Part shown: positions 1-64,000 of the stretch, one piece after another
How the letters are laid out: each line of letters opens with the position of its first letter
Numbering within the stretch: position 1 is the first letter of the stretch
Assembly: GCA_965232485.1 (NCBI GenBank)
Contig: OZ246975.1
Span: 1,067,246 to 1,131,245 of the forward strand
From: Rhodothermales bacterium
Lineage (GTDB): Bacteria; Bacteroidota; Rhodothermia; Rhodothermales; VXPQ01
Length of the DNA: 64,000 nt
Reading direction: 5' to 3'
Notes under the pieces: generated by a model
Databases searched by the model: none
The model's input: the letters and a program-made list of their open reading frames with translations, nothing else
What the model was told of the DNA's origin: nothing
Made by a program: the position numbers and the translations under genes

Positions 1-1
1 C

Positions 2-3000
2 TATTTTCCAGGCACGGAGGAGCCCCCGGCCAACTGGAATCAGCCGGAATTCGACGCCAGCGATTGGGACGAAGGACCCAGCGCGCTCGGATACGAACGG
101 GCGGACGGCGGCGCGGACATTCAGACCGAGACAAACATTGACGGTCTTCTGTCTCTGTACGCGCGCATCGAATTTACCGTGGAAAACCCGAACGACGTAC
201 GCCTCGCTATACTCCATATGGACTACGACGACGGCTTTGTGGCGTACCTGAACGGCGAAGAAATCGCCCGGAGCTTCATGCCGTCGGGAACGCCCTCCTT
301 CAATACCCTGGCGTCGGGCCGTCACGAAGCCTTAATCTACCAGGGCGGCGAACCGGAATCGTTTTCCCTGTCGAACTGGGAAAGCCTGTTGCGCGCCGGG
401 TCGAATGTGCTGGCCGTCCAGGTGCATAATGCAAACGCCACCTCTTCGGACCTCACGCTTATCCCGTTCCTTTCCCTGCAAACGGAAACGCGACCGACGG
501 CGTACCGGGGACCGGCCCCGGAAATTACGTTCGCTTCCCGGTCCGAATTTCATACCAACTTCCGCCTTTCCCGCGGCGGCGAATACCTGGCGCTCGTCAA
601 CCCGTCCGGGGAGGTCGTATCCGGGTTTGCGCCGGAATATCCGGAGCAACGCCCCGACGTGTCCTACGGCCTGATCGACGGGGGGTACACCTGGTTCGAC
701 ATGCCCACGCCGGGCGGGCCCAACGCGCCGGGCATGAGCGACGTCCTCGAACCGCCCACGTTCAGCGCGGCGGGGGCTATTCTCAAGGAACCGTTCTCGC
801 TGTACCTGTTCCCCGAAACGCCCGGCAGCATCGTCCGCTATACGCTGGACAACTCGGAACCCTCGGAAACGAACGGGACCCCCTACGCCGAACCGATCTA
901 CGTAGACGAAACGACGGCGGTGCGCGCCGCCGCCTTCATGGAAGGCGCCGCGCCGTCGGCCAGCGTGACGCGTACGTACATCTTTCCAGCGAACGTGATC
1001 CGGCAATCGCGGGAAAATATGATAGCCAAAGGATGGCCTGCGTACTGGGGCGGCAACGATGTGGATATGGGGATGGACCCGAATGTCGTCGAAGGACAGG
1101 AAGACGACGTGATGGCGACGCTGACGGCCGCTCCCTCCTTCTCCATCGTCCTTCCGTTCGACTCCCTCTTTGACGGTGCGCGGGGGATATACTCCAACGC
1201 GCTCAACTACGGACGGGACTGGGAACGCCCCGCCTCCATCGAACTCATCTATCCCCCGGATTTCCCGCCTGAAACCGGTCCCCGCGCCCGGCACGGCGGG
1301 CGGGACGGATTCGCGGTCAACGCGGGCGTGCGCATCCGCGGGGGATGGAGCCGCAACGACGAGAACCCCAAGCATGCCTTTCGCCTGTATTTCCGGGGCG
1401 AATACGGGCCGAGCGCCCTTTCCTATGCGCTCTTCGGCGACGAGGGCGCGGACGAATTCGACAAATTCGATTTGCGCACCGCCCAGAACTATTCGTGGTC
1501 GTTCAACGGCTCCGCGGCCAACACGATGCTCCGCGACGTGTTCTCCCGGGATACCCAGCGAGACATGGGCGTCCCCTACACCCGCAGCCGGTACTATCAT
1601 TTGTACCTGAACGGCCAGTACTGGGGAGTCTTTCAAACCCAGGAACGAGCCGATCACTGGCACGGCGCTTCCTATCTCGGAGGCAATCCGGACAACTACG
1701 ACGTCGTCAAGTCCGCCGGACTGGACGGCGGATACACGGTGGAGGTTACGGCGGGGGTCTTCGACGACTGGCGCTTTCTTTACGACGAAGCCAATCGGCT
1801 GGCCGCACTGCCCGACGCGCAGGAACGCGACGCGCTGTACATGAAACTGCAAGGGCTGAACCCGGACGGATCGCGCAATCCCGATTACCCGGCGCTGCTG
1901 GACGCGGACAATCTGATCCAGTACATGCTCGTCATTTTCTGGACCGGGAACACGGATTCGCCGATCAACCCGTTCAACGTGACCAACAATTTCTTCGGGA
2001 TCCGGGACCGCACCGGCGAACGAGGCTTCTCCTGGTTTGCGCACGACAGCGAGCATTCGCTTTTTTCGAATTCCTTTTTCGGAGACGGCTACAACCGGAC
2101 CGGCCCCTTCCCCACGGGAGACCAGTTCCAGTTCAGCAACCCGCAGTGGCTCCACCAGCAATTGATGGGATCGAACGAATACCGGCTCCGATTCGCGGAC
2201 CTTGCGCAGCGACACCTGTCCGGCAACGGGACCTTGACCGGCCCGGAGGCCATAAACCGGTGGACAGCCCGGTCCGACGAAGTGAGCCCGATCATTCTTG
2301 CGGAATCGGCCCGGTGGGGAGACGCTAAACGGGAACCGGCTTTCACGCCCGCCGACTGGCTCCGGGAAGTGACTTCCGTGCAAAACGGGTTCCTCCGCAC
2401 ACGGACTCCCGTTATCCTCGAACAACTCAGGGATACATACCGGTACGAATTCGGGAGCCCCCGCAACGCCCTGATGGAAGCGCCCCTGTATCCGGCGGTA
2501 GACGCACCCGTATTCAGCCATCCGGAAGGCGAATCGTCCGATCCCTTTACGCTGACCATGCAGGCCCCGTCGGGCGGAACCATTTTCTATACGCTGGACG
2601 GCGCCGATCCCCGTCTGGTCGGCGGGAATCTTTCCGGGTCGGCCATGGCGTACGACGGCGCGGGGATAGCCCTCTCCGGGTACAACCGGGTGATGGCGCG
2701 GGTCCGCTCGGACGGCGACGCATGGTCGGCGCTGGAAGAGGCCGAATATTTTGCGGGCGTCGCCTCGCCCGCGTCGTCGCAAATTGTCGTTTCGGAAATC
2801 CACTACAATCCGACGGAACCCGACGAGGCGGAGATTGCGGCGGGATTCGACAACAACGACGACTTCGAATTCATTGAACTGCACAACCCTTCCGGCAGAG
2901 CGGCGGCGCTGGGCGGACTCGCCTTTACCAACGGGATTGCATTCTCCTTTGGAAACGAGACGCTGGCGCCGGACGAACGGATCGTCGTCGCCGCCAGCGA

Positions 3001-4528
3001 AGACGCCTTTCGCATGCGGTACGGGCCGGAGGCGAATGTGGCGGGCAGCTACGCCTCGGGACGGCTCAGCAACGGCGGCGAAACGCTAACGCTCAGCGAT
3101 GCGGCTGGAGAAGTCGTCGTCCGCATTGACTATGAAGACGGCGGCGGATGGCCGGAGCGGGCGGACGGCGGCGGCAGTTCGCTGACGCTGGACCCCGCGA
3201 GCGCAGACGATCCGGGGCGCGCCGCCGCATGGCGGGCCAGCATCGAATACGAGGGATCGCCGGGCGCAGCGGGACGCGGGGCGTTTCGGGACGTGATTGT
3301 CAACGAGGCGCTTGCGCACAGCGACCCGCCGGACGTAGACGCCGTAGAACTCTACAATCCCACGACGCGCCCGGTCGATATCGGCGGGTGGCTGCTGAGC
3401 GACGGCATGCCTCTGGACAAATACCGCATCCCGGATGGCGTCGTCATTGAGGCGGGCGGATACCTTGTCCTCGACGAAAACGATTTCAATGCCGCGGACG
3501 ACGACGGCGGTTTTGCCTTCAGCAGCGCGTACGGGGACAGGGTCCGTCTCGTCGCGACGGACGCGCAGGGCAATCCCTCCCTGTTCGCCGACGAGGTCGC
3601 CTTCGGCGCCACGCGCACCGGCGTAACGATCGGGCGGCCCGAGGACGCGGGAGACGATTTCGTACCCCTTGCGGAACCGACGCTGGGCGGACCCAATAGC
3701 GCAGCCCGAACGCCGCAGGTCATCTTCAGAGAGATTATGTACCATCCTCCGGGCAACAACCCGAATTTTGAATACGTTGCGCTGTACAATGCGGGCGATG
3801 CGGCGGAAAACCTGACGGGCTGGACCTTGCGGAAAGGCGTGGATTTCGTGTTTCCGGACGGAATCCAGCTTGCGCCGGGAGACAGCCTGTTCGTGACCGC
3901 CTTCGATCCGGCGACCGAACCCGAAAGCGCCGCCACGTTCCGGCTGGCGTACGGATGGGACGACGCCCGTCGATTGATTGGGGGCTGGGAGGGCCGCCTC
4001 GCCAACGAAGGCGAAACGCTCGAACTGAATCGCCCGGACGATCCTCCGGAAGACGACCCGGCCTTCGTCCCGGAAACGCTGGAGGAACGCGTTACGTGGA
4101 GCGATGCGGCGCCCTGGCCCGAAAGCGCAGACGGCGGAGGAAGCGCGCTGTACCGGACGAATGACGCCGGACCCGGCAGCGATCCGGCGAACTGGACAAC
4201 GATCCCGCGAATGTTCGTCGTGCACGAAATCGAACGCCCGCCCGTCCCCCCGACGGTGACCGGCGAATATGTGCTGTCGTCGGCGTACCCCAATCCGACG
4301 CAAGGCATGTCCCGCGCCGACTTGACCGTTGGCGAAACGCAGCATGTCCGCGCCACGCTATACGACATGCTTGGGCGCGAGGTCTACCGCGTGCTGGACG
4401 GCGCGGTGGCTTCCGAAACGATCGAAACGCTCGTCGTGAACGGGGGAGCCCTCGCGAGCGGCGTCTATATCCTGCGCATCCAGGGCGAAAATTTCTCCGC
4501 CATGCGGTCCTTTGCGGTGGTGCGGTAG
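2..4528 (+). CDS. Large secreted CotH-family / lamin-tail-domain (LTD) protein with T9SS C-terminal sorting domain; 5' end cut by window edge
   Basis: The frame of ORF 179..4528 stays open back to nt 2 (YFPGTEEPPANWNQPEFDASDWDEGPSALGYE...), so the GTG at 179 is probably not the start. CotH-like core: RLYFRGEYGP..DKFDLRTAQNYSWSF..MLRDVFSRDTQRDMGVPYTRSRYYHLYLNGQYWGVFQTQER. Two chitobiase/hexosaminidase-C-like modules. Three LTD-like modules: VVSEIHYNPTEPDE..FEFIELHNP; VIVNEALAHSDPPDVDAVELYNPT; VIFREIMYHPPGNNPNFEYVALYN. Terminal ~80 aa typical of type IX secretion CTDs: SAYPNPTQG...GVYILRIQGENFSAMRSFAVVR. Confidence 0.85.
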   Translation, partial: YFPGTEEPPANWNQPEFDASDWDEGPSALGYERADGGADIQTETNIDGLLSLYARIEFTVENPNDVRLAILHMDYDDGFVAYLNGEEIARSFMPSGTPSFNTLASGRHEALIYQGGEPESFSLSNWESLLRAGSNVLAVQVHNANATSSDLTLIPFLSLQTETRPTAYRGPAPEITFASRSEFHTNFRLSRGGEYLALVNPSGEVVSGFAPEYPEQRPDVSYGLIDGGYTWFDMPTPGGPNAPGMSDVLEPPTFSAAGAILKEPFSLYLFPETPGSIVRYTLDNSEPSETNGTPYAEPIYVDETTAVRAAAFMEGAAPSASVTRTYIFPANVIRQSRENMIAKGWPAYWGGNDVDMGMDPNVVEGQEDDVMATLTAAPSFSIVLPFDSLFDGARGIYSNALNYGRDWERPASIELIYPPDFPPETGPRARHGGRDGFAVNAGVRIRGGWSRNDENPKHAFRLYFRGEYGPSALSYALFGDEGADEFDKFDLRTAQNYSWSFNGSAANTMLRDVFSRDTQRDMGVPYTRSRYYHLYLNGQYWGVFQTQERADHWHGASYLGGNPDNYDVVKSAGLDGGYTVEVTAGVFDDWRFLYDEANRLAALPDAQERDALYMKLQGLNPDGSRNPDYPALLDADNLIQYMLVIFWTGNTDSPINPFNVTNNFFGIRDRTGERGFSWFAHDSEHSLFSNSFFGDGYNRTGPFPTGDQFQFSNPQWLHQQLMGSNEYRLRFADLAQRHLSGNGTLTGPEAINRWTARSDEVSPIILAESARWGDAKREPAFTPADWLREVTSVQNGFLRTRTPVILEQLRDTYRYEFGSPRNALMEAPLYPAVDAPVFSHPEGESSDPFTLTMQAPSGGTIFYTLDGADPRLVGGNLSGSAMAYDGAGIALSGYNRVMARVRSDGDAWSALEEAEYFAGVASPASSQIVVSEIHYNPTEPDEAEIAAGFDNNDDFEFIELHNPSGRAAALGGLAFTNGIAFSFGNETLAPDERIVVAASEDAFRMRYGPEANVAGSYASGRLSNGGETLTLSDAAGEVVVRIDYEDGGGWPERADGGGSSLTLDPASADDPGRAAAWRASIEYEGSPGAAGRGAFRDVIVNEALAHSDPPDVDAVELYNPTTRPVDIGGWLLSDGMPLDKYRIPDGVVIEAGGYLVLDENDFNAADDDGGFAFSSAYGDRVRLVATDAQGNPSLFADEVAFGATRTGVTIGRPEDAGDDFVPLAEPTLGGPNSAARTPQVIFREIMYHPPGNNPNFEYVALYNAGDAAENLTGWTLRKGVDFVFPDGIQLAPGDSLFVTAFDPATEPESAATFRLAYGWDDARRLIGGWEGRLANEGETLELNRPDDPPEDDPAFVPETLEERVTWSDAAPWPESADGGGSALYRTNDAGPGSDPANWTTIPRMFVVHEIERPPVPPTVTGEYVLSSAYPNPTQGMSRADLTVGETQHVRATLYDMLGREVYRVLDGAVASETIETLVVNGGALASGVYILRIQGENFSAMRSFAVVR

Positions 4529-4590
4529 GAGCGGGGGCTGCCTGCTTGCGAAACGCAACATGTCGTGACGCCTGGCCCCCGCCCTATGCG

Positions 4591-5358
4591 CTACTCATGC
4601 TCCTTCACATAGATATTACGGAACTGTACGAGCGCGGGCGGGCTCACCCATTCCCCTGCGTCGTTCTTGTGGCCATGGTGCTGCAACCCGATGGGACCGC
4701 AGTCGGGAATTTCATTCAGGAAAATGCGGTCGATGACGAGCTGGCCATTGATCCAGATGGTCATAAACTTGCCCCGTACGACGATTTTCGACGCGTTCCA
4801 CTCCCCGATGGCATTGTCCGCATTGACGAGCGGCAAGGCGGCCCGACGAACTTCCGGCGGCTGGTTCCGATCCATTCGGTAGCCATAGACTTCCCCGGAA
4901 CCGTACGGCCAGTTCCAAATGTTGTGCTGGGCCTTGCCGTGGCCGCGCGGGAGAATGCCCGAATCGGAATCGGGCACGGACATCACCATGGGCTTGCCGT
5001 CCTGATCCATCTTGTGCGTGCCGTCTGCAAGGATGATGGGCACATTCGGATTCGCGTACGGCTCCACGGTCGTAATGCGCCAGTCGATCTTGAGCGTGTA
5101 ATCGCAGTAATCTTTTTCCGTCCAGAGGCTCTTGTCTCCTTCCGCCTCGCTTTCTGCGTCATAGTCGATCACGCCGTCCATCACCTTCCAATGGCCGCCG
5201 TCGCCTTCGGGAATGACCCAGCCGTCGAAATTTTCTCCATTGAATATGGACGCATAGCCCTCGGGGGCCTCCATCTGAGCATGCGCCGTCCGAGGCGCAG
5301 CGCACAGCGCGAGCAACAGAATCATGCAGAGCGAAAGTGCGTAGCGTGTCGATTTCAT
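4591..5358 (-). CDS. DUF1080 (3-keto-disaccharide hydrolase-like) family protein, secreted
   Basis: Signal peptide MKSTRYALSLCMILLLALCAAPRTAHAQ. Family-typical N-terminus (FNGENFDGWVIPEGDGGHWKVMDGVIDYD) and C-terminus (WINGQLV..GPIGLQHHG..VQFRNIYVKE). Confidence 0.85.
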   Translation of the reverse strand: MKSTRYALSLCMILLLALCAAPRTAHAQMEAPEGYASIFNGENFDGWVIPEGDGGHWKVMDGVIDYDAESEAEGDKSLWTEKDYCDYTLKIDWRITTVEPYANPNVPIILADGTHKMDQDGKPMVMSVPDSDSGILPRGHGKAQHNIWNWPYGSGEVYGYRMDRNQPPEVRRAALPLVNADNAIGEWNASKIVVRGKFMTIWINGQLVIDRIFLNEIPDCGPIGLQHHGHKNDAGEWVSPPALVQFRNIYVKEHE

Positions 5359-5491
5359 GATATCGGGAATCTGGAATGGGATGAATTATGACGTGCGCGG
5401 CGGAGCGCCCCCGGCTTTCCCGGCGGCGCTCCGACCGTACGTTGAAATGGATGAATGCATACGCGTTCGCGCAGAAGACCGGCGCCAAAAT

Positions 5492-6883
5492 TCAGCCGGA
5501 CCCCTCGACCCCGCCGGTCTCTTCCTCCATCTTCAGTTCGATGGCCTTGTACCCGCCCTGCGACCGGAAGTACAGAATCAGAAGTACGTAGCATATGAAC
5601 ATGAAGGCCGGAAGCCATGCCACGGTCCGCAGCGCGGATTGCCTAGAGTCCGATTCCACGTCGCGAACACGGGCCTGATCCGCTTCCGACAACTCCCTCA
5701 CAGCGTCATCGTTGAGCGTACGCGCTCCCAGCATACCAGAGCCTTCCACTGCAAGTACCTGATCGACAAGTTCGGGTGCATTAGCCTGCATCCCGTCGTC
5801 AATAAATCTATCCTGTATGGAACCAATGACCGGATTGCCAAGCAACCCCGCCGCGAGCATGCCGACGCCCGCAATCGTGTTGATCGTCATGGCGCCGCCC
5901 TGGGGAAACTGCTCGGAAACCACGCCCAGCGTCGTCGGCCAGAAGAAGGTCTTGCCGAGGCCATAGCAGGTGGCGGCGAGGAATACGTACCAAAGTACCG
6001 ACCCCGCCTGCGAAAGCAGGACAAGCCCTATGCAGGCGATCCCGGCGCTGCATGCGAGGAGACCCAGCGGATTGATCCGGTGCACGATCGGCCCGGCGAA
6101 AAACCGGAGCACGAACATGATGGCCGAGGTATACACCAGCACCCACAGCGCATCAATACCAGATACATTTTCCAGTACATCCCCTACCAACTCCGTAATC
6201 CAACTGTCCGTCCCCAGCTCTGTAATGGCCAAGGGGACCATGATTATGAGCAAGATGATAAACAGGGGGCGGTACATGGTCTTGAGCATGCCCGCGTACC
6301 CGACGCCCGCGGCCACGCGCTCCTGCACCGGCCAGGTCTCCCGAACCAGCATCCAGCCGTAAACCAGCGTGGGAAGAATCACGAACGCCACCTGCCAGCG
6401 CCAGCCGATGTCGCCGACCGCGATAAGCAGGATGCCGCCCAGCACAAGGCCGCCCGGCCACCCCGCATGCAGGATATTCAGGTGATGCGTCTTGGAATTG
6501 GGGTACAAGGTGGCTACCGCCGGGTTGACGACGGCCTCCACGATGCCGTTTGAAAGCGCCAGGATGAATGTGCCGATGTAGAGCACCCAGAACGGGTCGC
6601 CTATATGCCCGGCGCATATCGTCACGAGCGCCGAGACAATGTGTCCCGCGCACGCGATGCGGATCGACGTATGGTACCCGATCTTGTCGATGATCAGGCT
6701 GAACAGAATGATCGTAAGCGGAAAGCCCAACAGGCCCGCCCCGGTAATCCATCCTATCTGTTCCTGACTCAGATTGAACTCATCGCTCCATGTACCAAGG
6801 AGGCCGGCCCGGATAACAAAGCCGAAAGCCGTAGCGACCAGCGCCACGATGCTTCCTACGAAAAGACGATTTTTGTTGACCAT
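5492..6883 (-). CDS. MFS-type transporter
   Basis: 463 aa, about 12 hydrophobic segments with an N-terminal MFS-like pattern (FVGSIVALVATAFGFVIRAG..GAGLLGFPLTIILFSLIIDKIGY). Co-directional between the Gfo/Idh/MocA and DUF1080 genes. Confidence 0.8.
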   Translation of the reverse strand: MVNKNRLFVGSIVALVATAFGFVIRAGLLGTWSDEFNLSQEQIGWITGAGLLGFPLTIILFSLIIDKIGYHTSIRIACAGHIVSALVTICAGHIGDPFWVLYIGTFILALSNGIVEAVVNPAVATLYPNSKTHHLNILHAGWPGGLVLGGILLIAVGDIGWRWQVAFVILPTLVYGWMLVRETWPVQERVAAGVGYAGMLKTMYRPLFIILLIIMVPLAITELGTDSWITELVGDVLENVSGIDALWVLVYTSAIMFVLRFFAGPIVHRINPLGLLACSAGIACIGLVLLSQAGSVLWYVFLAATCYGLGKTFFWPTTLGVVSEQFPQGGAMTINTIAGVGMLAAGLLGNPVIGSIQDRFIDDGMQANAPELVDQVLAVEGSGMLGARTLNDDAVRELSEADQARVRDVESDSRQSALRTVAWLPAFMFICYVLLILYFRSQGGYKAIELKMEEETGGVEGSG

Positions 6884-6914
6884 GATGGTGTTGCGGGATG
6901 AATGAACGAGAGTT

Positions 6915-8024
6915 TCAGGAAATTTCGGGGATGTCGATGCGCCGCCCGCCTTGCATGGCCGATTCGTGGGCGCAAATGCCCGTCATCGTCCAGTTGGCCG
7001 CAGCGGCGGCGTCGGAGACCGACTCGCGGCCTTCCAGAATCGCCCGAAGAAATTCGTGGACCATATGAGGGTGCGACCCGCCGTGCCCGCCGCCCTGAAT
7101 GAACGAGGTGTGTTCGTGCTCGTCGTCGTAGACGCCGCCCGTGGTAAAGGGCGCAATTTCGTCGGGAAGCAAGTGGGCGTAGTCGGGAACTTCGACGCGC
7201 TCGGCGTCCTCGTAGCCTGAGTATACGACCGGCCCGTCGCCGATCGTCTGTTCCCACTCAAACGAGCTTTCCGTGCCGTACACGTCGAAGCTCTCCCGGT
7301 ACTGCCGAATGGTGTTGAAGAGGGACCGGGTTACTTCGCAGGACAGGTCCGAATTCACCATCGAAACCAGCGCGGACTCGACGGCGAACGGGGAGCCGTA
7401 GGGCTCGATGTAATCTTCCTGAATGCGCCCGGAGCCGAAACACACGACGGATTCGCCGCGAGCCCCGGCGAGCAACAAGAGCGGACTGACCGCGTGCGTA
7501 GCGTAGTGCATGGGCGGAAATCCGTACCAGTAGGCGGGCCAGCCGGGCAGGCCCATATTCTGCTGATGCGATCCGCGCAAAAATTGTATTTTCCCAAGAC
7601 GACCCGATTCGAGCAGTTCGCGAGCGTACAGGAATTCCCGGGTGTAGATGGCCGTTTCCATCATCATATACACTTTGCCGCTCCGGCGGCGGGCCTCCGC
7701 TATCCGAAGGCATTCTTCCACGGTGGTCGCCATGGGCACGGTGCAGGCCGTATGCTTGCCCGCCTCCAGCGACGCGAGAGACATGGGAGCGTGGGCCGCG
7801 ATCGGGGTGTTGACGTGCACGGCGTCCACTTCCGGGTCCGCAAGAAGCGCTTCGTAGTCCGCATAGCGCCGTTCTACGCCGAATTGATCTCCAATCTCGT
7901 TCAAGCCCTTTTCGTCGCGCTTGCAAATCGCCCACAGTTCGGCGTCGGGATGGCGTTGATAGATAGGTATGAACTCTGCGCCGAAACCCAGTCCGACGAC
8001 CGCAACTTTGATCTTGTCAGGCAT
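6915..8024 (-). CDS. Gfo/Idh/MocA family NAD(P)-dependent oxidoreductase
   Basis: Rossmann N-terminus KIKVAVVGLGFGAEFIPIY, followed by ..DAVHVNTPIAAHAPMSLASLEAGKHTACTVPMA.. and the C-terminal alpha/beta domain. Confidence 0.9.
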   Translation of the reverse strand: MPDKIKVAVVGLGFGAEFIPIYQRHPDAELWAICKRDEKGLNEIGDQFGVERRYADYEALLADPEVDAVHVNTPIAAHAPMSLASLEAGKHTACTVPMATTVEECLRIAEARRRSGKVYMMMETAIYTREFLYARELLESGRLGKIQFLRGSHQQNMGLPGWPAYWYGFPPMHYATHAVSPLLLLAGARGESVVCFGSGRIQEDYIEPYGSPFAVESALVSMVNSDLSCEVTRSLFNTIRQYRESFDVYGTESSFEWEQTIGDGPVVYSGYEDAERVEVPDYAHLLPDEIAPFTTGGVYDDEHEHTSFIQGGGHGGSHPHMVHEFLRAILEGRESVSDAAAAANWTMTGICAHESAMQGGRRIDIPEIS

Positions 8025-8237
8025 ATGTTTAAGCGATGGCGGGCGAAATAAATTCCGGCAGGCAATATAATCATCTTTGCAAATATTTTACAATTTTCCT
8101 GAAATTATCCCGCGAGGCGACTTGCCTTTTCGTCCCTGCCGATCGCGACATGCCCGTTCTTGCGAAGCGAATGCTGGAAAGAAGGGTTATTTTACCGGCT
8201 CATGCGCGACCACCGAAATCCATTTGCTTGCCGGATC

Positions 8238-9287
8238 ATGCTTCTCCGCTGCGCCTGCTTCCTGTCGCCGGGTCTTCTGGCGATCTTCCTGTCCGGCTTG
8301 CGCCCCGCCCTCGCACAGGAGACTGCGGAGGCGGATCGCGAATATGTCCTTGAAACCAACATCTTCGGATACTGGGGCGTGGGCGGCGATATCGACGGCG
8401 TGCGGAATCCGGTGTTGCGGGCGGAAAAAGGCGAAGCCGTACGTATCGTCATCGTGAACATCGAAGCGCTGGTTCACGATCTGGCCCTCGAAACCCTGCA
8501 AGTTAAAACGAAGGAGATACTGGACGTCGGCGAGCAGACCGATCTCACGTTTACCGCGGTGGAAGACGACATCTATTACTGCACCATTCCGGGGCATCGG
8601 GCCGCCGGCATGGAAGGACGGTTTGAGATTATACGGGAAGGGGGTGTTGCCGACGGCGGGCCTGCCCCGGGAAACGAGGCGACGGACGCCCCGCGTACGC
8701 CCTTGCTGAGCGAACTGCCGCCGCCGGATCATATTCCTCTCCCGCCGCTGGAACTGCCGCCTCGCGCGGATTTGCCGGAACCCGCCGCGCCGTCGAGCGG
8801 CGACTGGGCGGATTTTCTGGACGATCCCAACGAACAGGTCCGGGCGTGGGCTGTGCGGCGACTTGCAAACAACGGACAAATCCCCGAATATATCCTGCCC
8901 GCGCTGGCGCGCATGGCCCGCGAAGATTCCTCCTCGCTGGCGAGGGCGTATCTTGCAGAAACGTTGCGGCGCATCGAACCCGAACGCCGCTGGGACATCC
9001 TTGAAGGGTTGCACGGTCATGCGACGGACCCCGCCAACCATGCGTTGCCGCTCCTCGTCTGGTACGCCACCGAGGATGTCGTGCCTGTGGACATGGATCG
9101 GGCGCTGACGCTGGCGCTGGATTCGAAATGGCCCCATGCCTTATCCTTTACGGTGCAACGCATCGCCGCAGAGGGCTCGCAGGAAGCGCTGCGCGCCCTT
9201 GCCGGACGCTTGCCCAAAGCAACCGCAGAACAACGAACAATCCTCCTGAACGGCGTCCGCCGAATCGTCCAGACAACCGACCCATGA
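8238..9287 (+). CDS. Azurin-like cupredoxin domain fused to HEAT-like helical-repeat tail, secreted
   Basis: The internal ATG at 8238 gives signal peptide MLLRCACFLSPGLLAIFLSGLRPALAQ. Type-1 copper ligand pattern ..ALVHDLAL..YYCTIPGHRAAGMEG (Cys-x4-His-x4-Met as in azurin CTFPGH..M). The C-terminal ~150 aa is paralogous to the tail of CDS 10577..13195. Confidence 0.7.
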   Translation: MLLRCACFLSPGLLAIFLSGLRPALAQETAEADREYVLETNIFGYWGVGGDIDGVRNPVLRAEKGEAVRIVIVNIEALVHDLALETLQVKTKEILDVGEQTDLTFTAVEDDIYYCTIPGHRAAGMEGRFEIIREGGVADGGPAPGNEATDAPRTPLLSELPPPDHIPLPPLELPPRADLPEPAAPSSGDWADFLDDPNEQVRAWAVRRLANNGQIPEYILPALARMAREDSSSLARAYLAETLRRIEPERRWDILEGLHGHATDPANHALPLLVWYATEDVVPVDMDRALTLALDSKWPHALSFTVQRIAAEGSQEALRALAGRLPKATAEQRTILLNGVRRIVQTTDP

Positions 9288-10495
9288 CAAAACCTCTCTG
9301 CACCCGAACCCTGAACATCGTTTTCGGCATGGCCCTCTTGCTCTGCACGGCGGGCGGCGCCGCCGGGCAGGCCGCCTTCGACAAAATGCACCTCGACGAG
9401 GCGTTCTATGCGGAAGGGGGCGCGATCGGAGACCTGAACGGGGACGGGGCGGCGGACCTCGTGGCGGGGCCGTACTGGTACGCCGGACCCTCGTTCGAGG
9501 CGCGTCATGCGTTTTACGAACCCAAGCCGTTCGGCATAAAGGGCTTTTCGTATTCGGATAATTTCATCGTCGATGTGCACGATTTCAACGACGACGGCTG
9601 GAACGACATTCTGGTGATCGGCTTTCCGGGACAAGAGGCGTTCTGGTACGAAAATCCCGGCGAGCCGGATGCAGAGAACGCCGGGCGCTGGACGCGGCGT
9701 CTCGCCCTCCCCAGGGTGGACAACGAGTCGCCTCACATTCTGGACATCACCGGAAACGGGCGCCCGGACATCGTCTGTCACGTGGACGGCTACCTGGGCT
9801 ATGCATCGTATGATCCAGAGCGTCCGACCGAACCGTGGACGTTCCGGCAGGTCGCCGGTCCGTACGAGGGATTATTCCGCTTCACGCACGGATTCGGAGT
9901 CGGGGACGTGAACGGCGACGGGTTGCTTGACCTGCTCATGTCGAACGGATGGTGGGAAAATCCGGGATTCGATGTGGATGCTCCCTGGAAACATCATGAA
10001 GAAGCGTTCGCCCTCGGCGCCGCGCAAATGTATGCCTACGACGTGGACGGAGACGGGCTGAACGATGTGATCGCGAGCCGCGACGCGCACGGCTGGGGGC
10101 TTTCATGGTTTCGGCAGTTGCCGGACGGCGGATTCGAGAAACACATTATCCTCCGGAAGGATGCGGCGCACGAGCCGGGCAGGGTCCGGTTCTCCCAACT
10201 GCATGCCGTAGCGCTCGCGGACATGGACCGGGACGGACTGAAAGATCTCGTAACCGGAAAACGATTCCGGGCGCACGGAGAGGAAGTGGATCCCGAACCG
10301 AATGCCCCGCCGGCGCTCTACTGGTTCCGGCTCACGCGAACGGATAACGGCGTCGTCTGGACTCCCCATCTCGTCGACGACGATTCAGGCGTCGGGGTCG
10401 CCCTTGCGGTGGCCGACGCCAACGGAGACGAGTATCCGGATATTCTGGTCGTGAACAAGAAAGGCGCGTATATTTTTCGCCAGAATATCTGGTAA
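9284..10495 (+). CDS. FG-GAP/VCBS repeat (seven-blade propeller-like) secreted protein
   Basis: The ATG at 9284 overlaps the upstream TGA (ATGA). Signal peptide MTKPLCTRTLNIVFGMALLLCTAGGAAGQ. Seven D-x-[ND]-x-D-G-type repeats: GDLNGDGAADLV, HDFNDDGWNDILV, LDITGNGRPDIV, GDVNGDGLLDLL, YDVDGDGLNDVI, ADMDRDGLKDLV, ADANGDEYPDILV. Confidence 0.8.
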   Translation: MTKPLCTRTLNIVFGMALLLCTAGGAAGQAAFDKMHLDEAFYAEGGAIGDLNGDGAADLVAGPYWYAGPSFEARHAFYEPKPFGIKGFSYSDNFIVDVHDFNDDGWNDILVIGFPGQEAFWYENPGEPDAENAGRWTRRLALPRVDNESPHILDITGNGRPDIVCHVDGYLGYASYDPERPTEPWTFRQVAGPYEGLFRFTHGFGVGDVNGDGLLDLLMSNGWWENPGFDVDAPWKHHEEAFALGAAQMYAYDVDGDGLNDVIASRDAHGWGLSWFRQLPDGGFEKHIILRKDAAHEPGRVRFSQLHAVALADMDRDGLKDLVTGKRFRAHGEEVDPEPNAPPALYWFRLTRTDNGVVWTPHLVDDDSGVGVALAVADANGDEYPDILVVNKKGAYIFRQNIW

Positions 10496-10576
10496 ACAGC
10501 CGGACGGACGCGAGCATGCAAAGCGCCGGCGCAAAAATACCTGTTACGTATACCACATTATCCACAAGAGGTTTCC

Positions 10577-13195
10577 ATGCCTGCCGGCCTGTCCCTGCCC
10601 CGCTCTTTTTTTCTTCGCAGCGTCCTTGCCGTCGCCGCCGTCTCGCTTGCCGTTTCGACGGGTTCCGCACCGGCGGCTGCACAGGACGCCGGACATGCGC
10701 CGGCGGCCGACGGGCGCACGCTGAACCTCGATTTCGAAACAGGCGACCTGACTGACTGGACCGCCGAGGGCGACGCCTTCGGCAACGGACCCGTCGAAGG
10801 CGATGCGTTCGCTTCGGGCGAGGCCGTCGTCGCAGAAATGATTCAGGCGCTGCGGGAACGGCGCAGACAGGAACCGGCGGACTTGCGAAGCGGACACCAG
10901 GGCGCCCGATGGATCAGTTCCGGCGCAGCGCACGGACCGGCGAGCAAAGGGACACTGACGTCTTCTCCGTTTGAGGCGACCCATCCGTACGCAAGTTTTC
11001 TGATTTCGGGAGGCGCGCTGGAAAGCACCCGGGCGGAACTGGTGCGGGCGCGAGACGGGGCTGTCATTTTTTCGACGAGCGGCGACAACGACCTTGCCTT
11101 GCGTCCCGTCGTGGCCGACCTGCAAGAACATGTGGGGGAAACCATCTTCATACGGCTCGTGGACGAGGACGCCGGCGGCTCCACGGCGGCCTACATCCCC
11201 GAGAACGCGTACGCGCACATCAACTTCGACCATTTTCGCCTGCATGCCGAGCGGCCTTCGTTCCCGGACGAGCTGGATCCTTCCGGCATAGCAAGGTTGC
11301 CGGCCTGGGACCCTGTGCTGCTGGAAGGCGGAAGCCCGCAGGAAGCCGCACAAACCATGACCGTCCCGGACGGCTTCCGCGTGCAACTGGCGGCGGCGGA
11401 ACCGGATGTGGTCAATCCCATTGCGATGGCGCTTGATCACCGGGGGCGCGCGTGGGTTGTCGAGGGAAGAACCTATCCGGTTCGGGCTCCGGAAGGCGAA
11501 GGCAAGGACCGCATTCTCATTTTTGAAGACACCGACGGAGACGGGGCGTTCGATGTGCGGAAAGTCTTTATGGAAGGATTGAATCTGGTGAGCGGACTGG
11601 AACTGGGATTCGGGGGAGTATGGGTCGGAGCGGCCCCCTACCTGCTCTACATCCCTGTCGACGCCTCGGGAGACCGGCCCGCAGGCCCCCCGGAGGTATT
11701 GCTGGACGGCTTCGGCTACCACGACACGCACGAGACCCTGAATTCCTTCATGTGGGGACCGGACGGCTGGCTCTACGGTACGCACGGCGTATTCACCCAC
11801 TCGAACGTGGGCAAGCCGGGCGCGGGGGACGATGAGCGCGAAAAACTCAATGCGGGCGTATGGCGGTATCATCCGACGCAGCGCATTTTCGAAGTGTTTG
11901 CGTACGGCACCAGCAATTCCTGGGGGCTGGACTGGGATGCGCACGGGCAACTGTTCCTGACCGCCTGCGTCATTCCGCACTTGCATCACGTCATCCCCGG
12001 CGCCCGCATGATCCGGCAGGCCGGACAGCATTTCAATCCGTACGCGTACGACGATCTGGACCCGATCGGCGACCATGTGCACTGGGTGGGCAATCTGGGA
12101 CCCCATGCGGGCAACCGGCGATCCGGTTCGGCGGGCGGCGGGCACGCCCATGCGGGCGCCATGATATACCAGGGCGGCTCGTGGCCGGAAACGTACCACG
12201 GGCGCATTTTCATGCACAATATCCACGGATTCCGGGCGAACACAGACATTCTCGAACGAAGCGGCTCCGGGTATGTGGGCCGGCACGGAGAGGATTTTCT
12301 GCTGACTCATGACAGCTGGTCCCAGATGCTGGATCTCGTATACGGCCCGGACGGGTCCGTGCATGTCATCGACTGGTACGACAAGAACCAGTGTCATCAT
12401 AACAACCCGGAGAGCCATGACCATGAGACCGGGCGCATCTACCGGATTTCGCACGAGAACGACGAGTGGACGCCGGTCGATCTGGAGCGGCTCTCTTCCG
12501 TGGAACTGGCCGAACTCCAGATGCATCCGAACGACTGGTACGTGCGCACCGCGCGGCGCATCCTGCAGGACCGGGGACCGGACGAAGCCGTGCACGAAAC
12601 GCTATGGACCCTGTTCGAGGAGCGTCCGGACGAAACGCGGAAGTTGCGGGCGCTCTGGGCGCTGCACGTAACCGGGGGCCTTTCGGACGAGTCGCTGACC
12701 GGACTGCTCGCTCACGAAAACGAACATGTCCGGGCATGGGCAATCCATCTTCTGGCCGAAGACCGGAACGTGCCCGAAGAGGCGGCGCAGGCGTTCGCCC
12801 GGATGGCCCGGGAAGACGATTCTGCGCTGGTCCGGCTCTACGTCGCCAGCGCCCTTCAGCGCATGGCCCCCGAGCGCAGATGGGACGCGCTGGAAGCGCT
12901 CCTCGGACGAACCGAAGACGCCGAGGATCAAAATATTCCCCTGATGGCATGGTATGCGCTGGAGCCGCTGGTCCCCGCGGACATGGGCAGGGCCATGGAC
13001 CTGGCGCTTTCCGCCAGACTGCCTCGCATTTTGCCCTTCGCCGTCAGCCGCATTGCGGCCACAGGCAGCGAAGAAGCGCTCGCCTTGCTGTCGGAATACC
13101 TTGGCGCGCTGGAGGATGCGGACCAGCAGGCCGTGATTATAGAAGGGCTTGACGCCTGGGCGGAACAAGCGGAAGAGCAAGAACAAGACCGCTGA
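10577..13195 (+). CDS. PVC/Bacteroidota-type 'putative membrane-bound dehydrogenase domain' protein with N-terminal jelly-roll-like module and C-terminal HEAT-like repeats; no cytochrome c module
   Basis: Signal peptide present. Hallmark segment MTVPDGFRVQLAAAEPDVVNPIAMALDHRGRAWVVEGRTYP..ILIFEDTDGDGAFD..GLELGFGGVWVGAAPYLLY..WGPDGWLYGTHG. HEAT-like tail (EHVRAWAIHLLAED...). No CxxCH motif anywhere in the 872 aa. Confidence 0.8.
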   Translation: MPAGLSLPRSFFLRSVLAVAAVSLAVSTGSAPAAAQDAGHAPAADGRTLNLDFETGDLTDWTAEGDAFGNGPVEGDAFASGEAVVAEMIQALRERRRQEPADLRSGHQGARWISSGAAHGPASKGTLTSSPFEATHPYASFLISGGALESTRAELVRARDGAVIFSTSGDNDLALRPVVADLQEHVGETIFIRLVDEDAGGSTAAYIPENAYAHINFDHFRLHAERPSFPDELDPSGIARLPAWDPVLLEGGSPQEAAQTMTVPDGFRVQLAAAEPDVVNPIAMALDHRGRAWVVEGRTYPVRAPEGEGKDRILIFEDTDGDGAFDVRKVFMEGLNLVSGLELGFGGVWVGAAPYLLYIPVDASGDRPAGPPEVLLDGFGYHDTHETLNSFMWGPDGWLYGTHGVFTHSNVGKPGAGDDEREKLNAGVWRYHPTQRIFEVFAYGTSNSWGLDWDAHGQLFLTACVIPHLHHVIPGARMIRQAGQHFNPYAYDDLDPIGDHVHWVGNLGPHAGNRRSGSAGGGHAHAGAMIYQGGSWPETYHGRIFMHNIHGFRANTDILERSGSGYVGRHGEDFLLTHDSWSQMLDLVYGPDGSVHVIDWYDKNQCHHNNPESHDHETGRIYRISHENDEWTPVDLERLSSVELAELQMHPNDWYVRTARRILQDRGPDEAVHETLWTLFEERPDETRKLRALWALHVTGGLSDESLTGLLAHENEHVRAWAIHLLAEDRNVPEEAAQAFARMAREDDSALVRLYVASALQRMAPERRWDALEALLGRTEDAEDQNIPLMAWYALEPLVPADMGRAMDLALSARLPRILPFAVSRIAATGSEEALALLSEYLGALEDADQQAVIIEGLDAWAEQAEEQEQDR

Positions 13196-13265
13196 AAAAA
13201 AGGTATATTGCGGGCGTAATCCGTCCACCATTTTTTCCTTGTTCATCAACCTGTTACGAGAAATC

Positions 13266-14213
13266 ATGCGGGAAACCATGAAAGGCCCGGATCATGAGGG
13301 CAATCAGGCGCTTCTGGGCGTCCAGCTCAAGGATATTGAAAAAACGCTTCCCCTCCGGGTACTCTCCGAAGAAGACTGGGAGCGCTGGAAAACCTGGGGC
13401 TATGTGATCGTGCGCGACGCCATCCCCCCCGACCATATCGAGCGTCTGAAGGCTTTTTTGTGGGAATTTCAGGAAATGGATCCCAACAACCCGTCCACAT
13501 GGAGCGCCACGGACCGGCGGGCGCACGGGATGGCGGAACTCAACAACTCGGGCATGGTGGAGGTATACAATCACCAGTTCCTGTGGGATACCCGGCAAGC
13601 GCAGCGGGTATACGACGCCTATGTAGATATCTGGGACCGCGAAGACTTGTGGGTCACCATCGACCGGGCGAACCTGAACACGCCGAACCGGGACGCGCGC
13701 AAGTTTGGAGGCTTCATTCACTGGGACGTGGACACGTCGCAGGATCCGCTGCCCGTCAATGTGCAGGGCGTATTGTCCCTCGTGGATACGAACGACAAGG
13801 TCGGAGGATTGCAATGCGTGCCCGAATTGTTCCGGGTCTTCGACGAATGGGTCAAAACGCAGCCTGCGGACAGGGACCCGTTCCGGCCGGACACGACCGG
13901 GTTCGAAGTGCAGTTCATCCCGCTGCGCGCCGGGGACCTGATTATCTGGAACTCGCTGCAAGCGCACGGCATCCGCCCAAACACCTCGAAGGATCGGGTG
14001 CGCATGGCGCAGTACGTCTCCATGTATCCGGCCAACGAAGACAACGAGGAGCTCCGGCAGCAGCGCATCCATTCATGGCGCGAATGCGAACCGCCCAAGG
14101 GCGTCGCCTTCCCGGGCGATCCGCGCGAACTGGAAAAGAAGGTGTACGGAAAAGCCAACCTCAACGATCTCGGCAAGCGTCTGCTGGGACTGGAGCGCTG
14201 GAATGGGGCATGA
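13266..14213 (+). CDS. Phytanoyl-CoA dioxygenase (PhyH) family Fe(II)/2-oxoglutarate oxygenase
   Basis: WGYVIVRDAIPPDHIERL.., H-x-D facial-triad motif in GGFIHWDVD, distal ..LQAHGIRPNTSKDRVRMAQYV. Start moved to the ATG at 13266 because the track start overlaps the upstream CDS. Confidence 0.8.
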   Translation: MRETMKGPDHEGNQALLGVQLKDIEKTLPLRVLSEEDWERWKTWGYVIVRDAIPPDHIERLKAFLWEFQEMDPNNPSTWSATDRRAHGMAELNNSGMVEVYNHQFLWDTRQAQRVYDAYVDIWDREDLWVTIDRANLNTPNRDARKFGGFIHWDVDTSQDPLPVNVQGVLSLVDTNDKVGGLQCVPELFRVFDEWVKTQPADRDPFRPDTTGFEVQFIPLRAGDLIIWNSLQAHGIRPNTSKDRVRMAQYVSMYPANEDNEELRQQRIHSWRECEPPKGVAFPGDPRELEKKVYGKANLNDLGKRLLGLERWNGA

Positions 14214-14237
14214 GCATTGGGCATACTTTCTTAACCG

Positions 14238-15287
14238 TTGCCTCAGAAAACTTTTCCTCCGACGCCATTGGCGCAGCAACTAAAGCGCGAGGCAATATTA
14301 AACCGATCCGGCCTGGAGCTCGGTTCTGGCGCAGTGCCCCCGCTTCGCAAGAAGAATTACTATGTAGTAGCCAAAAAGATGGATGGCGATGCCCCAAAGG
14401 ATTTCATACACGTCTACGCCTACGGACAAGCTCGACGAGATGCACCGCACGCATGGCCCGCGTACATCGCCAAGGTAGGGCACAAGTGGTATCCCAATGA
14501 ATCGATCACGGAGCATCTGCTCACCCGGATAGGGGAGTTGCTCGGCCTGGAGATGGCGCAATCCTCCCTCCGGTCAGCCCATGGCCAAATCCGTTTTTTG
14601 AGTCGATATTTTCTCGATTCCAAACAAAATCTCGTTCACGGAACCGAGATATTTGGGGGATATCTCGAAGACGATCAATTCGTGAAGGAAGTAGAAAAGG
14701 CCGGTGCTGATCGGGATTTGTTTACGTTCCAATTCGTCCACAAAGCAATTTCTTCGGAATTTCCTGGTCAGGCGCCCGCCATTTTGGAAGAGTATGTCCG
14801 CATGCTCGCCTTCGACGCCATCGTGGGCAATAACGACCGGCACCATTATAATTGGGGAATCGTGGTCCGCCCCCGCCCCCACCCTGACCATATACCATAT
14901 TTTTCGCCGATTTACGACAGCGCCCGGGGACTTTTCTGGAACGATCCGGAGGAAAAACTTCAAGCCGTTGAACAGGATCCGGATCCAAAACGGTTGCGGA
15001 CGTTCCTTGATCGGTACATAAAAAAATCGCGGCCAAAGACCGGCTGGGACGGAGAAAATAACCTCAATCATATCTCGCTGATCCGCAACATTTACCAAAC
15101 CTATCCCGATTTTCGCCCAGCGCTGGCGAATCTTTGCCACTCCCAACTCGTAGAAAAAGTGCGGCATGTGCTCGACAGTGAATTCCGTCCACTCATGAGC
15201 GCCTTGCGCCGGAGGATGATCCTGCGTTGCCTGCAACGGCGCCTGGAATTGTTATCCGATGCTCTGCAAACCGGGAATGCCCCATGA
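14238..15287 (+). CDS. HipA-C-like Ser/Thr kinase (HipT-like; lacks the HipA N-terminal subdomain)
   Basis: Catalytic-loop motif AFDAIVGNNDRHHYNWG and metal-binding FSPIYDSARG, as in the HipA kinase core. Start uncertain: TTG at 14238, first ATG at 14379. Confidence 0.75.
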   Translation: MPQKTFPPTPLAQQLKREAILNRSGLELGSGAVPPLRKKNYYVVAKKMDGDAPKDFIHVYAYGQARRDAPHAWPAYIAKVGHKWYPNESITEHLLTRIGELLGLEMAQSSLRSAHGQIRFLSRYFLDSKQNLVHGTEIFGGYLEDDQFVKEVEKAGADRDLFTFQFVHKAISSEFPGQAPAILEEYVRMLAFDAIVGNNDRHHYNWGIVVRPRPHPDHIPYFSPIYDSARGLFWNDPEEKLQAVEQDPDPKRLRTFLDRYIKKSRPKTGWDGENNLNHISLIRNIYQTYPDFRPALANLCHSQLVEKVRHVLDSEFRPLMSALRRRMILRCLQRRLELLSDALQTGNAP

Positions 15288-15721
15288 TCGAAAACCTGAA
15301 AAAAATACTATCCCGGGAAGGGGGTCGCGAGTACGTCCAACCTTCAACGGAGGAAAAAGCCGACTTCCTGTTGCGCGTACGCGAGCGCACCGGGCATGCA
15401 CTGGATGTAGGGCGCCTGTCTCTCCGCAAGGGAAAGTGGCATTTCGAGTACACCGATGACTTCCGGCGCCAAACGGATATCCGCCCCATCGTGAATTTTC
15501 CCAACCTTGACAAACATTATGAATCCGCTACGCTGTGGCCGTTTTTCGTAATCCGTATCCCCGGTCTGAAGCAGCCCGCGGTCCAGCGCGAAATCAGGGA
15601 GAAGAAACTCGACGAACGCAATGAGGCCCAACTCCTCAAGCATTTCGGAAAAACCTCTATCGCCAATCCGTTCATCCTGATCCCGCAGGACGAACTATCG
15701 CCCCCCGCAACCGGGCCGTAG
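15284..15721 (+). CDS. HipA N-terminal-subdomain-like small protein (HipS-like)
   Basis: The ATG at 15284 overlaps the kinase stop (ATGA). VGRLSLRKGKWHFEYTDDFRRQTDIRPIVNFP..YESATLWPFFVIRIPG..LLKHFGKTSIANPFIL resembles the HipA N-terminal 'coupling' domain. Confidence 0.6.
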   Translation: MIENLKKILSREGGREYVQPSTEEKADFLLRVRERTGHALDVGRLSLRKGKWHFEYTDDFRRQTDIRPIVNFPNLDKHYESATLWPFFVIRIPGLKQPAVQREIREKKLDERNEAQLLKHFGKTSIANPFILIPQDELSPPATGP

Positions 15722-15842
15722 CGAGCGAGGCCATATATTCGGCCCGATTGTTCGCCGCCGACGCCGCATAGTCGTCTGGAGCACGAGAAAGTCCGGGGGC
15801 TTACCTTGTTCCCGGACTTTTTCGCCATATTCGAAGCAAGAC

Positions 15843-17738
15843 ATGCCTGACAATATCGTCAAAGGCAGAAAGCGCGCAGAAATCCATAGCGACAGCAGAT
15901 CCAACCTTCGTACGCAAACCCTGCTGCTGCTCCTGCTTGCGTGGACGGCCTTGCCAAACAGGACCGCCGCGCAGCCATCCGCCCAGGCTATCGTTTCCGG
16001 AGAGCGGATGCTGTATCACCCGATCCGCATCACGTTCGAGGGCCCGGAAGCATCCGAAACCGGCACGCCGAACCCGTTTCGCGACTACCGGCTGAACGTA
16101 ACGTTCCGCCATGAGGAAACGGGCGAGCAACTCGTCGCGCCGGGCTATTTCGCCGCCGACGGAAACGCCGCGGACACCGGAGCCGATTCGGGGAACCGGT
16201 GGCGCGTCCATTTTACGCCCCGCCGCGTCGGAACCTGGACCTGGCGCGCTTCCTTCCGAACGGGAACCGATGTGGCGATCCGGCTGGCTCCCCTGGCAGG
16301 CGCGCCTGCGGCCTTCGACGGCGCGCGCGGCGCATTCGCCATATTCGAAACCGACAAAACCGGACCGGATTTTCGAGGCAAGGGCATGCTGCGCTATGTC
16401 GGAGCGCATTATCTGCGCTTCGACGACGGTTCCTGGTTTCTGAAAGGCGGCGCGGACAGCCCGGAAACGCTGCTGGCGTACGAAGATTTCGACGGAACTT
16501 CCGCGCATGCGGACAATGCGCCGCTCAAAACCTGGGCGCCGCACATCCGGGACTGGAACGAGGGCGATCCCGTCTGGCGAGGCGGCAAGGGCAAGGGGCT
16601 TGTCGGCGCCCTGAATTATCTGGCTTCAGAGGGCCTGAACGCCGTTTCGTTCCTTACGATGAATGTCGAGGGGGATGGCAAGAACGTGTGGCCCTGGATC
16701 CGGCGCGACGTCCGCGACCGGTTCGACGTCTCAAAACTCGCGCAATGGGAGCGCGTCTTCGCCCATGCCGACAGCCTGGGCCTTTACCTGCATTTCAAAA
16801 CGCAGGAAACGGAAAACGATCTGTTGCTGGACGGAGGCGAACTGGGCCCGGAGCGCAAACTGTATTACCGGGAACTGGCGGCGCGTTTCGGACATCACCT
16901 TGCCCTGAACTGGAATCTGGGCGAAGAAAACGACATCTGGGAAGAGCTTGACGATCCGAAGCAATACCGAATCCGGTCGTATGCGGAATATATTCGCGCG
17001 CTGGACCCCTACGACCATCCGATCGTGATCCATACCTATCCGAACCAGCACATAGAGGCGTACACGCCTTTGCTGGGCGCTTCTTCCGAACTGGCGGGAA
17101 TGTCCTTGCAAACGCACTGGAACCGGGTGCATGAGCATACGCTGTTGTGGCGGCGCGCCTCGGCGGCCGCGGGCAAAAAATGGGTGATCGCCAACGACGA
17201 ACAGGGCGATGCGCAGACCGGCGTCATGCCGGACGGTCCGGAAAGCAACCACGACGATATTCGGCGGCGCGTCATCTGGGGGCACCTTATGGCGGGGGGA
17301 GCCGGGCTGGAATTCTACTTCGGCTACCAGCATCCGCACAACGACCTGAACCTGGAGGATTTCCGGAGCCGGGACCGGTTCTGGGATTACGTACGCCACG
17401 CCCTGCATTTCTTCGACGCCTGGCTGCCCTACCGGGAAATGGCGCCGGACGACGGCCTTGCGCCGGGAGACCGGTACGCACTGGCGAAGCCGGGGGAAAT
17501 CTATGCGGCGTATGTACCGGAGGCCTCGCCGGGCGACGAGGACATATCCCTGAACGTACTTCCGGGTAACTACTCTGTGCACTGGTACGATCCGGCGGAA
17601 GGCGGCGCGCTGCAAACCGGCGGCGTGGCGAGGGTCGAGCGCATGGCGGGAGACGACGCGGTATCCATTGGCGCGCCGCCGCCCGGCCCGAACGGCAAGG
17701 ATTGGGTTGCGCTGGTGCGGGCGGAGGAGGAAGAATAA
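15843..17738 (+). CDS. DUF5060-domain protein with GH5-like (cellulase-superfamily) catalytic region, secreted
   Basis: Signal-like LLLLLLAWTALPNRTAAQ. DUF5060-type N-terminus (YHPIRITFEGPEASETGTPNPFRDYRLNVTFRHEETGEQLVAPGYFAADGN..WRVHFTPRRVGTWTW), then FLKGGADSPETLLAYEDFDGT.. and a TIM-barrel-like region. Confidence 0.75.
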   Translation: MPDNIVKGRKRAEIHSDSRSNLRTQTLLLLLLAWTALPNRTAAQPSAQAIVSGERMLYHPIRITFEGPEASETGTPNPFRDYRLNVTFRHEETGEQLVAPGYFAADGNAADTGADSGNRWRVHFTPRRVGTWTWRASFRTGTDVAIRLAPLAGAPAAFDGARGAFAIFETDKTGPDFRGKGMLRYVGAHYLRFDDGSWFLKGGADSPETLLAYEDFDGTSAHADNAPLKTWAPHIRDWNEGDPVWRGGKGKGLVGALNYLASEGLNAVSFLTMNVEGDGKNVWPWIRRDVRDRFDVSKLAQWERVFAHADSLGLYLHFKTQETENDLLLDGGELGPERKLYYRELAARFGHHLALNWNLGEENDIWEELDDPKQYRIRSYAEYIRALDPYDHPIVIHTYPNQHIEAYTPLLGASSELAGMSLQTHWNRVHEHTLLWRRASAAAGKKWVIANDEQGDAQTGVMPDGPESNHDDIRRRVIWGHLMAGGAGLEFYFGYQHPHNDLNLEDFRSRDRFWDYVRHALHFFDAWLPYREMAPDDGLAPGDRYALAKPGEIYAAYVPEASPGDEDISLNVLPGNYSVHWYDPAEGGALQTGGVARVERMAGDDAVSIGAPPPGPNGKDWVALVRAEEEE

Positions 17739-17757
17739 ACGCGGGAGCCCTGAGGCG

Positions 17758-17931
17758 TCAGGCGCTTGCCCGGGAAGCGAAGCCCGCACGGATCGGGTCG
17801 AGGCAAAAAGTCACTCTGACGTGCGTGGTCTCGGCGACGATCTCGGGTTCGGTTCCATTGAACTCGCGCATGGCGCGGCGCATGACGGGCCACCCGCGCC
17901 CGCGCTGTTCCATGAAACCCATCGCGACCAT
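17758..17931 (-). pseudogene. Orphan C-terminal fragment resembling the HATPase_c_4 / RecG-like 'putative DNA-binding' domain
   Basis: My own translation of a frame not in the track: MVAMGFMEQRGRGWPVMRRAMREFNGTEPEIVAETTHVRVTFCLDPIRAGFASRASA*. The pattern G-F-x-E-x-R-G-x-G..M...M...G...P.I......V.VTF is typical of that C-terminus. No upstream body exists (in-frame stop about 17960). Confidence 0.35.
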
Positions 17932-17936
17932 AACAG

Positions 17937-18745
17937 AAAGCGCTGTTCGCCACGAGCCCGAACCTGCTCATTCAGATTGCGATCCTGTGGTAAGGGAGCA
18001 CCGATATAGACGCGCAGGCCATCGAGAAAAGTGCTCTTGCCGGTCATGCTCCCGCCTATGATACAGGTCAGGTCAGGACTTAATTCAAAACGCTTTTTTG
18101 CTTTCCCAGGCCCAGTTGCGCCAAAAAAAGAAGCCGATCCATTGGCCTCAACGCATTTGAGCCAGGGACGCCGGTTCGCCGCAATGTCGGGGGGATTCGG
18201 GATCGGAACTAATTCCTCCTTGCCATCCTTTTCGTAGGCAATGCGTATCCGCGAATCGCTGGCGATGAACGCCTGACGCAACGCTTCTATTCGCGGACTG
18301 GCGAGTTTCATCCAGGTATAACGCTTCCCAATGTCATCGATAACACAGGCGTCGCTACCGTGGAAGAACGCCTGATAGTTTGTCGCCATCCCATCAGAGA
18401 GCCAAGGGCGGTTCTGAAGTGTATCTAATGTGGCGTGAGGCCGAGTACGCGAACACGGCGTTCCACCGCTCCCTGGAGAAACCGCCGGGCATAAGCCTTA
18501 AGCGCCTCAGGCGATTTAGGATCGCCGCTAACGCCAGTGGGCATCTTCGCCCTGCATCCAGGAATATCGTCTATGGTGTGAATGTGCAAATCCGCTTTGA
18601 ACCACCGCGCACCCGATACCTCGCGGCGCCAATCGTCGGTCTCTTGTCGCACAAACGCCATTATACAATCTCCGGGCACATGCGCCCTATCCCGTAAATC
18701 CGGGCAATCTCTTGCTGAAGTTCTTGGGAATCCGCCATGCCGCAA
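17937..18745 (-). pseudogene. Frameshifted, 3'-truncated remnant of a PHP-domain / P-loop ATPase gene (defence-type AAA/ABC-like ATPase)
   Basis: ORF 18425..18745 carries a PHP-type N-terminus: ARWFKADLHIHTIDD..VRVLGLTPH. It continues in a different frame in ORF 17811..18389, which has a Walker A (LTCIIGGSMTGKSTFLDGL). After ..NEQVRARGEQRF the translation becomes low-complexity and the gene lacks the several hundred residues expected downstream. Confidence 0.55.
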
Positions 18746-18813
18746 CCCTGATCGGCGTATGAAGAATACGACATCGAAGGTTGTACTTCAAGCAACCGGG
18801 CGCCGATGCGCGC

Positions 18814-19869
18814 TCACCCCTCCCCGAACGCCCCGCTATCGATCAACTGTCGAAAGAATTCCGTCATCGACTCTTTCAGGGGGCGATATGCGACGCCGAG
18901 GGCCTCTTTGCTTTTGGAATTGTCGGCTATCCAGGGGCGCCCGATGTTTCGGAACGCCACTTTACGCGTCATGCCAACCCTGGGCGCGACAAGCCAGACC
19001 AGCAATGCGGGCACGGTTTTTCGCGGAATCGGATAGTCCTCTCCATACTTGTCGATCAGCGTTCGGGCCAGCGCAGGGAAGGACGTATTGTGGCCCGATA
19101 CGATGTGGCGGCCTTCCGCGTCCGGCAGCCAGGCGGCGGCAAGATGGGCCTGCGCCACATCGCGCACATCGACCGCGCCGATACGCAAATCCGGAACGCC
19201 CGCTTTCATCGCACCGTTTCCGAATTGACGGATCAGATCGAAACTCGCGGAGGTGGCGTGGGGATTGATCCCCGGACCAAGCACCAGCGAGGGGTTGACG
19301 ACGACCAGTCTCCACCGGTCTTGCGCCCCGGCGATTTTCCAGGCCTCTTTTTCGGCGACCGTTTTCGAGAAGGAATACGGCTGATGCTCCAGACTGGACG
19401 TGGTGTTCCACATCTCTTCCGTGAACGCCCCGTCCGGCGCTTTTTTCAGGTCGATATTGTCGCCGTAGATTGCAACGCAACTGCTGGTAAACACCACGCG
19501 ACATACGCTGGGCGTGCGGTTAACCTCTTCCAGTACGTTGCGGGCGCCGAGCAGCGCCGGATCGATCAGTTCCTTTTGCGGATCCGTAACCTGTATCCGA
19601 AAAGGAGAAGCCGTATGAAAAACGATCGAACAACCGACCATGGCGTCCGCGTAGGACCCCTCGTCAAGCAGATCCGCCTTGAAATACCGGATCGAACCCG
19701 GCGCGTTTTCTGCAAGTTCGTTCAGGTGGCGCAATTTGTCCGCATTGTCCGGATCCCGAACCGGCGCATGCACGGTCACGCCCGCTTCGAGAAGGTTTTT
19801 GACAATCCAGCCAGCCACATAGCCCGTGGCGCCGGTGACCATAACCGGGCAAGATGTGTCGATTTTCAT
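18814..19869 (-). CDS. Extended SDR, NAD(P)-dependent epimerase/dehydratase family (aldehyde/cinnamoyl-CoA/dihydroflavonol reductase-like)
   Basis: VMVTGATGYVAGWIVKNLLEAGVTVHAPVRDP.., ..IVFHTASPF.., ..VVFTSSCVAIYG.., Y-x3-K in PYSFSKTVAEK. Confidence 0.85.
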   Translation of the reverse strand: MKIDTSCPVMVTGATGYVAGWIVKNLLEAGVTVHAPVRDPDNADKLRHLNELAENAPGSIRYFKADLLDEGSYADAMVGCSIVFHTASPFRIQVTDPQKELIDPALLGARNVLEEVNRTPSVCRVVFTSSCVAIYGDNIDLKKAPDGAFTEEMWNTTSSLEHQPYSFSKTVAEKEAWKIAGAQDRWRLVVVNPSLVLGPGINPHATSASFDLIRQFGNGAMKAGVPDLRIGAVDVRDVAQAHLAAAWLPDAEGRHIVSGHNTSFPALARTLIDKYGEDYPIPRKTVPALLVWLVAPRVGMTRKVAFRNIGRPWIADNSKSKEALGVAYRPLKESMTEFFRQLIDSGAFGEG

Positions 19870-19963
19870 GGGTTTCGGAAATAGAATCGCAGATACAGGG
19901 GATCCGGGCGGAAGATAATGCAGAATCGCGAAAAGAACCCGACGCTATAGAAATTCATGTTTC

Positions 19964-20133
19964 AGGACACGCTGGTCAAAACCGCTGCGCTCAGCGCTTC
20001 GCTTGCGCGCGTAGCGGACATCGCCATACCATCATTGAAATCAGCGGAAAACACTGCGGATTCGGGGCCTGGCGGACGCGACGCGCCCTTCGGGAGGCTG
20101 CAAGGGGCGCGCGCTGGCCGCGTATGTCATTTT
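19964..20133 (+). repeat. Copy A of a MITE-like repeat family (degenerate), in the hsp20 upstream region
   Basis: Aligns along its length to 20818..20936 and to the reverse complement of 40120..40377. Shared terminal motif GGACACGCTGGTCAAAA, and core AAACACTGCGGATTCGGGGCCTGGCGGACGCGACGCGCCCTTCGGGAGGCTG (20048..20100). A possible degenerate distal terminus lies near 20160..20178. Confidence 0.6.
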
Positions 20134-20218
20134 GTCATATTTCCTGGATCGGCACAGGATTTGATCAACAGGCGAGCAACATCCTTGCAATCCATCGCTA
20201 ACCTTTGGAGGTTACCCC

Positions 20219-20683
20219 ATGACTAACCTGGTTCGTTTTTCGCCGATCAACCGGCTGCACGACATCGACCGGCTCTTTCACAACTTTTTCCCCGCGAGAA
20301 GCTTCGACAATCTCTGCGCCGACCCCGACTGCTGCCTCCCGAACGAGGATGCAACGAGTTGGTCCCCGCGCGTGGACATTGCGGAATCCGAGACGGGATA
20401 CGCGCTTCATGCGGACGCGCCCGGCATGACCCGGGAGGCCTTCGACATCCACTGGCAGGAGAATGTGCTGACCGTGCGCGGCGAACGGGAAATTTCCGCC
20501 CTCGGCGAGCACGAAACGTCGGTGCGCGCCGATCGGGTCCGCGGCAAGTTCGGGTTCTCGTACCGCCTGCCGAAAGCGACCAGCGACGGGAGCCGCATCG
20601 AGGCTTCCTACAAGGATGGCGTGCTGACCATCCGCATTCCGAAGGAAGAGGCCAAGCGTCCGCACCGCATCGCGGTATCGTAA
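20219..20683 (+). CDS. Small heat-shock protein, Hsp20/alpha-crystallin family
   Basis: WSPRVDIAESETGYALHADAPGMTREAFDIHWQENVLTVRGER..GKFGFSYRLP..IEASYKDGVLTIRIPK. GGAGG lies 8 nt upstream of the ATG. Confidence 0.95.
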   Translation: MTNLVRFSPINRLHDIDRLFHNFFPARSFDNLCADPDCCLPNEDATSWSPRVDIAESETGYALHADAPGMTREAFDIHWQENVLTVRGEREISALGEHETSVRADRVRGKFGFSYRLPKATSDGSRIEASYKDGVLTIRIPKEEAKRPHRIAVS

Positions 20684-20730
20684 CGCGGATCGCGCACAAT
20701 CGACCGGCCCAGGTCGGCCAAAACCATGCA

Positions 20731-20763
20731 GAAGCCCGCGCGGGACGGTCCCGCGCGGGCTTC
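20731..20763 (+). terminator. Intrinsic-terminator-like hairpin downstream of hsp20
   Basis: Perfect 14-bp stem GAAGCCCGCGCGGG / CCCGCGCGGGCTTC with loop ACGGT, followed by TTGCGTG (short T tract). Confidence 0.65.
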
Positions 20764-20817
20764 TTGCGTGCACGCAGCCGGACGCCTGCATGAAAAGGAA
20801 ACGACCCGTTCGGCTTA

Positions 20818-20936
20818 AGGGACGCTCTGATCAAAATCGCTTCGCTCAGGGCGTCGCGCTTGCATCGTTTAGATCAAACGAAAAACACAGCGGCTTCGGG
20901 TCATGGCGTACGCGGCGCGCCCTTCGGGAGCCTGAT
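20818..20936 (+). repeat. Copy B of the MITE-like repeat family (shorter, more diverged), downstream of hsp20
   Basis: Terminal motif GGGACGCTCTGATCAAAA and core AAACACAGCGGCTTCGGGTCATGGCGTACGCGGCGCGCCCTTCGGGAGCCTG. Same orientation as copy A. Confidence 0.5.
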
Positions 20937-20975
20937 AGGAGCATTGAACGTACGCGAACGATGCGCCCGGCAACG

Positions 20976-21887
20976 CTACCGATCCGGATTGGGCAGCACC
21001 CGAAACCGTATCGAAGCGCTGGCGAAACTGCCGAACAGACCGCGCCCCCCTTCCACATGATCAAGCACATTGGGGATATCGCCCGGCGATAACGTCGAGC
21101 CGCCCTGCCCCCCCTGCTGCACCGAATTCGAACGCACGAAATCGAACACATTGTCGTCGATCGCCTGAATGCGCATCTCGTTGAGTCCATAAAAATTCAG
21201 TCCGATCCAGGGATACCGGATGCGCATCCCCCCGCTTGGCGTCCGGTCGAAATTCTCGCCGTTCAGCGGCGGAGACACATTCTCCTGGAGCGTGAACAGG
21301 TCGTCGCCAAGCCCATCGGCGAACGGGGTCAAATTCGTCGAATCGGCTTCGAGCGCAACGGTAGTAATCAGGAAAATACTCTGGCGACCGGGATAAAAGG
21401 GCTCCGTAATTTCGAACAGGGGCGCTTCGCCCGCATCGTATACGAACGTTCGTTCTTGCGTATCCGTAAAACGGAAGAGGGCGGGCACGGTCGTTTCCGA
21501 CGTAATGGTCCCGGTTCCGGGTACGTTTACCACAAGGCGGTACGTGCGGAGGGGCAGCGCATCCACCGCCTCCCGCAGGCGATATCGTCCCGAGGAGGCG
21601 TCGGGAGCAAACAATTCCCAGGACGCCTCCACGCCGCTTCCCTCGTTCTCAAGCAACTCAATGCGCGCCTCCGCGCCCGACACGCCCTGCATGGCGGGAT
21701 CGTAGGTCTGGTTGACCGGCAATGTCCGGCTCACAGTGACATAGCCGATCGGTTGTCCGGCTTCGAGATAGCCTTCCACCACGATCTCTTCCGCGAACTC
21801 GGGCGGACCGGCCGCATCGCAACCGGACCATAGCCCGGCCAGGACGGCCGCCCCAAGAACCGATATCCATGCAAAGGTCGAGCGCAT
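20976..21887 (-). CDS. DUF4249-family lipoprotein (usual partner of TonB-dependent receptors in Bacteroidota)
   Basis: The ATG at 21887, 1 nt after the receptor stop, gives MRSTFAWISVLGAAVLAGLWSGC (lipobox). C-terminal ..NVLDHVEGGRGLFGSFASASIRFRV is typical of DUF4249. The longer track ORF is an artefactual 5' extension into the receptor gene. Confidence 0.75.
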   Translation of the reverse strand: MRSTFAWISVLGAAVLAGLWSGCDAAGPPEFAEEIVVEGYLEAGQPIGYVTVSRTLPVNQTYDPAMQGVSGAEARIELLENEGSGVEASWELFAPDASSGRYRLREAVDALPLRTYRLVVNVPGTGTITSETTVPALFRFTDTQERTFVYDAGEAPLFEITEPFYPGRQSIFLITTVALEADSTNLTPFADGLGDDLFTLQENVSPPLNGENFDRTPSGGMRIRYPWIGLNFYGLNEMRIQAIDDNVFDFVRSNSVQQGGQGGSTLSPGDIPNVLDHVEGGRGLFGSFASASIRFRVLPNPDR

Positions 21888-21888
21888 T

Positions 21889-24177
21889 TCAGAAATCGAA
21901 GGTGAGCGAGAGGTTGGGTATCGGCACGGGAATCTGCGGGATTTCGTTCCGCTCGATATCCGCCGCATCCGTAAAGTCGAAGAAATAAAACCAGATATTG
22001 CGGCGGCTGTATGCGTTGAGCGCCTGCACTTGCAATTCGCAATCCGCGCCGAACAGTCTGGTGAGCCACGATACGCCTGCATCCAGGCGATGATAAGCAG
22101 GCAGACGGCGGTTGTTGTATTTCGTGACCAGCACGTTGGACCAGTCCGAATCGAACGGCGAATGCACAAGGCGGTATTGCGCAAGCGGTTCGGTGTAGGC
22201 CTGCCCGGTCGCATACGTCCAGACGGCGCTGGCCCGAAAGGCGCGCGATATTTCAACGTTGAGCACAACCTTCACGTCCAGCGTCCGATCATATTTGGGC
22301 GGATAGAACCTGAAATCGTTGACCTGCGGAAACCGGCGACGGGTACGGCTCAGCGTACTGGCCACGAAACCGTTTGCGCGCCCTTGCGGGCGTTGCACAA
22401 TCATTTCGAGGCCATAGGCGTCGCCCTCCCCGAAACGAAACAATTCGGCGTAGTCCAGCCCCGCCACATCCGACACGAAAGGATCCCATTCGAAGAGATT
22501 CTGCATCGTGCGGTAATACGCCTCCACATCCAGGTTGAACCCAAGCGAAGAAATATGCTTCGCGCCGATGACAGCCTGGTTGCCGTACGAAGGACGCACC
22601 CCGTCTCCCGTGGCCAGCCAAGTGTCGAACCCCGAAAAAATCTCGCTGGTTATGAGGGTAAGAAACTGGTAGTGCCGTCCGTAGGCGGCCTGAAGGCGCA
22701 ACGCGGGCGTGGGTTCGTATTCGAACGACAAACGGGGCGCCGCCCGAAAAAATCCGCCTTCTTCGAAATAATTCCCCCGAACGCCGCCTTCGATGACAAC
22801 GCGGGGCGATGGACGCCAGCGGGCCTGGGCGTACGCCGAAGAATACACGCTTCGGGTCAGCCAGTCGATCGCGGTTTCCTCATTGAAATCCGTACGAAAA
22901 CGCAAGGTCAAAAAGCCCGTCCAGAAACCGGCTTGCGCAGAAATATTCCCCCTCGGAATGTATTCGAAATCGCCCTTGACGGAAAGGTCGCCCACCGTGT
23001 TGCGGTTCTCGATGGGCGTAGCCGCCAGTTCGATCACCGGCTTGCTGAAATAACTTGATCCGGTGAACGTAAAATTGGAAAAGAGTTTTTGCGAAAAAAG
23101 ATGGGTCCAGTTCACGCTCAATGTTCTGTTCCCGTACCGGATATTGGCGTGCGCGTCGTCTACGATTTCGATATCGAGGACATCCTGCCCGGCGTAAAAC
23201 GCAAGCGAAATGAAATCCCTGTTCGACAAGTCGAAGTTGAATTTCCCGTTCATGTCCACGAAGTAGAAGGCGTCCGGAATGCCCTCGACGTCGGCCTTGC
23301 GCATAACATACAAGATGGGTTCGAGGGTTGATCGCCGCATGGCCAGCATATAGGAACCGCGCCGCCACGGCCCCTCGACGATCGCCCGCGACGAAAGCAA
23401 GCCGAGGCCGAGGCCTGCGTCGAATTCGCGGCGGTTTCCGTCCCGGTTGTAGATATCGAGCACCGATCCCAAACGCCCGCCGTACTCGGCGGGAAATCCG
23501 CCCTTGTAGAGCCGCACGTCCTTGATGGCGTCCGGATTGAACGTTGAAAAAACGCCGAAAAAATGGGACGGGCTGTAGATGGTCGTGCGGTCGAGCAAAA
23601 TAAGCGTCTGGTCCGGCCCGCCGCCCCGGATATAGAGACCGCTCGAATAATCCGAGGACGCTTTCACGCCGGGCAACAGTTGCAGGGACCGGAATACGTC
23701 CGGCTGCAAGAGGGCCGGAAGCGACTTGACCAGCTGCGTCTGGAGTTGCTGCACGCCGATCTTGCGCGCTTCGTACAATTCCTCCCCCTCTCCGGTGACG
23801 GTGATTTCCTCGATGCCCTGCTCTTCCGGAAACAGTTCGATGTCCAGCCGCCGCTGCTCGCCGGGGACCAGTTCGAGTTCCATCCGCTCCGTGCGATACC
23901 CGATATAGGACGCCGCAAGCGTCAGGGCGCCCGGCGGAATGTTCGTTATCGCGTAGTACCCCGAATTGTTGGAGGCCGCCCCGATCAAGGCGCCCTCCAC
24001 GCGCACATTCGCCAGCAGCAGGGTTTCCCCGGAGGTAGCGTCGCGGACATAGCCGCTGACAGAGGCGCTTTGCTGGGCGGCGTCCTGGGCGAACGCTGCT
24101 CCTGCGATCGCTGCGGACAAGACGAGCGGCAGGAAACGGTGCGAAACACGCATGGGAAAGGAGCGCCGGAGCGGCAT
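21889..24177 (-). CDS. TonB-dependent receptor with N-terminal carboxypeptidase-regulatory-like domain
   Basis: Signal peptide, then SVSGYVRDATSGETLLLANVRVEGALIGAASNNSGYYAITNIPPGALTLAASYIGY, a plug (..VFRSLQLLPGV..GLYIRGGGPDQTLILLD), and a barrel ending in aromatic ..NLSLTFDF. Alternative start at 24153. Confidence 0.9.
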   Translation of the reverse strand: MPLRRSFPMRVSHRFLPLVLSAAIAGAAFAQDAAQQSASVSGYVRDATSGETLLLANVRVEGALIGAASNNSGYYAITNIPPGALTLAASYIGYRTERMELELVPGEQRRLDIELFPEEQGIEEITVTGEGEELYEARKIGVQQLQTQLVKSLPALLQPDVFRSLQLLPGVKASSDYSSGLYIRGGGPDQTLILLDRTTIYSPSHFFGVFSTFNPDAIKDVRLYKGGFPAEYGGRLGSVLDIYNRDGNRREFDAGLGLGLLSSRAIVEGPWRRGSYMLAMRRSTLEPILYVMRKADVEGIPDAFYFVDMNGKFNFDLSNRDFISLAFYAGQDVLDIEIVDDAHANIRYGNRTLSVNWTHLFSQKLFSNFTFTGSSYFSKPVIELAATPIENRNTVGDLSVKGDFEYIPRGNISAQAGFWTGFLTLRFRTDFNEETAIDWLTRSVYSSAYAQARWRPSPRVVIEGGVRGNYFEEGGFFRAAPRLSFEYEPTPALRLQAAYGRHYQFLTLITSEIFSGFDTWLATGDGVRPSYGNQAVIGAKHISSLGFNLDVEAYYRTMQNLFEWDPFVSDVAGLDYAELFRFGEGDAYGLEMIVQRPQGRANGFVASTLSRTRRRFPQVNDFRFYPPKYDRTLDVKVVLNVEISRAFRASAVWTYATGQAYTEPLAQYRLVHSPFDSDWSNVLVTKYNNRRLPAYHRLDAGVSWLTRLFGADCELQVQALNAYSRRNIWFYFFDFTDAADIERNEIPQIPVPIPNLSLTFDF

Positions 24178-24280
24178 GGCAGGAAAATCGCAGACCTTCT
24201 GTTTTCGTCCGGCGGCGGGAAAGGTTCCGGGGGAGGGATGACGGTTAACTGGACACCCTCCGCAAATACGGCGATTCCCC

Positions 24281-24601
24281 CTCTTCCCTCGCTTACTGTC
24301 TCACAGGCGCGTCGGTAAACCTCTTCCTGCTTGACGCTGAGCCAGAAGCGCTCCACGCACACATTGTCCATCCAACAGTCCTCGCCGTCCATGGAGATAC
24401 ATACATCGTGCGCCTTTAATATCTCTTTTTGAGTAAAATTATTCAAAAAAGGAACATTGGGCCCGGCGAGCTCTGCCAATGCGCTGTCGCCGTGCACAGC
24501 GGCGAGGGCTACCTTCGCCCAGGGCGAAGGGCTGTGAGTTCTGCGGATGCGTCTTGGCAGGGGTGTCGGCGGGTTAATTGGCTGGAAACAAGGCCACAAC
24601 A
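24281..24601 (-). mobile_element. Internally deleted remnant of an IS3-family element related to (not identical with) the copy at 25081
   Basis: The outer end TGTTGTGGCCTTGTTTCCAGCCAATTAACC (reverse complement ending at 24601) matches the left end of the full IS. The translation joins an OrfA-like N-terminus (RRIRRTHSPSPWAKVALAAVHGDSALAELA) directly to an OrfB-like C-terminus ([52 protein letters not shown]). Similarity stops near 24281. Confidence 0.7.
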
Positions 24602-24715
24602 ATTTTGTTTCTTTTAACTACCTGTAATATAAAAAATTAAAATGAAAAAATCAAGGGCTAGGGTGGATTTTTCGAGAGCAAATCGGGGGTCGGGAACTTT
24701 TGTTAGGGATTGGCG

Positions 24716-25048
24716 ATGGAAAAGTGGCTTGCCCCTTTGGTTCGATGGATCGGGGACCGGGCTTCGCAGAACATCCATACAAACTCCGAAAATGAAATGG
24801 TGGAAGTAGACACAGGAAACGAAGAAAACACAAGGAACGATAATAATTGGAAATGGATTATTCCCATTATCACCAGCTTAGGTCCTGATCTTATTAAAGC
24901 CCTTGGAGAAGGATATAATAAGGGGAGAGAAACCAGAAAAGCGAAAGCAGAAACAGAAAAAGCGAAAGCAGAAACAGAAAAAGCGAAAATGGAATTGGAA
25001 ATTGAGAAACTGAAAGCGGAATTGGCCAATAGAGGTGGTTCGGTTTGA
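24716..25048 (+). CDS. Hypothetical 110-aa protein, coiled-coil/low-complexity C-terminus
   Basis: AT-rich ORF with AGGGA 6 nt upstream of the ATG. One hydrophobic stretch (WKWIIPIITSLGPDLI) and a tandem EKAKAET repeat. No family recognised. Confidence 0.35.
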   Translation: MEKWLAPLVRWIGDRASQNIHTNSENEMVEVDTGNEENTRNDNNWKWIIPIITSLGPDLIKALGEGYNKGRETRKAKAETEKAKAETEKAKMELEIEKLKAELANRGGSV

Positions 25049-25121
25049 TTGGACAGATTTCGCGGGAATTTAAGGTGTACTGTTGCGACCTTGTTCCAAC
25101 GCAATCAACCAGACAAGACCC

Positions 25122-25412
25122 ATGTCCAGACGCACACGCAGAACCCATAGTCCTTCGTTCAAGGCGAAGGTAGCCCTTGCCGCCATGCGCGGCGAGAGCA
25201 CGCTGGCCGAACTCGCCGAACGCTTCGAGGTGCACCCGAACCAGATACAGTCGTGGAAGAAGCAACTTGCGGAGAGCGCCGAGGAGGCGTTCGTCCGAAG
25301 CCGCAACGTTCCCGACGAACGCGACAGGAAGATCGAGGCGCTCCACGCGAAGATCGGGGAGCTATCCATGGAGAAGGATTTTTTATCGAAGGCGCTCGGT
25401 CGCGGCCTGTAG
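25122..25412 (+). CDS. IS3-family transposase OrfA (HTH)
   Basis: [49 protein letters not shown].. followed by a leucine-zipper-like tail. Confidence 0.85.
25379..25385 (+). promoter_or_regulatory. Programmed -1 ribosomal frameshift heptamer T TTT TTA
   Basis: In the orfA frame the sequence reads ga[T TTT TTA] tcg. A shift of -1 enters the orfB frame exactly here (..[19 protein letters not shown]..). Confidence 0.7.
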
Positions 25413-26326
25413 CCGAGCGCAAGGCGCGGATCAATCGTTCGCACTGCTTGCCTGTCGTTCGGCAATGCGCGCTTCTGGCGCTGAGCCGCTCCACGGCGTA
25501 CTACCGCCCTCGCGGAGAGCGCGAGGAGAACCTGTTTCTTATGAAGGAGATAGACCGCATCTATATGGAGCGTCCCACGAGCGGCTCGCGCACCATAAAG
25601 AGCCTGCTCGAGGCGAAGGGGCATACGGCGGCGCGCAGCCGCGTCGCACGCCTCATGCGCCTTATGGGCCTGAGGGCCATCTACCCGAAGCGGCGCACGT
25701 CCTCTCCCGGGACAGGACACAAGATATACCCCTACCTGCTCAAAACCATGACGATCGACAAACCCGGCCAGGTCTATGCGGCGGACATTACGTTCATCCC
25801 TATGGCGAAAGGCTTTCTGTATCTCGCAGCCGTAATCGACTGGCATAGCCGCAAGGCGCTCGCCCACCGCATCTCGAACACGATGGACGCAGGTTTCTGC
25901 GTCGAAGCGGCAGAGGAAGCCATTGTCCGCTACGGCGCCCCGGATATCTTCAACACGGACCAGGGGGCGCAGTTCACCTCCGAGGCGTTCACCGGCGCGC
26001 TGAAGGCGCACGGGGTGCGTATCTCCATGGACGGCAAGGGCCGCTGGCTGGACAACGTGTACGTGGAGCGCTTCTGGCGCAGCCTGAAGCAGGAAGAAGT
26101 CTACCGGCGCGCCTGCGACTCCGTAAGCGAGGCCAGAAAGAGCGTCGCCGACTACATCCGCTACATCAACGAAGAACACCCGCATCAGGGCCTTGACAAT
26201 ATGACGACGACGTACGTATACTACAGACGAAAGCCGCTGCCGAAGGCAAAGGTGGTTCGGGTTGATTGGATAACTCTTGTACTGGCGCAGAGCGCAATAG
26301 TTGAGACAATGAAGGGGTTACGATAG
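25379..26326 (+). CDS. IS3-family transposase OrfB (DDE/rve integrase core), expressed as OrfAB fusion
   Basis: ..[35 protein letters not shown].., ..[17 protein letters not shown].., ..[27 protein letters not shown].. (D, D and E context). The last ~25 codons probably read across the IS end. Confidence 0.85.
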
Positions 26327-26347
26327 CTTTCTGTGGTCCGTTCATGA

Positions 26348-26629
26348 AGAGGCAGGAAATTCTTTGGAATACCCTGCGCCATTCAGCTTGCCCAAGATTT
26401 CGATGGCCCTGGGCGATGGCCTTTCGATTACCTGCAAGGGGGAAAGGTGGAACGCTTGAAATCCGAGATCAAGGAACTGGAGAGTCTGAATCAAACCGTT
26501 GATAGATACTATACCCAGCGGTGCGATGCGGGGAGTGATCTGACCATGGCCTTAAGAGCGATGAAAACCATTGGCGCTATCAAGTCGCCAGCCGAACATC
26601 CGGAGGCGCAAGCAGAGCAATCTGCCTGA
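26348..26629 (+). CDS. Hypothetical ORF without convincing start; possibly 3' part of a gene disrupted by the IS
   Basis: The track gives a GTG at 26447 (60 aa). The frame is open from 26348, just right of the IS, with no in-frame ATG. No family recognised. Confidence 0.3.
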   Translation, partial: RGRKFFGIPCAIQLAQDFDGPGRWPFDYLQGGKVERLKSEIKELESLNQTVDRYYTQRCDAGSDLTMALRAMKTIGAIKSPAEHPEAQAEQSA

Positions 26630-26682
26630 TTTCCCCCTTGGTGGAAAACGAAACCCTAAACCCTGAATCCGCGAGGAAAACC

Positions 26683-27048
26683 ATGCCTATTGGAAGAAAA
26701 ACCACGTACGTTATTACGCCCGTAGACAGCCCGATTGCATTCAGGGATGGATCAGACCAACCGTTCAGCAACGTGGACGGGAATGAGAATGAGGCCGTGG
26801 AGCAATGGTATTTCAAATACGCCAAGCGCTTTCTGGAATATCCAGAGGGGGAAACCGCCGTTGTTACTGTCACGATCACTGATCCATTCTTGGGCGAGAT
26901 ACGAACATTTATGGCACGCATTATTCCCGGCTGGGTAGGAGTAAGTATAGAACCGGACACGGGTTCAGCAGGGGTTGTAAACGATATATTGACAGCCGCT
27001 AAAAACCCCGAATCGGCCAAGCAATATTTGACGCGAAAAATATCCTGA
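26683..27048 (+). CDS. Hypothetical 121-aa protein
   Basis: ATG at 26683 preceded by GAGGAAAA. No family recognised. AT-rich island gene. Confidence 0.4.
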   Translation: MPIGRKTTYVITPVDSPIAFRDGSDQPFSNVDGNENEAVEQWYFKYAKRFLEYPEGETAVVTVTITDPFLGEIRTFMARIIPGWVGVSIEPDTGSAGVVNDILTAAKNPESAKQYLTRKIS

Positions 27049-27230
27049 AAAAGCAAAACAGGGATGCGCGTTGTGGAGCGATGCGCTTGGACCTGCTTTC
27101 CAAATATCCCAAATTAATTAGAATAGATTAAATACACAGAGACATTCACGGCATTTATGCGATTCATCCGTATAATTCCCTGCAAGATGCAACATTGATT
27201 TTTTTGTCGAATATTGGTTATAAGACCTTT

Positions 27231-28103
27231 TTATTCCTGGACAGACGCCTTATACAGCTGTGGGGCAAGGGCAAGATGCTGCTTAATACATCCCGAAAGT
27301 AAAAACATACGAGGATCGCGACTAAAACAAAACAATCGGTACAATGCATACTGCGATTTCCTTTTTTCTGAAAAAGCAACTTCGTTCTGCGTAATTAAAA
27401 ATGGCTGATATATACCACTATTGGTTGTTTTTACTTCAATAAACAGTTCATTATCTGTTTGACCATCAAATGAGCGAATGTCATATCCCGCGCCATCGCC
27501 ATGCTTCTTGCTTGTCCATTCTATGTCGGAAAGCAAGTCATCGCGCCCCAGACATTTCAAACGAAATTTTTCATATTTCAATGCAAATTCCTCTCCTCGT
27601 TCACCGAGTTGCCTGTTACGCGCTTCCCGCGCGGCGTAGTCGATACGACGCGGTCGGGCAGTATACTCGAGAGCAGGCTCCGATACAATTCCTTTATTGG
27701 GGGGTGTGATTTTTTTCTCTGGAGGGGCAACAAGGACCTTTTCAAAAGCTGATTCGTCAAATAACATGCCCATTTCTTGATTCAGTTTATCTTCTTGTTT
27801 AACCAAGGTATTTTCTTCTATGACCAGCCTGTCTACAACCACTTGCCTTAACATTTTTTGATAATTTTTCGCGGGGCGATAACCTCGTATATAAACATGA
27901 CCTTCTTCCAATAATATCGCGGATATATTTTGATGTTTAAATTCTATAGAACTGTCGGACCTGTTGTTCAACTTTTTCTGCAGCATTCGACGATGCTCCG
28001 CTTTAATAAAGGGCTCTCCACGACATTCGCATAATAACATATCCATATAATCAGCAACAATCGCTTCGCATTCTACTTTACTCCATGTATCGTATTTAGA
28101 CAT
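27231..28103 (-). CDS. DUF3883-domain (PD-(D/E)xK nuclease-fold) protein with conserved N-terminal domain
   Basis: C-terminus GERGEEFALKYEKFRLKCLG..GAGYDIRSFDGQTDNELFIEVKTTNSG..FLITQNEVAFSEKRKSQYALYRLF, with D...E-x-K. N-terminus W..VECEAIVADYMDMLLCECRGEPFIKAEHRRMLQKKLNNRSDSSIEFKHQNISAIL, a domain often found N-terminal to HNH/DUF3883 nucleases. Confidence 0.75.
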   Translation of the reverse strand: MSKYDTWSKVECEAIVADYMDMLLCECRGEPFIKAEHRRMLQKKLNNRSDSSIEFKHQNISAILLEEGHVYIRGYRPAKNYQKMLRQVVVDRLVIEENTLVKQEDKLNQEMGMLFDESAFEKVLVAPPEKKITPPNKGIVSEPALEYTARPRRIDYAAREARNRQLGERGEEFALKYEKFRLKCLGRDDLLSDIEWTSKKHGDGAGYDIRSFDGQTDNELFIEVKTTNSGIYQPFLITQNEVAFSEKRKSQYALYRLFCFSRDPRMFLLSGCIKQHLALAPQLYKASVQE

Positions 28104-28168
28104 AAGGCAATAAGCAAGAATTGTTAAGAAAGAAAGGCACTATTCCAGAATGGCAAAACTTATTGTTA

Positions 28169-28702
28169 TTATATATTATATTTTTCCGCCAACCCCCTAA
28201 TCACATAGCCATCGGCATCTGCAAAAACCCATTGCATGATTGCTTCCTTATAGGGTATGCAGTATTCGGGATCTGGTTGAATCATGGCTACGATCCACAT
28301 GAGTGCATCAATGGCCGCTCCATGCGTTTCCATGTTTTCTCCGCGACGATACATAAATCCACCCTGAAAAGATTGAATTTTCCAGCCTATGCGCGAGATA
28401 ACCCTGCGATCATCCGAATCGTAGCAACCCAATATATGAATACGCAAGCCATTCTCGGCGAAAAATCGTCTTCCGTCATACGTCAACCGTATCAGAAAAT
28501 TCCTATCGATCTTATCGGGCGGGTAAAAGGGATTGTAGGACGGGAGTGATTCTTCGTATACGCGCTGAAATTCGTCCAGATGGCTGCGCATATCTCGATC
28601 GGCCTCGTAGTTACGGCGAATCTCCTGAATGTATTCGGCGAGCGCGGCAATCGGGTTATTCATTATTCCGGGAAATAGATAGCGTTGAAAAAGCGGACGC
28701 AA
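28169..28702 (-). CDS. Hypothetical 164-177-aa protein upstream of and co-directional with the DUF3883 gene
   Basis: Clean AT-rich ORF, 65-nt gap to the DUF3883 gene. Alternative start at 28663 (MNNPIAAL). No family recognised. Confidence 0.5.
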   Translation of the reverse strand: MRPLFQRYLFPGIMNNPIAALAEYIQEIRRNYEADRDMRSHLDEFQRVYEESLPSYNPFYPPDKIDRNFLIRLTYDGRRFFAENGLRIHILGCYDSDDRRVISRIGWKIQSFQGGFMYRRGENMETHGAAIDALMWIVAMIQPDPEYCIPYKEAIMQWVFADADGYVIRGLAEKYNI

Positions 28703-29045
28703 CAGCGGAGGAACGTTTATGCATTGGATTAAACGCCCTGCATAGCAATCTCTCCAGTCAGGATACGGCGTCCGGGGTTTTCTGTCAAGTAGAATCGGCC
28801 GGATTAGGCCCTTGCGCAGTGTTTGTATTTTCGCCCAGGATGCGCTCTAAATTTTTCCCGTCCGCTCTCTTCACCAAATTTTCCCGTAATCCCTTGCCTT
28901 TTAACGACTTGCAGGCGACCTGAAGGCCATTTCGAGATTGCGCCAATGGAAAAAATTTCGTATTTTATCGGGATATGGGCTTTTTCGGAAACCCTCCGGC
29001 GGGCCCAGGACATTTTCAGGCATTTCCAACCCCTGCGCAACCTGC

Positions 29046-31613
29046 ATGGAACCGAACGACTCCCGGATCATCCCGATCAATATCGAGGAGGAAATGAAGT
29101 CCTCCTACATCGATTATTCGATGTCGGTGATCGTAAGCCGGGCGTTGCCGGACATCCGCGACGGCCTGAAACCCGTACATCGGCGCGTGCTGTACGGCAT
29201 GAGCGATCTCGGCCTGACCGCCGGCTCCGGTTACAAAAAGAGCGCCCGCGTCGTAGGGGAAGTCCTTGGCAAGTATCATCCGCACGGAGACGCCTCGGTG
29301 TACGACACCATGGTGCGCATGGCGCAGGAGTTCTCCATGCGTTCCCCGCTTGTGGACGGACAGGGGAATTTCGGATCGATCGACGGGGACGCCGCCGCCG
29401 CCATGCGGTACACGGAAGCCCGCATGACGCGCATCGCAGAGGAAATGCTGCGCGACATTCAGAAAGAAACGGTCGATTTTCAGGAGAATTTCGATGGATC
29501 TCTGGAGGAGCCGACCGTGCTGCCCGCCGCGATCCCCAACCTGCTCCTGAACGGTTCCGACGGCATCGCCGTGGGCATGGCCACAAAAATTCCGCCGCAC
29601 AACCTGAAGGAAACGATCGACGCGGTCATCGCCTGGATCGACGATCCCGATATCGACGTCGAGGGCCTGATGAAACACCTGCCGGCGCCCGATTTTCCCA
29701 CGGGCGGCATTATCTATGGCTACGCCGGCGTAAAGGAAGCATACCAGACAGGCCGCGGCCGCATTGTGATGCGCGCCCGGATGCACGAGGAAGAAATCCG
29801 GGCGGGCCGCGCCGCGCTCGTCATTACGGAGATCCCCTATCAGGTCAACAAGAGTTCGCTCCTCGAAAAGATCGCGCATCACGTCAAGGAAAAACGCATC
29901 GAGGGCGTCAGCGACCTGCGCGACGAATCCGACCGGGACGGCCTGCGCGTCGTCGTCGAGATAAAGAACGACGCCATGCCGCTGGTTGTACAAAACCAAT
30001 TGTACAAATACACGCAGTGCCAGCAGTCCTTCGGCGTGAATATGGTGGCGCTGGTGAACGGGCGCCCGAAAACCATCACGCTGCAAGACGCCGTACGGCG
30101 CTATGTGGAGCACCGGCATGAAATCGTGGAGCGGCGCACCCGGTTCGATCTGCGCAAGGCGCAGGAACGGGCGCACATCCTCGAAGGCCTGACGATCGCG
30201 CTGGACCATCTGGATCAGGTCATTACGATCATTCGTCATTCGGACGATACCGATACGGCCCGCAAAAACCTGATGGACGGCGTCTATCCCGAACAATTGA
30301 CGGCGGCCCAACTCGAACGACTGGGCCTGCCCCCCGCGGACGGCGCCATGTTTTCGCTGACGCAAGACCAGGCCGACGCCATTCTTGCGCTGCGGCTGAG
30401 TCGCCTGACGGGCCTCGAACGCCAGAAAATCGAACGGGAATACCGGGAAGTCCTTGAGGAAATAAGCCGCCTCGAAAACATCCTCGCCGAACGCGGTCTG
30501 CGCATGCAGATCATCAAGGACGAACTGGCGGCGATCCGGGAGAAATATGCCGATGCGCGGCGCACCGAGATCGATTATATGGGGGGAGGCGATTTCGCGA
30601 TGGAGGACATGATCGAAGAGGAACAGGTGATCGTGACCATTTCGCATCAGGCGCTGATCAAACGGACCCCGCTCGCAGAGTACCGTCAGCAGGGACGAGG
30701 CGGCGTCGGCATGAAAGGAAGCGGCAAACGGGACGAGGATTATATCGAACATATGTTCGTCTCGTCCACCCACGACTACCTGCTGTATTTCACCGATCAC
30801 GGGCAATGCTACTTGCTTCGCGTCTACGAGATACCGGAAGGATCGCGCACGGCGAGGGGCCGGTCGATCCGCAACCTGATCCAGATCGATCAGGGAGACC
30901 GCGTCCGGGCCGTGCTCGCCGTGTCCAAAGCGCAGTTCGAGGACGAGGAATTCCGCCAAAACCATTACGTCGTCATGGCCACCCGCAAGGGACTGGTCAA
31001 GAAAACGGTGCTGGACGCATTCAAGCGCCCCTTGCGGTCGGGCATCATCGCCATATCGGTCGTGGAGGGAGACGAACTGATCGAAGCCCGCCTTACCGAC
31101 GGAAACGCCGATATATTTCTGGCTTCGTCAGGCGGCAAGGCCATTCGCTTCAACGAAAAGGAAGCCCGGCCCATGGGACGCGACACGCGCGGCGTAAAAG
31201 GCATTTCGCTGCGCCCGAACGAAGAGGCGATCGGCATGGTGGCGGCGGAAAACGGGGAACGCGAAATTCTCGCCATCAGCGAAAACGGGTACGGCAAGCG
31301 CAGCCACATGGGAGATTACGCGCCGCAGGGGCGGGGCGGCATGGGCCGCATCACGCTCAAAACGACGGACAGGGTGGGGCCGCTGGTCGCCATTCGGGAT
31401 GTGGCGAGCGACGACGACCTGATGATCGTGACCCAGAACGGCCTGATGATCCGTATGAACGTAGGCGACATTTCGGTGCAGGGCCGGAATACGCAGGGCG
31501 TCCGCCTCATTCACCTGAAGGAAGGAGACGCCATCGCCGACGTCACGCGCCTTGTGATCGAGGAAAACGGCGAGGAAGGAGAGGAGGAAATGGAAAACGC
31601 GCCAGACGGGTAG
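29046..31613 (+). CDS. gyrA: DNA gyrase subunit A
   Basis: [86 protein letters not shown] (active-site Tyr context), and a C-terminal beta-pinwheel with acidic tail. Confidence 0.97.
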
Positions 31614-31627
31614 CGGATCAAGGCGCT

Positions 31628-32968
31628 CTACAGGCCCATCTTCCGCAGCGCCGCATCGATAAGGTTTATTCCCTCGTCCAGTTCGTCCGCCGAGACCACG
31701 AGCGGCGGACGGAAACGCACGGACGAAACGCCGCAACCCAGCATAACCAGGCCCGCTTCGCAGCACTGTTCAAGAAACGCGGCGCGCCGTTTCGGGTCGG
31801 GCAGATCGAAAGCGCACATCAGGCCGCGGCCCCGCACATTGCTGACGCAGGCATGCGCAGCGGCCAGTTCGCGCAGGCGCATGAGCAAGTGCGCGCCCCG
31901 CTCGTTCGCCTTGCGCGCAAGGTCCTGCTCCTCCATAACTTCGAGTATCCGGTCGAAACGCACCATATCCGCGAGGTTGCCGCCCCAGGTCGAGTTGATG
32001 CGACCCGGCGACTGGAATACATGATCGGCGACCTCGTCCATTTTCGGACCGCCCAGCACCCCGCAAACCTGGGTCTTTTTTCCGAAAGCGATGAGGTCCG
32101 GACGCACGCCAAGCGCCTGGTGCGCCCAGAATCGTCCGGTAATGCCCACGCCGGTCTGCACTTCGTCGAAAATGAACAGGGCGTCGTTTTCGTGCGCCAG
32201 GTCCTTCAGGCGAACGAAAAATTCCGGACGAAAATGATTGTCTCCTCCTTCCCCCTGAATCGGCTCTGCGATCACGCAGGCGACGTCGCGTTCGCGCGCC
32301 CTGAAATGCGCTTTGGCCTGTTCGAGGGCGGCGGCTTCGGCCCGTTCCACCTCGTCCAGATGCGCATCCAGCGGGTGCGCGATCTTCGGGTTCGGTATCC
32401 GCGGCCAGTCGAAAACAGGAAAATGCCGGGTCTTGTGCGGATCGGTGTTCGTAAGCGAAAGCGTATAGCCGGAACGCCCGTGAAACGCCTGCCGGAGATG
32501 AAGCGCCTGCCCGCCGAGTTCGCCGCGACGCCCCTTGGCCTGGTTCTTCCGAACCTTCCAGTCGAAAGCCGCCTTCAGGGCGTTCTCCACAGCGAGGGCG
32601 CCGCCGGAAATAAAGAACGCATAGGGCAGATAGTCTGGAATGGCCACGCGCCCGAACGTCCGGACGAACCGCGCCATATGCCCGGTGGCGATATCGGAAT
32701 TGGTGACCTTGTGGAGCGCCGCCTCCAGCAAGCGTTCCCGAAAATCGGCGTCCTCCACGAGGCCCGGATGATTCATGCCCAGTACGCTGGTGGCGAAAAA
32801 ACCGAAAAAATCGAGATAGTCCTTGCCCGTGCGGGCGTCCCGGAGATATACGCCCCGGCTGCGCCGCATGTCCAGCACCAGGGAATTCATGCCGCGCACC
32901 AGCAAATGCTCCGACAAAATGCGACGGACGTCCCCCGGAGATACAGAATTTGAAACCATAGCGTTCAT
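31628..32968 (-). CDS. lat: Class-III aminotransferase, L-lysine 6-transaminase-like
   Basis: ..VLDMRRSRGVYLRDARTGKDYLDFFGFFATSVLGMNHP.., ..FFISGGALAVENALK.., ..FIFDEVQTGVGITGRFWAHQALGVRPDLIAFGKKTQ (PLP lysine). Start set at MNAMVSNS. Confidence 0.8.
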   Translation of the reverse strand: MNAMVSNSVSPGDVRRILSEHLLVRGMNSLVLDMRRSRGVYLRDARTGKDYLDFFGFFATSVLGMNHPGLVEDADFRERLLEAALHKVTNSDIATGHMARFVRTFGRVAIPDYLPYAFFISGGALAVENALKAAFDWKVRKNQAKGRRGELGGQALHLRQAFHGRSGYTLSLTNTDPHKTRHFPVFDWPRIPNPKIAHPLDAHLDEVERAEAAALEQAKAHFRARERDVACVIAEPIQGEGGDNHFRPEFFVRLKDLAHENDALFIFDEVQTGVGITGRFWAHQALGVRPDLIAFGKKTQVCGVLGGPKMDEVADHVFQSPGRINSTWGGNLADMVRFDRILEVMEEQDLARKANERGAHLLMRLRELAAAHACVSNVRGRGLMCAFDLPDPKRRAAFLEQCCEAGLVMLGCGVSSVRFRPPLVVSADELDEGINLIDAALRKMGL

Positions 32969-33181
32969 GGCGGTATGCAAAGCGTTGCGAAAAAGCTTTT
33001 TTGGGGATGAGCGGTGATTTTTTCTTCCTGACACGCCATCGCCGCAAAGGATTCCGGGGGATCCGATTCGCCGCTCAACCGTTTCCTGTACATCGAATGA
33101 TTTTTACGGAGTTTGTTCCGAAAAACCCGTTCTCCACGCACCAAAGTACGACGTCTTCCCGCGTTATCCTGCTTTCGCTTT

Positions 33182-34183
33182 ATGTCCCGCCCGTCTGCAG
33201 AACAACCCCGACGCCCCGGCGATATCCGGCTCGAACGGGTGAAAAAGGAACCTCTGTTCTCTTCTGGCGACGGCGATCCGGGCATGTTCGAACTTCCGGT
33301 CGTACGGCAACCGGACATCGCCAATACCCGGGGACGACGCCCGGACTGGCTCCGCGTCAAACTGCCGTACGGACCCGCCTACCGAAACGTAGCCCACATC
33401 ATCGAGGAGCACAACCTGCACACGGTCTGTCAGAGCGCGCGGTGTCCCAATATGGGAGAATGCTGGAGCGCAGGCACGGCCACCTTTATGATTCTCGGCA
33501 ACGTATGCACCCGCTCCTGCGGTTTTTGCGCCGTGATGACCGGGCGCCCGCCGGAAGGACTGGACTGGGACGAGCCGAACCGCGTCGCCGAGGCGGCCCG
33601 CCTCATGGAGTTGACGCACGCCGTCGTGACCAGCGTAAACCGCGACGAGCGCAAGGACGGGGGCGCCCCCATCTTTGCAGAAACCATCCGCAAGATCCGC
33701 GAAGCGCGCAAAGGCTGCACCGTCGAAGTATTGATTCCCGATTTTCGGGGGCATCGCGAGGCCCTGCAACAGGTAATCGACGCGCGCCCGGACATCATGA
33801 ACCACAATGTGGAAACGGTCCCGCGCCTCTACCGTCGCGTCCGGCCCCAGGCCAGTTACAGGCAATCGCTGGAGGTGCTTCGCATTTCGAAGGAAGCCGG
33901 ATTGCGCACGAAAAGCGGCGTCATGGTCGGACTGGGCGAAACAGAGGCCGAGGTGCTGGACCTGATGGACGATTTCGCGGCGAACGGGGTGGACGTGATG
34001 ACCATCGGGCAATACCTGCAACCCACGCGCATGCACTTGCCGGTCGAGGAATTCGTGCATCCGAATACGTTCGCCCGCTACAAGACGGCCGGCGAAGCCA
34101 AGGGGATTGATCATGTGGAAAGCGGCCCCCTGGTCCGCTCGTCCTACCACGCCGAACGGCACGTAAAATCCGATTCGACCTGA
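33182..34183 (+). CDS. lipA: Lipoyl synthase
   Basis: [47 protein letters not shown] (both Cys clusters)..[11 protein letters not shown].. Confidence 0.95.
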
Positions 34184-34270
34184 GGCGAAGGCGCGGCGAC
34201 GGCGACCCGGACCATTCCTTACGCAATCCCTGGGCAATTTTTCACCCGATTCACCATACGTAGATAGCAT

Positions 34271-34696
34271 ATGGAGCGCACGCTCGCCATTCTGAAACCC
34301 GATTGCGTCCGAAAGGGACTGGTTGGAGAAGTCATTCGCCGCATTCAGGAAGCCGGATTCGTCCTTCGCGCCCTGCGGATGCAACAACTCACCCGAAAGG
34401 AAGCCGAAGGATTTTACGCCGTACACAAGGAGCGCCCGTTCTTCGACGAACTGACGGCGTTCATGTCGAGCGGTCCCTGCGTCCCCATGGCGCTGGAAAA
34501 AGAAAATGCCGTGGAAGATTTCCGCGCATTGATCGGCGCCACCGATCCGGCGGAAGCAGCGGAAGGCACCATACGACGGGCTTTTGCGGACGACAAGGGC
34601 CAAAATATCGTTCACGGATCCGATTCTGTCGCCAATGCAACCCTTGAAGCCGGCTATTTTTTCTGCGGACGCGAACTGGCGGCGAACGGGGCCTGA
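34271..34696 (+). CDS. ndk: Nucleoside-diphosphate kinase
   Basis: [48 protein letters not shown] (active-site His). Confidence 0.95.
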
Positions 34697-34700
34697 CGCC

Positions 34701-35984
34701 GTGCGCCTCGGCCTCCTCGCCGCGCTCCTTTTGTGCTCGGCGTGCAGCCAGGCCTCCGAACGACCCGATGCGGACGCAGCGCCCTGTGAAACGCCCCCTT
34801 GCGCCCCCGTTAAAACAGGCGCCGCGGCGCTCATGGAGCGCGGGTTCGATCTGCTCGACGGAAAACGCGTCGGGCTGGTGGTCAACCATACCGCCCGCGT
34901 CGACGACGCCCATCTGATCGACCTCGTTTTCGCCGCGCCCAACGTAGAGCTCGCCGCGCTCTTCGGCCCCGAACATGGCCTGCGCGGCACGGCGGACGCC
35001 GGAGAAAAAGTCGCCGACGGACGAGACGAACGCACGGGCGCGCCCGCGTACAGCCTTTATGGGGCCACGCGCAAGCCAACCCCGGACATGCTGCGCGAGA
35101 TCGACGTGCTGGTATTCGACATTCAGGATATCGGAGCGCGGTTCTATACCTACATCTCTACGATGGGACTGGCCATGCAGGCCGCGGCGGAACAGGGCGT
35201 CCCGTTCGTCGTGCTGGATCGCCCCAATCCGCTCGGGGGAAACTATGTTTCGGGCTTTGTGCTCGAACCGGAGCATACGTCTTTTGTGGGACAGTACCCG
35301 ATCCCCATGGTCCATGGCATGACCGTGGGCGAACTGGCCCACATGATTCGGGATCATTCGATGATGGAAGGTCTGGACGCCCTGGAACTCCATGTCGTCG
35401 AAATGGAGGGATGGCGGCGCGATATGCTCTGGCCCGACACCGGGCTGCCCTGGATTCCGCCCAGCCCCAATATTCCGGATTTCGAAACCGCGCTCGTCTA
35501 TCCCGGCGCCGTTTTTTTCGAGGCCACGGCAGCCAGCGAGGGACGAGGCACCCGGAGTCCTTTCGTGCAAGTCGGAGCGCCCTGGCTACATGGACAGGCG
35601 GCCGCCGATTCCCTCAACGCACGGAACCTTCCGGGCGTACGGTTCGAGGCGGCCTCCTTCACTCCGACAAGCATACCGGGCATGGCGTCCCATCCGAAAC
35701 TGGCGGAACAACCCCTGAAGGGCATTCGCCATATCCTGACCGACGAGCATGCATTCCAGCCTGTAGAAACCGGAATCCATGTGCTCGACGTATTCTGGCG
35801 GCAAGCAGCGACCGCGCAGGAGGAACTCGTAAACCGTCCCGCCGGCCTGGCCCGCCTTGCCGGCGCGCAGCGCCTGCTCGACCTGTTGCAACAAGGCGCA
35901 TCGCCTGCAACCATTGCCGCCTCGTGGGAACGCGAAGTGGCCGCCTTCCGGGAAGCGCGCGCCGCATCGCTGCGCTATCCGTGA
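34701..35984 (+). CDS. DUF1343 family protein (exo-beta-N-acetylmuramidase NamZ-like), lipoprotein
   Basis: The GTG at 34701 gives VRLGLLAALLLCSAC. ..GKRVGLVVNHTARVD..LFGPEHGLRG..YSLYG..LVFDIQDIGARFYTYISTMG..FVVLDRPNPLGG. Confidence 0.85.
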   Translation: MRLGLLAALLLCSACSQASERPDADAAPCETPPCAPVKTGAAALMERGFDLLDGKRVGLVVNHTARVDDAHLIDLVFAAPNVELAALFGPEHGLRGTADAGEKVADGRDERTGAPAYSLYGATRKPTPDMLREIDVLVFDIQDIGARFYTYISTMGLAMQAAAEQGVPFVVLDRPNPLGGNYVSGFVLEPEHTSFVGQYPIPMVHGMTVGELAHMIRDHSMMEGLDALELHVVEMEGWRRDMLWPDTGLPWIPPSPNIPDFETALVYPGAVFFEATAASEGRGTRSPFVQVGAPWLHGQAAADSLNARNLPGVRFEAASFTPTSIPGMASHPKLAEQPLKGIRHILTDEHAFQPVETGIHVLDVFWRQAATAQEELVNRPAGLARLAGAQRLLDLLQQGASPATIAASWEREVAAFREARAASLRYP

Positions 35985-35999
35985 GGCGCCGCGGCGATG

Positions 36000-36224
36000 C
36001 TACGGAGCCATAGGCCGAGATTTTTTCGACGGCCCTTCCTCCTCGGGCGAGCGCACGAGAATAGCCCAGATAATTTCCAGATAACCGCCCAGAATGATCA
36101 GCGGGGCTACATACAGGGAAATGAATCCGTCCACCTCGTTCTCGATGCGCATCATGGCGTACCCCAGCGCCACCATCGCAACGCCCAGAAGAAGCAACAG
36201 ATAATTTTTGCGGCGAAACACCAT
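36000..36224 (-). CDS. DUF3098-family small membrane protein
   Basis: MVFRRKNYLLLLLGVAMVALGYAMM...YVAPLIILGGYLEIIWAILV, with two TM segments as in Bacteroidota DUF3098. An upstream in-frame start at 36287 is possible. Confidence 0.6.
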   Translation of the reverse strand: MVFRRKNYLLLLLGVAMVALGYAMMRIENEVDGFISLYVAPLIILGGYLEIIWAILVRSPEEEGPSKKSRPMAP

Positions 36225-36389
36225 GCGCACGCCGCGGAACTGCCTGCGGGCCTGCGGCGAGCGACGTCTTCCGGAAGGTCTTGCCATGAATCCGATGAAC
36301 AGGATGCGTATCGAAACGTATTTTACAAAATGCTCTGCGCTCTGGCCAGAGCGCCCCGTAGGCGAACCCGATGAACGTATTCAGGTTCC

Positions 36390-37871
36390 ATGCCCTTTCC
36401 GTCCCGCATAGCCGATACCGTGATAAAGTTGCCCGCTACGAAACGCCCCCTGACCATCCTCGCCGCCGCGCTCTTCGCGCTTGCATTCGCCGCAGCCCCC
36501 GCGGATCCGCCAGCGAACCTTGCCGACCGCCTCGACGCAATCATCTCGAATAACGCTTTCTGGGGCGTGTACGTGCAGCATGTCGAAACCGGCGAAACCT
36601 GGTACGAGCGCAACGCCTCGAACACGTTTCTGCCCGCCTCCAACCAAAAGATTTTTACGACCGCCACGGCGCTTGACGCCCTCGGCAGCGATTATCGATA
36701 CCGGACCGTGCTGTATTTCGACGGGCGCGTGGAAGGAAGCGTGCTGAAAGGCGATCTTGTGCTGCGCGGGTCGGGCGATCCCACATTCGGAAGCGAACAG
36801 GTTCCTGGCGAGGATCCGCTCGGAAAATGGGCGCAAGAACTGGCGAATATGGGCGTAACGCGCATTGAGGGACGCATCGTAGGCGACGACAATGTCTTTG
36901 ACGATCGCCCGTACGCCGAGGGGTGGGGTATCGAGTTCATCACCGGAAGCGCCAGCCGCGAGGTAGGCGTAAGCGCCAGCGGCCTGTCGTACAACGACAA
37001 TGTAGTGGTGGTGCGAATTCGGGCCGGCGCGCCGGGGCGCCCTCCCCGCGTCACGATGCAGCCCGACGGATTTCTGGATTTTCAAAACCGGATGGTCACG
37101 GCCAATCGACGACGCGGCATCGCCATAACCACCCAGCGGGATTTCCGCAACGAACGCATTACCCTGCAAGGAAGCCTCCCTCGCACATATAGCGGCTCCA
37201 TCGGCGTCCCGGCAACGAATCCCACAGCCCTGGCCGCCACGGTCCTGACGCAATACCTGCGCGAAGCAGGCATCGATGTGCAAGGGGAGCCGGCGGACAT
37301 AGACGACCTGATCAATTTCCGGTACGACCGGGAGCAACCCTTGTTTGCGCACGTATCGCCCCCCCTGCTGGACATTTTGCATATCGTCAACAAGAAGAGC
37401 AATAATTTCTATGCAGAGCAAGTATTCCGGACCTATGCATACGGCGGCTCCGCGGAAGGGGCGGAAAACCGCGTCAAGCAATTGCTCGAACAAGCCGGAA
37501 CGCCCACGGCAGATATCGACATTCGCGACGGGTCGGGATTGTCCCGCAAGAACATGGTCACGCCGCAGGCCATGGGCCATTTCCTGACCCATATGTACGG
37601 CCACGAAGAGCGCGACGCCTTTTTGGCCTCGCTCGCCCGGGGCGGAGAACGAACGTCCACGCTTCGCTACCGGCTGCGCCAGACGCCAGTGCAGGCCAAA
37701 ACAGGCTCCCTTGAGTTTGTGCGTACGCTGAGCGGCTACGTTACGACGCAAGACGGACAAACGCTGGCCTTCGCTATCTTCGCCAACAACTGCACCGGGT
37801 CAACCTACCGAATCACGCAAATGATCGATCGTATCGTGATGGAGCTGGCCGCTTCTGCTTCCCTGTCTTAA
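36390..37871 (+). CDS. dacB: D-alanyl-D-alanine carboxypeptidase/endopeptidase (PBP4, peptidase S13)
   Basis: ..FLPASNQKIFTTATAL (SxxK)..LVLRGSGDPTFG..DGSGLSR..KTGSLEFVRTLSGY (KTG). Confidence 0.85.
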   Translation: MPFPSRIADTVIKLPATKRPLTILAAALFALAFAAAPADPPANLADRLDAIISNNAFWGVYVQHVETGETWYERNASNTFLPASNQKIFTTATALDALGSDYRYRTVLYFDGRVEGSVLKGDLVLRGSGDPTFGSEQVPGEDPLGKWAQELANMGVTRIEGRIVGDDNVFDDRPYAEGWGIEFITGSASREVGVSASGLSYNDNVVVVRIRAGAPGRPPRVTMQPDGFLDFQNRMVTANRRRGIAITTQRDFRNERITLQGSLPRTYSGSIGVPATNPTALAATVLTQYLREAGIDVQGEPADIDDLINFRYDREQPLFAHVSPPLLDILHIVNKKSNNFYAEQVFRTYAYGGSAEGAENRVKQLLEQAGTPTADIDIRDGSGLSRKNMVTPQAMGHFLTHMYGHEERDAFLASLARGGERTSTLRYRLRQTPVQAKTGSLEFVRTLSGYVTTQDGQTLAFAIFANNCTGSTYRITQMIDRIVMELAASASLS

Positions 37872-37894
37872 GCATGCTCTGATCCGACGCCCTG

Positions 37895-38371
37895 ATGCCC
37901 TCGCTCCTTTCCCACATGCTCGTCGGAGCGCTGATTATCGCCGCGCAATGGCTGGCGCTGGGACGACTCCATCTATGGAATGCCTGGCCAGACGCGGTGC
38001 TGCTCTATGTAGCCTGGACGGGCATGAAATTCGGGCGACGACAAGGAGCGCTTACCGGGTTTGCAAGCGGTTTTCTGATGGACGTCCTGTACGGAACATG
38101 GGGCATTCAGATGTTCGTGAAAACGCTGATCGGCTTTCTCATGGGACTTTTCCGGTCTGACGAGCGACAAATCTTTCCGATGATCCCTTCGTTCATTCTG
38201 GGGGGCAGCTTTGCCGTAGCCCTGTTGCACAACGGACTGTTCGCCCTGTTCACCGCCCTGAGCGCCGGCACGAAGAATATATCCATCGTCACCGGCGTCT
38301 GGCTGGGATCCTCGATCTACACCGCCGCGCTCGCCGGACTGGCCATGCTCTTCGCAACCAGAACGCGCTAA
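37895..38371 (+). CDS. MreD-like rod-shape membrane protein
   Basis: 158 aa, five hydrophobic segments, ..PDAVLLYVAWTGMKFGRRQGALTGFASGFLMDVLYG.. resembles MreD. No mreB/mreC adjacent, so the call is tentative. Confidence 0.5.
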   Translation: MPSLLSHMLVGALIIAAQWLALGRLHLWNAWPDAVLLYVAWTGMKFGRRQGALTGFASGFLMDVLYGTWGIQMFVKTLIGFLMGLFRSDERQIFPMIPSFILGGSFAVALLHNGLFALFTALSAGTKNISIVTGVWLGSSIYTAALAGLAMLFATRTR

Positions 38372-39258
38372 TCTATATGCGGGCGAAACGCCTTGATCAC
38401 GCGCGGCAACGCCTGATCCGTGACGCCGACCAGGGGAAGACGAAGCCGTCCCTCCATCCGACCCATTTCCGCCAGCATGGCCTTGACCGGAATCGGATTC
38501 GTCTCGTAGAAACAGGCCCGCATGGCTTCCAGCAAATGAAAATGCCGCCGCCGAGCCTCCCCGAAACGGCCCGCCAGCGCGGCGCGGGTCAGTTCAGAAA
38601 ACGCCGCAGGCGCCACATTGGCCACCACCGAAATCACGCCATGCCCGCCCATCGCGACCAACGGCAACATCATTTCGTCGTCTCCGGAATACACGGCCAA
38701 ATGATCGGGACGGCCCGCCAGCAAATCGCCAATCTGGGCGATGCTCCCTGAGGCTTCCTTGACGCCCGCCACCGTCGGAACTTCCTGCGCCAGCTCCAGC
38801 ATGGTGTCTGGAAGAATATTGAAGCTGGTGCGGCCCGGCACGTTGTACAGCATGATCGGGCAATCCGCCTCGGCGGCAATGGCATGTACGTGGGCCTTGA
38901 AGCCTGCTTGCGTCGGTTTGTTGTAGTACGGCCCCACTACAAGCAGGCCATCGGCCCCGGCGGCTTCCGCCTGCTTCGAAAAGACGATGCTTTCGCTGGT
39001 GGAATTGTTGCCCGTACCCACAATGACGGGAACGCGCCCCGCCACATGCTCAATGGCCGCAACCACCAGTCGTTCGCGCTCGACGGGCCAGATCGTAGCA
39101 TTCTCGCCTGTCGTGCCCAGAACGACCAGCGCCTCGACCCCTTCGGCTATCTGCCAGTCCACATGCCGGCGAAACGCCTCGTAATCGATGTGGTCTCCAT
39201 CCGGAGTAAACGGCGTTACGAGCGCCGTGCCCGTGCCGGTAAAAAGAAAATCGCTCAT
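38368..39258 (-). CDS. dapA: 4-hydroxy-tetrahydrodipicolinate synthase
   Basis: GTGTALVTPFT..VVLGTTGE..VIVGTGNNST..PYYNKPTQ..IMLYNVPGRT..VAGVKEASG (Schiff-base Lys). Confidence 0.95.
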   Translation of the reverse strand: MSDFLFTGTGTALVTPFTPDGDHIDYEAFRRHVDWQIAEGVEALVVLGTTGENATIWPVERERLVVAAIEHVAGRVPVIVGTGNNSTSESIVFSKQAEAAGADGLLVVGPYYNKPTQAGFKAHVHAIAAEADCPIMLYNVPGRTSFNILPDTMLELAQEVPTVAGVKEASGSIAQIGDLLAGRPDHLAVYSGDDEMMLPLVAMGGHGVISVVANVAPAAFSELTRAALAGRFGEARRRHFHLLEAMRACFYETNPIPVKAMLAEMGRMEGRLRLPLVGVTDQALPRVIKAFRPHID

Positions 39259-39352
39259 GCCTGTATCAGAGTATCAGAGTCCGATGATTCGGGTGAATAA
39301 ATCCGGCGTGCAAAAAGGCCGGACCGCTCGGCGCGCTATGCGCCGGAACGCA

Positions 39353-40111
39353 TTACGCGTCCAGCCATTCGTCCAGCAGATCGTCAAGGGTGAAAAATCC
39401 TTGATAGTCCAGCAGCCACTCGGCGGCCCATACGGCGCCGAACGCAAAGCCAAGCCGGTCTTTCGCCTCGTGCGAAAACACCAGTTTGTCGAACGAGCTG
39501 TCGAGCGAAATGTCGTGTTTGCCGACCATGTCGCCCAACCGGGACGAGGTTACGTGCAACGCATGAGGGTCGATGCGCCCGCGTTGCGTTTCGGTTTCAA
39601 TGCGATGCTTCCTGCCGAGCCTGTCCACAATCAGATTGCCCAGCATGAGCGCCGTGCCGGAAGGGCTGTCGGCCTTGTCGATATGATGGGATTCCTGGAC
39701 AACGACGTCATATATCTCCCATTCGTCAAGGAGGGGAAGAATGGCGCGGATGGCCCTTACAAGCAACGCCACGCCGATGGAGAAATTCGGGGCGTAGAGG
39801 ATGGAGCCGGCGTGCTTGTCCACCAGCGCCTGCGCTTCGTCGAGCCGGTCGTACCAACCGGTCGTGCCGATCACGGCGGGAATGCCCCAGCGACAATACC
39901 GTTCGATATTTTCCAGCGCCGCATCGGGAAGCGTAAAGTCGATGATCGCATCGGCGGATTTGAGGGAGCGAGGCAAATGCAGGGTATCGGGTAAGCGCGG
40001 ATATTCGTCGACATACTCGTCGAACCGGGCCACGATCTCGCAATCGCGCGCCTCAGCGACTTCGCTTACCGCTTCGCCCATCCGTCCCATTCCAACCAAC
40101 GCTATGCGCAT
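39353..40111 (-). CDS. dapB: 4-hydroxy-tetrahydrodipicolinate reductase
   Basis: MRIALVGMGRMG..DAIIDFTLP..IPAVIGTTGW..YAPNFSIGV..ESHHIDKADSPSGTAL. Confidence 0.9.
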   Translation of the reverse strand: MRIALVGMGRMGEAVSEVAEARDCEIVARFDEYVDEYPRLPDTLHLPRSLKSADAIIDFTLPDAALENIERYCRWGIPAVIGTTGWYDRLDEAQALVDKHAGSILYAPNFSIGVALLVRAIRAILPLLDEWEIYDVVVQESHHIDKADSPSGTALMLGNLIVDRLGRKHRIETETQRGRIDPHALHVTSSRLGDMVGKHDISLDSSFDKLVFSHEAKDRLGFAFGAVWAAEWLLDYQGFFTLDDLLDEWLDA

Positions 40112-40119
40112 AATCTTTA

Positions 40120-40377
40120 GGAAGCTCTGATTAAGTCCGCAAAGATTCAGAGGCTGACAGGCGTGCGCTGGCAAGGAATGACGAAGAAGGTAGTGTGGCG
40201 GCTCCGCGTAATGAGGAATGACACAGCCAGCGCACGCCTGTCAGCCTCCCGAAGGGCGCTTCACGACCGCGACAACCCGAATCCGCCGTGTGTTTCGCTA
40301 ATTTCAATAACGCCATCATGTCGTTTTTTACGCGTGAAAGTGAAGCGCTGATCAAAGTGGAGTTAATCAGAGCTTCC
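40120..40377 (-). mobile_element. Copy C of the repeat family: apparently intact MITE-like element (15-bp terminal inverted repeats, TTTA flanking duplication, internal 23-bp perfect hairpin)
   Basis: TIRs GGAAGCTCTGATTAA (40120..40134) and TTAATCAGAGCTTCC (40363..40377). TTTA at 40116..40119 and 40378..40381. Hairpin arms 40150..40172 and 40226..40248 are exact reverse complements. The core 40245..40300 matches copies A and B in reverse orientation. Confidence 0.7.
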
Positions 40378-40410
40378 TTTATCTATGCTGTATGTTCGTA
40401 CGCCCTGCCA

Positions 40411-42879
40411 TCAGGCCCCCAGCTCCGCCGCCTTGATAAGATCGGCCAAAATACCGGCGGCGGTCACCTGCGGACCTGCGCCGGGTCCCTGCACCACCAG
40501 TGGATTGTCCAGATATCGTTCCGTGGTGTACGCCACCATATTATTGCTGCCGTCAAGCCGCGCAAAAGGCGACCCCTGCTCGATACGCCGGATTTGCACG
40601 CTCAGCCGTCCTTCCTCCATGCGGCCTATGTACTGCAAGCATTGCCCCGCAGCCTCCGCTTCCGCCATCCGTTCTTTCCATGCGTCGTCCAGTTCGGGAA
40701 GGCGCTCCATGAATTCAGGCAACGGAATGGCGCGGAAGGCAGGCGGCGCCAGCGAATCAACCGAAATGTCGCTGCGTTCGGCATGAAGCCCCGCCTCCCT
40801 CGCCAGAATAAGAATCTTGCGGGCCACATCTTCTCCTTGCAGATCCTCCCTTGGGTCTGGCTCGGTGTACCCTTTCTGGCGGGCGGCGCGGACCGCTTCC
40901 GAAAACTTCATCCCCGTCGCCATGCTGTAGAAGATATACGCCAATGTCCCGGAAAACACGCCCTCGATGCGTATCACCCGGTCGCCGCTTCGAATCAGGT
41001 CGCGCAACGTGGAGATGACCGGAAGCCCCGCCCCTACCGTGGTTTCATAGAGATATGGAACCTGGCGGCGATACGCCGTGCTCAAAAGTTCTTCGTAGAA
41101 CGCCTGATCTTGCGTATTGGCGCGCTTGTTGGGCGTGATGATCGATATGGAGCGAGACAACAGGTCTGGATATTTCGCCGCCACTTCCCCGGAAGCCGTA
41201 GCGTCGATAACCATCATCCGGTGCAGCCGCCCGGCCTGGAGTTGATCCATCACTGCGTCGATTCCCCCCTGTTCGCCCTGTTCGAGCGCCTCAAGCGCCT
41301 CCGCAAAGGGAATGCCGCCCACGTTCCAGGCCATTTTCCGGGTATTCGCCAGGCCCACCAAGTGGATATTCAGCCGGAGCTCATGCAAAAGCGTTTCCTG
41401 CTGATCCTCCAGCATCTTGAGCAACGCCCGCCCAACCACGCCAACGCCGATAAGAAACACATGCACCCGGTGCCGCAACAAGGCAAATTCGTCATGAAGC
41501 ACATGCACGGCGTGTTTGCCTTCCGCATCGGAGACCACCGCCGAAATGTTCGTTTCCGAGGCGCCCTGCGCAATAGCCAACACATTGACGCCATCCCGCC
41601 CCAGCGTGGAAAACATGCGCCCGGCCAGCCCCGGACGTTGGCGCATGTTGTCTCCCACAACGGATACGATAGCGCATTGCCCGATGGAAAACACGCGCGC
41701 TACATCCCCCCGAACCAGTTCGAGTTCGAATTCCTCCCGAATCAGGCGGGTGGCGAGTTCGGCGTTCTCCGACGACACCACCGTGCAAAGGCTCTGTTCC
41801 GACGAGGCCTGCGCAATCAGAAACACATTGATGTTGCGGACGGCCAACGCGGTGAGCGCGCGCGCAGAAATACCGGGGATCCCGACGAGTCCGGTGCCTT
41901 CCAGCATCACCACCGCCACGTCCCGAATCGTGGTGATGGCTTTGACGTGCCCCTCCATCGTCGTGGTGTCCTTCGAGATCAGCGTGCCCGGCGCCGACGG
42001 ATTCAGCGCATTCCGGATACAAAGCGGAATGTTCTCTGCAAGCAAGGGGCGCATCGTACGGGAATGCAATACTTCCGCCCCGAAATAGGCCAGTTCCGAC
42101 GCTTCCTGATAACTAAGCCGGGGAAGGGCGAACGCTTCCGGCGCCAGCCGGGGATCGGCGGACAGCACCCCGTCCACATCGGTCCAGATGGTAACCCGCT
42201 CCGCGCCCAGCGCGCCTGCGATAATGGTGGCCGTATAATCGCTCCCCGAACGGCCCAGCGTGGTCGATACCTTGCGCAGCGTGGACCCCACGTAACCGGT
42301 CACCACGAAAATATCGTCCCCGTTCAGGGAAGCGAAGCGGGCGCGGACCCGTTCGGCGGTCTCCTCGAACAGCACGTTCGCCTCGCCGAACGAAGCATCC
42401 GTGCAAATGAATTTTCGGGCGTCTACGGCTTCCGCGCCCTGCCCCGCCGCGCGAAAAGCAGCCGCCACGATCGGGGCGGAAAGTTGCTCGCCAACGCCAA
42501 GCACCGCATCGCGGGCCCGGTCCGTACATTCCCGAAGCAGGTATACGCCGTCGAGGAGTTCGGTGAGCTCCAGCATTCGGGCCTCCACGAGGCCCCGCAG
42601 TAAATCCCGCTCCGCATCGCTTGCCGCCGCATCCGCAACGGCAAGATGCCGCGCCCCCAGGTCTCGAAGTATTTCGCCATGGTTTCCGGCGCGCGCAAGA
42701 GCCAGATCGATCGCTTCGAGCAGCGTATCCGTCACGCCGCCCAGCGCCGATACGACGACGATGCGCAACCCGTCGCGGTCCTCGTCCAGCACGAGTCGGG
42801 CGACCTGCTGAATACGCTCCGCCGTCGCCACGGAGGTGCCGCCAAACTTGTGCACGTAAACGGGACGTTCGGAACGCAT
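40411..42879 (-). CDS. thrA: Bifunctional aspartate kinase / homoserine dehydrogenase
   Basis: VHKFGGTSVA (AK N-terminus), ACT-domain region, then VFLIGVGVVGRALL.. homoserine dehydrogenase and ..VQGPGAGPQVTAAGILADL C-terminus. Confidence 0.95.
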   Translation of the reverse strand: MRSERPVYVHKFGGTSVATAERIQQVARLVLDEDRDGLRIVVVSALGGVTDTLLEAIDLALARAGNHGEILRDLGARHLAVADAAASDAERDLLRGLVEARMLELTELLDGVYLLRECTDRARDAVLGVGEQLSAPIVAAAFRAAGQGAEAVDARKFICTDASFGEANVLFEETAERVRARFASLNGDDIFVVTGYVGSTLRKVSTTLGRSGSDYTATIIAGALGAERVTIWTDVDGVLSADPRLAPEAFALPRLSYQEASELAYFGAEVLHSRTMRPLLAENIPLCIRNALNPSAPGTLISKDTTTMEGHVKAITTIRDVAVVMLEGTGLVGIPGISARALTALAVRNINVFLIAQASSEQSLCTVVSSENAELATRLIREEFELELVRGDVARVFSIGQCAIVSVVGDNMRQRPGLAGRMFSTLGRDGVNVLAIAQGASETNISAVVSDAEGKHAVHVLHDEFALLRHRVHVFLIGVGVVGRALLKMLEDQQETLLHELRLNIHLVGLANTRKMAWNVGGIPFAEALEALEQGEQGGIDAVMDQLQAGRLHRMMVIDATASGEVAAKYPDLLSRSISIITPNKRANTQDQAFYEELLSTAYRRQVPYLYETTVGAGLPVISTLRDLIRSGDRVIRIEGVFSGTLAYIFYSMATGMKFSEAVRAARQKGYTEPDPREDLQGEDVARKILILAREAGLHAERSDISVDSLAPPAFRAIPLPEFMERLPELDDAWKERMAEAEAAGQCLQYIGRMEEGRLSVQIRRIEQGSPFARLDGSNNMVAYTTERYLDNPLVVQGPGAGPQVTAAGILADLIKAAELGA

Positions 42880-43083
42880 GAAGCGAAGGAGTCGATGTAA
42901 AGCGCAGCGACGCGGATCGCCGACAATTCGGAGAAACGCCCGTCTGTTCCGACCGGGGCGTCTATTCCGCGAAAATCAAGCATATCCTGACAAGATACGC
43001 CGTAAGCAGAAAACGCGGAACGATTAATTAAAGGATACGCGGATTAAGCCTACGATGCAGGCGCGGCCTTTCCCGCGCGGAAA

Positions 43084-44859
43084 TCAACCGGTGCGATGCA
43101 TGAGCTCGACCTGATGCGGGCCGCGGACGAACTCCGGTTCTTCGAGGGATACCTCCAGCCGAATCGGCCCCGCAGGCAGGGAAAGCCCTTCGTACTGCAC
43201 GACGCCTTCCCCTGCCGCGGCCTCCGCAGAGTACTCCATATCCCCGGCTTGCAGCCGCACCGTCAGCGGATCGTCGGAAGGATCGAACCGCACCAGCACG
43301 TCGTAGACGCCTTCGCCCCGAACGTCCAGCAGCCAGAATCCCTGTGCATTGCGCTGCCATCCGCCCTGTATGACGCGCCAGTCCTGCCGGGTAAGAATCG
43401 TCGGGTTTTCGTGCGGCGTACCGATGCGAATACGCGGCGGCGCATAGTTGTCGGGCCGGGCGCTGCTTACGTCGTCGAACCAGGCGTCGTAGCGGGCTTT
43501 CAGGTCCGCCACGATCCCGGGACGCTCGGCGGCCAGATCTGCAAGCGCGTACGGATCCTCCAGCATATCGTACAATTCGAACGCGGGCGCCCCGTCCGGG
43601 AGCGCTTCCAGTCCGAAACCGCTGTTGTTCACCAGTTTCCAGCGCGGGGTGCGCACGGAAACATGGTTGTACCGGGCCGGCGCATTCCCCCGATGCGATT
43701 GCAGGACCAGCATGCGGTCGCTCTGATCCACCGTTTCGCCCAGCAAGGCGGGCAACAGACTCTCCCCGTCGATCACGCGATCGTCCGGCAACGCCACGCC
43801 CGCCGCGTCAAGCATCGTGGGCGTCAGATCGATATGCGCCGAAATGTGATCGTCGAGGCGACCCGGGGCAAGCCGCGCGGGCCAGCGCACCAGAAGCGGC
43901 GAGCGAATGCCCCCTTCGTATACCTCCCCTTTCATGCCTTCCATGCCCGCCACGTATCGGCGCGTGTTCGGCCCGTTATCCACGATGAACAGGACCAGCG
44001 TGTTCTCCGTCAGGCCCGCCTCGTCGAGCCAGGCCGTCAGGCGTCCCATGTTGTCGTCGATGTTGTCGATCATCGCAAAAATACGGGCGAGGCGATCCGG
44101 GTCGTTCTCTTCGGGCAACGGATGTCCGACTTCTTGCGGAAAGCCCGCGGGGTCCAGGTCCTCGGCGGCATAGTACGCGTACAGGTCCTCCGGCACGTCG
44201 TGATAGGGGGAATGGGGCGCATTCGCGGCAATGTAGGCAAAGAAGGGGCGTCCCTCCGCATGTTCCCGCTCCATCCACTGCCGGGCCTCGTCAAAGTAGA
44301 TATCGGTGCAATACCCGGTCATTTGCTCCAGTTCGCCATTGCGCAGCAGGACCGGATTGGCGTACGCCCCTTCCGCGCCGGGCGGATCCGAAGGCTGCCC
44401 GATCCCCCCGCCCCGGTGCACGAGCGTCTCCTCAAACCCTTGATCCTGCGGACGCATGGGATAATTGTCCCCAAGATGCCATTTCCCGAAAATGCCCGTG
44501 GCGTACCCTGCTTCCCGCAGCAATTCCGCCACAGTGATTTCGTCCGGCTCCATCATGGCCCGGCCCACCCAGGTATCCACGACGCGCGTCCGATAGTTGT
44601 AACGGCCCGTCATGAGCGACGCCCGCGTAGGCGCGCACACCGGACTGACATAAAACGGATTCACCTGTATGCTCTCCGACGCCAGTTCGTCCAGATGGGG
44701 CGTCCGGAGAATCGGATTGCCCGTAAACCCGAAATCCCCGTATCCCTGATCGTCCGTAATGACAAGCACGATGTTCGGGGGCGACGGCGCATCGGCGGAA
44801 GAACCGGCGCATCCTGCGAGCAGAAGCAGCAGAACGAGAAACAAGGGGGAAAAGCGCAT
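43084..44859 (-). CDS. Sulfatase (Cys-type formylglycine), lipoprotein
   Basis: The ATG at 44859 gives MRFSPLFLVLLLLLAGC. NIVLVITDDQGYGDFG..SPVCAPTRASLMTGR (CxPxR). Confidence 0.9.
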   Translation of the reverse strand: MRFSPLFLVLLLLLAGCAGSSADAPSPPNIVLVITDDQGYGDFGFTGNPILRTPHLDELASESIQVNPFYVSPVCAPTRASLMTGRYNYRTRVVDTWVGRAMMEPDEITVAELLREAGYATGIFGKWHLGDNYPMRPQDQGFEETLVHRGGGIGQPSDPPGAEGAYANPVLLRNGELEQMTGYCTDIYFDEARQWMEREHAEGRPFFAYIAANAPHSPYHDVPEDLYAYYAAEDLDPAGFPQEVGHPLPEENDPDRLARIFAMIDNIDDNMGRLTAWLDEAGLTENTLVLFIVDNGPNTRRYVAGMEGMKGEVYEGGIRSPLLVRWPARLAPGRLDDHISAHIDLTPTMLDAAGVALPDDRVIDGESLLPALLGETVDQSDRMLVLQSHRGNAPARYNHVSVRTPRWKLVNNSGFGLEALPDGAPAFELYDMLEDPYALADLAAERPGIVADLKARYDAWFDDVSSARPDNYAPPRIRIGTPHENPTILTRQDWRVIQGGWQRNAQGFWLLDVRGEGVYDVLVRFDPSDDPLTVRLQAGDMEYSAEAAAGEGVVQYEGLSLPAGPIRLEVSLEEPEFVRGPHQVELMHRTG

Positions 44860-44933
44860 CGTGCAGGAAGGTTTGGTCAGGTAAAAGGAGGGGCGACAAA
44901 TAAGGCGAACACCGAAAAGCAGGGAGGACATCG

Positions 44934-46466
44934 TCATTCGGTCAACCGCGCCGCAAGCGGCAGCGCGGGATCGCCGATCTCGGTCATGCGCTCCACGATA
45001 CGGGCGTCGAGATACCGGAGCGCGGCGCGAACCTCCGGCGTGTCCTCGGCAATAAGATTGACGCTTTCGGCGGGGTCGTCCGCCAGATTGAATAATTCGT
45101 CGCGGCGGGCGTCGAGCAGATCCCGGACCAGTTTCCATTCGGGCGTTCGCCAGGCGCGCATGTGGGTCCAGGACTGATGGTGCGTGGAATACTCTGCATA
45201 AAATTCGGTGGGCCAGTCCGACGGCGTCTCCCCTCGCAACAGCGGCGCGAAACTGCGGCCCCTGAGCGGCGTCCCGGCGGGCACGGCGGCCCCGCCTGTT
45301 TCCGCAAGGGTGTGATACCAGTCAAGATTGCTTACGATGGACTCCACGATCGCGCCGGGTTCAACCACGCCGGGCCAGCGAACCAGCAGCGGAACCTTGA
45401 GCGAATTGTCGTACATGTTCGGGCGCTGCCCCTGCGGCACATGATACGTCCCGGCGGGCGGATCGGTCAGAATCCAATGTCCGTTTCCCTTGTGCCATAC
45501 CCCGTTGTGGCCCATGTTGTAGCCATGATCGGACGTAAAAATGACCACGGTGTGCTCGGCAAGGCCCAGCTCATCCAGCGCATCCAGAATACGGCCCAGG
45601 TTCCGGTCGATGCTCGCCACGGCCGCGAGATATTCGGGCATATACCGGCGCAGCCGCTCCATATCAAGCAAGGGATACCCGGGATTGGGCAAAACCGGGT
45701 CGAGGCCCTCGTACGGCGCCCAGTCTTCTTCCGGCAAGGGAAGCCAGGCGGCATGGGGCGCCCGATAGTGGAGCGACAGCAGAAAAGGCTCCTCCCGTCG
45801 CGCCCGCAGAAATTCGATGGCCCGGTCCGTAAAAATATCCTGGGGGAATCCCTCGTATACGGCCGTCGCGCCGCGCTCTTCGAGCGTAGCGTCTCGCGGA
45901 GGAATGCCGCCCGCGCGAAATCCGAAGAAATAATCGTACCCCATGGTAAGGGGGTGTTGCTTGTCCCGGGTTCCAAGATGCCATTTCCCGATCAACCCTG
46001 TCTCATACCCCTCCTGATTCAGCAAATCCACCCACGTGAGCAGGCCCGAATCCAGTCCGTGATCCACCTCGCGCTGAGGATGAATCCAGTCCCGTACGCC
46101 CACCTCCGAGCCATAGCGCCCCGTCATGAGTTCGGCCCGGGACGGACTGCATACCGGCGTCGCCACGAATGCGTTGCGGAAAAAGGCGCCCTCCGCCGCA
46201 AGGCGATTCATGTGGGGCGTATGCAAGTCCGGGTGCCCCGCGCCCAGCGCGGCGAAATCTTCGGGTGCGTCTTGCAAGGCGCGCCCCATGGACTCTTCAA
46301 GCGGATGACCTTCCGCGCCCAGCGCCCATGGGGCCTGATCGTCGGTCAGAATGAAAAGAATGTTGGGTTTTTTCGGGGCTTCGACGGCAGGCGTATCCTG
46401 GCCCGCCGCCGGAGAGGCCAATGCGACGACCGCCAACAGGGCCAGCGCAGCGCATGTCGGGCGCAT
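44934..46466 (-). CDS. Sulfatase (Cys-type formylglycine), secreted
   Basis: The ATG at 46466 gives MRPTCAALALLAVVALASPAAGQ. NILFILTDDQAPW..TPVCSPSRAELMTGR. Confidence 0.9.
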   Translation of the reverse strand: MRPTCAALALLAVVALASPAAGQDTPAVEAPKKPNILFILTDDQAPWALGAEGHPLEESMGRALQDAPEDFAALGAGHPDLHTPHMNRLAAEGAFFRNAFVATPVCSPSRAELMTGRYGSEVGVRDWIHPQREVDHGLDSGLLTWVDLLNQEGYETGLIGKWHLGTRDKQHPLTMGYDYFFGFRAGGIPPRDATLEERGATAVYEGFPQDIFTDRAIEFLRARREEPFLLSLHYRAPHAAWLPLPEEDWAPYEGLDPVLPNPGYPLLDMERLRRYMPEYLAAVASIDRNLGRILDALDELGLAEHTVVIFTSDHGYNMGHNGVWHKGNGHWILTDPPAGTYHVPQGQRPNMYDNSLKVPLLVRWPGVVEPGAIVESIVSNLDWYHTLAETGGAAVPAGTPLRGRSFAPLLRGETPSDWPTEFYAEYSTHHQSWTHMRAWRTPEWKLVRDLLDARRDELFNLADDPAESVNLIAEDTPEVRAALRYLDARIVERMTEIGDPALPLAARLTE

Positions 46467-46629
46467 CGCGCGGCGGCAAGGCGGAACAAGAACGCCGGGC
46501 CCTGCGAGGCGAGCGGAGCGAGGCCCGAAACCCGGCGGGCGGAGCAAGCGAAAAAACAAGGTTTGTACGTCGGTCATGGGGTCTGCGGGAAAATGCAAGG
46601 GCTGCGGGAAAGCTCCTTTCTGTTTCCGG

Positions 46630-48918
46630 CTATAAACGATACGTGTAATTGAGTTTGAGCGACGCGCCCTGCGAAACGGTTCTCAAATCGCGGTTGTCGA
46701 ATAGCCCGGCGCCCCTGTTCTCCCAGTTGTGCCGATACACAAGGAAAATATTCGATCCCGGCTGCACGATCCAGCGTAGCCGGGCAAAAACCCCCGCCAG
46801 CTGGCTCACGTCATCGTACTGGATTTGCAATAATGCGGACACGAAGGGCGTCGGATCCCATTCGCCTTCAATTTCATAGACATTTGCGGTGAATGCGCCC
46901 CGAGGCAAGTCCACATCGTTATACCCAATGCTGGTCCCGATGCTGACGCCGGCGCTCGGACGAAATGTCGCGCGAACGGAAATCTCCGTACTGGAGCCAT
47001 CCCAGAATTCTCCCCATTCCACGCCGCCGTATACGGAAACCTTCCGCCTGCCCGCCGTGAAGCCGCCCACGGAATACCGCTGCACCGTATAGCCCCCTGG
47101 CAAAATATCCAGCCCGTCGCTGACCTCGAACGCATTGTAGAGTTCCTCAAAGCGCCGCGTAGCCTGGACGGACACGTTGTCGCCGCTTTCGAACTCGATT
47201 CCGAGCAGCTCCACCTCCCACTCCCGCTCTTCGGGAACGCCTGTATCCATAGCGACCAGATGCCGGTATTGCACCCCGAAGCCAAGCTGCCGTATCTGCT
47301 TGATCCGGGCGGGCCGGGGCTGCCAATTGATGCGCGGCTCGACGCGGCGAAAATTGTTGCGCTGCACGAAACCCACCTGCGGATCGTAATCGGCGCCGAA
47401 TTCCCGATAGGAAATATGCCCGGACCAGATATCGTTGGGGAAATTGAGGCGGAGGCCGCGCGCGGACAAGTCATTCAGCGATTTCGTACCCGGAGCGACA
47501 TTGGAGTTGGCGACGGCGAAGAGTTCGACTTCGGCGTTCTTGTCCCCCAGAAAATGCCGGGTCGCCAGTTGCACGTCCACGCCGAAAGTATGCCCGGTTT
47601 CCGGGGCAAAGCCCATGGCGTCTTCCGACCTGGCGCGGCGCGTATACATCGCGCCGATGGTGGACTGTTCGAAAACGGGATGCCGCACGCGGGCCACCGT
47701 AAACTGTTCATTGGGAATCTCGACGTTTTCCTCGTCTTCGTTCTGGTAAGTCAAATCCCCGACGCCTACCTGAAAAAAACCTACGTCGGTCTTGCCCGCC
47801 TGACCGGTCATGCGCACGCCATAGTTAATGGGCGCAGGTTGTCCATCCGTCAACCCAATGTTGCGCGAAAAGAACGGCGTGGGGTTGCTGCGCGGGGCGA
47901 AGGAAAAAATACCGGCGCCTTCCAGGAAAAATCCGCGCTGCTCGGGGAAGCGAAGCGGAAAGCGCGTCAGGTTCACGCGCCGCTGATCCGCCTCGACTTC
48001 GGCGAAATCGGTGTTGAACGAGAGCGAGGCGCGGAGACTGGGCGTTACGCTGTAGTTCAAATCCAGGCTGACGTCGCCGGGATACGTTACGGGATCGGCG
48101 TCCCCGGGCGTCTTGCGCCAGTTCCCGATGGCGGACGGAACCGCCTCCAGCCCAATGCCCTGCGACATATCCCGGAGACCAGTCAGTTCGCCCGCGAAAA
48201 TCGGACGCAACAAGCCTTCGTTGCGGCGCCACCCTCGCCAAAGCATTTCTTCGTTCGTACGCCGGATCGTGCGCTGGAAATTGACGCCCCATTCGTCCGA
48301 CGCCGGATCGAAATTCAGCGTCCGGAACGGGATGCTGACTTCCAGGGACCATCCGTCGGGGCGACGGGCCGTGCGTACGTCCCAAATACCGTTCCAGGCG
48401 CGGCCCCCACTGCGGAAAAACGAGGTACTGCCGCCGACAAGAAGCGCATCTCCCCGCATCCCGTTCGGATTCGTCTCGAAAAAGTACCCGGTGCGACCAT
48501 CCTGGAACGTGTCCAGAATCCACATGAACCGGTCGTCGGTATACAAAAAGGCGTCGCGGCGTTTCTGGTAAGCGATGACGCCATCGGGGTCGTCGTACAG
48601 GATGGCGCCAATGTACAGCCGATCCTTGTCGTACGCGATGCGAACTTCCGTCCGACGGGAAGGACGCGCCCCTTCGACCGGCTCCTGTTGCGTAAAGTCA
48701 TCGATCGGAACGGCTTGGCTCCAGGCCTCCTCCACGATGCGCCCGTCCAGATTGATCCGGTCCTCGTCGGCAAGCCGATGCGCCTGGAGCACAGGAAGCG
48801 CATCGTCTGCGGACGCCTGGGCGAATGTCGGGGCGGGCAACGTCACAAGAACGCACCCGACCAGCAGCAAGGACAGGACGGGAACGGACTTTAACGCGCG
48901 ATGCGAACGAAAATTCAA
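46630..48918 (-). CDS. DUF5916 / carbohydrate-binding-family-9-like outer-membrane protein
   Basis: Signal peptide, then ..INLDGRIVEEAWSQAVPIDDFTQQEPVEGARPSRRTEVRIAYDKDRLYIGAILYD..FETNPNGMRGD.., and a long beta-rich C-terminus ending ..KLNYTYRL. The start is a TTG at 48918. Confidence 0.7.
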   Translation of the reverse strand: MNFRSHRALKSVPVLSLLLVGCVLVTLPAPTFAQASADDALPVLQAHRLADEDRINLDGRIVEEAWSQAVPIDDFTQQEPVEGARPSRRTEVRIAYDKDRLYIGAILYDDPDGVIAYQKRRDAFLYTDDRFMWILDTFQDGRTGYFFETNPNGMRGDALLVGGSTSFFRSGGRAWNGIWDVRTARRPDGWSLEVSIPFRTLNFDPASDEWGVNFQRTIRRTNEEMLWRGWRRNEGLLRPIFAGELTGLRDMSQGIGLEAVPSAIGNWRKTPGDADPVTYPGDVSLDLNYSVTPSLRASLSFNTDFAEVEADQRRVNLTRFPLRFPEQRGFFLEGAGIFSFAPRSNPTPFFSRNIGLTDGQPAPINYGVRMTGQAGKTDVGFFQVGVGDLTYQNEDEENVEIPNEQFTVARVRHPVFEQSTIGAMYTRRARSEDAMGFAPETGHTFGVDVQLATRHFLGDKNAEVELFAVANSNVAPGTKSLNDLSARGLRLNFPNDIWSGHISYREFGADYDPQVGFVQRNNFRRVEPRINWQPRPARIKQIRQLGFGVQYRHLVAMDTGVPEEREWEVELLGIEFESGDNVSVQATRRFEELYNAFEVSDGLDILPGGYTVQRYSVGGFTAGRRKVSVYGGVEWGEFWDGSSTEISVRATFRPSAGVSIGTSIGYNDVDLPRGAFTANVYEIEGEWDPTPFVSALLQIQYDDVSQLAGVFARLRWIVQPGSNIFLVYRHNWENRGAGLFDNRDLRTVSQGASLKLNYTYRL

Positions 48919-48955
48919 AACGGAAGCGCGGAGTTCGACGAACGGCAGGCAACCC

Positions 48956-49543
48956 CTAAATATAGTATCCGTCCGGCTTGCGTTCGAATCCTTTCGTCTT
49001 TATCTCCCCGGAACACGCCCCGCAAGAAACCTTGATGGGCGTCAGAACGCCCGGAATACGGTTTTCCCTGCCGCAACGGGGACACGCCGCCTGCCTCGGT
49101 TTCAGAGGTTGTTTCAGGTACCCTGCCCGCGGCGTTTTGCCAAGCGGAACGCCAAAGAGCACTCCCGCCCTGTCCAGCGCTTGCGTCACGACCGGAAGCG
49201 GCGCTTCGAAGAATTCCTTGCGCGGATTGATGCGGAAGTCTTTCAGCGCGCCATGAACCCACTTTTCGGCGGCGTCCCGGGGAGACACATGCACGAAATA
49301 CACGAGCTCGAAGTCCCTGTATACGGATGTTGACCCACTCAATTCCCCTACGCGCGCGAAAGGAACGCGAGAGGATTCCCCCACTTTGAATACAGGATTG
49401 ACAAACGACTCATTGCGAGCAACGTAAAGCCAGCCGACTTTTTTGTATTCCCTCCTCCGTCTGTCGCAACTTTGTATCGCAAGGAAACTACTCAAAATGT
49501 CGTCCTGCAATAACAACTCCAGAGAAAGGTTTTTAGACCTCAT
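48956..49543 (-). CDS. T5orf172 (GIY-YIG-superfamily-like, MUG113-type) domain protein with C-terminal zinc ribbon
   Basis: GWLYVARNESFVNPVFKVGESSRVPFARVGEL..FELVYFVHVSPRDAAEKWVHGALKDFRINPRKEFFEAPL, then CPRCGRENRIP..VSCGACSGEI. The ATG at 49543 overlaps the end of the MotA-like gene by 11 nt. Confidence 0.7.
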   Translation of the reverse strand: MRSKNLSLELLLQDDILSSFLAIQSCDRRRREYKKVGWLYVARNESFVNPVFKVGESSRVPFARVGELSGSTSVYRDFELVYFVHVSPRDAAEKWVHGALKDFRINPRKEFFEAPLPVVTQALDRAGVLFGVPLGKTPRAGYLKQPLKPRQAACPRCGRENRIPGVLTPIKVSCGACSGEIKTKGFERKPDGYYI

Positions 49544-50237
49544 ATCGCTCGGGGACTTCTTTCCTGGCCAATCCGTAGGCGATGGCGACCGCCCACGTCT
49601 GGAGTTCCTTGTACCGTCTGCGCACCTGCGCCTGCAGAAAAATGTTGATCGGCCACAAGAGAAGGCGCACGCACATCGCCAGCATCGTCGAAACGACTGC
49701 AATGCCCAGCCCCACCAGGTCCGAAGCGGCATGGCGACTGCCGCTCGTGAAGAGTATGAATATGCCCCATAGCGTCCCGAGTAGCCCAAGACTAAGCGCA
49801 ATGTAGACCACGGCCGTGATGTACCTGTCTACCTCTTTGTAATTATCGTGATCGAATCCGATGTAACGCAACGCGTAATCGAGCATGTTCTGCGGCGTGC
49901 CTCCCCGCCCCTGCTCTTCAAGCAATCGCTCGCCTGCGAGACGATAGGGATTGTTTGGGCGCACCGCAACGATCGCCGCCTGAAAATCCCGCGCCGTCAG
50001 CCCGGAAGGCTCGATCCGCAACAACGCCCGCGTGCCTCTCCACTGACGGAAATAGCGCACATAAGCCGAGCACAGGAAGAAAAGCCCTATCAAAAAAGCA
50101 GCGGCGAGCGGGTACTCGAAACCCTGTGCATAGCCGAACAAGTCCCATATCGAGGTGGCGAGAAAACTGCTCCCTATATCCTGCGAGGGCAAAGCGAGCG
50201 TAGTGTCCGCGGCCTGGGGCGAAACAAATTGCATCAT
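49533..50237 (-). CDS. MotA/TolQ/ExbB-family proton-channel-like protein
   Basis: Three TM segments in the canonical arrangement. Signature ..IALSLGLLGTLWGIFILF..DLVGLGIAVVSTMLAMCVRLLLWP.. Confidence 0.75.
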   Translation of the reverse strand: MMQFVSPQAADTTLALPSQDIGSSFLATSIWDLFGYAQGFEYPLAAAFLIGLFFLCSAYVRYFRQWRGTRALLRIEPSGLTARDFQAAIVAVRPNNPYRLAGERLLEEQGRGGTPQNMLDYALRYIGFDHDNYKEVDRYITAVVYIALSLGLLGTLWGIFILFTSGSRHAASDLVGLGIAVVSTMLAMCVRLLLWPINIFLQAQVRRRYKELQTWAVAIAYGLARKEVPERYEV

Positions 50238-50328
50238 CGTGTTGACGGTAAGTACGAAATGAAAGAAAGCATGGCGAGACCAGCAAGGACGAAGAGGATA
50301 GTAAAGAAATTACGTACCCGGTTTTGCG

Positions 50329-52854
50329 TCAAGGTTTTACAAGTACATTCTGGACAGACCCATCTTCCACTTCGATCTCTCGGGTAAAGGCCTGCAGGTC
50401 TTCCCGACCAAGCAGATCCCTGAGTTCAAGGCGATAAACGCCGGGCGGCAAAAGAACTGAGAATAAAGCTTCTTGAGATACTTCGGAACTCAGCACTTCT
50501 TCATTTCCCCGAAAGAAAACGACGCTGGCCTGCGTGGGGGAGCTCAGGGGCAAATCCTCAATGACTCCCTGCACGATGGTGTTCCTCTCCACGGGGATAT
50601 CAACGCGCTTCGTCGATCCGGGATCCGATATGAAACTGAACGTCGTACCCGTAGGCAGATGCAGCGAAGGATCGGTCAAGGACGCCGGGTCGATGATAAC
50701 CTGATACGCCGTACTGGGCGCCAGAAAATCGGCGCGCACCACGGTCGAGTCCACGCGCTGGACACGGGCTTTGACGACCTTGATATCGAGGCCTTCCACC
50801 AGCGACTCTTCCGGCCCCCTGCGACCGTCCCGATCTACGTCGTAGTAGGCTTGCAGGAGCGCGCTGCTTCGCATGTGAGCCTGACGACTGAAACGCATGG
50901 GCCGTCCCAGTTCCATGGAGCCATAGAAACTCTGCCGGTGATAATAGGAGCCCGACTCCATCGACGAATGATTGTTGAGGCTCACCCACGGGGCGTCGAA
51001 GCGCAACGTAACGGAGAACTCTGCGTTTTCGCGGGCAAGATCATAGCCGCCGCGCAAGCCAATGGATACTTTCTTGTAGTACGCGTACAATGTCGCCCCT
51101 GCAAAATCGAATTGCTCCTGCAACCCCCCGTCGGCTTGCAGCCCGAAGCGGCCGCGCAGCCCCTTGCGGGAAACGGCTCGCGTTAGCGTGGTCCTCCAGT
51201 TCATGGAAATATCTTCCGACGCCATGTCCGTTTGCCTGCGCGACGCGCCAACCGTAACGAGTGCGCTGGTCTTGCCCGGAAGCGGCAATGTCGTGGAGCC
51301 GGTCACATTCAGGTTTTTGCTGCCGAAAAACGTTTCGACCTGCGAGCCATTCAGAAAAAGGCTCAGCCGCCGCACGCCCAAACCGATCTGTCCCTGAATC
51401 CGTCTCTTGTAGAACGAAAGCATCGGCTCGTCGGAAAATTCGGCTTCCGTTTGCAGGGACACGCGACCGATGGACATGCGCATGGAGGCTCGCGCGGCTT
51501 TCAGGGGCAATGCAACCTCGACGCCTGTGGTCAAAAAGCCCCACTGGTTACGCGTCAAGCCAACCATCGTGGTCGTGAGCGAATCAAGGCGTATGAAGGC
51601 GGCCTTCGCGGATAAACTCTGGCCGAGGCCGTAGCGAAGTTGCCCGAACCCGAAGAGGGTTTCTTCGAAACTGTCTCGCCCTGCCTGCACATCGTACCAA
51701 AGCGCTCCGGGGGGCAACAGTTCCTCCCCGATGAAAAGATGGCGCGTCACGGTGGTGGGAGCGCCTCCGCCCGGAGGAACAATTTCCAGCAACGCCTGCG
51801 AAGAGCCGTAATAGGCGGGAATGCGCAGTTCGTAGCGCCCTTGCGCATCCGCCCGGACGCGATCCGCAAGCACCCCGCCCACCGAAGCGGCGATAACGGC
51901 GTCGGGCTCGGCGATCCCGCGGATGACCGCTTCCCGCTGGATGTCCCGCAACGAAAGGGGGATGTTGCTCAGGCGAAAGCCGTCGAAGGTCGTGCGAAGC
52001 GGCCATTCGTACATGTTCATGCGCCCGAGTTCCATGCGCTTGAGCACGGGAGAACTCGGAAAATCAAGCAAATAGTTCAGCGAACGAAACCGCGTGGTCA
52101 TTTCCCCCTGGACCACCGACATAAATCCTTCGGTGGCGAGGCGCCCGCCCAATGCGTTCGAATGCACCCGGAATCCTCCATTGTAATCAGGCGAGTTCAG
52201 CGAGCGGTCGCTGCGCGTCAGGCGATAGTTGATGTGCGTGTTGCCCAGTAAGCGGCGGGAACGGCCGTAGAGCATCGGGCCGCGCACATGGTCGCTGGAA
52301 GGGGCCGACCTGCTAAAAATAGAACTGTCCAGCGACGCCATGGTCGTAGAAAGCCTGATGTGCAGCGTCGAGGTATCGAACTGCATGGAGCCTGGCGTGA
52401 AAATCGCCTGTACGCCTTCCAGTGAAACGTAGTAGCTCCCTTCGCTTGTAAAAAAGTCGTCGGGGGCCAGTTCCAAAGGCTCCATCGTGTCCTGCAATAC
52501 GCGGCCCGTCGAAAAATCGACTGTAAATACGCGTCCCGGATCGCTGGCCTCAACCATCGAATCCCGCTCTACGACGTCAAAACCGAGCCGGTCGAAAAAA
52601 TCTGTAATGTCAAGATAATATTTTTCGATCCCGGCGTCCCACCAGGCCAAGACAAAACTCGAAGAATGCAGGGCGCCCGGCGCGCTGATCGTCCAGGGGG
52701 TCTCCTGCAAAAACCGAACAGGCCTTTCCACGCCCGGCGCATCCTGCTCCTGCGCAAACGCCCGGGGACAATACGCCGCAACAAACAGTAGCGACATACA
52801 GAATACCCGACAAAGCCAGGCATGCCTTGATAAAAACGGCAACAAATTCATCAT
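50329..52854 (-). CDS. 841-aa secreted, beta-rich protein (outer-membrane barrel/usher-like?) with carboxypeptidase-regulatory-like modules
   Basis: The ATG at 52854 gives a signal peptide ..LLFVAAYCPRAFAQ. Alternating beta-strand-like pattern through most of the length. C-terminal ..VQGVIEDLP..VVFFRGNEEV..LLPPGVYRLELRD. No family recognised with confidence. Confidence 0.55.
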   Translation of the reverse strand: MMNLLPFLSRHAWLCRVFCMSLLFVAAYCPRAFAQEQDAPGVERPVRFLQETPWTISAPGALHSSSFVLAWWDAGIEKYYLDITDFFDRLGFDVVERDSMVEASDPGRVFTVDFSTGRVLQDTMEPLELAPDDFFTSEGSYYVSLEGVQAIFTPGSMQFDTSTLHIRLSTTMASLDSSIFSRSAPSSDHVRGPMLYGRSRRLLGNTHINYRLTRSDRSLNSPDYNGGFRVHSNALGGRLATEGFMSVVQGEMTTRFRSLNYLLDFPSSPVLKRMELGRMNMYEWPLRTTFDGFRLSNIPLSLRDIQREAVIRGIAEPDAVIAASVGGVLADRVRADAQGRYELRIPAYYGSSQALLEIVPPGGGAPTTVTRHLFIGEELLPPGALWYDVQAGRDSFEETLFGFGQLRYGLGQSLSAKAAFIRLDSLTTTMVGLTRNQWGFLTTGVEVALPLKAARASMRMSIGRVSLQTEAEFSDEPMLSFYKRRIQGQIGLGVRRLSLFLNGSQVETFFGSKNLNVTGSTTLPLPGKTSALVTVGASRRQTDMASEDISMNWRTTLTRAVSRKGLRGRFGLQADGGLQEQFDFAGATLYAYYKKVSIGLRGGYDLARENAEFSVTLRFDAPWVSLNNHSSMESGSYYHRQSFYGSMELGRPMRFSRQAHMRSSALLQAYYDVDRDGRRGPEESLVEGLDIKVVKARVQRVDSTVVRADFLAPSTAYQVIIDPASLTDPSLHLPTGTTFSFISDPGSTKRVDIPVERNTIVQGVIEDLPLSSPTQASVVFFRGNEEVLSSEVSQEALFSVLLPPGVYRLELRDLLGREDLQAFTREIEVEDGSVQNVLVKP

Positions 52855-53032
52855 GGTCTCTGAACAAACGTTTCCTGGCTTGTTGTGGGTTCTTTGTTTG
52901 TGGCGGCGCCTGCGCTTTCCGGCGCATTCCGCGAAACCGGCGCAGGCGCTAAACGAAACGCCGACCGTACGACATAAACATGTTCTTGCGCTATCCATAT
53001 TCTTGACCGCGCCATAATGCGATATAACGCTT

Positions 53033-54565
53033 CTATTCATCGGAGCCTGCATCGCGCAACGCCCTGTATCGCTCCAGGAGAACCTGCGCCTTGTCCCTGT
53101 CTCCAACCCGCCGGTACAGATTGCCCATAAGGGTGAGGTAGGCCAACTGATCCTCTCGCTCCATCGCGTCGAAAACTTCTTCGACCCGGGGTTCAAGCGA
53201 CAGCGCCTGCTCCGGATTGTAGCGCGCGAGCTGCAACGCTTCGACAAAAGCCCTGCCGGTATACTGACTTCGCACTTCCGTGACCTGCATCAGATAGGTA
53301 AATGCAAGGGCGGAAGAGCCCTCCCGACGATGTTCCTGGGCGCGCGTGAAAAGGACCGTGGCGTACGTTTGTCGAATATCTTCCACGAATTCGGGGTACG
53401 GCGTTTTTTGCGCGACCGTACTGTCCTCGACAATGCCCCAAAGAACCTGCAACGTGTCCAGAGCGGCTTCCTGGCCGTTGTGCTCCCAATTGAGCAAGGC
53501 ATGGTTGTAACTTGCTTCCAGTCGCGAGGAGGTTTGCGTAAGGCGAGGGATCAACCAGGCCAAGCCTGCCCGGGCGGCGAGCGGATCGGTCGAAAACAAG
53601 GTTTGCAGACTGTCGTAGGCCAACCGGTTTTCGAAATGATGATGATCCCACAGGACCCAGTCCATTTCCCGTCGGGAAAATTCTTCCTGCTCGGCGGTGG
53701 TCGCATGCTGTTGCGCCTCGGACAGCGCACGGCGCACCCCCTCTCCGTCCCGGTTTTCGACGAATGCGCGATACGAACGGACATAATAGGTGAAAAGCGC
53801 CAGGCTGTCCGGCGACGGACGTTCCGCATCCGGCGCAAAAGCAAGGAACGCGTCGTCCAGAACGACTTCCGCCGCCTGTAACCAGGTGAGCGCAGCGCCG
53901 GAAAACTGATTCATATTTTCCAGAACCACGGCCACTTCCGCCCACAGGACGTGATCGTCGGCGCGGAGCGCCAGCAACCCGCGCAACAACGCGAGCATCT
54001 CTTCCCATGCCCCTTCCTCCTTGAGCCATTGCGCCCGCACGCTATAGACCTGGGCCAACTGGTGGCGGGCTTCCTCGTGCAGCGGATTAAAAGCCAGCGC
54101 GCTTTCGAAAAAACCCTGAGACTCGGCAAGCAGCGTTCGAACAAGCAGGCTATCCTCTTCCGTCTGGGCCTGCGCCGCGCGTATGAGCCTGCGGCGGGCT
54201 TCCGTATGGGCTTCCGTAAACGCCGTCGTATCGACCGCGACCATGGAATCCCCCGGCGCATCCAGCGACTCCAGCGGGGGGGCTCCGTTCAGAATGCGCA
54301 AGGTGCTGTCTATGCGCTCGAACAAGGCGCGTCCAGCCAGAAAATCCTCCTCTGCCCGGGTTTCCGCCGAGGCGCGCACGAATGTGCCGTGGAACGAATT
54401 CAACACGTCTGCAATAACCAGACTGTCCACCCCGGGAAGCGGCGGCGAAACCGGATCCTCGGAAACCGGCTCGCTTTCGACAATAACCGGCGCGGAAGAA
54501 CCGCACCCCCACAGGAAGGCGAGACACAACATGCCCGCTGCTAAAAAGAGCGCTGATCGGTACAT
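53033..54565 (-). CDS. Helical-repeat (TPR-like) lipoprotein
   Basis: MYRSALFLAAGMLCLAFLWGC (lipobox), then alpha-helical repeat composition throughout. Confidence 0.6.
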   Translation of the reverse strand: MYRSALFLAAGMLCLAFLWGCGSSAPVIVESEPVSEDPVSPPLPGVDSLVIADVLNSFHGTFVRASAETRAEEDFLAGRALFERIDSTLRILNGAPPLESLDAPGDSMVAVDTTAFTEAHTEARRRLIRAAQAQTEEDSLLVRTLLAESQGFFESALAFNPLHEEARHQLAQVYSVRAQWLKEEGAWEEMLALLRGLLALRADDHVLWAEVAVVLENMNQFSGAALTWLQAAEVVLDDAFLAFAPDAERPSPDSLALFTYYVRSYRAFVENRDGEGVRRALSEAQQHATTAEQEEFSRREMDWVLWDHHHFENRLAYDSLQTLFSTDPLAARAGLAWLIPRLTQTSSRLEASYNHALLNWEHNGQEAALDTLQVLWGIVEDSTVAQKTPYPEFVEDIRQTYATVLFTRAQEHRREGSSALAFTYLMQVTEVRSQYTGRAFVEALQLARYNPEQALSLEPRVEEVFDAMEREDQLAYLTLMGNLYRRVGDRDKAQVLLERYRALRDAGSDE

Positions 54566-54586
54566 AAACCTAAGAACTCAGGGGAA

Positions 54587-54958
54587 TCAGGAAGGTGGCG
54601 TTTCAACCAGAACAAGAAATACGGCCTGTCGTTCAGCCTGCTGAACAAGATTGTTCGCCGTAAGAAGCAATCTGGCGGGAGCATTCTTGTCGGCCGAGAA
54701 CTCAACCATGCGGTCCGGATGGCTCGAAACCATCAGGGTATAGAGGTCGTTGGGATCGAGCAGAACGGGAGACCCTCCGCCCTCAGTGGCGAAAAACATT
54801 CCGTCCTCGGATATGGCCACCTGAAGAGGCTGGAGCATGGGCATTCCAGGTTCCGCTTCCTGACTCAAGGGCTTGGCTACGTCAAACGTGGATATGGTGC
54901 TGATCGCCACCAGCGTAGCCAGCAAAATGAGCACGATATCCACCAGAGCATCGTCCAT
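54587..54958 (-). CDS. ExbD/TolR-like biopolymer-transport protein
   Basis: N-terminal TM DALVDIVLILLATLVAIS, then ..QVAISEDGMFF.. and ..VEFSADKNAPARLLLTANNLVQQAERQAVFLV, matching ExbD periplasmic-domain layout. Confidence 0.7.
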   Translation of the reverse strand: MDDALVDIVLILLATLVAISTISTFDVAKPLSQEAEPGMPMLQPLQVAISEDGMFFATEGGGSPVLLDPNDLYTLMVSSHPDRMVEFSADKNAPARLLLTANNLVQQAERQAVFLVLVETPPS

Positions 54959-54964
54959 TTTCGA

Positions 54965-56086
54965 TTACATGTTTTGTTTTTCCTGCTGCCACCAGGCCAG
55001 GAAAAGTTTGAAGAAGTCTCTCGCTTCGGGACCTGTGGGAGAAAAATCCTCGCTCTCTACGAAATCGATGCGTTCCATGGCGTCCCTGCCGACGACGCCC
55101 TTCTGAAAATACTGGGCGCGCTGCTGGAATCCGGGGTCGACGAAGTAGTAGATGTCGCCTTGCCGGATCATGGCGATCCGAATTTCCCTGTTGGAGGGCG
55201 TGAACATAAGCTGGAGTTCGGCAGACGAGGCAGCGGCGGAGGTTTGGCTCCTGGCGCTGATCGCCGGAGGAGCAAAATGAAAAAGCGATCGGATCCCGGG
55301 ATCCAATTCGGCTTGATTCACCAAAATCCATTGCAAAAGAGAATCCGATGGAATGGAAACATCCTCTTCGCCCAGAAACAGGTTGTCCTGACGGGATCCG
55401 GAATCAGAGGATTCCAGCGACGTCCCCTCTGCGGAGGTGGCCCGGATCGTTTGCCGCCCGGACCCGTCGGGCCAGGCAAGATCCTCCAGATCCCCCACAT
55501 AGCGGCGGGAACGGTCCGTATCGTCCGGGGAAGCAAACGACTGGCCGATAAGATTGGACGACAAGGACCGCGAAGAACGGGATGGATTTCCCGAATCGTT
55601 CAGCAGATTCTGCGTCAGGTCCATATCGGAATTAAAAACGGGACGATCAGAAGCCGATTCGGAAAAAAGCTCCATATCCTGATCCGACAGCGAAACAATC
55701 TCCCGGTCTTCCAGCTGCGCCACGGCGTCGTCGAGCGATACGTCGGAAAAGGAAAACGATTCGAACGCATCGGCGACCAGCGCCTCGACGTCTTCCTCCA
55801 GCAGCTCCTCTACCGGCTCGGGTTCGAGGGATTCGGTAATCTCTTCGATCACTTCGAGAGGATCTTCTTCTTCCTCAAGAGGGTCCGCTTCGATTTCTAT
55901 TTCTTCGACGGGGGGTAATTCCAGACTCGTCAAAACAAGCCTTTCTATCGTCGTCTCGGCGAATTCCCGTCCGGGCGTGGGAATCAGGGTGAACGCCACG
56001 CTAAAAAAAACGGACATGCCCAGAAACAACAGCCACGAAATGCGGCGGTTTCTCCTTTCCTCCTGTGCGGCAAAGGACAATGCCAT
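54965..56086 (-). CDS. Membrane-anchored protein with Glu/Pro-rich spacer (TonB/TolA-like architecture, unrecognised C-terminal domain)
   Basis: TM ISWLLFLGMSVFFSVAFTLI. Spacer ..ELPPVEEIEIEADPLEEEEDPLEVIEEITESLEPEPVEELLEE.. The C-terminal ~100 aa lacks the TonB C-terminal motif as far as I can see. Confidence 0.5.
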   Translation of the reverse strand: MALSFAAQEERRNRRISWLLFLGMSVFFSVAFTLIPTPGREFAETTIERLVLTSLELPPVEEIEIEADPLEEEEDPLEVIEEITESLEPEPVEELLEEDVEALVADAFESFSFSDVSLDDAVAQLEDREIVSLSDQDMELFSESASDRPVFNSDMDLTQNLLNDSGNPSRSSRSLSSNLIGQSFASPDDTDRSRRYVGDLEDLAWPDGSGRQTIRATSAEGTSLESSDSGSRQDNLFLGEEDVSIPSDSLLQWILVNQAELDPGIRSLFHFAPPAISARSQTSAAASSAELQLMFTPSNREIRIAMIRQGDIYYFVDPGFQQRAQYFQKGVVGRDAMERIDFVESEDFSPTGPEARDFFKLFLAWWQQEKQNM

Positions 56087-56110
56087 GGCGCAATGAAACG
56101 CTGATTGCTT

Positions 56111-56494
56111 CTAATTACTGACGGTGCACCGCCAACTTCGTCGGGTGCACAGATCAAGCATGGCCACCATTTGCTGAACGGTGGCTCTGCCTTGCGGGGC
56201 AAGCACAAAAGAGACTTGGCTGTCCAGTCTCCATGCCTGCTCCATGCAAGCGGCAAGCTCTACGAGCGTTGCGGGCGAGCAGGCTTCTATTCTTTCCGGC
56301 AACCATAACATCATAAAATGCATGCGGTCGTCAAACTGGACCTCATACGCAAGCGAAGGAGCGCTGGCTTCCTGCGACTCGCTCGGCAACACCACCTCCG
56401 CCTGACTTTCCGTCTCGGTCAACATCAGAAACCCCACAAGGAGAATGAATCCGAGATCAATGAAAATCAGCATGTCGGCGCGATCGTTTTCCAT
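56111..56494 (-). CDS. ExbD/TolR-like biopolymer-transport protein (second copy)
   Basis: The ATG at 56494 gives MENDRADMLIFIDLGFILLVGFLMLTE (ExbD-type TM). ..VSFVLAPQGRATVQQMVAMLDLC.. matches the ExbD C-terminal pattern. Confidence 0.65.
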   Translation of the reverse strand: MENDRADMLIFIDLGFILLVGFLMLTETESQAEVVLPSESQEASAPSLAYEVQFDDRMHFMMLWLPERIEACSPATLVELAACMEQAWRLDSQVSFVLAPQGRATVQQMVAMLDLCTRRSWRCTVSN

Positions 56495-56508
56495 GACGTA
56501 CGGATTTA

Positions 56509-57357
56509 TTAACAGGAACGGGCAACAACGTCGCCGGCTCTGGTCATGTTTTCGACGACGACGCACCCTTCGCTGTCGATGTATGAACTAATTTCCGGTT
56601 GTTTATACATCCTGACCACCAGCGGCTCCCCCGTCTGCAAGCCGGGATGGATGCACTGGGTGGCCTCGGGCTTGAAGGTCCAAAGGTCCTCGTCGTAGTT
56701 CCAGAACGTCATATGGACGTCCTCGCCCCGCTGAACAAGGTGGACTTCCATAGGCCCCTCGGGGTAGTAATGCAAAAGAGAGCCCAGCATAGCCCCGGCA
56801 AGAGCTTTTTTGGGATCCGACTCTCCTTCCGCTTCGCTGGCCAGAAGAATGCTTCTGTCGCGCACGGTATTGATTCGATAGTCCGTTTCGAGATTCAACG
56901 CAACCAGCGTGTTGAGCATGGCTTCCGGGAGGTACGAACTCAACGTAAAATGTTCCCTGGCGGGATAGAGCACAAGAATATCGTTCGAGCCGAATCCGTC
57001 TTCCGTGATATCCATAAAGACCGCATGGGTATACTCGGGATCGTTCGGAAAGATGATCTGATCTTCCAGAAAACGACCTATGAATTCCAGGTCATACACC
57101 TCGGCGACAGGAACGACGCGCTGATTCGCCATTGCTTCCTGCCCGCGCGCGACGCGGGAGGGCAAAAGCAACAGGATCGAGAAAACAAGAATGCGCCCCG
57201 CAATACGCGCGAAAGACAGGGGACGGGCCAGGGAGCCGAGGCGCCCCGAAGTTTTGCCGTTGCGGCCTGTCGACGCCGCTGCCGGGTAGCGATCATGCGT
57301 TCCGGCGGGTACGTCGCAAGCGCCCGGCTTGTTGTCCATTGAACAGAACATGTGCAT
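56509..57357 (-). CDS. Hypothetical secreted/anchored protein, first gene of the cluster
   Basis: Hydrophobic N-terminal segment ARIAGRILVFSILLLLPSRVARGQ. No family recognised. 14-nt gap to the next gene. Confidence 0.5.
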   Translation of the reverse strand: MHMFCSMDNKPGACDVPAGTHDRYPAAASTGRNGKTSGRLGSLARPLSFARIAGRILVFSILLLLPSRVARGQEAMANQRVVPVAEVYDLEFIGRFLEDQIIFPNDPEYTHAVFMDITEDGFGSNDILVLYPAREHFTLSSYLPEAMLNTLVALNLETDYRINTVRDRSILLASEAEGESDPKKALAGAMLGSLLHYYPEGPMEVHLVQRGEDVHMTFWNYDEDLWTFKPEATQCIHPGLQTGEPLVVRMYKQPEISSYIDSEGCVVVENMTRAGDVVARSC

Positions 57358-57891
57358 TGCCAGGAATGGTTCGTAAAATCCGGGATTCAGCGGTTCCCGG
57401 CGCGTTTTTCAGGCGCAGCGCCGCACCGGGACATATTGATCGCCTGGATGAACCGCTGGCGTATAATATACCGCGAAAAACGGGTTTATCAAACAAGTTA
57501 ATGAGAACATTTTGCGGGCTCCGGCGATTTTCCGGGGCGAGCGATCAGACAGCGAAGCGACGGACCATAAACAAAGCGATCTCTCGCCGGACGGTTGCCT
57601 AAAAAATTAAGGAAACGAAAATAGAGGGTTAACTAATTAAGGATGTTCTTTGTCCGGAGCCGCGCCTATGTCTCGCCCGTCTCTTTCATCCCTGCGGGGC
57701 GCATTCCACGAAATCGACGCCGACCCGGACATGCGCCCCGATCCGCTTCGCGAAAACTTCTTTGCGTTCCGGACTCGCCAATCTTGACAATCTCGCATGA
57801 ATAGCCGTACTTACAGGGCAAGGCGGGCGCCGGTTTTGCAAAATATTATCAGGACAGGATACCCTGATTCTTCAAGCCGGTTTTTATACGC

Positions 57892-57967
57892 GGGGCCATA
57901 GCTCAGTTGGTAGAGCGCTACAATGGCATTGTAGAGGTCAGGGGTTCGATTCCCCTTGGCTCCACCA
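57892..57967 (+). tRNA. tRNA-Ala (anticodon GGC), CCA encoded
   Basis: GGGGCCA-TA-GCTC-AGTTGGTA-GAGC-G-CTACA-ATGGCAT-TGTAG-AGGTC-AGGGG-TTCGATT-CCCCT-TGGCTCC-A-CCA. The cloverleaf folds by eye and carries the G3:U70 alanine identity pair. Confidence 0.95.
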
Positions 57968-58075
57968 GTTCGGCGGAATGCGCCCGCCTTCGTACCCTCG
58001 AAGAGACCCTTCCCCGTCGCCCAACCTTAAAAAGTAAGGCGAGGAATTTCAGACTTAAAAAATTAAGGCGGACCT

Positions 58076-58987
58076 TTATCGCATGGGTTCCACATGCGCC
58101 GCCTCTGGACGCCAGGCCCTGCCGACGGGCGCCCACGGAGGCGCCACTTCCTGACGAATGCTCCCCAGCCGCTCGATTTCCAGGTCCACCACATAGCCTA
58201 CCCGCAGATACTTCGGGGGCGTCATGCCCAGTCCGACGCCTTCCGGCGTACCCGTGGACAAAATATCTCCCGGGAGCAGCGTCATAAAGCGGCTCACATA
58301 GCTTATGAGAACGGACGCCGGGAAAATCATATCCCCGGTCGAACTGCGCTGCATCTCTTCGCCGTTGAGCGTAAGCCGCATGTCCAGGTTCTGTACGTCG
58401 GGAATCTCGTCCGGAGTAACGAGCGCAGGGCCTATCGGGGAAAACGTATCGCAACTCTTCCCCTTCGCCCACTGCCCGCCTCGTTCGATCTGGTAGGCCC
58501 GTTCGGAAACATCGTTCATGATCGAATAGCCCGCCACATAGTCCAGCGCCTCGCTTTCCGAAACGTATTTCGCTCGCCGTCCTATGATCACGGCCAGTTC
58601 GATTTCCCAGTCGGTTTTTCTGGAGCCGCGCGGCAGGACGATGGGATCGAACGGCCCGCTGAGCGACGAACTCGCCTTCATGAACAACACCGGCTCCTCC
58701 GGCGCAGCCATCTTCGACTCCCTCGCATGCTTGTGGTAATTCAGTCCGACGCATACGATCTTGCTCGGTCGAGCGACCGGCGGCGCAAGACGCTCGCCCG
58801 CATCGACCCGGGGCGCCTCGGCGGCCCGCCCCGCTTCAAGCCATGTCCGCAGCCGAGCCATGCCGCCTCCGTCGAAAAACGCTTCGTCGTAGTCGCGGGC
58901 CGCGGCGGAAGCGTCCACGCAGGTTCCGTCCGCAAGCAAAAGGCCCGGCTTTTCGGCGCCGGGCGAACCGAATCGAATGAGTCGCAT
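58076..58987 (-). CDS. Fumarylacetoacetate hydrolase (FAH) family protein (2-keto-acid hydratase / diketo-acid hydrolase type)
   Basis: ..KIVCVGLNYHKHARE..EPVLFMKA..DWEIELAVIIGR..GYSIMNDVSER..W.KGKSCDTFSPIGP..GDILSTGTPEGVG. Confidence 0.9.
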   Translation of the reverse strand: MRLIRFGSPGAEKPGLLLADGTCVDASAAARDYDEAFFDGGGMARLRTWLEAGRAAEAPRVDAGERLAPPVARPSKIVCVGLNYHKHARESKMAAPEEPVLFMKASSSLSGPFDPIVLPRGSRKTDWEIELAVIIGRRAKYVSESEALDYVAGYSIMNDVSERAYQIERGGQWAKGKSCDTFSPIGPALVTPDEIPDVQNLDMRLTLNGEEMQRSSTGDMIFPASVLISYVSRFMTLLPGDILSTGTPEGVGLGMTPPKYLRVGYVVDLEIERLGSIRQEVAPPWAPVGRAWRPEAAHVEPMR

Positions 58988-59014
58988 GGAATAAGAATAG
59001 CGGATTCGTATGGA

Positions 59015-59821
59015 TCAAGGGCGCAGTGAAATGGAGCCCCCGTCTATGGGGAAAAGCGAGCCGGTCACGAAGGACGCCTCATCCGAGCACAGGTACAGCG
59101 CGAGGGCCGACACTTCTTCCGGGGTCCCCATCCGGCCCATAGGCTGCGCCGCCGCAAGCCGGTCGTACGCTTCCTGTTCCCGGCCCGGATAATTCCGGGC
59201 GAGATACCCGTCCACGAACGGGGTATGAATGCGCGCCGGGGCAATGGCGTTGCACCGAATGCCCTCCCGCACATAATCGCAGGCCACCGAAAGCGTCATG
59301 GCGAGCACGGCGCCCTTGCTCATGGAATAGGCAAACCGATCCGGAATGCCGATAACCGACACCGTCGAAGCCATGTTCGCGATGGCGCCGCCCCGCCCGA
59401 GCATGCCCTGCACCGCGGCCCGAAGGCAATGGTACGCGCCCTTGACGTTGACCTGGTACACCCGGTCGAAATCCTCTTCGGACGTCGTCGCCGCGGCGCC
59501 CACATGGGACACGCCCGCATTGTTGAAAAGGACATCCGGCGGGCCCATATCCGCGGCGACGGCCCGAAAGGTTTCGCGCACCGCCTCGCCGTCGGCCACG
59601 TTGCAGGCGTAAAAAATCGCCGACGGCCCGATATCGGCGGCCAGCGCCTGCCCGGCTTCCTCGTTTACGTCCAGCAACGCGAGGCAGGCGCCTTCCCGCG
59701 CAAACAACTCCGCCGTGGCCTTGCCGATCCCCGAAGCGGCTCCGGTCACTACGGCGGTGCGGCCCGCAAGCCGTCCGCCCTCGCGCATGTCAGAAGCAGG
59801 CGAATGCATAACCGGATTCAT
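59015..59821 (-). CDS. Classical short-chain dehydrogenase/reductase
   Basis: GRTAVVTGAASGIGKA..NNAG..SKGA (YxxxK: YSMSKGA). The ATG at 59821 overlaps the upstream sulfatase TGA (ATGA). Alternative start at 59788. Confidence 0.9.
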   Translation of the reverse strand: MNPVMHSPASDMREGGRLAGRTAVVTGAASGIGKATAELFAREGACLALLDVNEEAGQALAADIGPSAIFYACNVADGEAVRETFRAVAADMGPPDVLFNNAGVSHVGAAATTSEEDFDRVYQVNVKGAYHCLRAAVQGMLGRGGAIANMASTVSVIGIPDRFAYSMSKGAVLAMTLSVACDYVREGIRCNAIAPARIHTPFVDGYLARNYPGREQEAYDRLAAAQPMGRMGTPEEVSALALYLCSDEASFVTGSLFPIDGGSISLRP

Positions 59822-61296
59822 TCTTCGATGAGCGCGTCGAGCTGGATGGGCCAGGGATTCAGCCCCGCCCGATGCTCCGCCACGCGCGCCATAATCTCTT
59901 CCAATACCTCCGGGCGCTCCGCGGATAAATCGAATCGCTCGGCCGGATCGTGCTCCAGATGATTCAGGATGGGCGGATCGCGCGGCGCGGGATCGTCCCC
60001 GACGTAGGCCCGCTGCGTGATAAAATGGGCTTTCCAGGGACCCACGCGCGCGGCGAAAATGCGCGTACCCCGGTAATACAGAATCATGTCGTGCGCCTCC
60101 TCGTCGCTGCCCCGGAGGATATGCCCGATATCCATCCCGTCTATGACCCGATCGTCCGGAACCGGCGCGCCCGCCATGCCCAGCGCCGTGGGAAACACAT
60201 CCATGGCCGTCACCAGCGCCGAATTGACCACCCCCTCCGGGATCATGCCGGGGCGCCACGCCAATGCAGGCACCCGCATGCCGCCCTCGTACGTGGTGCC
60301 CTTTCCGTCTCGCAAAAGCCCCGCCGATCCGCCGTGCGTCCGGAAAATCAGCCAGGGGCCGTTGTCGCTCGTAAAGAAAACGAGCGTGTTCTCCGCAATG
60401 CCCTCTTCTTCGAGCGTTTTCATGATCTGCCCCACGCTCCAGTCGATCTCTTCAATCACGTCTCCATAGAGGCCCGCCTTGCTGCGTCCGGCGAACGCGG
60501 CGCTGCGAAAAAGCGGCGTGTGCGGCATGCTGTGCGCCAGATACAGGAAAAACGGCTCGGCGGCATGGTCCTTAATGAAAGCCACCGCCTCCTGCGTATA
60601 CCGGCGGGTAATGGTTTCCTGATCGACCGGGCGCTCAATGATTTCCGTATCGCGCAGGAGCGGCACGTTCCAGTATTCGGATTTGGGGTCCCAGAAAATT
60701 TCCTGCCATTCGCCGCCTGCGACGCGGTCCATGTCGTTGGAATAGGGAATCCCGTAATACGAATCAAATCCGTGATTGGTGGGCAAAAACGGTTTGAGGT
60801 GGCCAAGATGCCACTTGCCCACCATGCCGGTCGCATACCCAACGCCCCGGAGCGCTTCGGCGATCGTAATTTCGCGATCCGGCAAACCGAGCCGGGAATC
60901 CGGAAAAAAGACCCGGCGACGGTCGCTGACCATCCCGCTCCGGATCGGCAGGCGGCCGGTAAGCAGCGCAGCCCGGCTGGGCGTACACACCGAAGCGCCC
61001 ACGTAAAACTGGGTGAATTTCATTCCCTCCGCCGCCATGCGGTCCAGATTGGGCGTACGGATGGTCGGATGTCCGTATGCGCCGATATCGCCGTAGCCGA
61101 GGTCGTCCGCAAAGATGAGCACCAGGTTCGGGGGACGATCCTCCTGCGCCGCCGCCGGGGCGCAGGCAAACGCCGTCAGCGCGGCGAGCAACGCGGCGCA
61201 GGCGGAAACGCGGGCGAAAGCGGCGGGGCGACGAAACGCCGACCGCGCCGCGCAAAGGATAGCGTACAACTTCAAAGCAACGGGGCTGATATTCAT
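59818..61296 (-). CDS. Sulfatase (arylsulfatase-A-like, Cys-type)
   Basis: Signal-like N-terminus from the ATG at 61296. NLVLIFADDLGYGDIG..ASVCTPSRAALLTGR..GKWHLG. Confidence 0.9.
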   Translation of the reverse strand: MNISPVALKLYAILCAARSAFRRPAAFARVSACAALLAALTAFACAPAAAQEDRPPNLVLIFADDLGYGDIGAYGHPTIRTPNLDRMAAEGMKFTQFYVGASVCTPSRAALLTGRLPIRSGMVSDRRRVFFPDSRLGLPDREITIAEALRGVGYATGMVGKWHLGHLKPFLPTNHGFDSYYGIPYSNDMDRVAGGEWQEIFWDPKSEYWNVPLLRDTEIIERPVDQETITRRYTQEAVAFIKDHAAEPFFLYLAHSMPHTPLFRSAAFAGRSKAGLYGDVIEEIDWSVGQIMKTLEEEGIAENTLVFFTSDNGPWLIFRTHGGSAGLLRDGKGTTYEGGMRVPALAWRPGMIPEGVVNSALVTAMDVFPTALGMAGAPVPDDRVIDGMDIGHILRGSDEEAHDMILYYRGTRIFAARVGPWKAHFITQRAYVGDDPAPRDPPILNHLEHDPAERFDLSAERPEVLEEIMARVAEHRAGLNPWPIQLDALIEE

Positions 61297-61435
61297 AACT
61301 TGGCTGTGTTCAGGTTCGTTTAGCCATACGATTCCGGGTCGCGAACGCGCCTGTCCGGGCTGTTTTCCGGCGCAATGGCGCGAGGCGAACAAGGCGCTCT
61401 GCATATTCTGCAAGATACATTCCGTACGATCCGCC

Positions 61436-62095
61436 CTATAGCTCTTGTTTCGCTTCCGCCACGCTCCGGCAAAGTATGCGGGCGTTTTCCGTCAATTTGC
61501 CGAAGTCGCCTTCCGCAATGGCTTGCTTGTCCAGCAAGGAAGACCCCACGCCGACGGCCACGGCGCCGGCGCGGATCCAGTCGCCCGCATTCTCTGGAGA
61601 GACGCCGCCGGTGGGCATCAATTTCAGGTGCGGCATGGGCGCCAGCGTCGCCTTGAAATACGGTATTCCCACCACGCCGGACGGAAACACCTTGACCACA
61701 TCGGCGCCGGCCTCGGTGGCTTCGAGTATTTCCGTGGGGGAAAATGCGCCCGGCATGACCGGCGCGCCCCGTTCGTGCGCAGCGCGAATGATTTCCTTCC
61801 TGAAAACCGGACTCACCACATAGCGCGCCCCGGCGTCGATGGCCCGCCGAACGTCCGCGGCGTCCAGCGCGGAACCCACCCCGATCTCCACATCGGACAG
61901 GGTGGCGGCGACCTCGCCAATGGCCTGCAAGGCGCCCGGCGTCGTCAAGGTGATTTCGATGGCGGCAACCCCGCCGTCCCGAATCGCCTCCACGACGCGG
62001 AGCACATGCGCGGCGTCCGGCAACCGAACCACCGCCACCACGCCGGAGGCAAGGATGCGCTGGAGAACCGCTTCACGAGAAGAAACGACAGACAT
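61436..62095 (-). CDS. eda: KDPG/KHG-family (2-dehydro-3-deoxy-phosphogluconate-type) aldolase
   Basis: ..GVVAVVRLPD..GGVAAIEITLTTPGAL..GVGSAL..YVVSP..MPGAFSPTEI..VKVFP (Schiff-base Lys)..MPTGGVS. Confidence 0.85.
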   Translation of the reverse strand: MSVVSSREAVLQRILASGVVAVVRLPDAAHVLRVVEAIRDGGVAAIEITLTTPGALQAIGEVAATLSDVEIGVGSALDAADVRRAIDAGARYVVSPVFRKEIIRAAHERGAPVMPGAFSPTEILEATEAGADVVKVFPSGVVGIPYFKATLAPMPHLKLMPTGGVSPENAGDWIRAGAVAVGVGSSLLDKQAIAEGDFGKLTENARILCRSVAEAKQEL

Positions 62096-62307
62096 TGCGG
62101 CGCGGCGTTGTTTGTTTTGGGGACGTTTATTTCGGGAAATCGAGCGCGAATGGCCAACAGGCGCAACGCAAAAGCCAAGATACGACCTTGCGGCGGGAAC
62201 CGGAAGAAGCGTTCCAGTATCCTTCGGAAGCAAATCGGTTCGGATTCGACGGCGAAGCGACGTTCATTGGCGACTTGCAGAGTACGTTACAACAACCTGG
62301 ACAGGCG

Positions 62308-64000
62308 CTACGCCTGCAACCCGGGCGTCAGGGCTACCTCAATCTTGCGCAGAACGCCTTCGCGGCGAAACAGGCTTTCGCTGGACGCGCGATCCAGCGA
62401 AAGGCCATCCAGTCGACGAACCGCGCCGTCCCGATCTGTAACCCGGACGCCGGACTTCGAAGCCACGCGGTATGCAACAGGCGTCTGACACCAGGTGAAC
62501 GCCAGCATATCCGGCAGCAGGTCCAGCGTCCGGAGGCGTCCCTCTGTATCGCGCCAGCTGAATTCGGCGGGGCGCGTCAAAAATTCGTCGCGGCGCAACA
62601 ACGTGGGACGGAAATGGACCCTGCCCTCCCGAACGATTACGCCCAGTTCGCCCCAGCGACACAAAATATCTTCCTTTACCTGCCCTGTCATACCCGGTTG
62701 CTGCGCGCCCGCATGCGCCGGGGTATGGGAATACGGATCGGAAGGAAAGGCCCCGAACTGCTCCGGCGTTCTGTGCATGCCCAGGCCGCTGCGAATGGCG
62801 TAATAGCGCTCGGCCAGCCCGCGCCGCACCGCCTCGTCCTCCCCGGCGTCCTCCGCAGCGCGAAAGCACTCCAGCACGGCGAGCAACAATTTGGACGTCA
62901 TGTGCCAGTAGACGCTGCCCAACCCCTCGTATCCGTAGAACGTGCCGGAGCGTCCGGTGTACGAACGATGGTCGAACGTCTCCTCGAACAGGGCCAGCGC
63001 CGCCTCGCCATCCTGCTCGACAGCCCGGGCGTATCCCTCTTCCTGCTGCAAAACGTTCAGGACGGCTTGTACGGAATCCGCATTGCGGAAGGCGCCATGA
63101 AAATGCCACCCTCCCTCTTCGTCTGGCAGGATCAATCGGCGATCTCCCGCGCTCGCCATCGTCCGCAGAAGCGGGATTTCCTCCACGCGACCCGGCTCGA
63201 TCCGGTTCTTTTCGAGGAACCGGGGCAGCGTACGATCGGGGTAGAGGAGGTACGTGTTTCGCCGCGGGCAATACAACGGCCCGGCCCGCATCGCGGACAA
63301 TACTTCGAGCGCCTCCCGGCCCGAAAGCGTTCCGGCGCTGAGCACGGCCACCTGCCCCTCCAGCATTTCGTACATGGACCGAAGCCGGACGGCGTTCCCG
63401 GACGAAACCGACAGCAGGTTGTAGGCATGGAAAAGACCATCCGGGCGACGCGCAGCACGGATGCTGTGTTTGGCGAACGCGGCGGCGCGGGCCAGCAGCG
63501 TCAGCACGGCATCGCGTCGCACGGCCTGCGTCCCGCCCGAAAATCCCTGTTCGTAAATCCTCTCCCGGTATGCGCTCCCGGCCTCGCCCAGCGCATCCAT
63601 TGCCTTTTTCCGATCCTCGTCGGTCCAGGGGCCGGAGGCAAGATGTTGGCGCCGACCCAGCGCGGCGGAAATCGCCTCCGCAAAACCGGCCACTTCTTCG
63701 GAAACGTTCAACGTTTCGCGCGGCGACCCGGCGAACAGATCGGCGACCAGACGCACGAACCGGTGCAGATAACACAGCGTAACCATGGATACGCCGTACC
63801 CCACGAGGGCATTGTTCGCATCGTTCCACTCGGGGCGTTGCGTATTCATCCAGATTCCGCCCTCCGGAACGAAGTTGGTTAGCCGCGCCAGGATCGCGAC
63901 AAGCAATTTTTCGGCCAGATTCGCCAGATACGGGTTGCCGTCGGCGTCCGGAACAAGTTTTCCGTCTCCTCCGATCTCTGCCGCGCGGCGAGAGGAATCT
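62308..64000 (-). CDS. Conserved hypothetical large protein, 5' end beyond window
   Basis: The frame remains open from 63906 to nt 64000 by my own translation (..DSSRRAAEIGGDGKLVPDADGNPYLANLAEKLLVAIL..). Contains ..RPEWNDANNALVGYG.. and ..GYEGLGSVYWHM.., reminiscent of alpha/alpha-barrel glycan enzymes. No firm family call. Confidence 0.55.
   Translation of the reverse strand, partial: DSSRRAAEIGGDGKLVPDADGNPYLANLAEKLLVAILARLTNFVPEGGIWMNTQRPEWNDANNALVGYGVSMVTLCYLHRFVRLVADLFAGSPRETLNVSEEVAGFAEAISAALGRRQHLASGPWTDEDRKKAMDALGEAGSAYRERIYEQGFSGGTQAVRRDAVLTLLARAAAFAKHSIRAARRPDGLFHAYNLLSVSSGNAVRLRSMYEMLEGQVAVLSAGTLSGREALEVLSAMRAGPLYCPRRNTYLLYPDRTLPRFLEKNRIEPGRVEEIPLLRTMASAGDRRLILPDEEGGWHFHGAFRNADSVQAVLNVLQQEEGYARAVEQDGEAALALFEETFDHRSYTGRSGTFYGYEGLGSVYWHMTSKLLLAVLECFRAAEDAGEDEAVRRGLAERYYAIRSGLGMHRTPEQFGAFPSDPYSHTPAHAGAQQPGMTGQVKEDILCRWGELGVIVREGRVHFRPTLLRRDEFLTRPAEFSWRDTEGRLRTLDLLPDMLAFTWCQTPVAYRVASKSGVRVTDRDGAVRRLDGLSLDRASSESLFRREGVLRKIEVALTPGLQA

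Follow-up and report, generated by a model that had tools for sequence, protein, structure and literature searches.

Does a HipA-superfamily kinase that lacks its N-terminal subdomain, and that is followed by a small protein resembling just that subdomain with no HipB beside it, belong to a known kind of toxin-antitoxin module, and what might such a module do? We examined this question for two overlapping genes within a 64,000-nt stretch of a Rhodothermales genome (the window), in which the original prediction had seen a split, order-permuted HipA-like module.

The kinase and the HipS-like protein

The first gene (14238..15287, + strand) encodes a putative toxin kinase, a short HipA-superfamily Ser/Thr kinase of 349 aa from TTG 14238, or of 339 aa if translation begins at the in-frame TTG 14268. 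The Pfam HipA_C profile matched residues 74-238 of this protein with 38.4 bits (cut-off 30.5), and no NCBIfam profile matched it. The best-scoring family was that of the hipIN-type PDC-M03 profiles of PADLOC (PDC-M03A, 3e-30, 104 bits), against which true HipI scores 286 bits. Consistent with the predicted absence of N-subdomain-1, there was no Couple_hipA match in the kinase, and its Gly-rich loop lies near the N terminus (residues 50-54); across the family, whose members are 330-350 aa long, ~47 residues precede this loop.

In an alignment of 60 family sequences, we found that the Gly-rich loop G50-D-A-P-K54 and K79, the catalytic D200 and N205 in IVGNNDRHHYNWG, and D227 in SPIYDSARG are invariant, and that the full invariant set comprises G50/A52/P53/K54, K79, E88, E92, D193, N198, D200, N205 and D227. 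The core motifs (Gly-rich loop, ATP-binding Lys, catalytic Asp/Asn and Mg-binding Asp) are all present, with their roles assigned by alignment logic with HipA sequences of Table S1 in PMC8262856. Loss of the catalytic Asp/Asn on proper alignment, which had been named as a possible refutation, did not occur, and from the invariant motifs we predict that the kinase is catalytically competent. The residue equivalent to Ser150 of HipA is Lys47 in this kinase and is Ser or Thr in just 29/60 relatives, and thus control by HipA-style autophosphorylation is doubtful.

Among solved structures, that of CtkA (JHP0940) of Helicobacter pylori (3akj/3akk/3akl) is closest to the kinase; the PDB entry calls CtkA a proinflammatory kinase of this pathogen. 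When the AlphaFold2 model of the kinase (pLDDT 93.1, pTM 0.92) was compared with the PDB using Foldseek, CtkA was the best match (E 2.5e-11, TM 0.65/0.79), followed by HipT and HipA (~1e-6); a profile search of PDB sequences likewise placed CtkA (7.9e-15) ahead of HipT (0.013). Nevertheless, the identity between the kinase and CtkA is only 17-19%.

The second gene (15284..15721, + strand) encodes a putative neutraliser or antitoxin, a HipS-like protein of 145 aa from ATG 15284, in a reading frame that is open from 15227. Both Couple_hipA (25.4 bits; cut-off 22.5) and TIGR03071 (28.9 bits; cut-off 27.8) matched this protein, and Couple_hipA was outscored by HipN-type profiles, of which PADLOC PDC-M03B matched with 4.9e-14 and 50 bits, covering only profile positions 9-116 of 245. 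We found no Pfam HIRAN domain within the 145 aa. A single-sequence search of the PDB returned non-significant matches only (E of at least 0.65), while a search of PDB sequences with a profile of the HipS family returned the three solved HipS proteins as its top matches. Moreover, the sole significant PDB fold match of its AlphaFold2 model (pLDDT 82.8) was Legionella HipS (7vkb_B; E 6.8e-4, TM 0.78, rmsd 2.5). The claim that this ORF represents the subdomain missing from the kinase, with the fold of HipA N-subdomain-1, was borne out by both the profiles and the fold.

The two genes are arranged with the kinase first, as originally described, and overlap in an ATGA at 15284..15287 (+ strand), in which the kinase stop codon TGA and the HipS-like start codon ATG are read directly from the sequence. 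This overlap implies that translation of the two genes is coupled. The neighbours are also those given originally: a PhyH protein upstream, ending at 14213, and downstream a DUF5060/apiosidase-like glycosidase that starts at 15843, leaving intergenic gaps of 24 nt and 121 nt, respectively. The prediction had pointed to 14214..14380 and 15722..15842 as places that might hide a small HTH gene. No HTH family matched the flanking and antisense ORFs (26-106 aa), and the 72 loci compared share no conserved partner gene; we therefore rejected the idea of a hidden HipB. A promoter and terminator scan gave nothing above shuffle background, including no promoter upstream of the kinase.

The kinase/HipS pair is a real indel among sister species. 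In the sister genome G010, the site is empty, such that window position 14214 is joined to 15964 via ~85 bp between the same flanking genes, and other species of the genus carry partial deletions inside this segment (14215..15963, no strand assigned), which spans both genes as well as the 5' leader of the glycosidase gene. The same pair is kept intact, at ~80% identity, in two other genomes (G004 and G011). The segment is also lower in GC than its surroundings (0.52-0.55 across 14250-15500 versus 0.60-0.65 in the flanks). Thus, the pair is a two-gene insert and is AT-richer, as had been supposed.

Comparison with described Hip modules

We compared the pair with Hip modules of known layout, since its order had been presented as if it were a new permutation. 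This part of the prediction did not hold, because a kinase-then-HipS order that lacks an HTH partner has already been published as hipJS, a name given by Gerdes, Baerentsen and Brodersen (mBio 2021) to modules with a short kinase, a downstream HipS and no HipB (PMC8262856). The pair resembles hipJS in having a core-only kinase without N-subdomain-1, a downstream HipS-only protein, no HTH partner and a bicistronic layout. However, the short kinases of main clade XI, to which hipJS belongs, are given as 279-321 aa (PMC8262856) and the kinase here, at 339-349 aa, falls outside this range. Furthermore, the published hipJS set is 2 among 1,239 modules (PMC8262856), whereas the family described here has more than 1,700 homologues and is likened to hipJS by its layout. 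Thus, the anatomy proposed for this locus stands, but the novelty of its arrangement does not, and the pair in this window is one more copy of a cassette type that had already been described, ordinary when taken alone.

The sibling class hipIN, the PDC-M03 of PADLOC, consists of the kinase HipI, which neighbours HipJ in main clade XI, followed by HipN, a HipS-HIRAN protein (PMC8262856). The pair has its gene order in common with hipIN, together with homologous kinase and HipS domains, but HIRAN is absent from the partner here. True hipIN members do occur in sister species, where they score 286 and 250 bits and have Pfam HIRAN, as compared to 104 and 50 bits for the pair. No experimental test of hipJS or hipIN had been reported as of 2021 (PMC8262856), and we found none in later literature; both classes are known from sequence analysis only.

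In the HipBST systems of E. coli O127, Legionella pneumophila and Haemophilus influenzae, HipS has been shown experimentally to be the antitoxin of the core kinase HipT. The likeness to HipBST lies in the split between a core kinase and an N-subdomain-1 protein, which here has the HipS fold. In contrast to HipBST, in which the HTH gene hipB comes first and is followed by hipS and then hipT, here the kinase gene precedes the HipS-like gene and hipB is absent; the kinase also lies closer to CtkA than it does to HipT. The inhibitory residue differs as well. Trp65 of E. coli HipS is the residue that blocks HipT, acting as a wedge at the Gly-rich loop (PMC10627512), and the PEGW stretch that contains it aligns to RIPGLKQP in the protein here (family consensus RIPSLxQP). 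Since Trp65 is not conserved, the HipBST mode of inhibition is not simply transferable to this pair.

Two further comparisons are informative. Canonical hipBA has the same kinase superfamily and catalytic motifs, but its N-subdomain is fused to the kinase and an HTH antitoxin, HipB, is encoded upstream, whereas here there are two ORFs and no HipB. HipAD/DS-6, from the DefensePredictor study (Science 2026, PMC13092281), similarly combines a HipA-family kinase with a partner other than HipB and protects against phage in a kinase-dependent manner (PMC13092281), although that partner is a DUF3037/DUF1829 protein and is not HipS-like.

Pairing, decay and genomic context of the family

The kinase family includes 1,745 homologues in at least six phyla, and is patchy within the phylum, being present in 7/401 genomes and 6/179 genera of an evenly drawn sample. 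In every locus with an intact kinase that we examined (61/61), a HipS-like ORF lies directly 3' of the kinase on the same strand, and its stop codon is 371-453 nt past that of the kinase. Paired loci span Rhodothermales, Latescibacterota, Verrucomicrobiota, Bacteroidota, Planctomycetota and a few Firmicutes. Thus, despite its rarity in published tables, the kinase-then-HipS order holds without exception in a large family. In 72 loci, we found no third conserved gene beside the pair. Judged by their names, the host lineages are apparently mostly environmental and not animal-associated. Three viral contigs carry relatives, which are likewise paired; with just these 3 relatives among viral contigs, we rejected a phage-borne module as the typical form.

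Decay of these loci is one-sided. In at least 12 loci, the HipS-like gene is intact beside a kinase that is broken or deleted; conversely, none of the 61 intact kinases was without a HipS-like gene. Among sister species, the kinase is deleted in one genome (G005), reduced to its last 50 codons in another (G007), interrupted by a +1 insertion in the catalytic loop in a third (G002) and truncated at its 5' end in a fourth (G003), in each case with HipS intact. Seven loci of the wider set (L033, L052, L077, L078, L081, L089 and L090) also have an intact HipS and a broken or missing kinase. In the 401-genome sample, one genome has HipS with no kinase match in the ~1.5 kb fetched upstream (G058), and a second has HipS with no kinase match (G322). 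The survival of HipS while the kinase decays fits a kinase that is the toxin and a HipS that is its neutraliser, although some of this asymmetry is expected, given that the kinase gene, at 2.4 times the length of the HipS-like gene, is the larger target.

We considered that the kinase frameshifts might reflect programmed recoding, but those in G002, L078, L081 and L089 lie at differing positions, and we therefore took them for decay or assembly error; indeed, some come from long-read metagenome assemblies, in which they may simply be mistakes. The dN/dS of HipS is 0.09-0.17 in all close comparisons. The values for orphan HipS genes (0.12-0.17) are similar to those for paired ones (0.10-0.11), but pairwise estimates include time before kinase loss and thus do not decide whether the orphans still function.

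Restriction-modification genes adjoin the pair in 11 of ~72 loci. In 6 distant loci the pair lies between hsdM and hsdS, and in 5 further loci a type IIG-like methylase/endonuclease gene immediately precedes it; in this window the neighbours are metabolic. There is precedent for defence among related modules, as the hipIN sibling PDC-M03 is a PADLOC defence candidate (PMC13245101), and other HipA-family kinases have been validated in defence (PMC13092281).

What the pair may do

We think it likely that the pair is a hipJS-type toxin-antitoxin cassette that is mobile and that most likely provides phage defence by abortive infection. In such a module, the short kinase would be the growth-arresting partner, and the HipS-like protein, translated from the same mRNA through coupling to the kinase gene, would bind the kinase at the site that N-subdomain-1 occupies in full-length HipA and hold it inactive. 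The module would lack a DNA-binding autoregulator, and the cassette behaves as one that moves horizontally. What the analysis establishes are the domain identities and folds, the intactness of the catalytic residues, the strict pairing, the indel and the behaviour expected of horizontal transfer, and the one-sided decay; we infer the toxicity of the kinase, its neutralisation by HipS and the trigger of the module. The substrates of HipA and HipT are GltX and TrpS, respectively; by analogy, one might guess that the kinase here modifies a translation factor, such as an aminoacyl-tRNA synthetase.

The pair might instead be a HipA enzyme in two pieces, in which the small protein is the missing lid subdomain that the kinase needs to fold, to be active or to choose its substrate, and the complex is a non-toxic regulatory kinase. 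N-subdomain-1 does not inhibit full-length HipA but forms part of its structure (PMC8262856), the inhibitory Trp65 is not conserved here, and strict co-occurrence and translational coupling fit an obligate heterodimer equally well. Nevertheless, we consider this explanation unlikely: a harmless kinase predicts loci with the kinase only, yet none of the 61 intact kinases was unpaired, and loci with HipS only are frequent. Moreover, patchiness, an empty site and embedding among restriction-modification genes typify selfish or defence cassettes, not housekeeping regulators.

We hold out much less for two other explanations. That CtkA is the closest solved relative, by fold and by profile, would suit an effector kinase aimed at another organism, with the small protein as its chaperone or immunity factor. 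This seems very improbable given that the identity to CtkA is so low, that the PADLOC hipIN profiles (104 bits) outscore CtkA, that the hosts seem by name to be mostly environmental (Rhodothermales, Latescibacterota, Planctomycetota), and that we found no conserved secretion-system genes adjoining the pair. Equally slight is the chance that the pair was acquired by an ancestor of the genus and is now a functionless, drifting remnant in this genome. A lost or broken kinase in several sister species and a promoter scan that found none upstream of the pair speak for this, but here both ORFs are intact with all invariant catalytic residues present, HipS has a dN/dS of ~0.1 relative to intact relatives, and G004 and G011 retain the same intact pair.

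Returning to the toxin-antitoxin reading, we suggest more tentatively that the family as a whole, whose homologues number more than 1,700 and come from six phyla or more, may be a distinct, large CtkA-like clade of kinase/HipS modules that the 2021 Hip tree almost entirely failed to capture. Its members would possibly act as stand-alone abortive-infection defence, often within restriction-modification operons, with HipS holding the kinase off until infection by a means other than the Trp65 wedge. If the family proves to be toxic, to be neutralised by HipS and to protect against phage, the known kinase-based defence or toxin-antitoxin systems would gain a widespread type, and such proof would probe whether HipS-like proteins generally inhibit core Hip kinases. 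Strict pairing, kinase-first decay, restriction-modification embedding and CtkA as the nearest structure are useful by-products of the analysis.

We also note that a canonical hipBA, consisting of a 446-aa HipA and a 118-aa HTH protein, lies elsewhere in the genome (G000:C1, ~2.004-2.005 Mb).

A kinase gene overlapping a HipS-like gene

As originally predicted, two ORFs on the + strand are joined by an ATGA overlap of the kinase stop with the small-ORF start: a kinase ORF at 14238..15287 (349 aa from TTG) and a small ORF from an ATG at 15284 to a stop at 15721 (145 aa). An alternative in-frame TTG at 14268 would yield a kinase of 339 aa, and the orthologue in the related genome G004 uses the equivalent start. 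The immediate neighbours are the expected metabolic genes, a PhyH gene whose stop at 14213 lies 24 nt 5' of the kinase and a DUF5060/apiosidase-like glycosidase gene that begins at 15843, 3' of the pair, leaving intergenic gaps of 24 nt and 121 nt. The predicted lower GC of the pair was also borne out (0.52-0.55, compared to 0.60-0.65 on either flank), as was the lack of an HTH gene: the ORFs of 26-106 aa that we scanned in the flanks and on the antisense strand had no match to HTH families. Neighbour clustering at 72 related loci revealed no conserved third gene.

We found that the kinase matches Pfam HipA_C (38.4 bits; cut-off 30.5), with no match to Couple_hipA in the Pfam profile search. 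Fourteen residues are invariant in a 60-sequence alignment: G50, A52, P53 and K54, which are part of the GDAPK Gly-rich loop, and K79, E88, E92, D193, N198, D200, R201, H202, N205 and D227. Thus, judging from the alignment, the catalytic and Mg-binding residues are intact, and the catalytic Asp and Asn, whose loss had been considered, are kept (D200, N205). The equivalent of HipA Ser150 is Lys47 in this kinase; 29 of 60 relatives have Ser or Thr there. The AF2 model (pLDDT 93.1, pTM 0.92) has as its best solved-structure match H. pylori CtkA (E 2.5e-11, TM 0.65/0.79), followed at about 1e-6 by HipT of Legionella and E. coli, and HipA; the kinase-family profile ranks PDB sequences in the same order (CtkA 7.9e-15, Legionella HipT 0.013, E. 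coli HipT 0.08). Residues 1-47 (14238-14380), which precede the Gly-rich loop, are conserved across the family and include a nearly invariant Ser24-Gly25 (N-x-S-G-F-E); the CtkA alignment begins only at residue 85.

The small protein, predicted to resemble the HipA N-terminal subdomain, scores above cut-off with both Couple_hipA (25.4 bits; cut-off 22.5) and TIGR03071 (28.9 bits; cut-off 27.8). The sole significant fold match of its structure model (pLDDT 82.8) is Legionella HipS (7vkb_B; E 6.8e-4, TM 0.78, rmsd 2.5), and the top three PDB sequence matches of its family profile are HipS of H. influenzae, E. coli O127 and Legionella. E. coli HipS uses a Trp65 wedge (PMC10627512), whereas this residue is not conserved in the small protein, which has RIPGLKQP there. 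Therefore, the inhibitory contact, if any, must differ from that of E. coli HipS.

Relation to published Hip classes

Hip kinases have been sorted by gene context (Gerdes, Baerentsen and Brodersen, mBio 2021; PMC8262856). Main clade XI of this classification, for which no experimentally analysed modules are given, includes hipIN (14 modules), in which a short kinase is followed by HipN (HipS-like plus HIRAN), and hipJS (2 of 1,239 modules), in which a short kinase is followed by a HipS-only protein without a DNA-binding partner (PMC8262856). The pair has the layout of hipJS, with kinase first, HipS second and no HipB. Thus, the split, kinase-first architecture proposed originally stands, but its implied novelty does not, since this arrangement is already described (PMC8262856). 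By gene layout, the pair is a new, putative member of the arrangement described in 2021. Compared to the short clade-XI kinases (279-321 aa; PMC8262856), kinases of this family are 330-350 aa and have a longer N-terminal region, the Gly-rich loop being preceded by about 47 residues; the pair possibly belongs to a CtkA-like clade larger than the two published hipJS examples.

We also compared the pair with hipIN, represented in PADLOC by the unpublished candidate PDC-M03 (PMC11811056). Five sister species carry a separate, genuine hipIN/PDC-M03 module in which the kinase overlaps the partner gene (L012:1339-2987, L013, L014 and L015, from G005, G006, G001 and G008, and a further copy in G004); none was found in the window's own genome. 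The sister hipIN kinase (297 aa) scores 286 bits to PDC-M03A and its partner (253 aa, with Pfam HIRAN) 250 bits to PDC-M03B, while our kinase scores 104 bits (3e-30) and the small protein 50 bits (4.9e-14), covering only positions 9-116 of the 245-position profile. Since these scores are low and the two kinases share 26-28% identity, the pair is, by sequence, a family related to hipIN but distinct. The own genome additionally carries a canonical hipBA (L001:1378-3077; G000:C1, about 2,003,700-2,005,400, - strand), with a 446-aa HipA (Couple_hipA plus HipA_C) and an overlapping 118-aa HTH HipB gene upstream.

Pairing and one-sided decay

In each of the 61 loci whose kinase ORF reaches at least 300 aa, a same-strand HipS-like ORF (at least 120 aa) lies 3' of the kinase and ends 371-453 nt past the kinase stop. 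In contrast to a kinase without HipS, a HipS-like gene with its kinase broken or absent is common. Within the host genus, the pair is intact in G004 and G011 and the site is empty of both genes in G010, but the HipS ORF is intact where the kinase is deleted (G005), reduced to its last 50 codons (G007), limited to residues 99-349 (G003), or interrupted by a one-base insertion within the NNDRHH/YNWG catalytic loop (G002). This insertion, an extra A at L034 about 4609-4611 (aligned to 14858-14860; CACCAT-TATAAT to CACCATATATAAT), falls within the catalytic-loop codons (RHH|YNW), outside any homopolymer, and frameshifts the kinase; G002 is a long-read metagenome assembly, and the extra A could be mutation or error. 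Outside the genus, six loci (L052, L077, L078, L081, L089, L090) have kinase stops, frameshifts or internal deletions with an intact HipS-like ORF. At L033:2243-4873, ~1.6 kb separates kinase residues 11-54 from residues 53-345 further downstream, which looks like a gene split by an inserted 1.6-kb element, and the HipS-like ORF that follows is intact. In the 401-genome sample, HipS is present in G058, with no detectable kinase in the roughly 1.5 kb fetched upstream, and in G322, with no kinase match. HipS dN/dS relative to the window copy is 0.09-0.17 in close relatives, whether orphaned or paired.

This one-sided decay is what a toxin/neutraliser pair predicts, with the caveats that the kinase gene is a larger target than the HipS gene, that related genomes are not independent, and that some of the frameshifts, found in long-read metagenome assemblies, could be errors. 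In the main rival reading, the small protein would be a required subunit of a split kinase, and constant pairing could likewise be read as the two halves of one enzyme; we disfavour this reading because no kinase-only loci were found among the 61. In the best-supported reading, toxin and neutraliser, the kinase would be the growth-arresting component; the HipS-like protein would be produced in step with it through ATGA coupling and would bind and silence it, by analogy with HipS and HipT; under infection or stress, the kinase would be freed when HipS is lost or sequestered; and the cassette would move horizontally, probably as a defence or addiction module. Of this, the evidence shows no more than the identity of the parts, their folds, an intact active site, the pairing, the cassette's mobility and the pattern of decay.

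Distribution and defence context

A database search at E <= 1e-3 gives 1,745 homologues of the kinase, the best 120 of which are all 242-414 aa; the family has no more specific public names than "HipA domain-containing protein" and "HipA N-terminal domain-containing protein". Seventy-five genome loci lie in Rhodothermales, the order of the host, and in Latescibacterota, Verrucomicrobiota, Planctomycetota, many Bacteroidota and a few Firmicutes; the pair also occurs on three viral contigs. In an even sample of the host phylum, the kinase is present in 7 of 401 genomes (6 of 179 genera); among 40 close relatives, it is limited to the host genus. In one Latescibacterota contig, the first pair is followed 3 kb downstream by a second HipS-like ORF (L032:8059-8496; 145 aa; E 2.6e-45 to the small protein), possibly a further module or else an orphan.

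Loci associated with restriction-modification come from distant phyla. At six of them (L036, L038, L050, L054, L056, L057), from Verrucomicrobiota, Saprospiraceae and Planctomycetota, a type I restriction-modification operon carries the pair between its hsdM and hsdS genes, and at five others (L022, L027, L072, L082, L087) the pair comes directly after a 1,282-aa DUF7149-DUF7814-Eco57I-TaqI_C methylase/endonuclease gene. Other HipA-family kinases, with different partners, have been validated as kinase-dependent phage defences (PMC13092281).

In the window, a PHP-domain plus P-loop ATPase gene is in fragments in two frames at 17811-18742 (- strand); its ATPase piece weakly matches AAA_23/AAA_29 and the Ppl defence protein of PADLOC (E 1.1e-5 over profile positions 206-306 of 894). 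Thus, a degraded defence gene lies ~2 kb downstream of the pair.

Follow-up and report, generated by a model that had tools for sequence, protein, structure and literature searches.

A conserved Rhodothermales gene cluster pairs a candidate proton-driven motor with an outer-membrane protein of predicted fimbrial-usher fold

Introduction

In the window, by which we mean the whole 64,000-nucleotide stretch of Rhodothermales DNA analysed here, a cluster of minus-strand genes raises the question of what parts of an ExbB/ExbD-type motor are doing beside a large beta-rich outer-membrane protein. The roles best known for such motors are import (Ton), maintenance of the envelope (Tol) and gliding. Chaperone-usher secretion, on the other side of the question, is the standard textbook example of passage across the outer membrane without energy input: classical ushers have no energy source at the outer membrane, and the folding energy of the subunits pays for passage through the pore. 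We found that genes G1-G7 of this cluster join an ExbB/ExbD-type motor to an outer-membrane protein of predicted usher fold, a pairing that we met in no paper; no usher linked to ExbB/ExbD appeared in the literature searched. If this conserved genetic fusion of the two is true, an usher-type pore could be coupled to the proton-motive force, and very large folded-domain adhesins would have a new route across the outer membrane.

A conserved unit of seven genes

The eight open reading frames proposed for the minus strand, G1-G8, were all confirmed at their coordinates (Table 1), as was the close spacing of 6-24 nt claimed for the first five genes, for which we measured gaps of 14, 24, 6 and 21 nt. 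G5 and G6 lie 178 nt apart and G6 and G7 91 nt apart, and G7 overlaps G8 by 11 nt. The set G1-G7 recurs in synteny among uncultured Rhodothermales: 36 loci share it at 37-84% identity, with up to four copies per genome, and G7 directly followed G6 in all but one of the Rhodothermales loci. Because the arrangement is conserved in 36 independent loci, chance juxtaposition of G1-G7 is ruled out. The co-occurrence across genomes that the original prediction anticipated thus holds for seven genes. It does not extend to the eighth: G8, which encodes a T5orf172 protein, is an indel among close relatives: L006 and L008 have it, L005 and L010 lack it at this site, and distant clusters carry unrelated genes in its place. 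G8 is an accessory insertion outside the machine, and is probably defence-related.

Table 1. Positions in the window of the cluster, its predicted protein features and adjoining elements
Feature	Position	Strand	Basis or remark
Eight ORFs, G1-G8	48956-57357	-	
G1, exported or anchored 282-aa protein	56509..57357	-	
G2, ExbD/TolR-like type 1, 127 aa	56111..56494	-	Pfam ExbD, residues 6-118
G2 transmembrane Asp13	codon 56456-56458	-	codon checked
G3, 373-aa TonB-style force-transducer candidate	54965..56086	-	
G3 N-terminal TM helix	about 55976-56044	-	
G3 acidic disordered linker, ~190 residues	55352-55924	-	
G3 globular C-terminal domain (CTD)	54971-55348	-	conserved, not TonB_C
G4, ExbD/TolR-like type 2	54587..54958	-	Pfam ExbD
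G4 transmembrane Asp7	codon 54938-54940	-	
G5, 510-aa TPR-containing lipoprotein	53033..54565	-	weak TPR_17/9/7 Pfam matches
G5 lipobox Cys21	codon 54503-54505	-	
G5-G6 spacer, 178 nt	52855..53032	-	BIG gene site in closest relatives; BIG missing here
G6, 841-aa outer-membrane protein	50329..52854	-	fimbrial-usher fold (predicted)
G6 signal peptide	52753-52854	-	
G6 conserved N-terminal tail RFLQETPWTIS	within 52675-52725	-	
G6 N-domain	52351-52713	-	AF2 model
G6 barrel strands 1-6	51967-52248	-	AF2 model
G6 inserted plug-like Ig domain	51739-51942	-	AF2 model
G6 barrel strands 7-24	50908-51702	-	AF2 model
G6 two C-terminal beta-sandwich domains	50338-50865	-	AF2 model
G7, MotA/ExbB/TolQ-family proton-channel subunit, 234 aa, three TM	49533..50237	-	Pfam MotA_ExbB
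G7 channel Thr155	codon 49773-49775	-	
G7 channel Thr184	codon 49686-49688	-	
G8, T5orf172 (GIY-YIG-like) protein, C-terminal Cys-pair segment	48956..49543	-	
G8 T5orf172 domain	49169-49435	-	
tRNA-Ala(GGC)	57892..57967	+	ARAGORN; borders cluster
Sigma-70-like promoter match, 10/12	57463..57492	-	upstream of G1; consensus match only

The motor subunits and a transducer that is not TonB-like

Pfam placed G7 in MotA_ExbB (31.6 bits, gathering cut-off 22.9) and G2 and G4 in ExbD (E 1.2e-4 and 5.3e-5, both slightly under the gathering score), as originally assigned. The subfamily of G7 stands at about the same distance from PomA, ExbB, TolQ and MotA, its profile matching these in the PDB at 3.7e-4, 3.3e-3, 9e-3 and 0.014, respectively. 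The conserved channel Thr and transmembrane Asp that had been put forward as a check were also found. Thr155 and Thr184 are invariant in the G7 family, as are its G-L-L-G-T and S-T-x-L motifs, and they align with the threonines of 'GMIGTLVG' and 'ALLTTLYG' in TM3 and TM4 of PomA; Asp13 of G2 is invariant in 47 of 47 family members, distant modules included, and Asp7 of G4 in all 42. G4 aligns at full length with E. coli ExbD (6tyi_Y), and Asp7 stands opposite the Asp of 'FIDVMLVLL', which we take to be Asp25. Judged by sequence, G7, G2 and G4 look like a proton-driven motor of the ExbB/ExbD type in which two distinct ExbD-like subunits occur, and they carry its hallmarks.

G3 had been described as having a TonB/TolA-like topology without a TonB C-terminal domain, and both parts of this description were upheld. 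In the alignment the TM helix is conserved, the acidic linker variable and the CTD conserved again, with W253, D262, Y313-Y314-F315, E346-D347-F348-S349 and W365-W366 invariant, and AF2 modelled the CTD at pLDDT 70-90 as two helices, a six-strand sheet and a long helix. G3 matched no Pfam family, its sequence profile gave no PDB match at E<=10, and Foldseek against the PDB returned nothing at E<=1e-3 (best E 0.03), with neither TonB nor TolA among the matches; its TM helix lacks the His of the SHLS motif reported in PMC12204202. G3 is anchored in the inner membrane and carries, beyond a long acidic linker, a conserved CTD that is not TonB-like. As this CTD has no fold match and the SHLS His is missing, we propose that G3 couples to the motor and to G6 on grounds of topology and synteny only.

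The other two partners are G5 and G1. G5 fits its earlier description as a TPR lipoprotein, combining weak TPR matches with a signal peptide followed by L-W-G-C, in which the Cys is Cys21, and in its orthologues, too, a Cys follows the signal peptide. G1 is exported and belongs to a family without annotation: it matched nothing in Pfam, NCBIfam or PADLOC, and its profile had no meaningful match in the PDB. Close homologues form 24 clusters, and a deep HMM search reached 80 representative clusters at E<=1e-3 over profile positions of about 15-197, with no Pfam family among them. The N-terminal domain of about 180 aa contains the motif D-x-T-x-[DN]-G-F-G-x-N-D ... Y-P, three conserved Cys lie close to the C-terminus, and the protein aligns as mixed sequence that is not Ig-looking. 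Its start codon is uncertain, as some 50 residues of the ORF precede the hydrophobic segment, whereas the homologues begin directly with the signal peptide.

The outer-membrane partner has a predicted usher fold

The 841-aa protein G6 was taken at first for an unrecognised partner; its predicted fold is that of the FimD/PapC fimbrial usher. The AF2 model, of moderate confidence (pLDDT 72, pTM 0.51), contains 24 barrel strands (6 + 18), and in it G6 has the full domain order of a fimbrial usher, with the plug between strands 6 and 7. In a Foldseek search of the PDB the top 19 matches were all FimD or PapC (best 3rfz_B, E 9.1e-27), and comparison with pore-only PapC/FimD structures gave TMt values of 0.56-0.63. 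Ushers were the only strong structural matches: the next unrelated barrel came at E>1e-6 and the first TonB-dependent transporters (TBDTs), BtuB and FemA, at about 3e-5, which agrees with the claim that the unit has no such transporter. At the sequence level G6 had no Pfam Usher match and a PDB sequence profile found no usher, while the plug region resembled a Bap Ig repeat (PDB sequence profile, E 1.9e-4); R47, Q50, E51, P53, W54 and S57 are invariant. The original prediction stands as to the CTD of the 373-aa protein, which is not TonB_C; as to the 841-aa protein, one of the outcomes named beforehand as refuting it is touched, the predicted fold being that of a characterised family, although no usher tied to ExbB/ExbD was met in the literature searched.

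What G6 might carry is suggested by the relatives. An Ig-repeat protein of 973-3033 aa, here called BIG, is encoded in or adjoining most clusters, and a DUF4402 match lies within its conserved C-terminal region (best E 1.7e-5); this uncharacterised domain had no mention in the literature searched. The cluster of the relatives encodes an Ig-like-repeat fibre or adhesin with a DUF4402-like domain, so that the output, given as unknown at the outset, is not wholly so. In L040 and L075 the C-terminal region of BIG is split into small individual DUF4402 proteins and a secreted protein of 260 aa, and their genes adjoin homologues of G6, ExbB, both ExbDs, G3, G5 and G1 (HMM E 1e-22 to 1e-110). The 260-aa protein of L040 equals the last ~220 aa of BIG and occupies the position of a chaperone. 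A PapD-like chaperone could not be demonstrated: G1 gave no match, and the module at the chaperone position reached an hhalign probability below 1% against PapD/FimC.

The window itself lacks this gene, which has probably been lost from its cluster. By blastn, positions 5649-10006 of L006, which hold BIG and a tRNA-Ala copy, have no counterpart between window positions 53038 and 52773, and tblastn of the window with BIG proteins gave no match; the tRNA-Ala of the window has a 93% match in L006 inside the cluster, between BIG and G6. The substrate of this copy may therefore be encoded elsewhere, or the copy may be idle.

A six-gene module recurs beyond Rhodothermales

Without G6, the remaining six genes make up a module of fixed composition and order that many other bacteria carry. 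The order ExbB-ExbD-ExbD-G3-G5-G1, always closed by the G1 family, recurs in contigs with GC contents of 0.42-0.72, and family HMMs found all six families in L040, L042, L043 and 11 metagenomic loci, that of G5 detecting orthologues in every distant module (E 1e-29 to 1e-64). The window holds all six families in an order rearranged relative to those loci. In six non-Rhodothermales contigs the module directly follows genes for a PorP/SprF-like outer-membrane protein and an FG-GAP/ASH/CARDB adhesin with a CHU_C domain, as of type-B cargo of the T9SS; the window differs in having neither adhesin nor PorP/SprF, and G6 stands in that place. From these contigs and the usher/BIG loci it follows that the module repeatedly adjoins an outer-membrane barrel and a giant surface adhesin, and the seven-gene machine of Rhodothermales probably handles such adhesins. 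Most distant modules lack any usher, so the task of the motor need not be usher gating. No description of the six-gene module, nor of PorP/SprF with ExbB/ExbD as one unit, was found in the literature searched. Because it occurs in many uncultured Bacteroidota-like contigs, adjoins T9SS-type adhesins and is undescribed, we regard the module as a candidate new trans-envelope force-transduction system. It may also matter for host attachment, since some carriers come from a sponge-derived MAG series and certain carriers hold up to four copies, some of them beside LRR-rich giant proteins.

Comparison with known envelope systems

With chaperone-usher systems the cluster shares, according to the model of G6, the domain order, the 24-strand barrel and the plug after strand 6, and the relatives encode small secreted Ig-like (DUF4402) proteins and the 260-aa secreted protein just before the usher-like gene, presumably the same order of subunit and chaperone genes as in classical operons. 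It differs in that G6 has no usher signature at the sequence level, no PapD-like chaperone is demonstrable and an ExbB/ExbD motor is firmly linked to the usher-like gene. Moreover, chaperone-usher subunits are non-covalent, whereas in Rhodothermales a single giant tandem-Ig-repeat polypeptide is the presumed substrate.

The Agl-Glt machinery of Myxococcus combines one TolQ-like and two TolR-like proteins with TonB-like periplasm-spanning proteins, TPR proteins, outer-membrane barrels and a surface adhesin. The module described here repeatedly adjoins giant adhesins, but homology to that machinery was seen in the motor only, no cytoplasmic components are encoded and the outer-membrane partner is usher-like. 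Like a Ton system it has a channel of the ExbB family and subunits of the ExbD family, complete with the essential Asp and Thr, and an anchored long-linker protein reaching toward a plugged outer-membrane barrel; unlike one it has two distinct ExbD paralogues, a transducer without TonB_C and TM His, and the obligatory extra partners G1 and G5, and in place of a 22-strand transporter with an N-terminal plug it has, in the model, 24 strands and an internal plug. The motor-linked vWA force transducers reported from phyla including Bacteroidetes and Rhodothermaeota (Williams-Jones et al. 2025, PMC12204202) share the synteny logic of a TM-linker-vWA protein beside TPR, tolQ and two tolR genes. The CTD of G3, however, is a small helix/six-strand-sheet/helix domain and not a vWA fold, G3 lacks the SHLS His, and the G1 family and usher-like or PorP-like partners are absent from that description.

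What the machine may do

The general idea of a proton-motive-force-driven envelope machine, nearer in logic to Agl-Glt or Tol than to Ton, is supported. That G1-G7 are one trans-envelope machine, in which the motor works an outer-membrane partner holding a surface fibre, is in our judgement an evenly balanced proposition. Proton flow through G7, G2 and G4 would generate force; G3, aided by G5 and G1, would pass it across the periplasm to the plugged usher-like G6, where it would open the pore or drive passage through it, and G6 would thereby export, hold or pull a beads-on-a-string surface adhesin. Any contacts between the proteins are putative, and so is the way in which the force would act (export, retraction or gating). 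A bolder and more specific form, which we hold to be less likely than not, is an usher energised by the proton-motive force, whose gating or passage is driven by the ExbB/ExbD/ExbD motor via a non-TonB transducer and which exports covalent 'single-chain pili' of up to 3000 residues, as a branch of a wider, undescribed family of adhesin-servicing motor modules in Bacteroidota and Rhodothermota. A less probable reading, though one with some weight, is a surface-adhesin actuator for gliding or contraction, as in Agl-Glt or GldLM/SprB, in which the motor secretes nothing and would instead move or tension an adhesin that G6 or, elsewhere, PorP/SprF-like proteins already anchor in the outer membrane. 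One TolQ-like and two distinct TolR-like subunits, presumably the make-up of AglR/AglQ/AglS in Myxococcus, speak for it, as do the TPR and TonB-style proteins and the six module loci in which a PorP/SprF-family protein is paired with a CHU_C (T9SS type B) adhesin, which we take to be the same kind of pair as SprF/SprB in Flavobacterium gliding; a CHU_C adhesin would leave via the T9SS, and the motor would therefore not be needed there for export. Yet the cluster has no genes for a cytoplasmic track or regulator, the usher fold is a translocon fold, and motility would not be expected of the carriers that are sponge-derived MAGs.

ExbB/ExbD usually serve Ton systems, and with these homologues, a plugged barrel and sulfatase genes on both sides of the cluster one may ask whether G3 could be a TonB that has diverged far and G6 a new energised importer whose plug is pulled for a nutrient, possibly sulfated glycans. 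We hold this to be improbable, for G6 matches ushers (9e-27) and not the 22-strand TBDTs, there is no TonB_C, the sulfatase neighbours are not kept in distant loci, and the conserved neighbours are Ig-repeat/DUF4402 proteins. Envelope maintenance of the Tol-Pal kind, with analogues of TolQ, TolR, TolA and CpoB, draws on the TolQ/TolR-like motor, the TolA-like topology of G3 and the TPR lipoprotein, CpoB having been argued to be ancestrally a lipoprotein (PMC12204202); no TolB, Pal or OmpA-like match was found in G1-G8, the CTD of G3 is not TolA-like, and a cluster present in up to four copies per genome and always tied to an usher-like protein or adhesins makes such a role very unlikely. Least credible, to the point of being negligible, is a Zorya-kind anti-phage defence, which the MotA-like gene adjoining a T5orf172 nuclease-like gene might suggest. 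G8 does match the PADLOC candidate PDC-S57 (1.6e-15) as well as PD-Lambda-1, besides Pfam T5orf172 (E 1.2e-9) and MUG113 (2.8e-7), and G7 has a faint PADLOC match to ZorA (E 0.072). Against this, G1-G6 have no PADLOC match, conservation of the cluster does not extend to G8, the partners are either exported or located in the outer membrane, G2 and G4 are ExbD-like, and PADLOC did not recover the Zorya set, which comprises a ZorA whose cytoplasmic tail is long, ZorB and ZorC/D or ZorE; G7 has only 234 aa.

Genomic setting

Sigma-70-like sites numbered 6 in the region against 3.5 +/- 1.6 in shuffles, not clearly in excess. The lower GC content and adjoining tRNA gene described originally were both found, the cluster having a GC content of 0.573 against 0.616 and 0.631 in its flanks. 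The recent island that these two features might suggest was rejected, because both flanks of the window are collinear with L006 at 81-84% nucleotide identity.

Gene cluster and predicted motor proteins

All eight minus-strand reading frames of the original prediction were found at exactly the positions it had listed (see table), and the tight spacing that it described for the first five genes held as well, the successive gaps from G1 to G5 being 14, 24, 6 and 21 nt; G5 and G6 are separated by 178 nt and G6 and G7 by 91 nt, and G7 and G8 overlap by 11 nt. A Pfam search agreed with the earlier family calls for both ExbD proteins, MotA_ExbB, TPR and T5orf172. With G1, G3 and G6, nothing useful was obtained from Pfam, NCBIfam, PADLOC or PDB sequences, single-sequence PDB searches with G7 and G2 gave no match, and the only addition from NCBIfam and PADLOC was a candidate-defence match of G8 (PDC-S57, 1.6e-15). 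A scan of the region for sigma-70 promoters and terminators gave counts near those of shuffles, under a consensus that may differ from the promoters of this phylum.

The conserved Asp expected in the transmembrane (TM) segment of ExbD proteins was present as Asp13 of G2 in 47/47 and as Asp7 of G4 in 42/42 of the collected family members, very distant ones included; G4 could be aligned over its full length to E. coli ExbD (6tyi_Y), which places its Asp7 at the position of the TM-segment Asp of that protein. The Thr residues expected of a MotA-like channel were likewise found in G7, whose motifs G-L-L-G-T155 and S-T184-x-L are invariant across the family and, when the family profile is searched against PDB sequences, align with the two Thr of PomA TM3/TM4. 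In that search the G7 profile matched PomA (3.7e-4), ExbB (3.3e-3), TolQ (9e-3) and MotA (0.014), and since these four are at roughly the same distance from the family, we regard it as branching deeply within the MotA/ExbB/TolQ superfamily and not as an ordinary ExbB. Judged from their sequences, the motor parts G2, G4 and G7 look functional.

G8, originally counted as a member of the cluster, is outside the machine: it is present in some close relatives, cleanly absent from others, and replaced by unrelated genes in distant ones. Among close relatives it is either there or missing at one and the same site, downstream of the ExbB gene, and it resembles a small mobile gene of the defence type.

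Features of the cluster (minus strand for G1-G8), with Pfam results and matches of proteins from the related locus L040 (E-values from family HMMs)
Feature	Position	Description	Pfam	L040 match
G1	56509..57357	282 aa	no family	
G2	56111..56494	ExbD-like	ExbD, E 1.2e-4; near-full-length, slightly below curated cut-off	ExbD (120 aa), 5.7e-28
G3	54965..56086	373 aa	no family	315 aa, 3.5e-29
G4	54587..54958	ExbD-like	ExbD, E 5.3e-5; near-full-length, slightly below curated cut-off	ExbD (122 aa), 2.6e-22
G5	53033..54565	TPR lipoprotein	weak TPR matches	TPR, 1.6e-54
G6	50329..52854	841 aa	no family	741 aa, 2e-110
G6, predicted	first	signal peptide		
G6, predicted	residues 48-168	N-terminal domain		
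G6, predicted	residues 203-296	six beta strands		
G6, predicted	residues 305-372	inserted beta-sandwich		
G6, predicted	residues 385-649	eighteen further strands		
G6, predicted	residues 664-839	two C-terminal beta-sandwich domains		
G7	49533..50237	MotA/ExbB-like	MotA_ExbB, exceeds cut-off	ExbB, 2e-32
G8	48956..49543	T5orf172	T5orf172, E 1.2e-9	
tRNA-Ala(GGC)	57892-57967	borders cluster		
BIG C-region	positions 28-170			171-aa DUF4402, E 1.4e-25
BIG C-region	positions 217-438			260-aa protein, E 1.6e-39

Predicted folds of G6 and G3

The 841-residue G6 protein had been described as an unrecognised partner of the motor; its structure, predicted from 31 homologues (pLDDT 72, pTM 0.51), could instead be matched to FimD and PapC. 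In a Foldseek search of the PDB these two proteins took all of the first 19 places, the best match (3rfz_B, E 9.1e-27) covering the whole length and pore-only structures reaching 0.56-0.63 in target TM-score; barrels unrelated to ushers followed only above E 1e-6, TonB-dependent transporters among them at about 3e-5. The modelled order of domains is that of the FimD/PapC architecture, and G6 is thus, by its predicted fold, an usher. At the sequence level, Pfam Usher gave no match in G6, and the G6 profile found no usher among PDB sequences, its sole match being that of the plug region to a Bap-like Ig repeat (E 1.9e-4). Directly after the signal peptide lies the segment RFLQETPWTIS, which contains six invariant residues and is a candidate docking site. 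Homologues of G6 form only 35 clusters in 5.8 billion proteins, and a tblastn search of annotated plasmids returned nothing.

The description of the 373-residue G3 as a TonB/TolA-like protein without the TonB C-terminal motif proved correct. An alignment of 27-29 homologues revealed a conserved TM helix without His, a variable, highly acidic linker and a well-conserved C-terminal region of about 125 residues, and the AF2 model was confident only for the helix and the C-terminal domain, the latter predicted as two short helices, a six-stranded antiparallel sheet and a long helix. Foldseek found no PDB match for this model at E<=1e-3 (best, CapZ at 0.03; TonB and TolA absent), and the sequence profile found nothing in the PDB at E<=10.

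Conservation of the cluster and its link to an Ig-repeat protein

Co-occurrence of the genes in related genomes, on which the original prediction depended, was confirmed by a scan of GTDB species genomes, which yielded 36 loci. The carriers, with at most four copies per genome, are all uncultured Rhodothermales, Rhodothermaceae or unclassified Bacteroidota MAGs, and some of the bin series derive from sponges: PMC7883664 lists the SB06xx bins with the sponge-associated Entoporibacteria. Essentially every locus has the order G1-ExbD-G3-ExbD-TPR-(BIG)-G6-ExbB at 37-84% identity, where BIG denotes a giant secreted Ig-repeat protein. Of the two exceptions, one (L022:10004-22463) is split into convergent units, G6-G7 and BIG-G1..G5, and the other, a reduced copy (L026), retains only BIG, G1, G3 and G6, which points to G6-ExbB and G1-G5 as sub-units that can be separated, and to the decay of some paralogues. 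In five loci (L002, L034, L035, L036 and L039) a giant LRR/He_PIG protein of >2200 aa precedes the cluster, within the first ~3 kb of each, and the genome CATQHT01 has four such paralogous clusters.

BIG, found in most loci, is 973-3033 aa long, with Ig/PKD-like repeats and a conserved C-terminal region of ~450 residues, and its gene is located upstream of G1 in some loci and between G5 and G6 in others. The closest relatives of the window have it between G5 and G6, where the window has only the 178-nt gap; no BIG-like sequence occurs anywhere in the 64 kb, and the loci L013-L015 and L037 also have none nearby. In the relative L006, a 93% match of the window's tRNA-Ala (L006:9393-9484) lies inside the cluster between BIG and G6, so loss of BIG from the window was accompanied by a local rearrangement involving the tRNA.

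DUF4402 was detected directly in 5/22 BIG C-termini. When the G1 profile was used in a full HMM search, 80 representative clusters sharing the N-terminal ~180-aa domain of G1 were retrieved, none with a Pfam family; one of them is located in L040/L041. There a G1-like gene is accompanied by genes for two DUF4402 proteins (180 and 171 aa), a secreted protein of 260 aa, another protein of 741 aa, a DUF4402 protein with two domains, ExbB, an ExbD pair, a 315-aa protein and a TPR protein; the start of this arrangement is repeated on contig L075. Since the 171-aa and 260-aa proteins match separate parts of the BIG C-region, BIG is, by sequence comparison, a fused protein in which Ig repeats are joined to a DUF4402-like domain and the 260-aa module. 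Small Ig-like subunits, a secreted protein of ~250 aa and an usher, in this order, are also what classical chaperone-usher operons encode. DUF4402 genes may neighbour classical chaperone-usher genes, a point that we did not use as evidence. As a possible in-cis PapD-like chaperone, the BIG C-terminus with its 260-aa module was compared by hhalign with unverified PapD and FimC sequences; the probability was only 0.3-0.6%, not significant. NCBIfam gave nothing for the L040 and BIG parts, nor did tblastn of a DUF4402 protein against annotated plasmids, and a full-text search taking in few subscription journals found no mention of DUF4402. At L040:774-10004 the small-subunit version directly follows a full set of Trb/VirB type IV secretion genes, TraG among them, and may sit on an integrative conjugative element.

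A widespread six-gene module

Beyond these loci, we surveyed the G1 relatives L042 and L043 together with 31 metagenomic loci found by a G1-domain motif. Wherever the contig was long enough, they contained a rigid operon with the fixed order ExbB (406-785 aa), G4-type ExbD, G2-type ExbD, G3-like, G5-like and G1-like genes, at GC contents from 0.42 to 0.72 and with neither G6 nor BIG in any of them; NCBI names one cluster of the module-type G1-like proteins 'Bacteroidetes bacterium'. In six of these loci two same-strand genes directly precede the module, one encoding a giant adhesin in which FG-GAP repeats are combined with ASH/HYDIN-type Ig domains, CARDB and a CHU_C domain, and the other a ~600-aa outer-membrane protein of the PorP/SprF family. 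From this module and its neighbours, we conclude that the window contains a rearranged version of a widespread module, one that repeatedly occurs beside an outer-membrane barrel protein and a giant surface adhesin. The barrel partner in Rhodothermales is, on the structural model, usher-like.

The ExbB homologue of the general module (L042:4735-6378, L043:5236-6606, L046-L073) carries a Pro-rich linker and Big_1/Invasin_D3 Ig-like domains after TM3, an unusual feature, given that this region would be expected to lie in the cytoplasm. Some G1-like proteins (P0104, P0127, P0107, P0115 and P0119) are fused to a C-terminal outer-membrane beta-barrel-like segment ending in Phe, or to repeated EF-hand/dockerin-like modules.

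Possible function of the machine

Starting from the established part list, conserved motor residues, predicted usher fold, non-TonB G3, synteny and Ig/DUF4402 fibre link of the relatives, we propose that G7, G2 and G4 would form a proton-driven motor, that G3 would take its force and span the periplasm, and that the lipoprotein G5 and G1, whose domain some relatives fuse to a barrel-like segment, would help to connect it to G6. The force may open the plugged G6 pore or drive a string of folded Ig-like domains through it. We give export or assembly an even chance of being the machine's task; an alternative in which the motor acts on an adhesin that is already in place, moving or tensioning it, as favoured by the T9SS-cargo neighbours of the module elsewhere, seems doubtful to us. 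Uptake is unlikely, the cluster having neither of the two features that define a Ton system, TonB_C and a TonB-dependent transporter, and a Tol-like role is also unlikely, with the defining TolB and Pal of Tol-Pal both missing. A defence system, suggested by the match of G8, is unlikely and was rejected on the PADLOC results and because G8 is not conserved with the cluster.

By its predicted fold G6 belongs with the ushers, but by sequence it fails the Pfam family, and no chaperone of that pathway could be recognised, so we stop short of classing the cluster with the chaperone-usher systems. We rated its known kind as PMF-driven trans-envelope force transduction; it shares operon logic with the vWA force transducers (PMC12204202) but differs in the C-terminal domain. 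In full-text searches covering few subscription journals, we found no paper, among those listed that mention both, treating an usher and ExbB/ExbD as one system, and none joining 'usher-like' with TonB and Bacteroidetes, or linking PorP/SprF with ExbB/ExbD as a unit.

Genomic surroundings

The lower GC content and adjoining tRNA noted originally were both borne out (0.573 in the cluster vs 0.616 and 0.631 in the flanks); since both flanks are collinear with L006, they are no sign of a recent island, and we rejected that reading. Elsewhere in the window, positions 26000-29000 have a GC content of 0.43-0.47 over ~3 kb vs a window mean of 0.60 and may be a foreign insertion unrelated to the cluster. 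Around the cluster (43084-48918 and 58076-61413) lie three sulfatase genes, a gene for a CBM9/DUF5916 protein and an FAA-hydrolase gene; a DUF5916 gene also occurs near the module in L043, possibly by coincidence.
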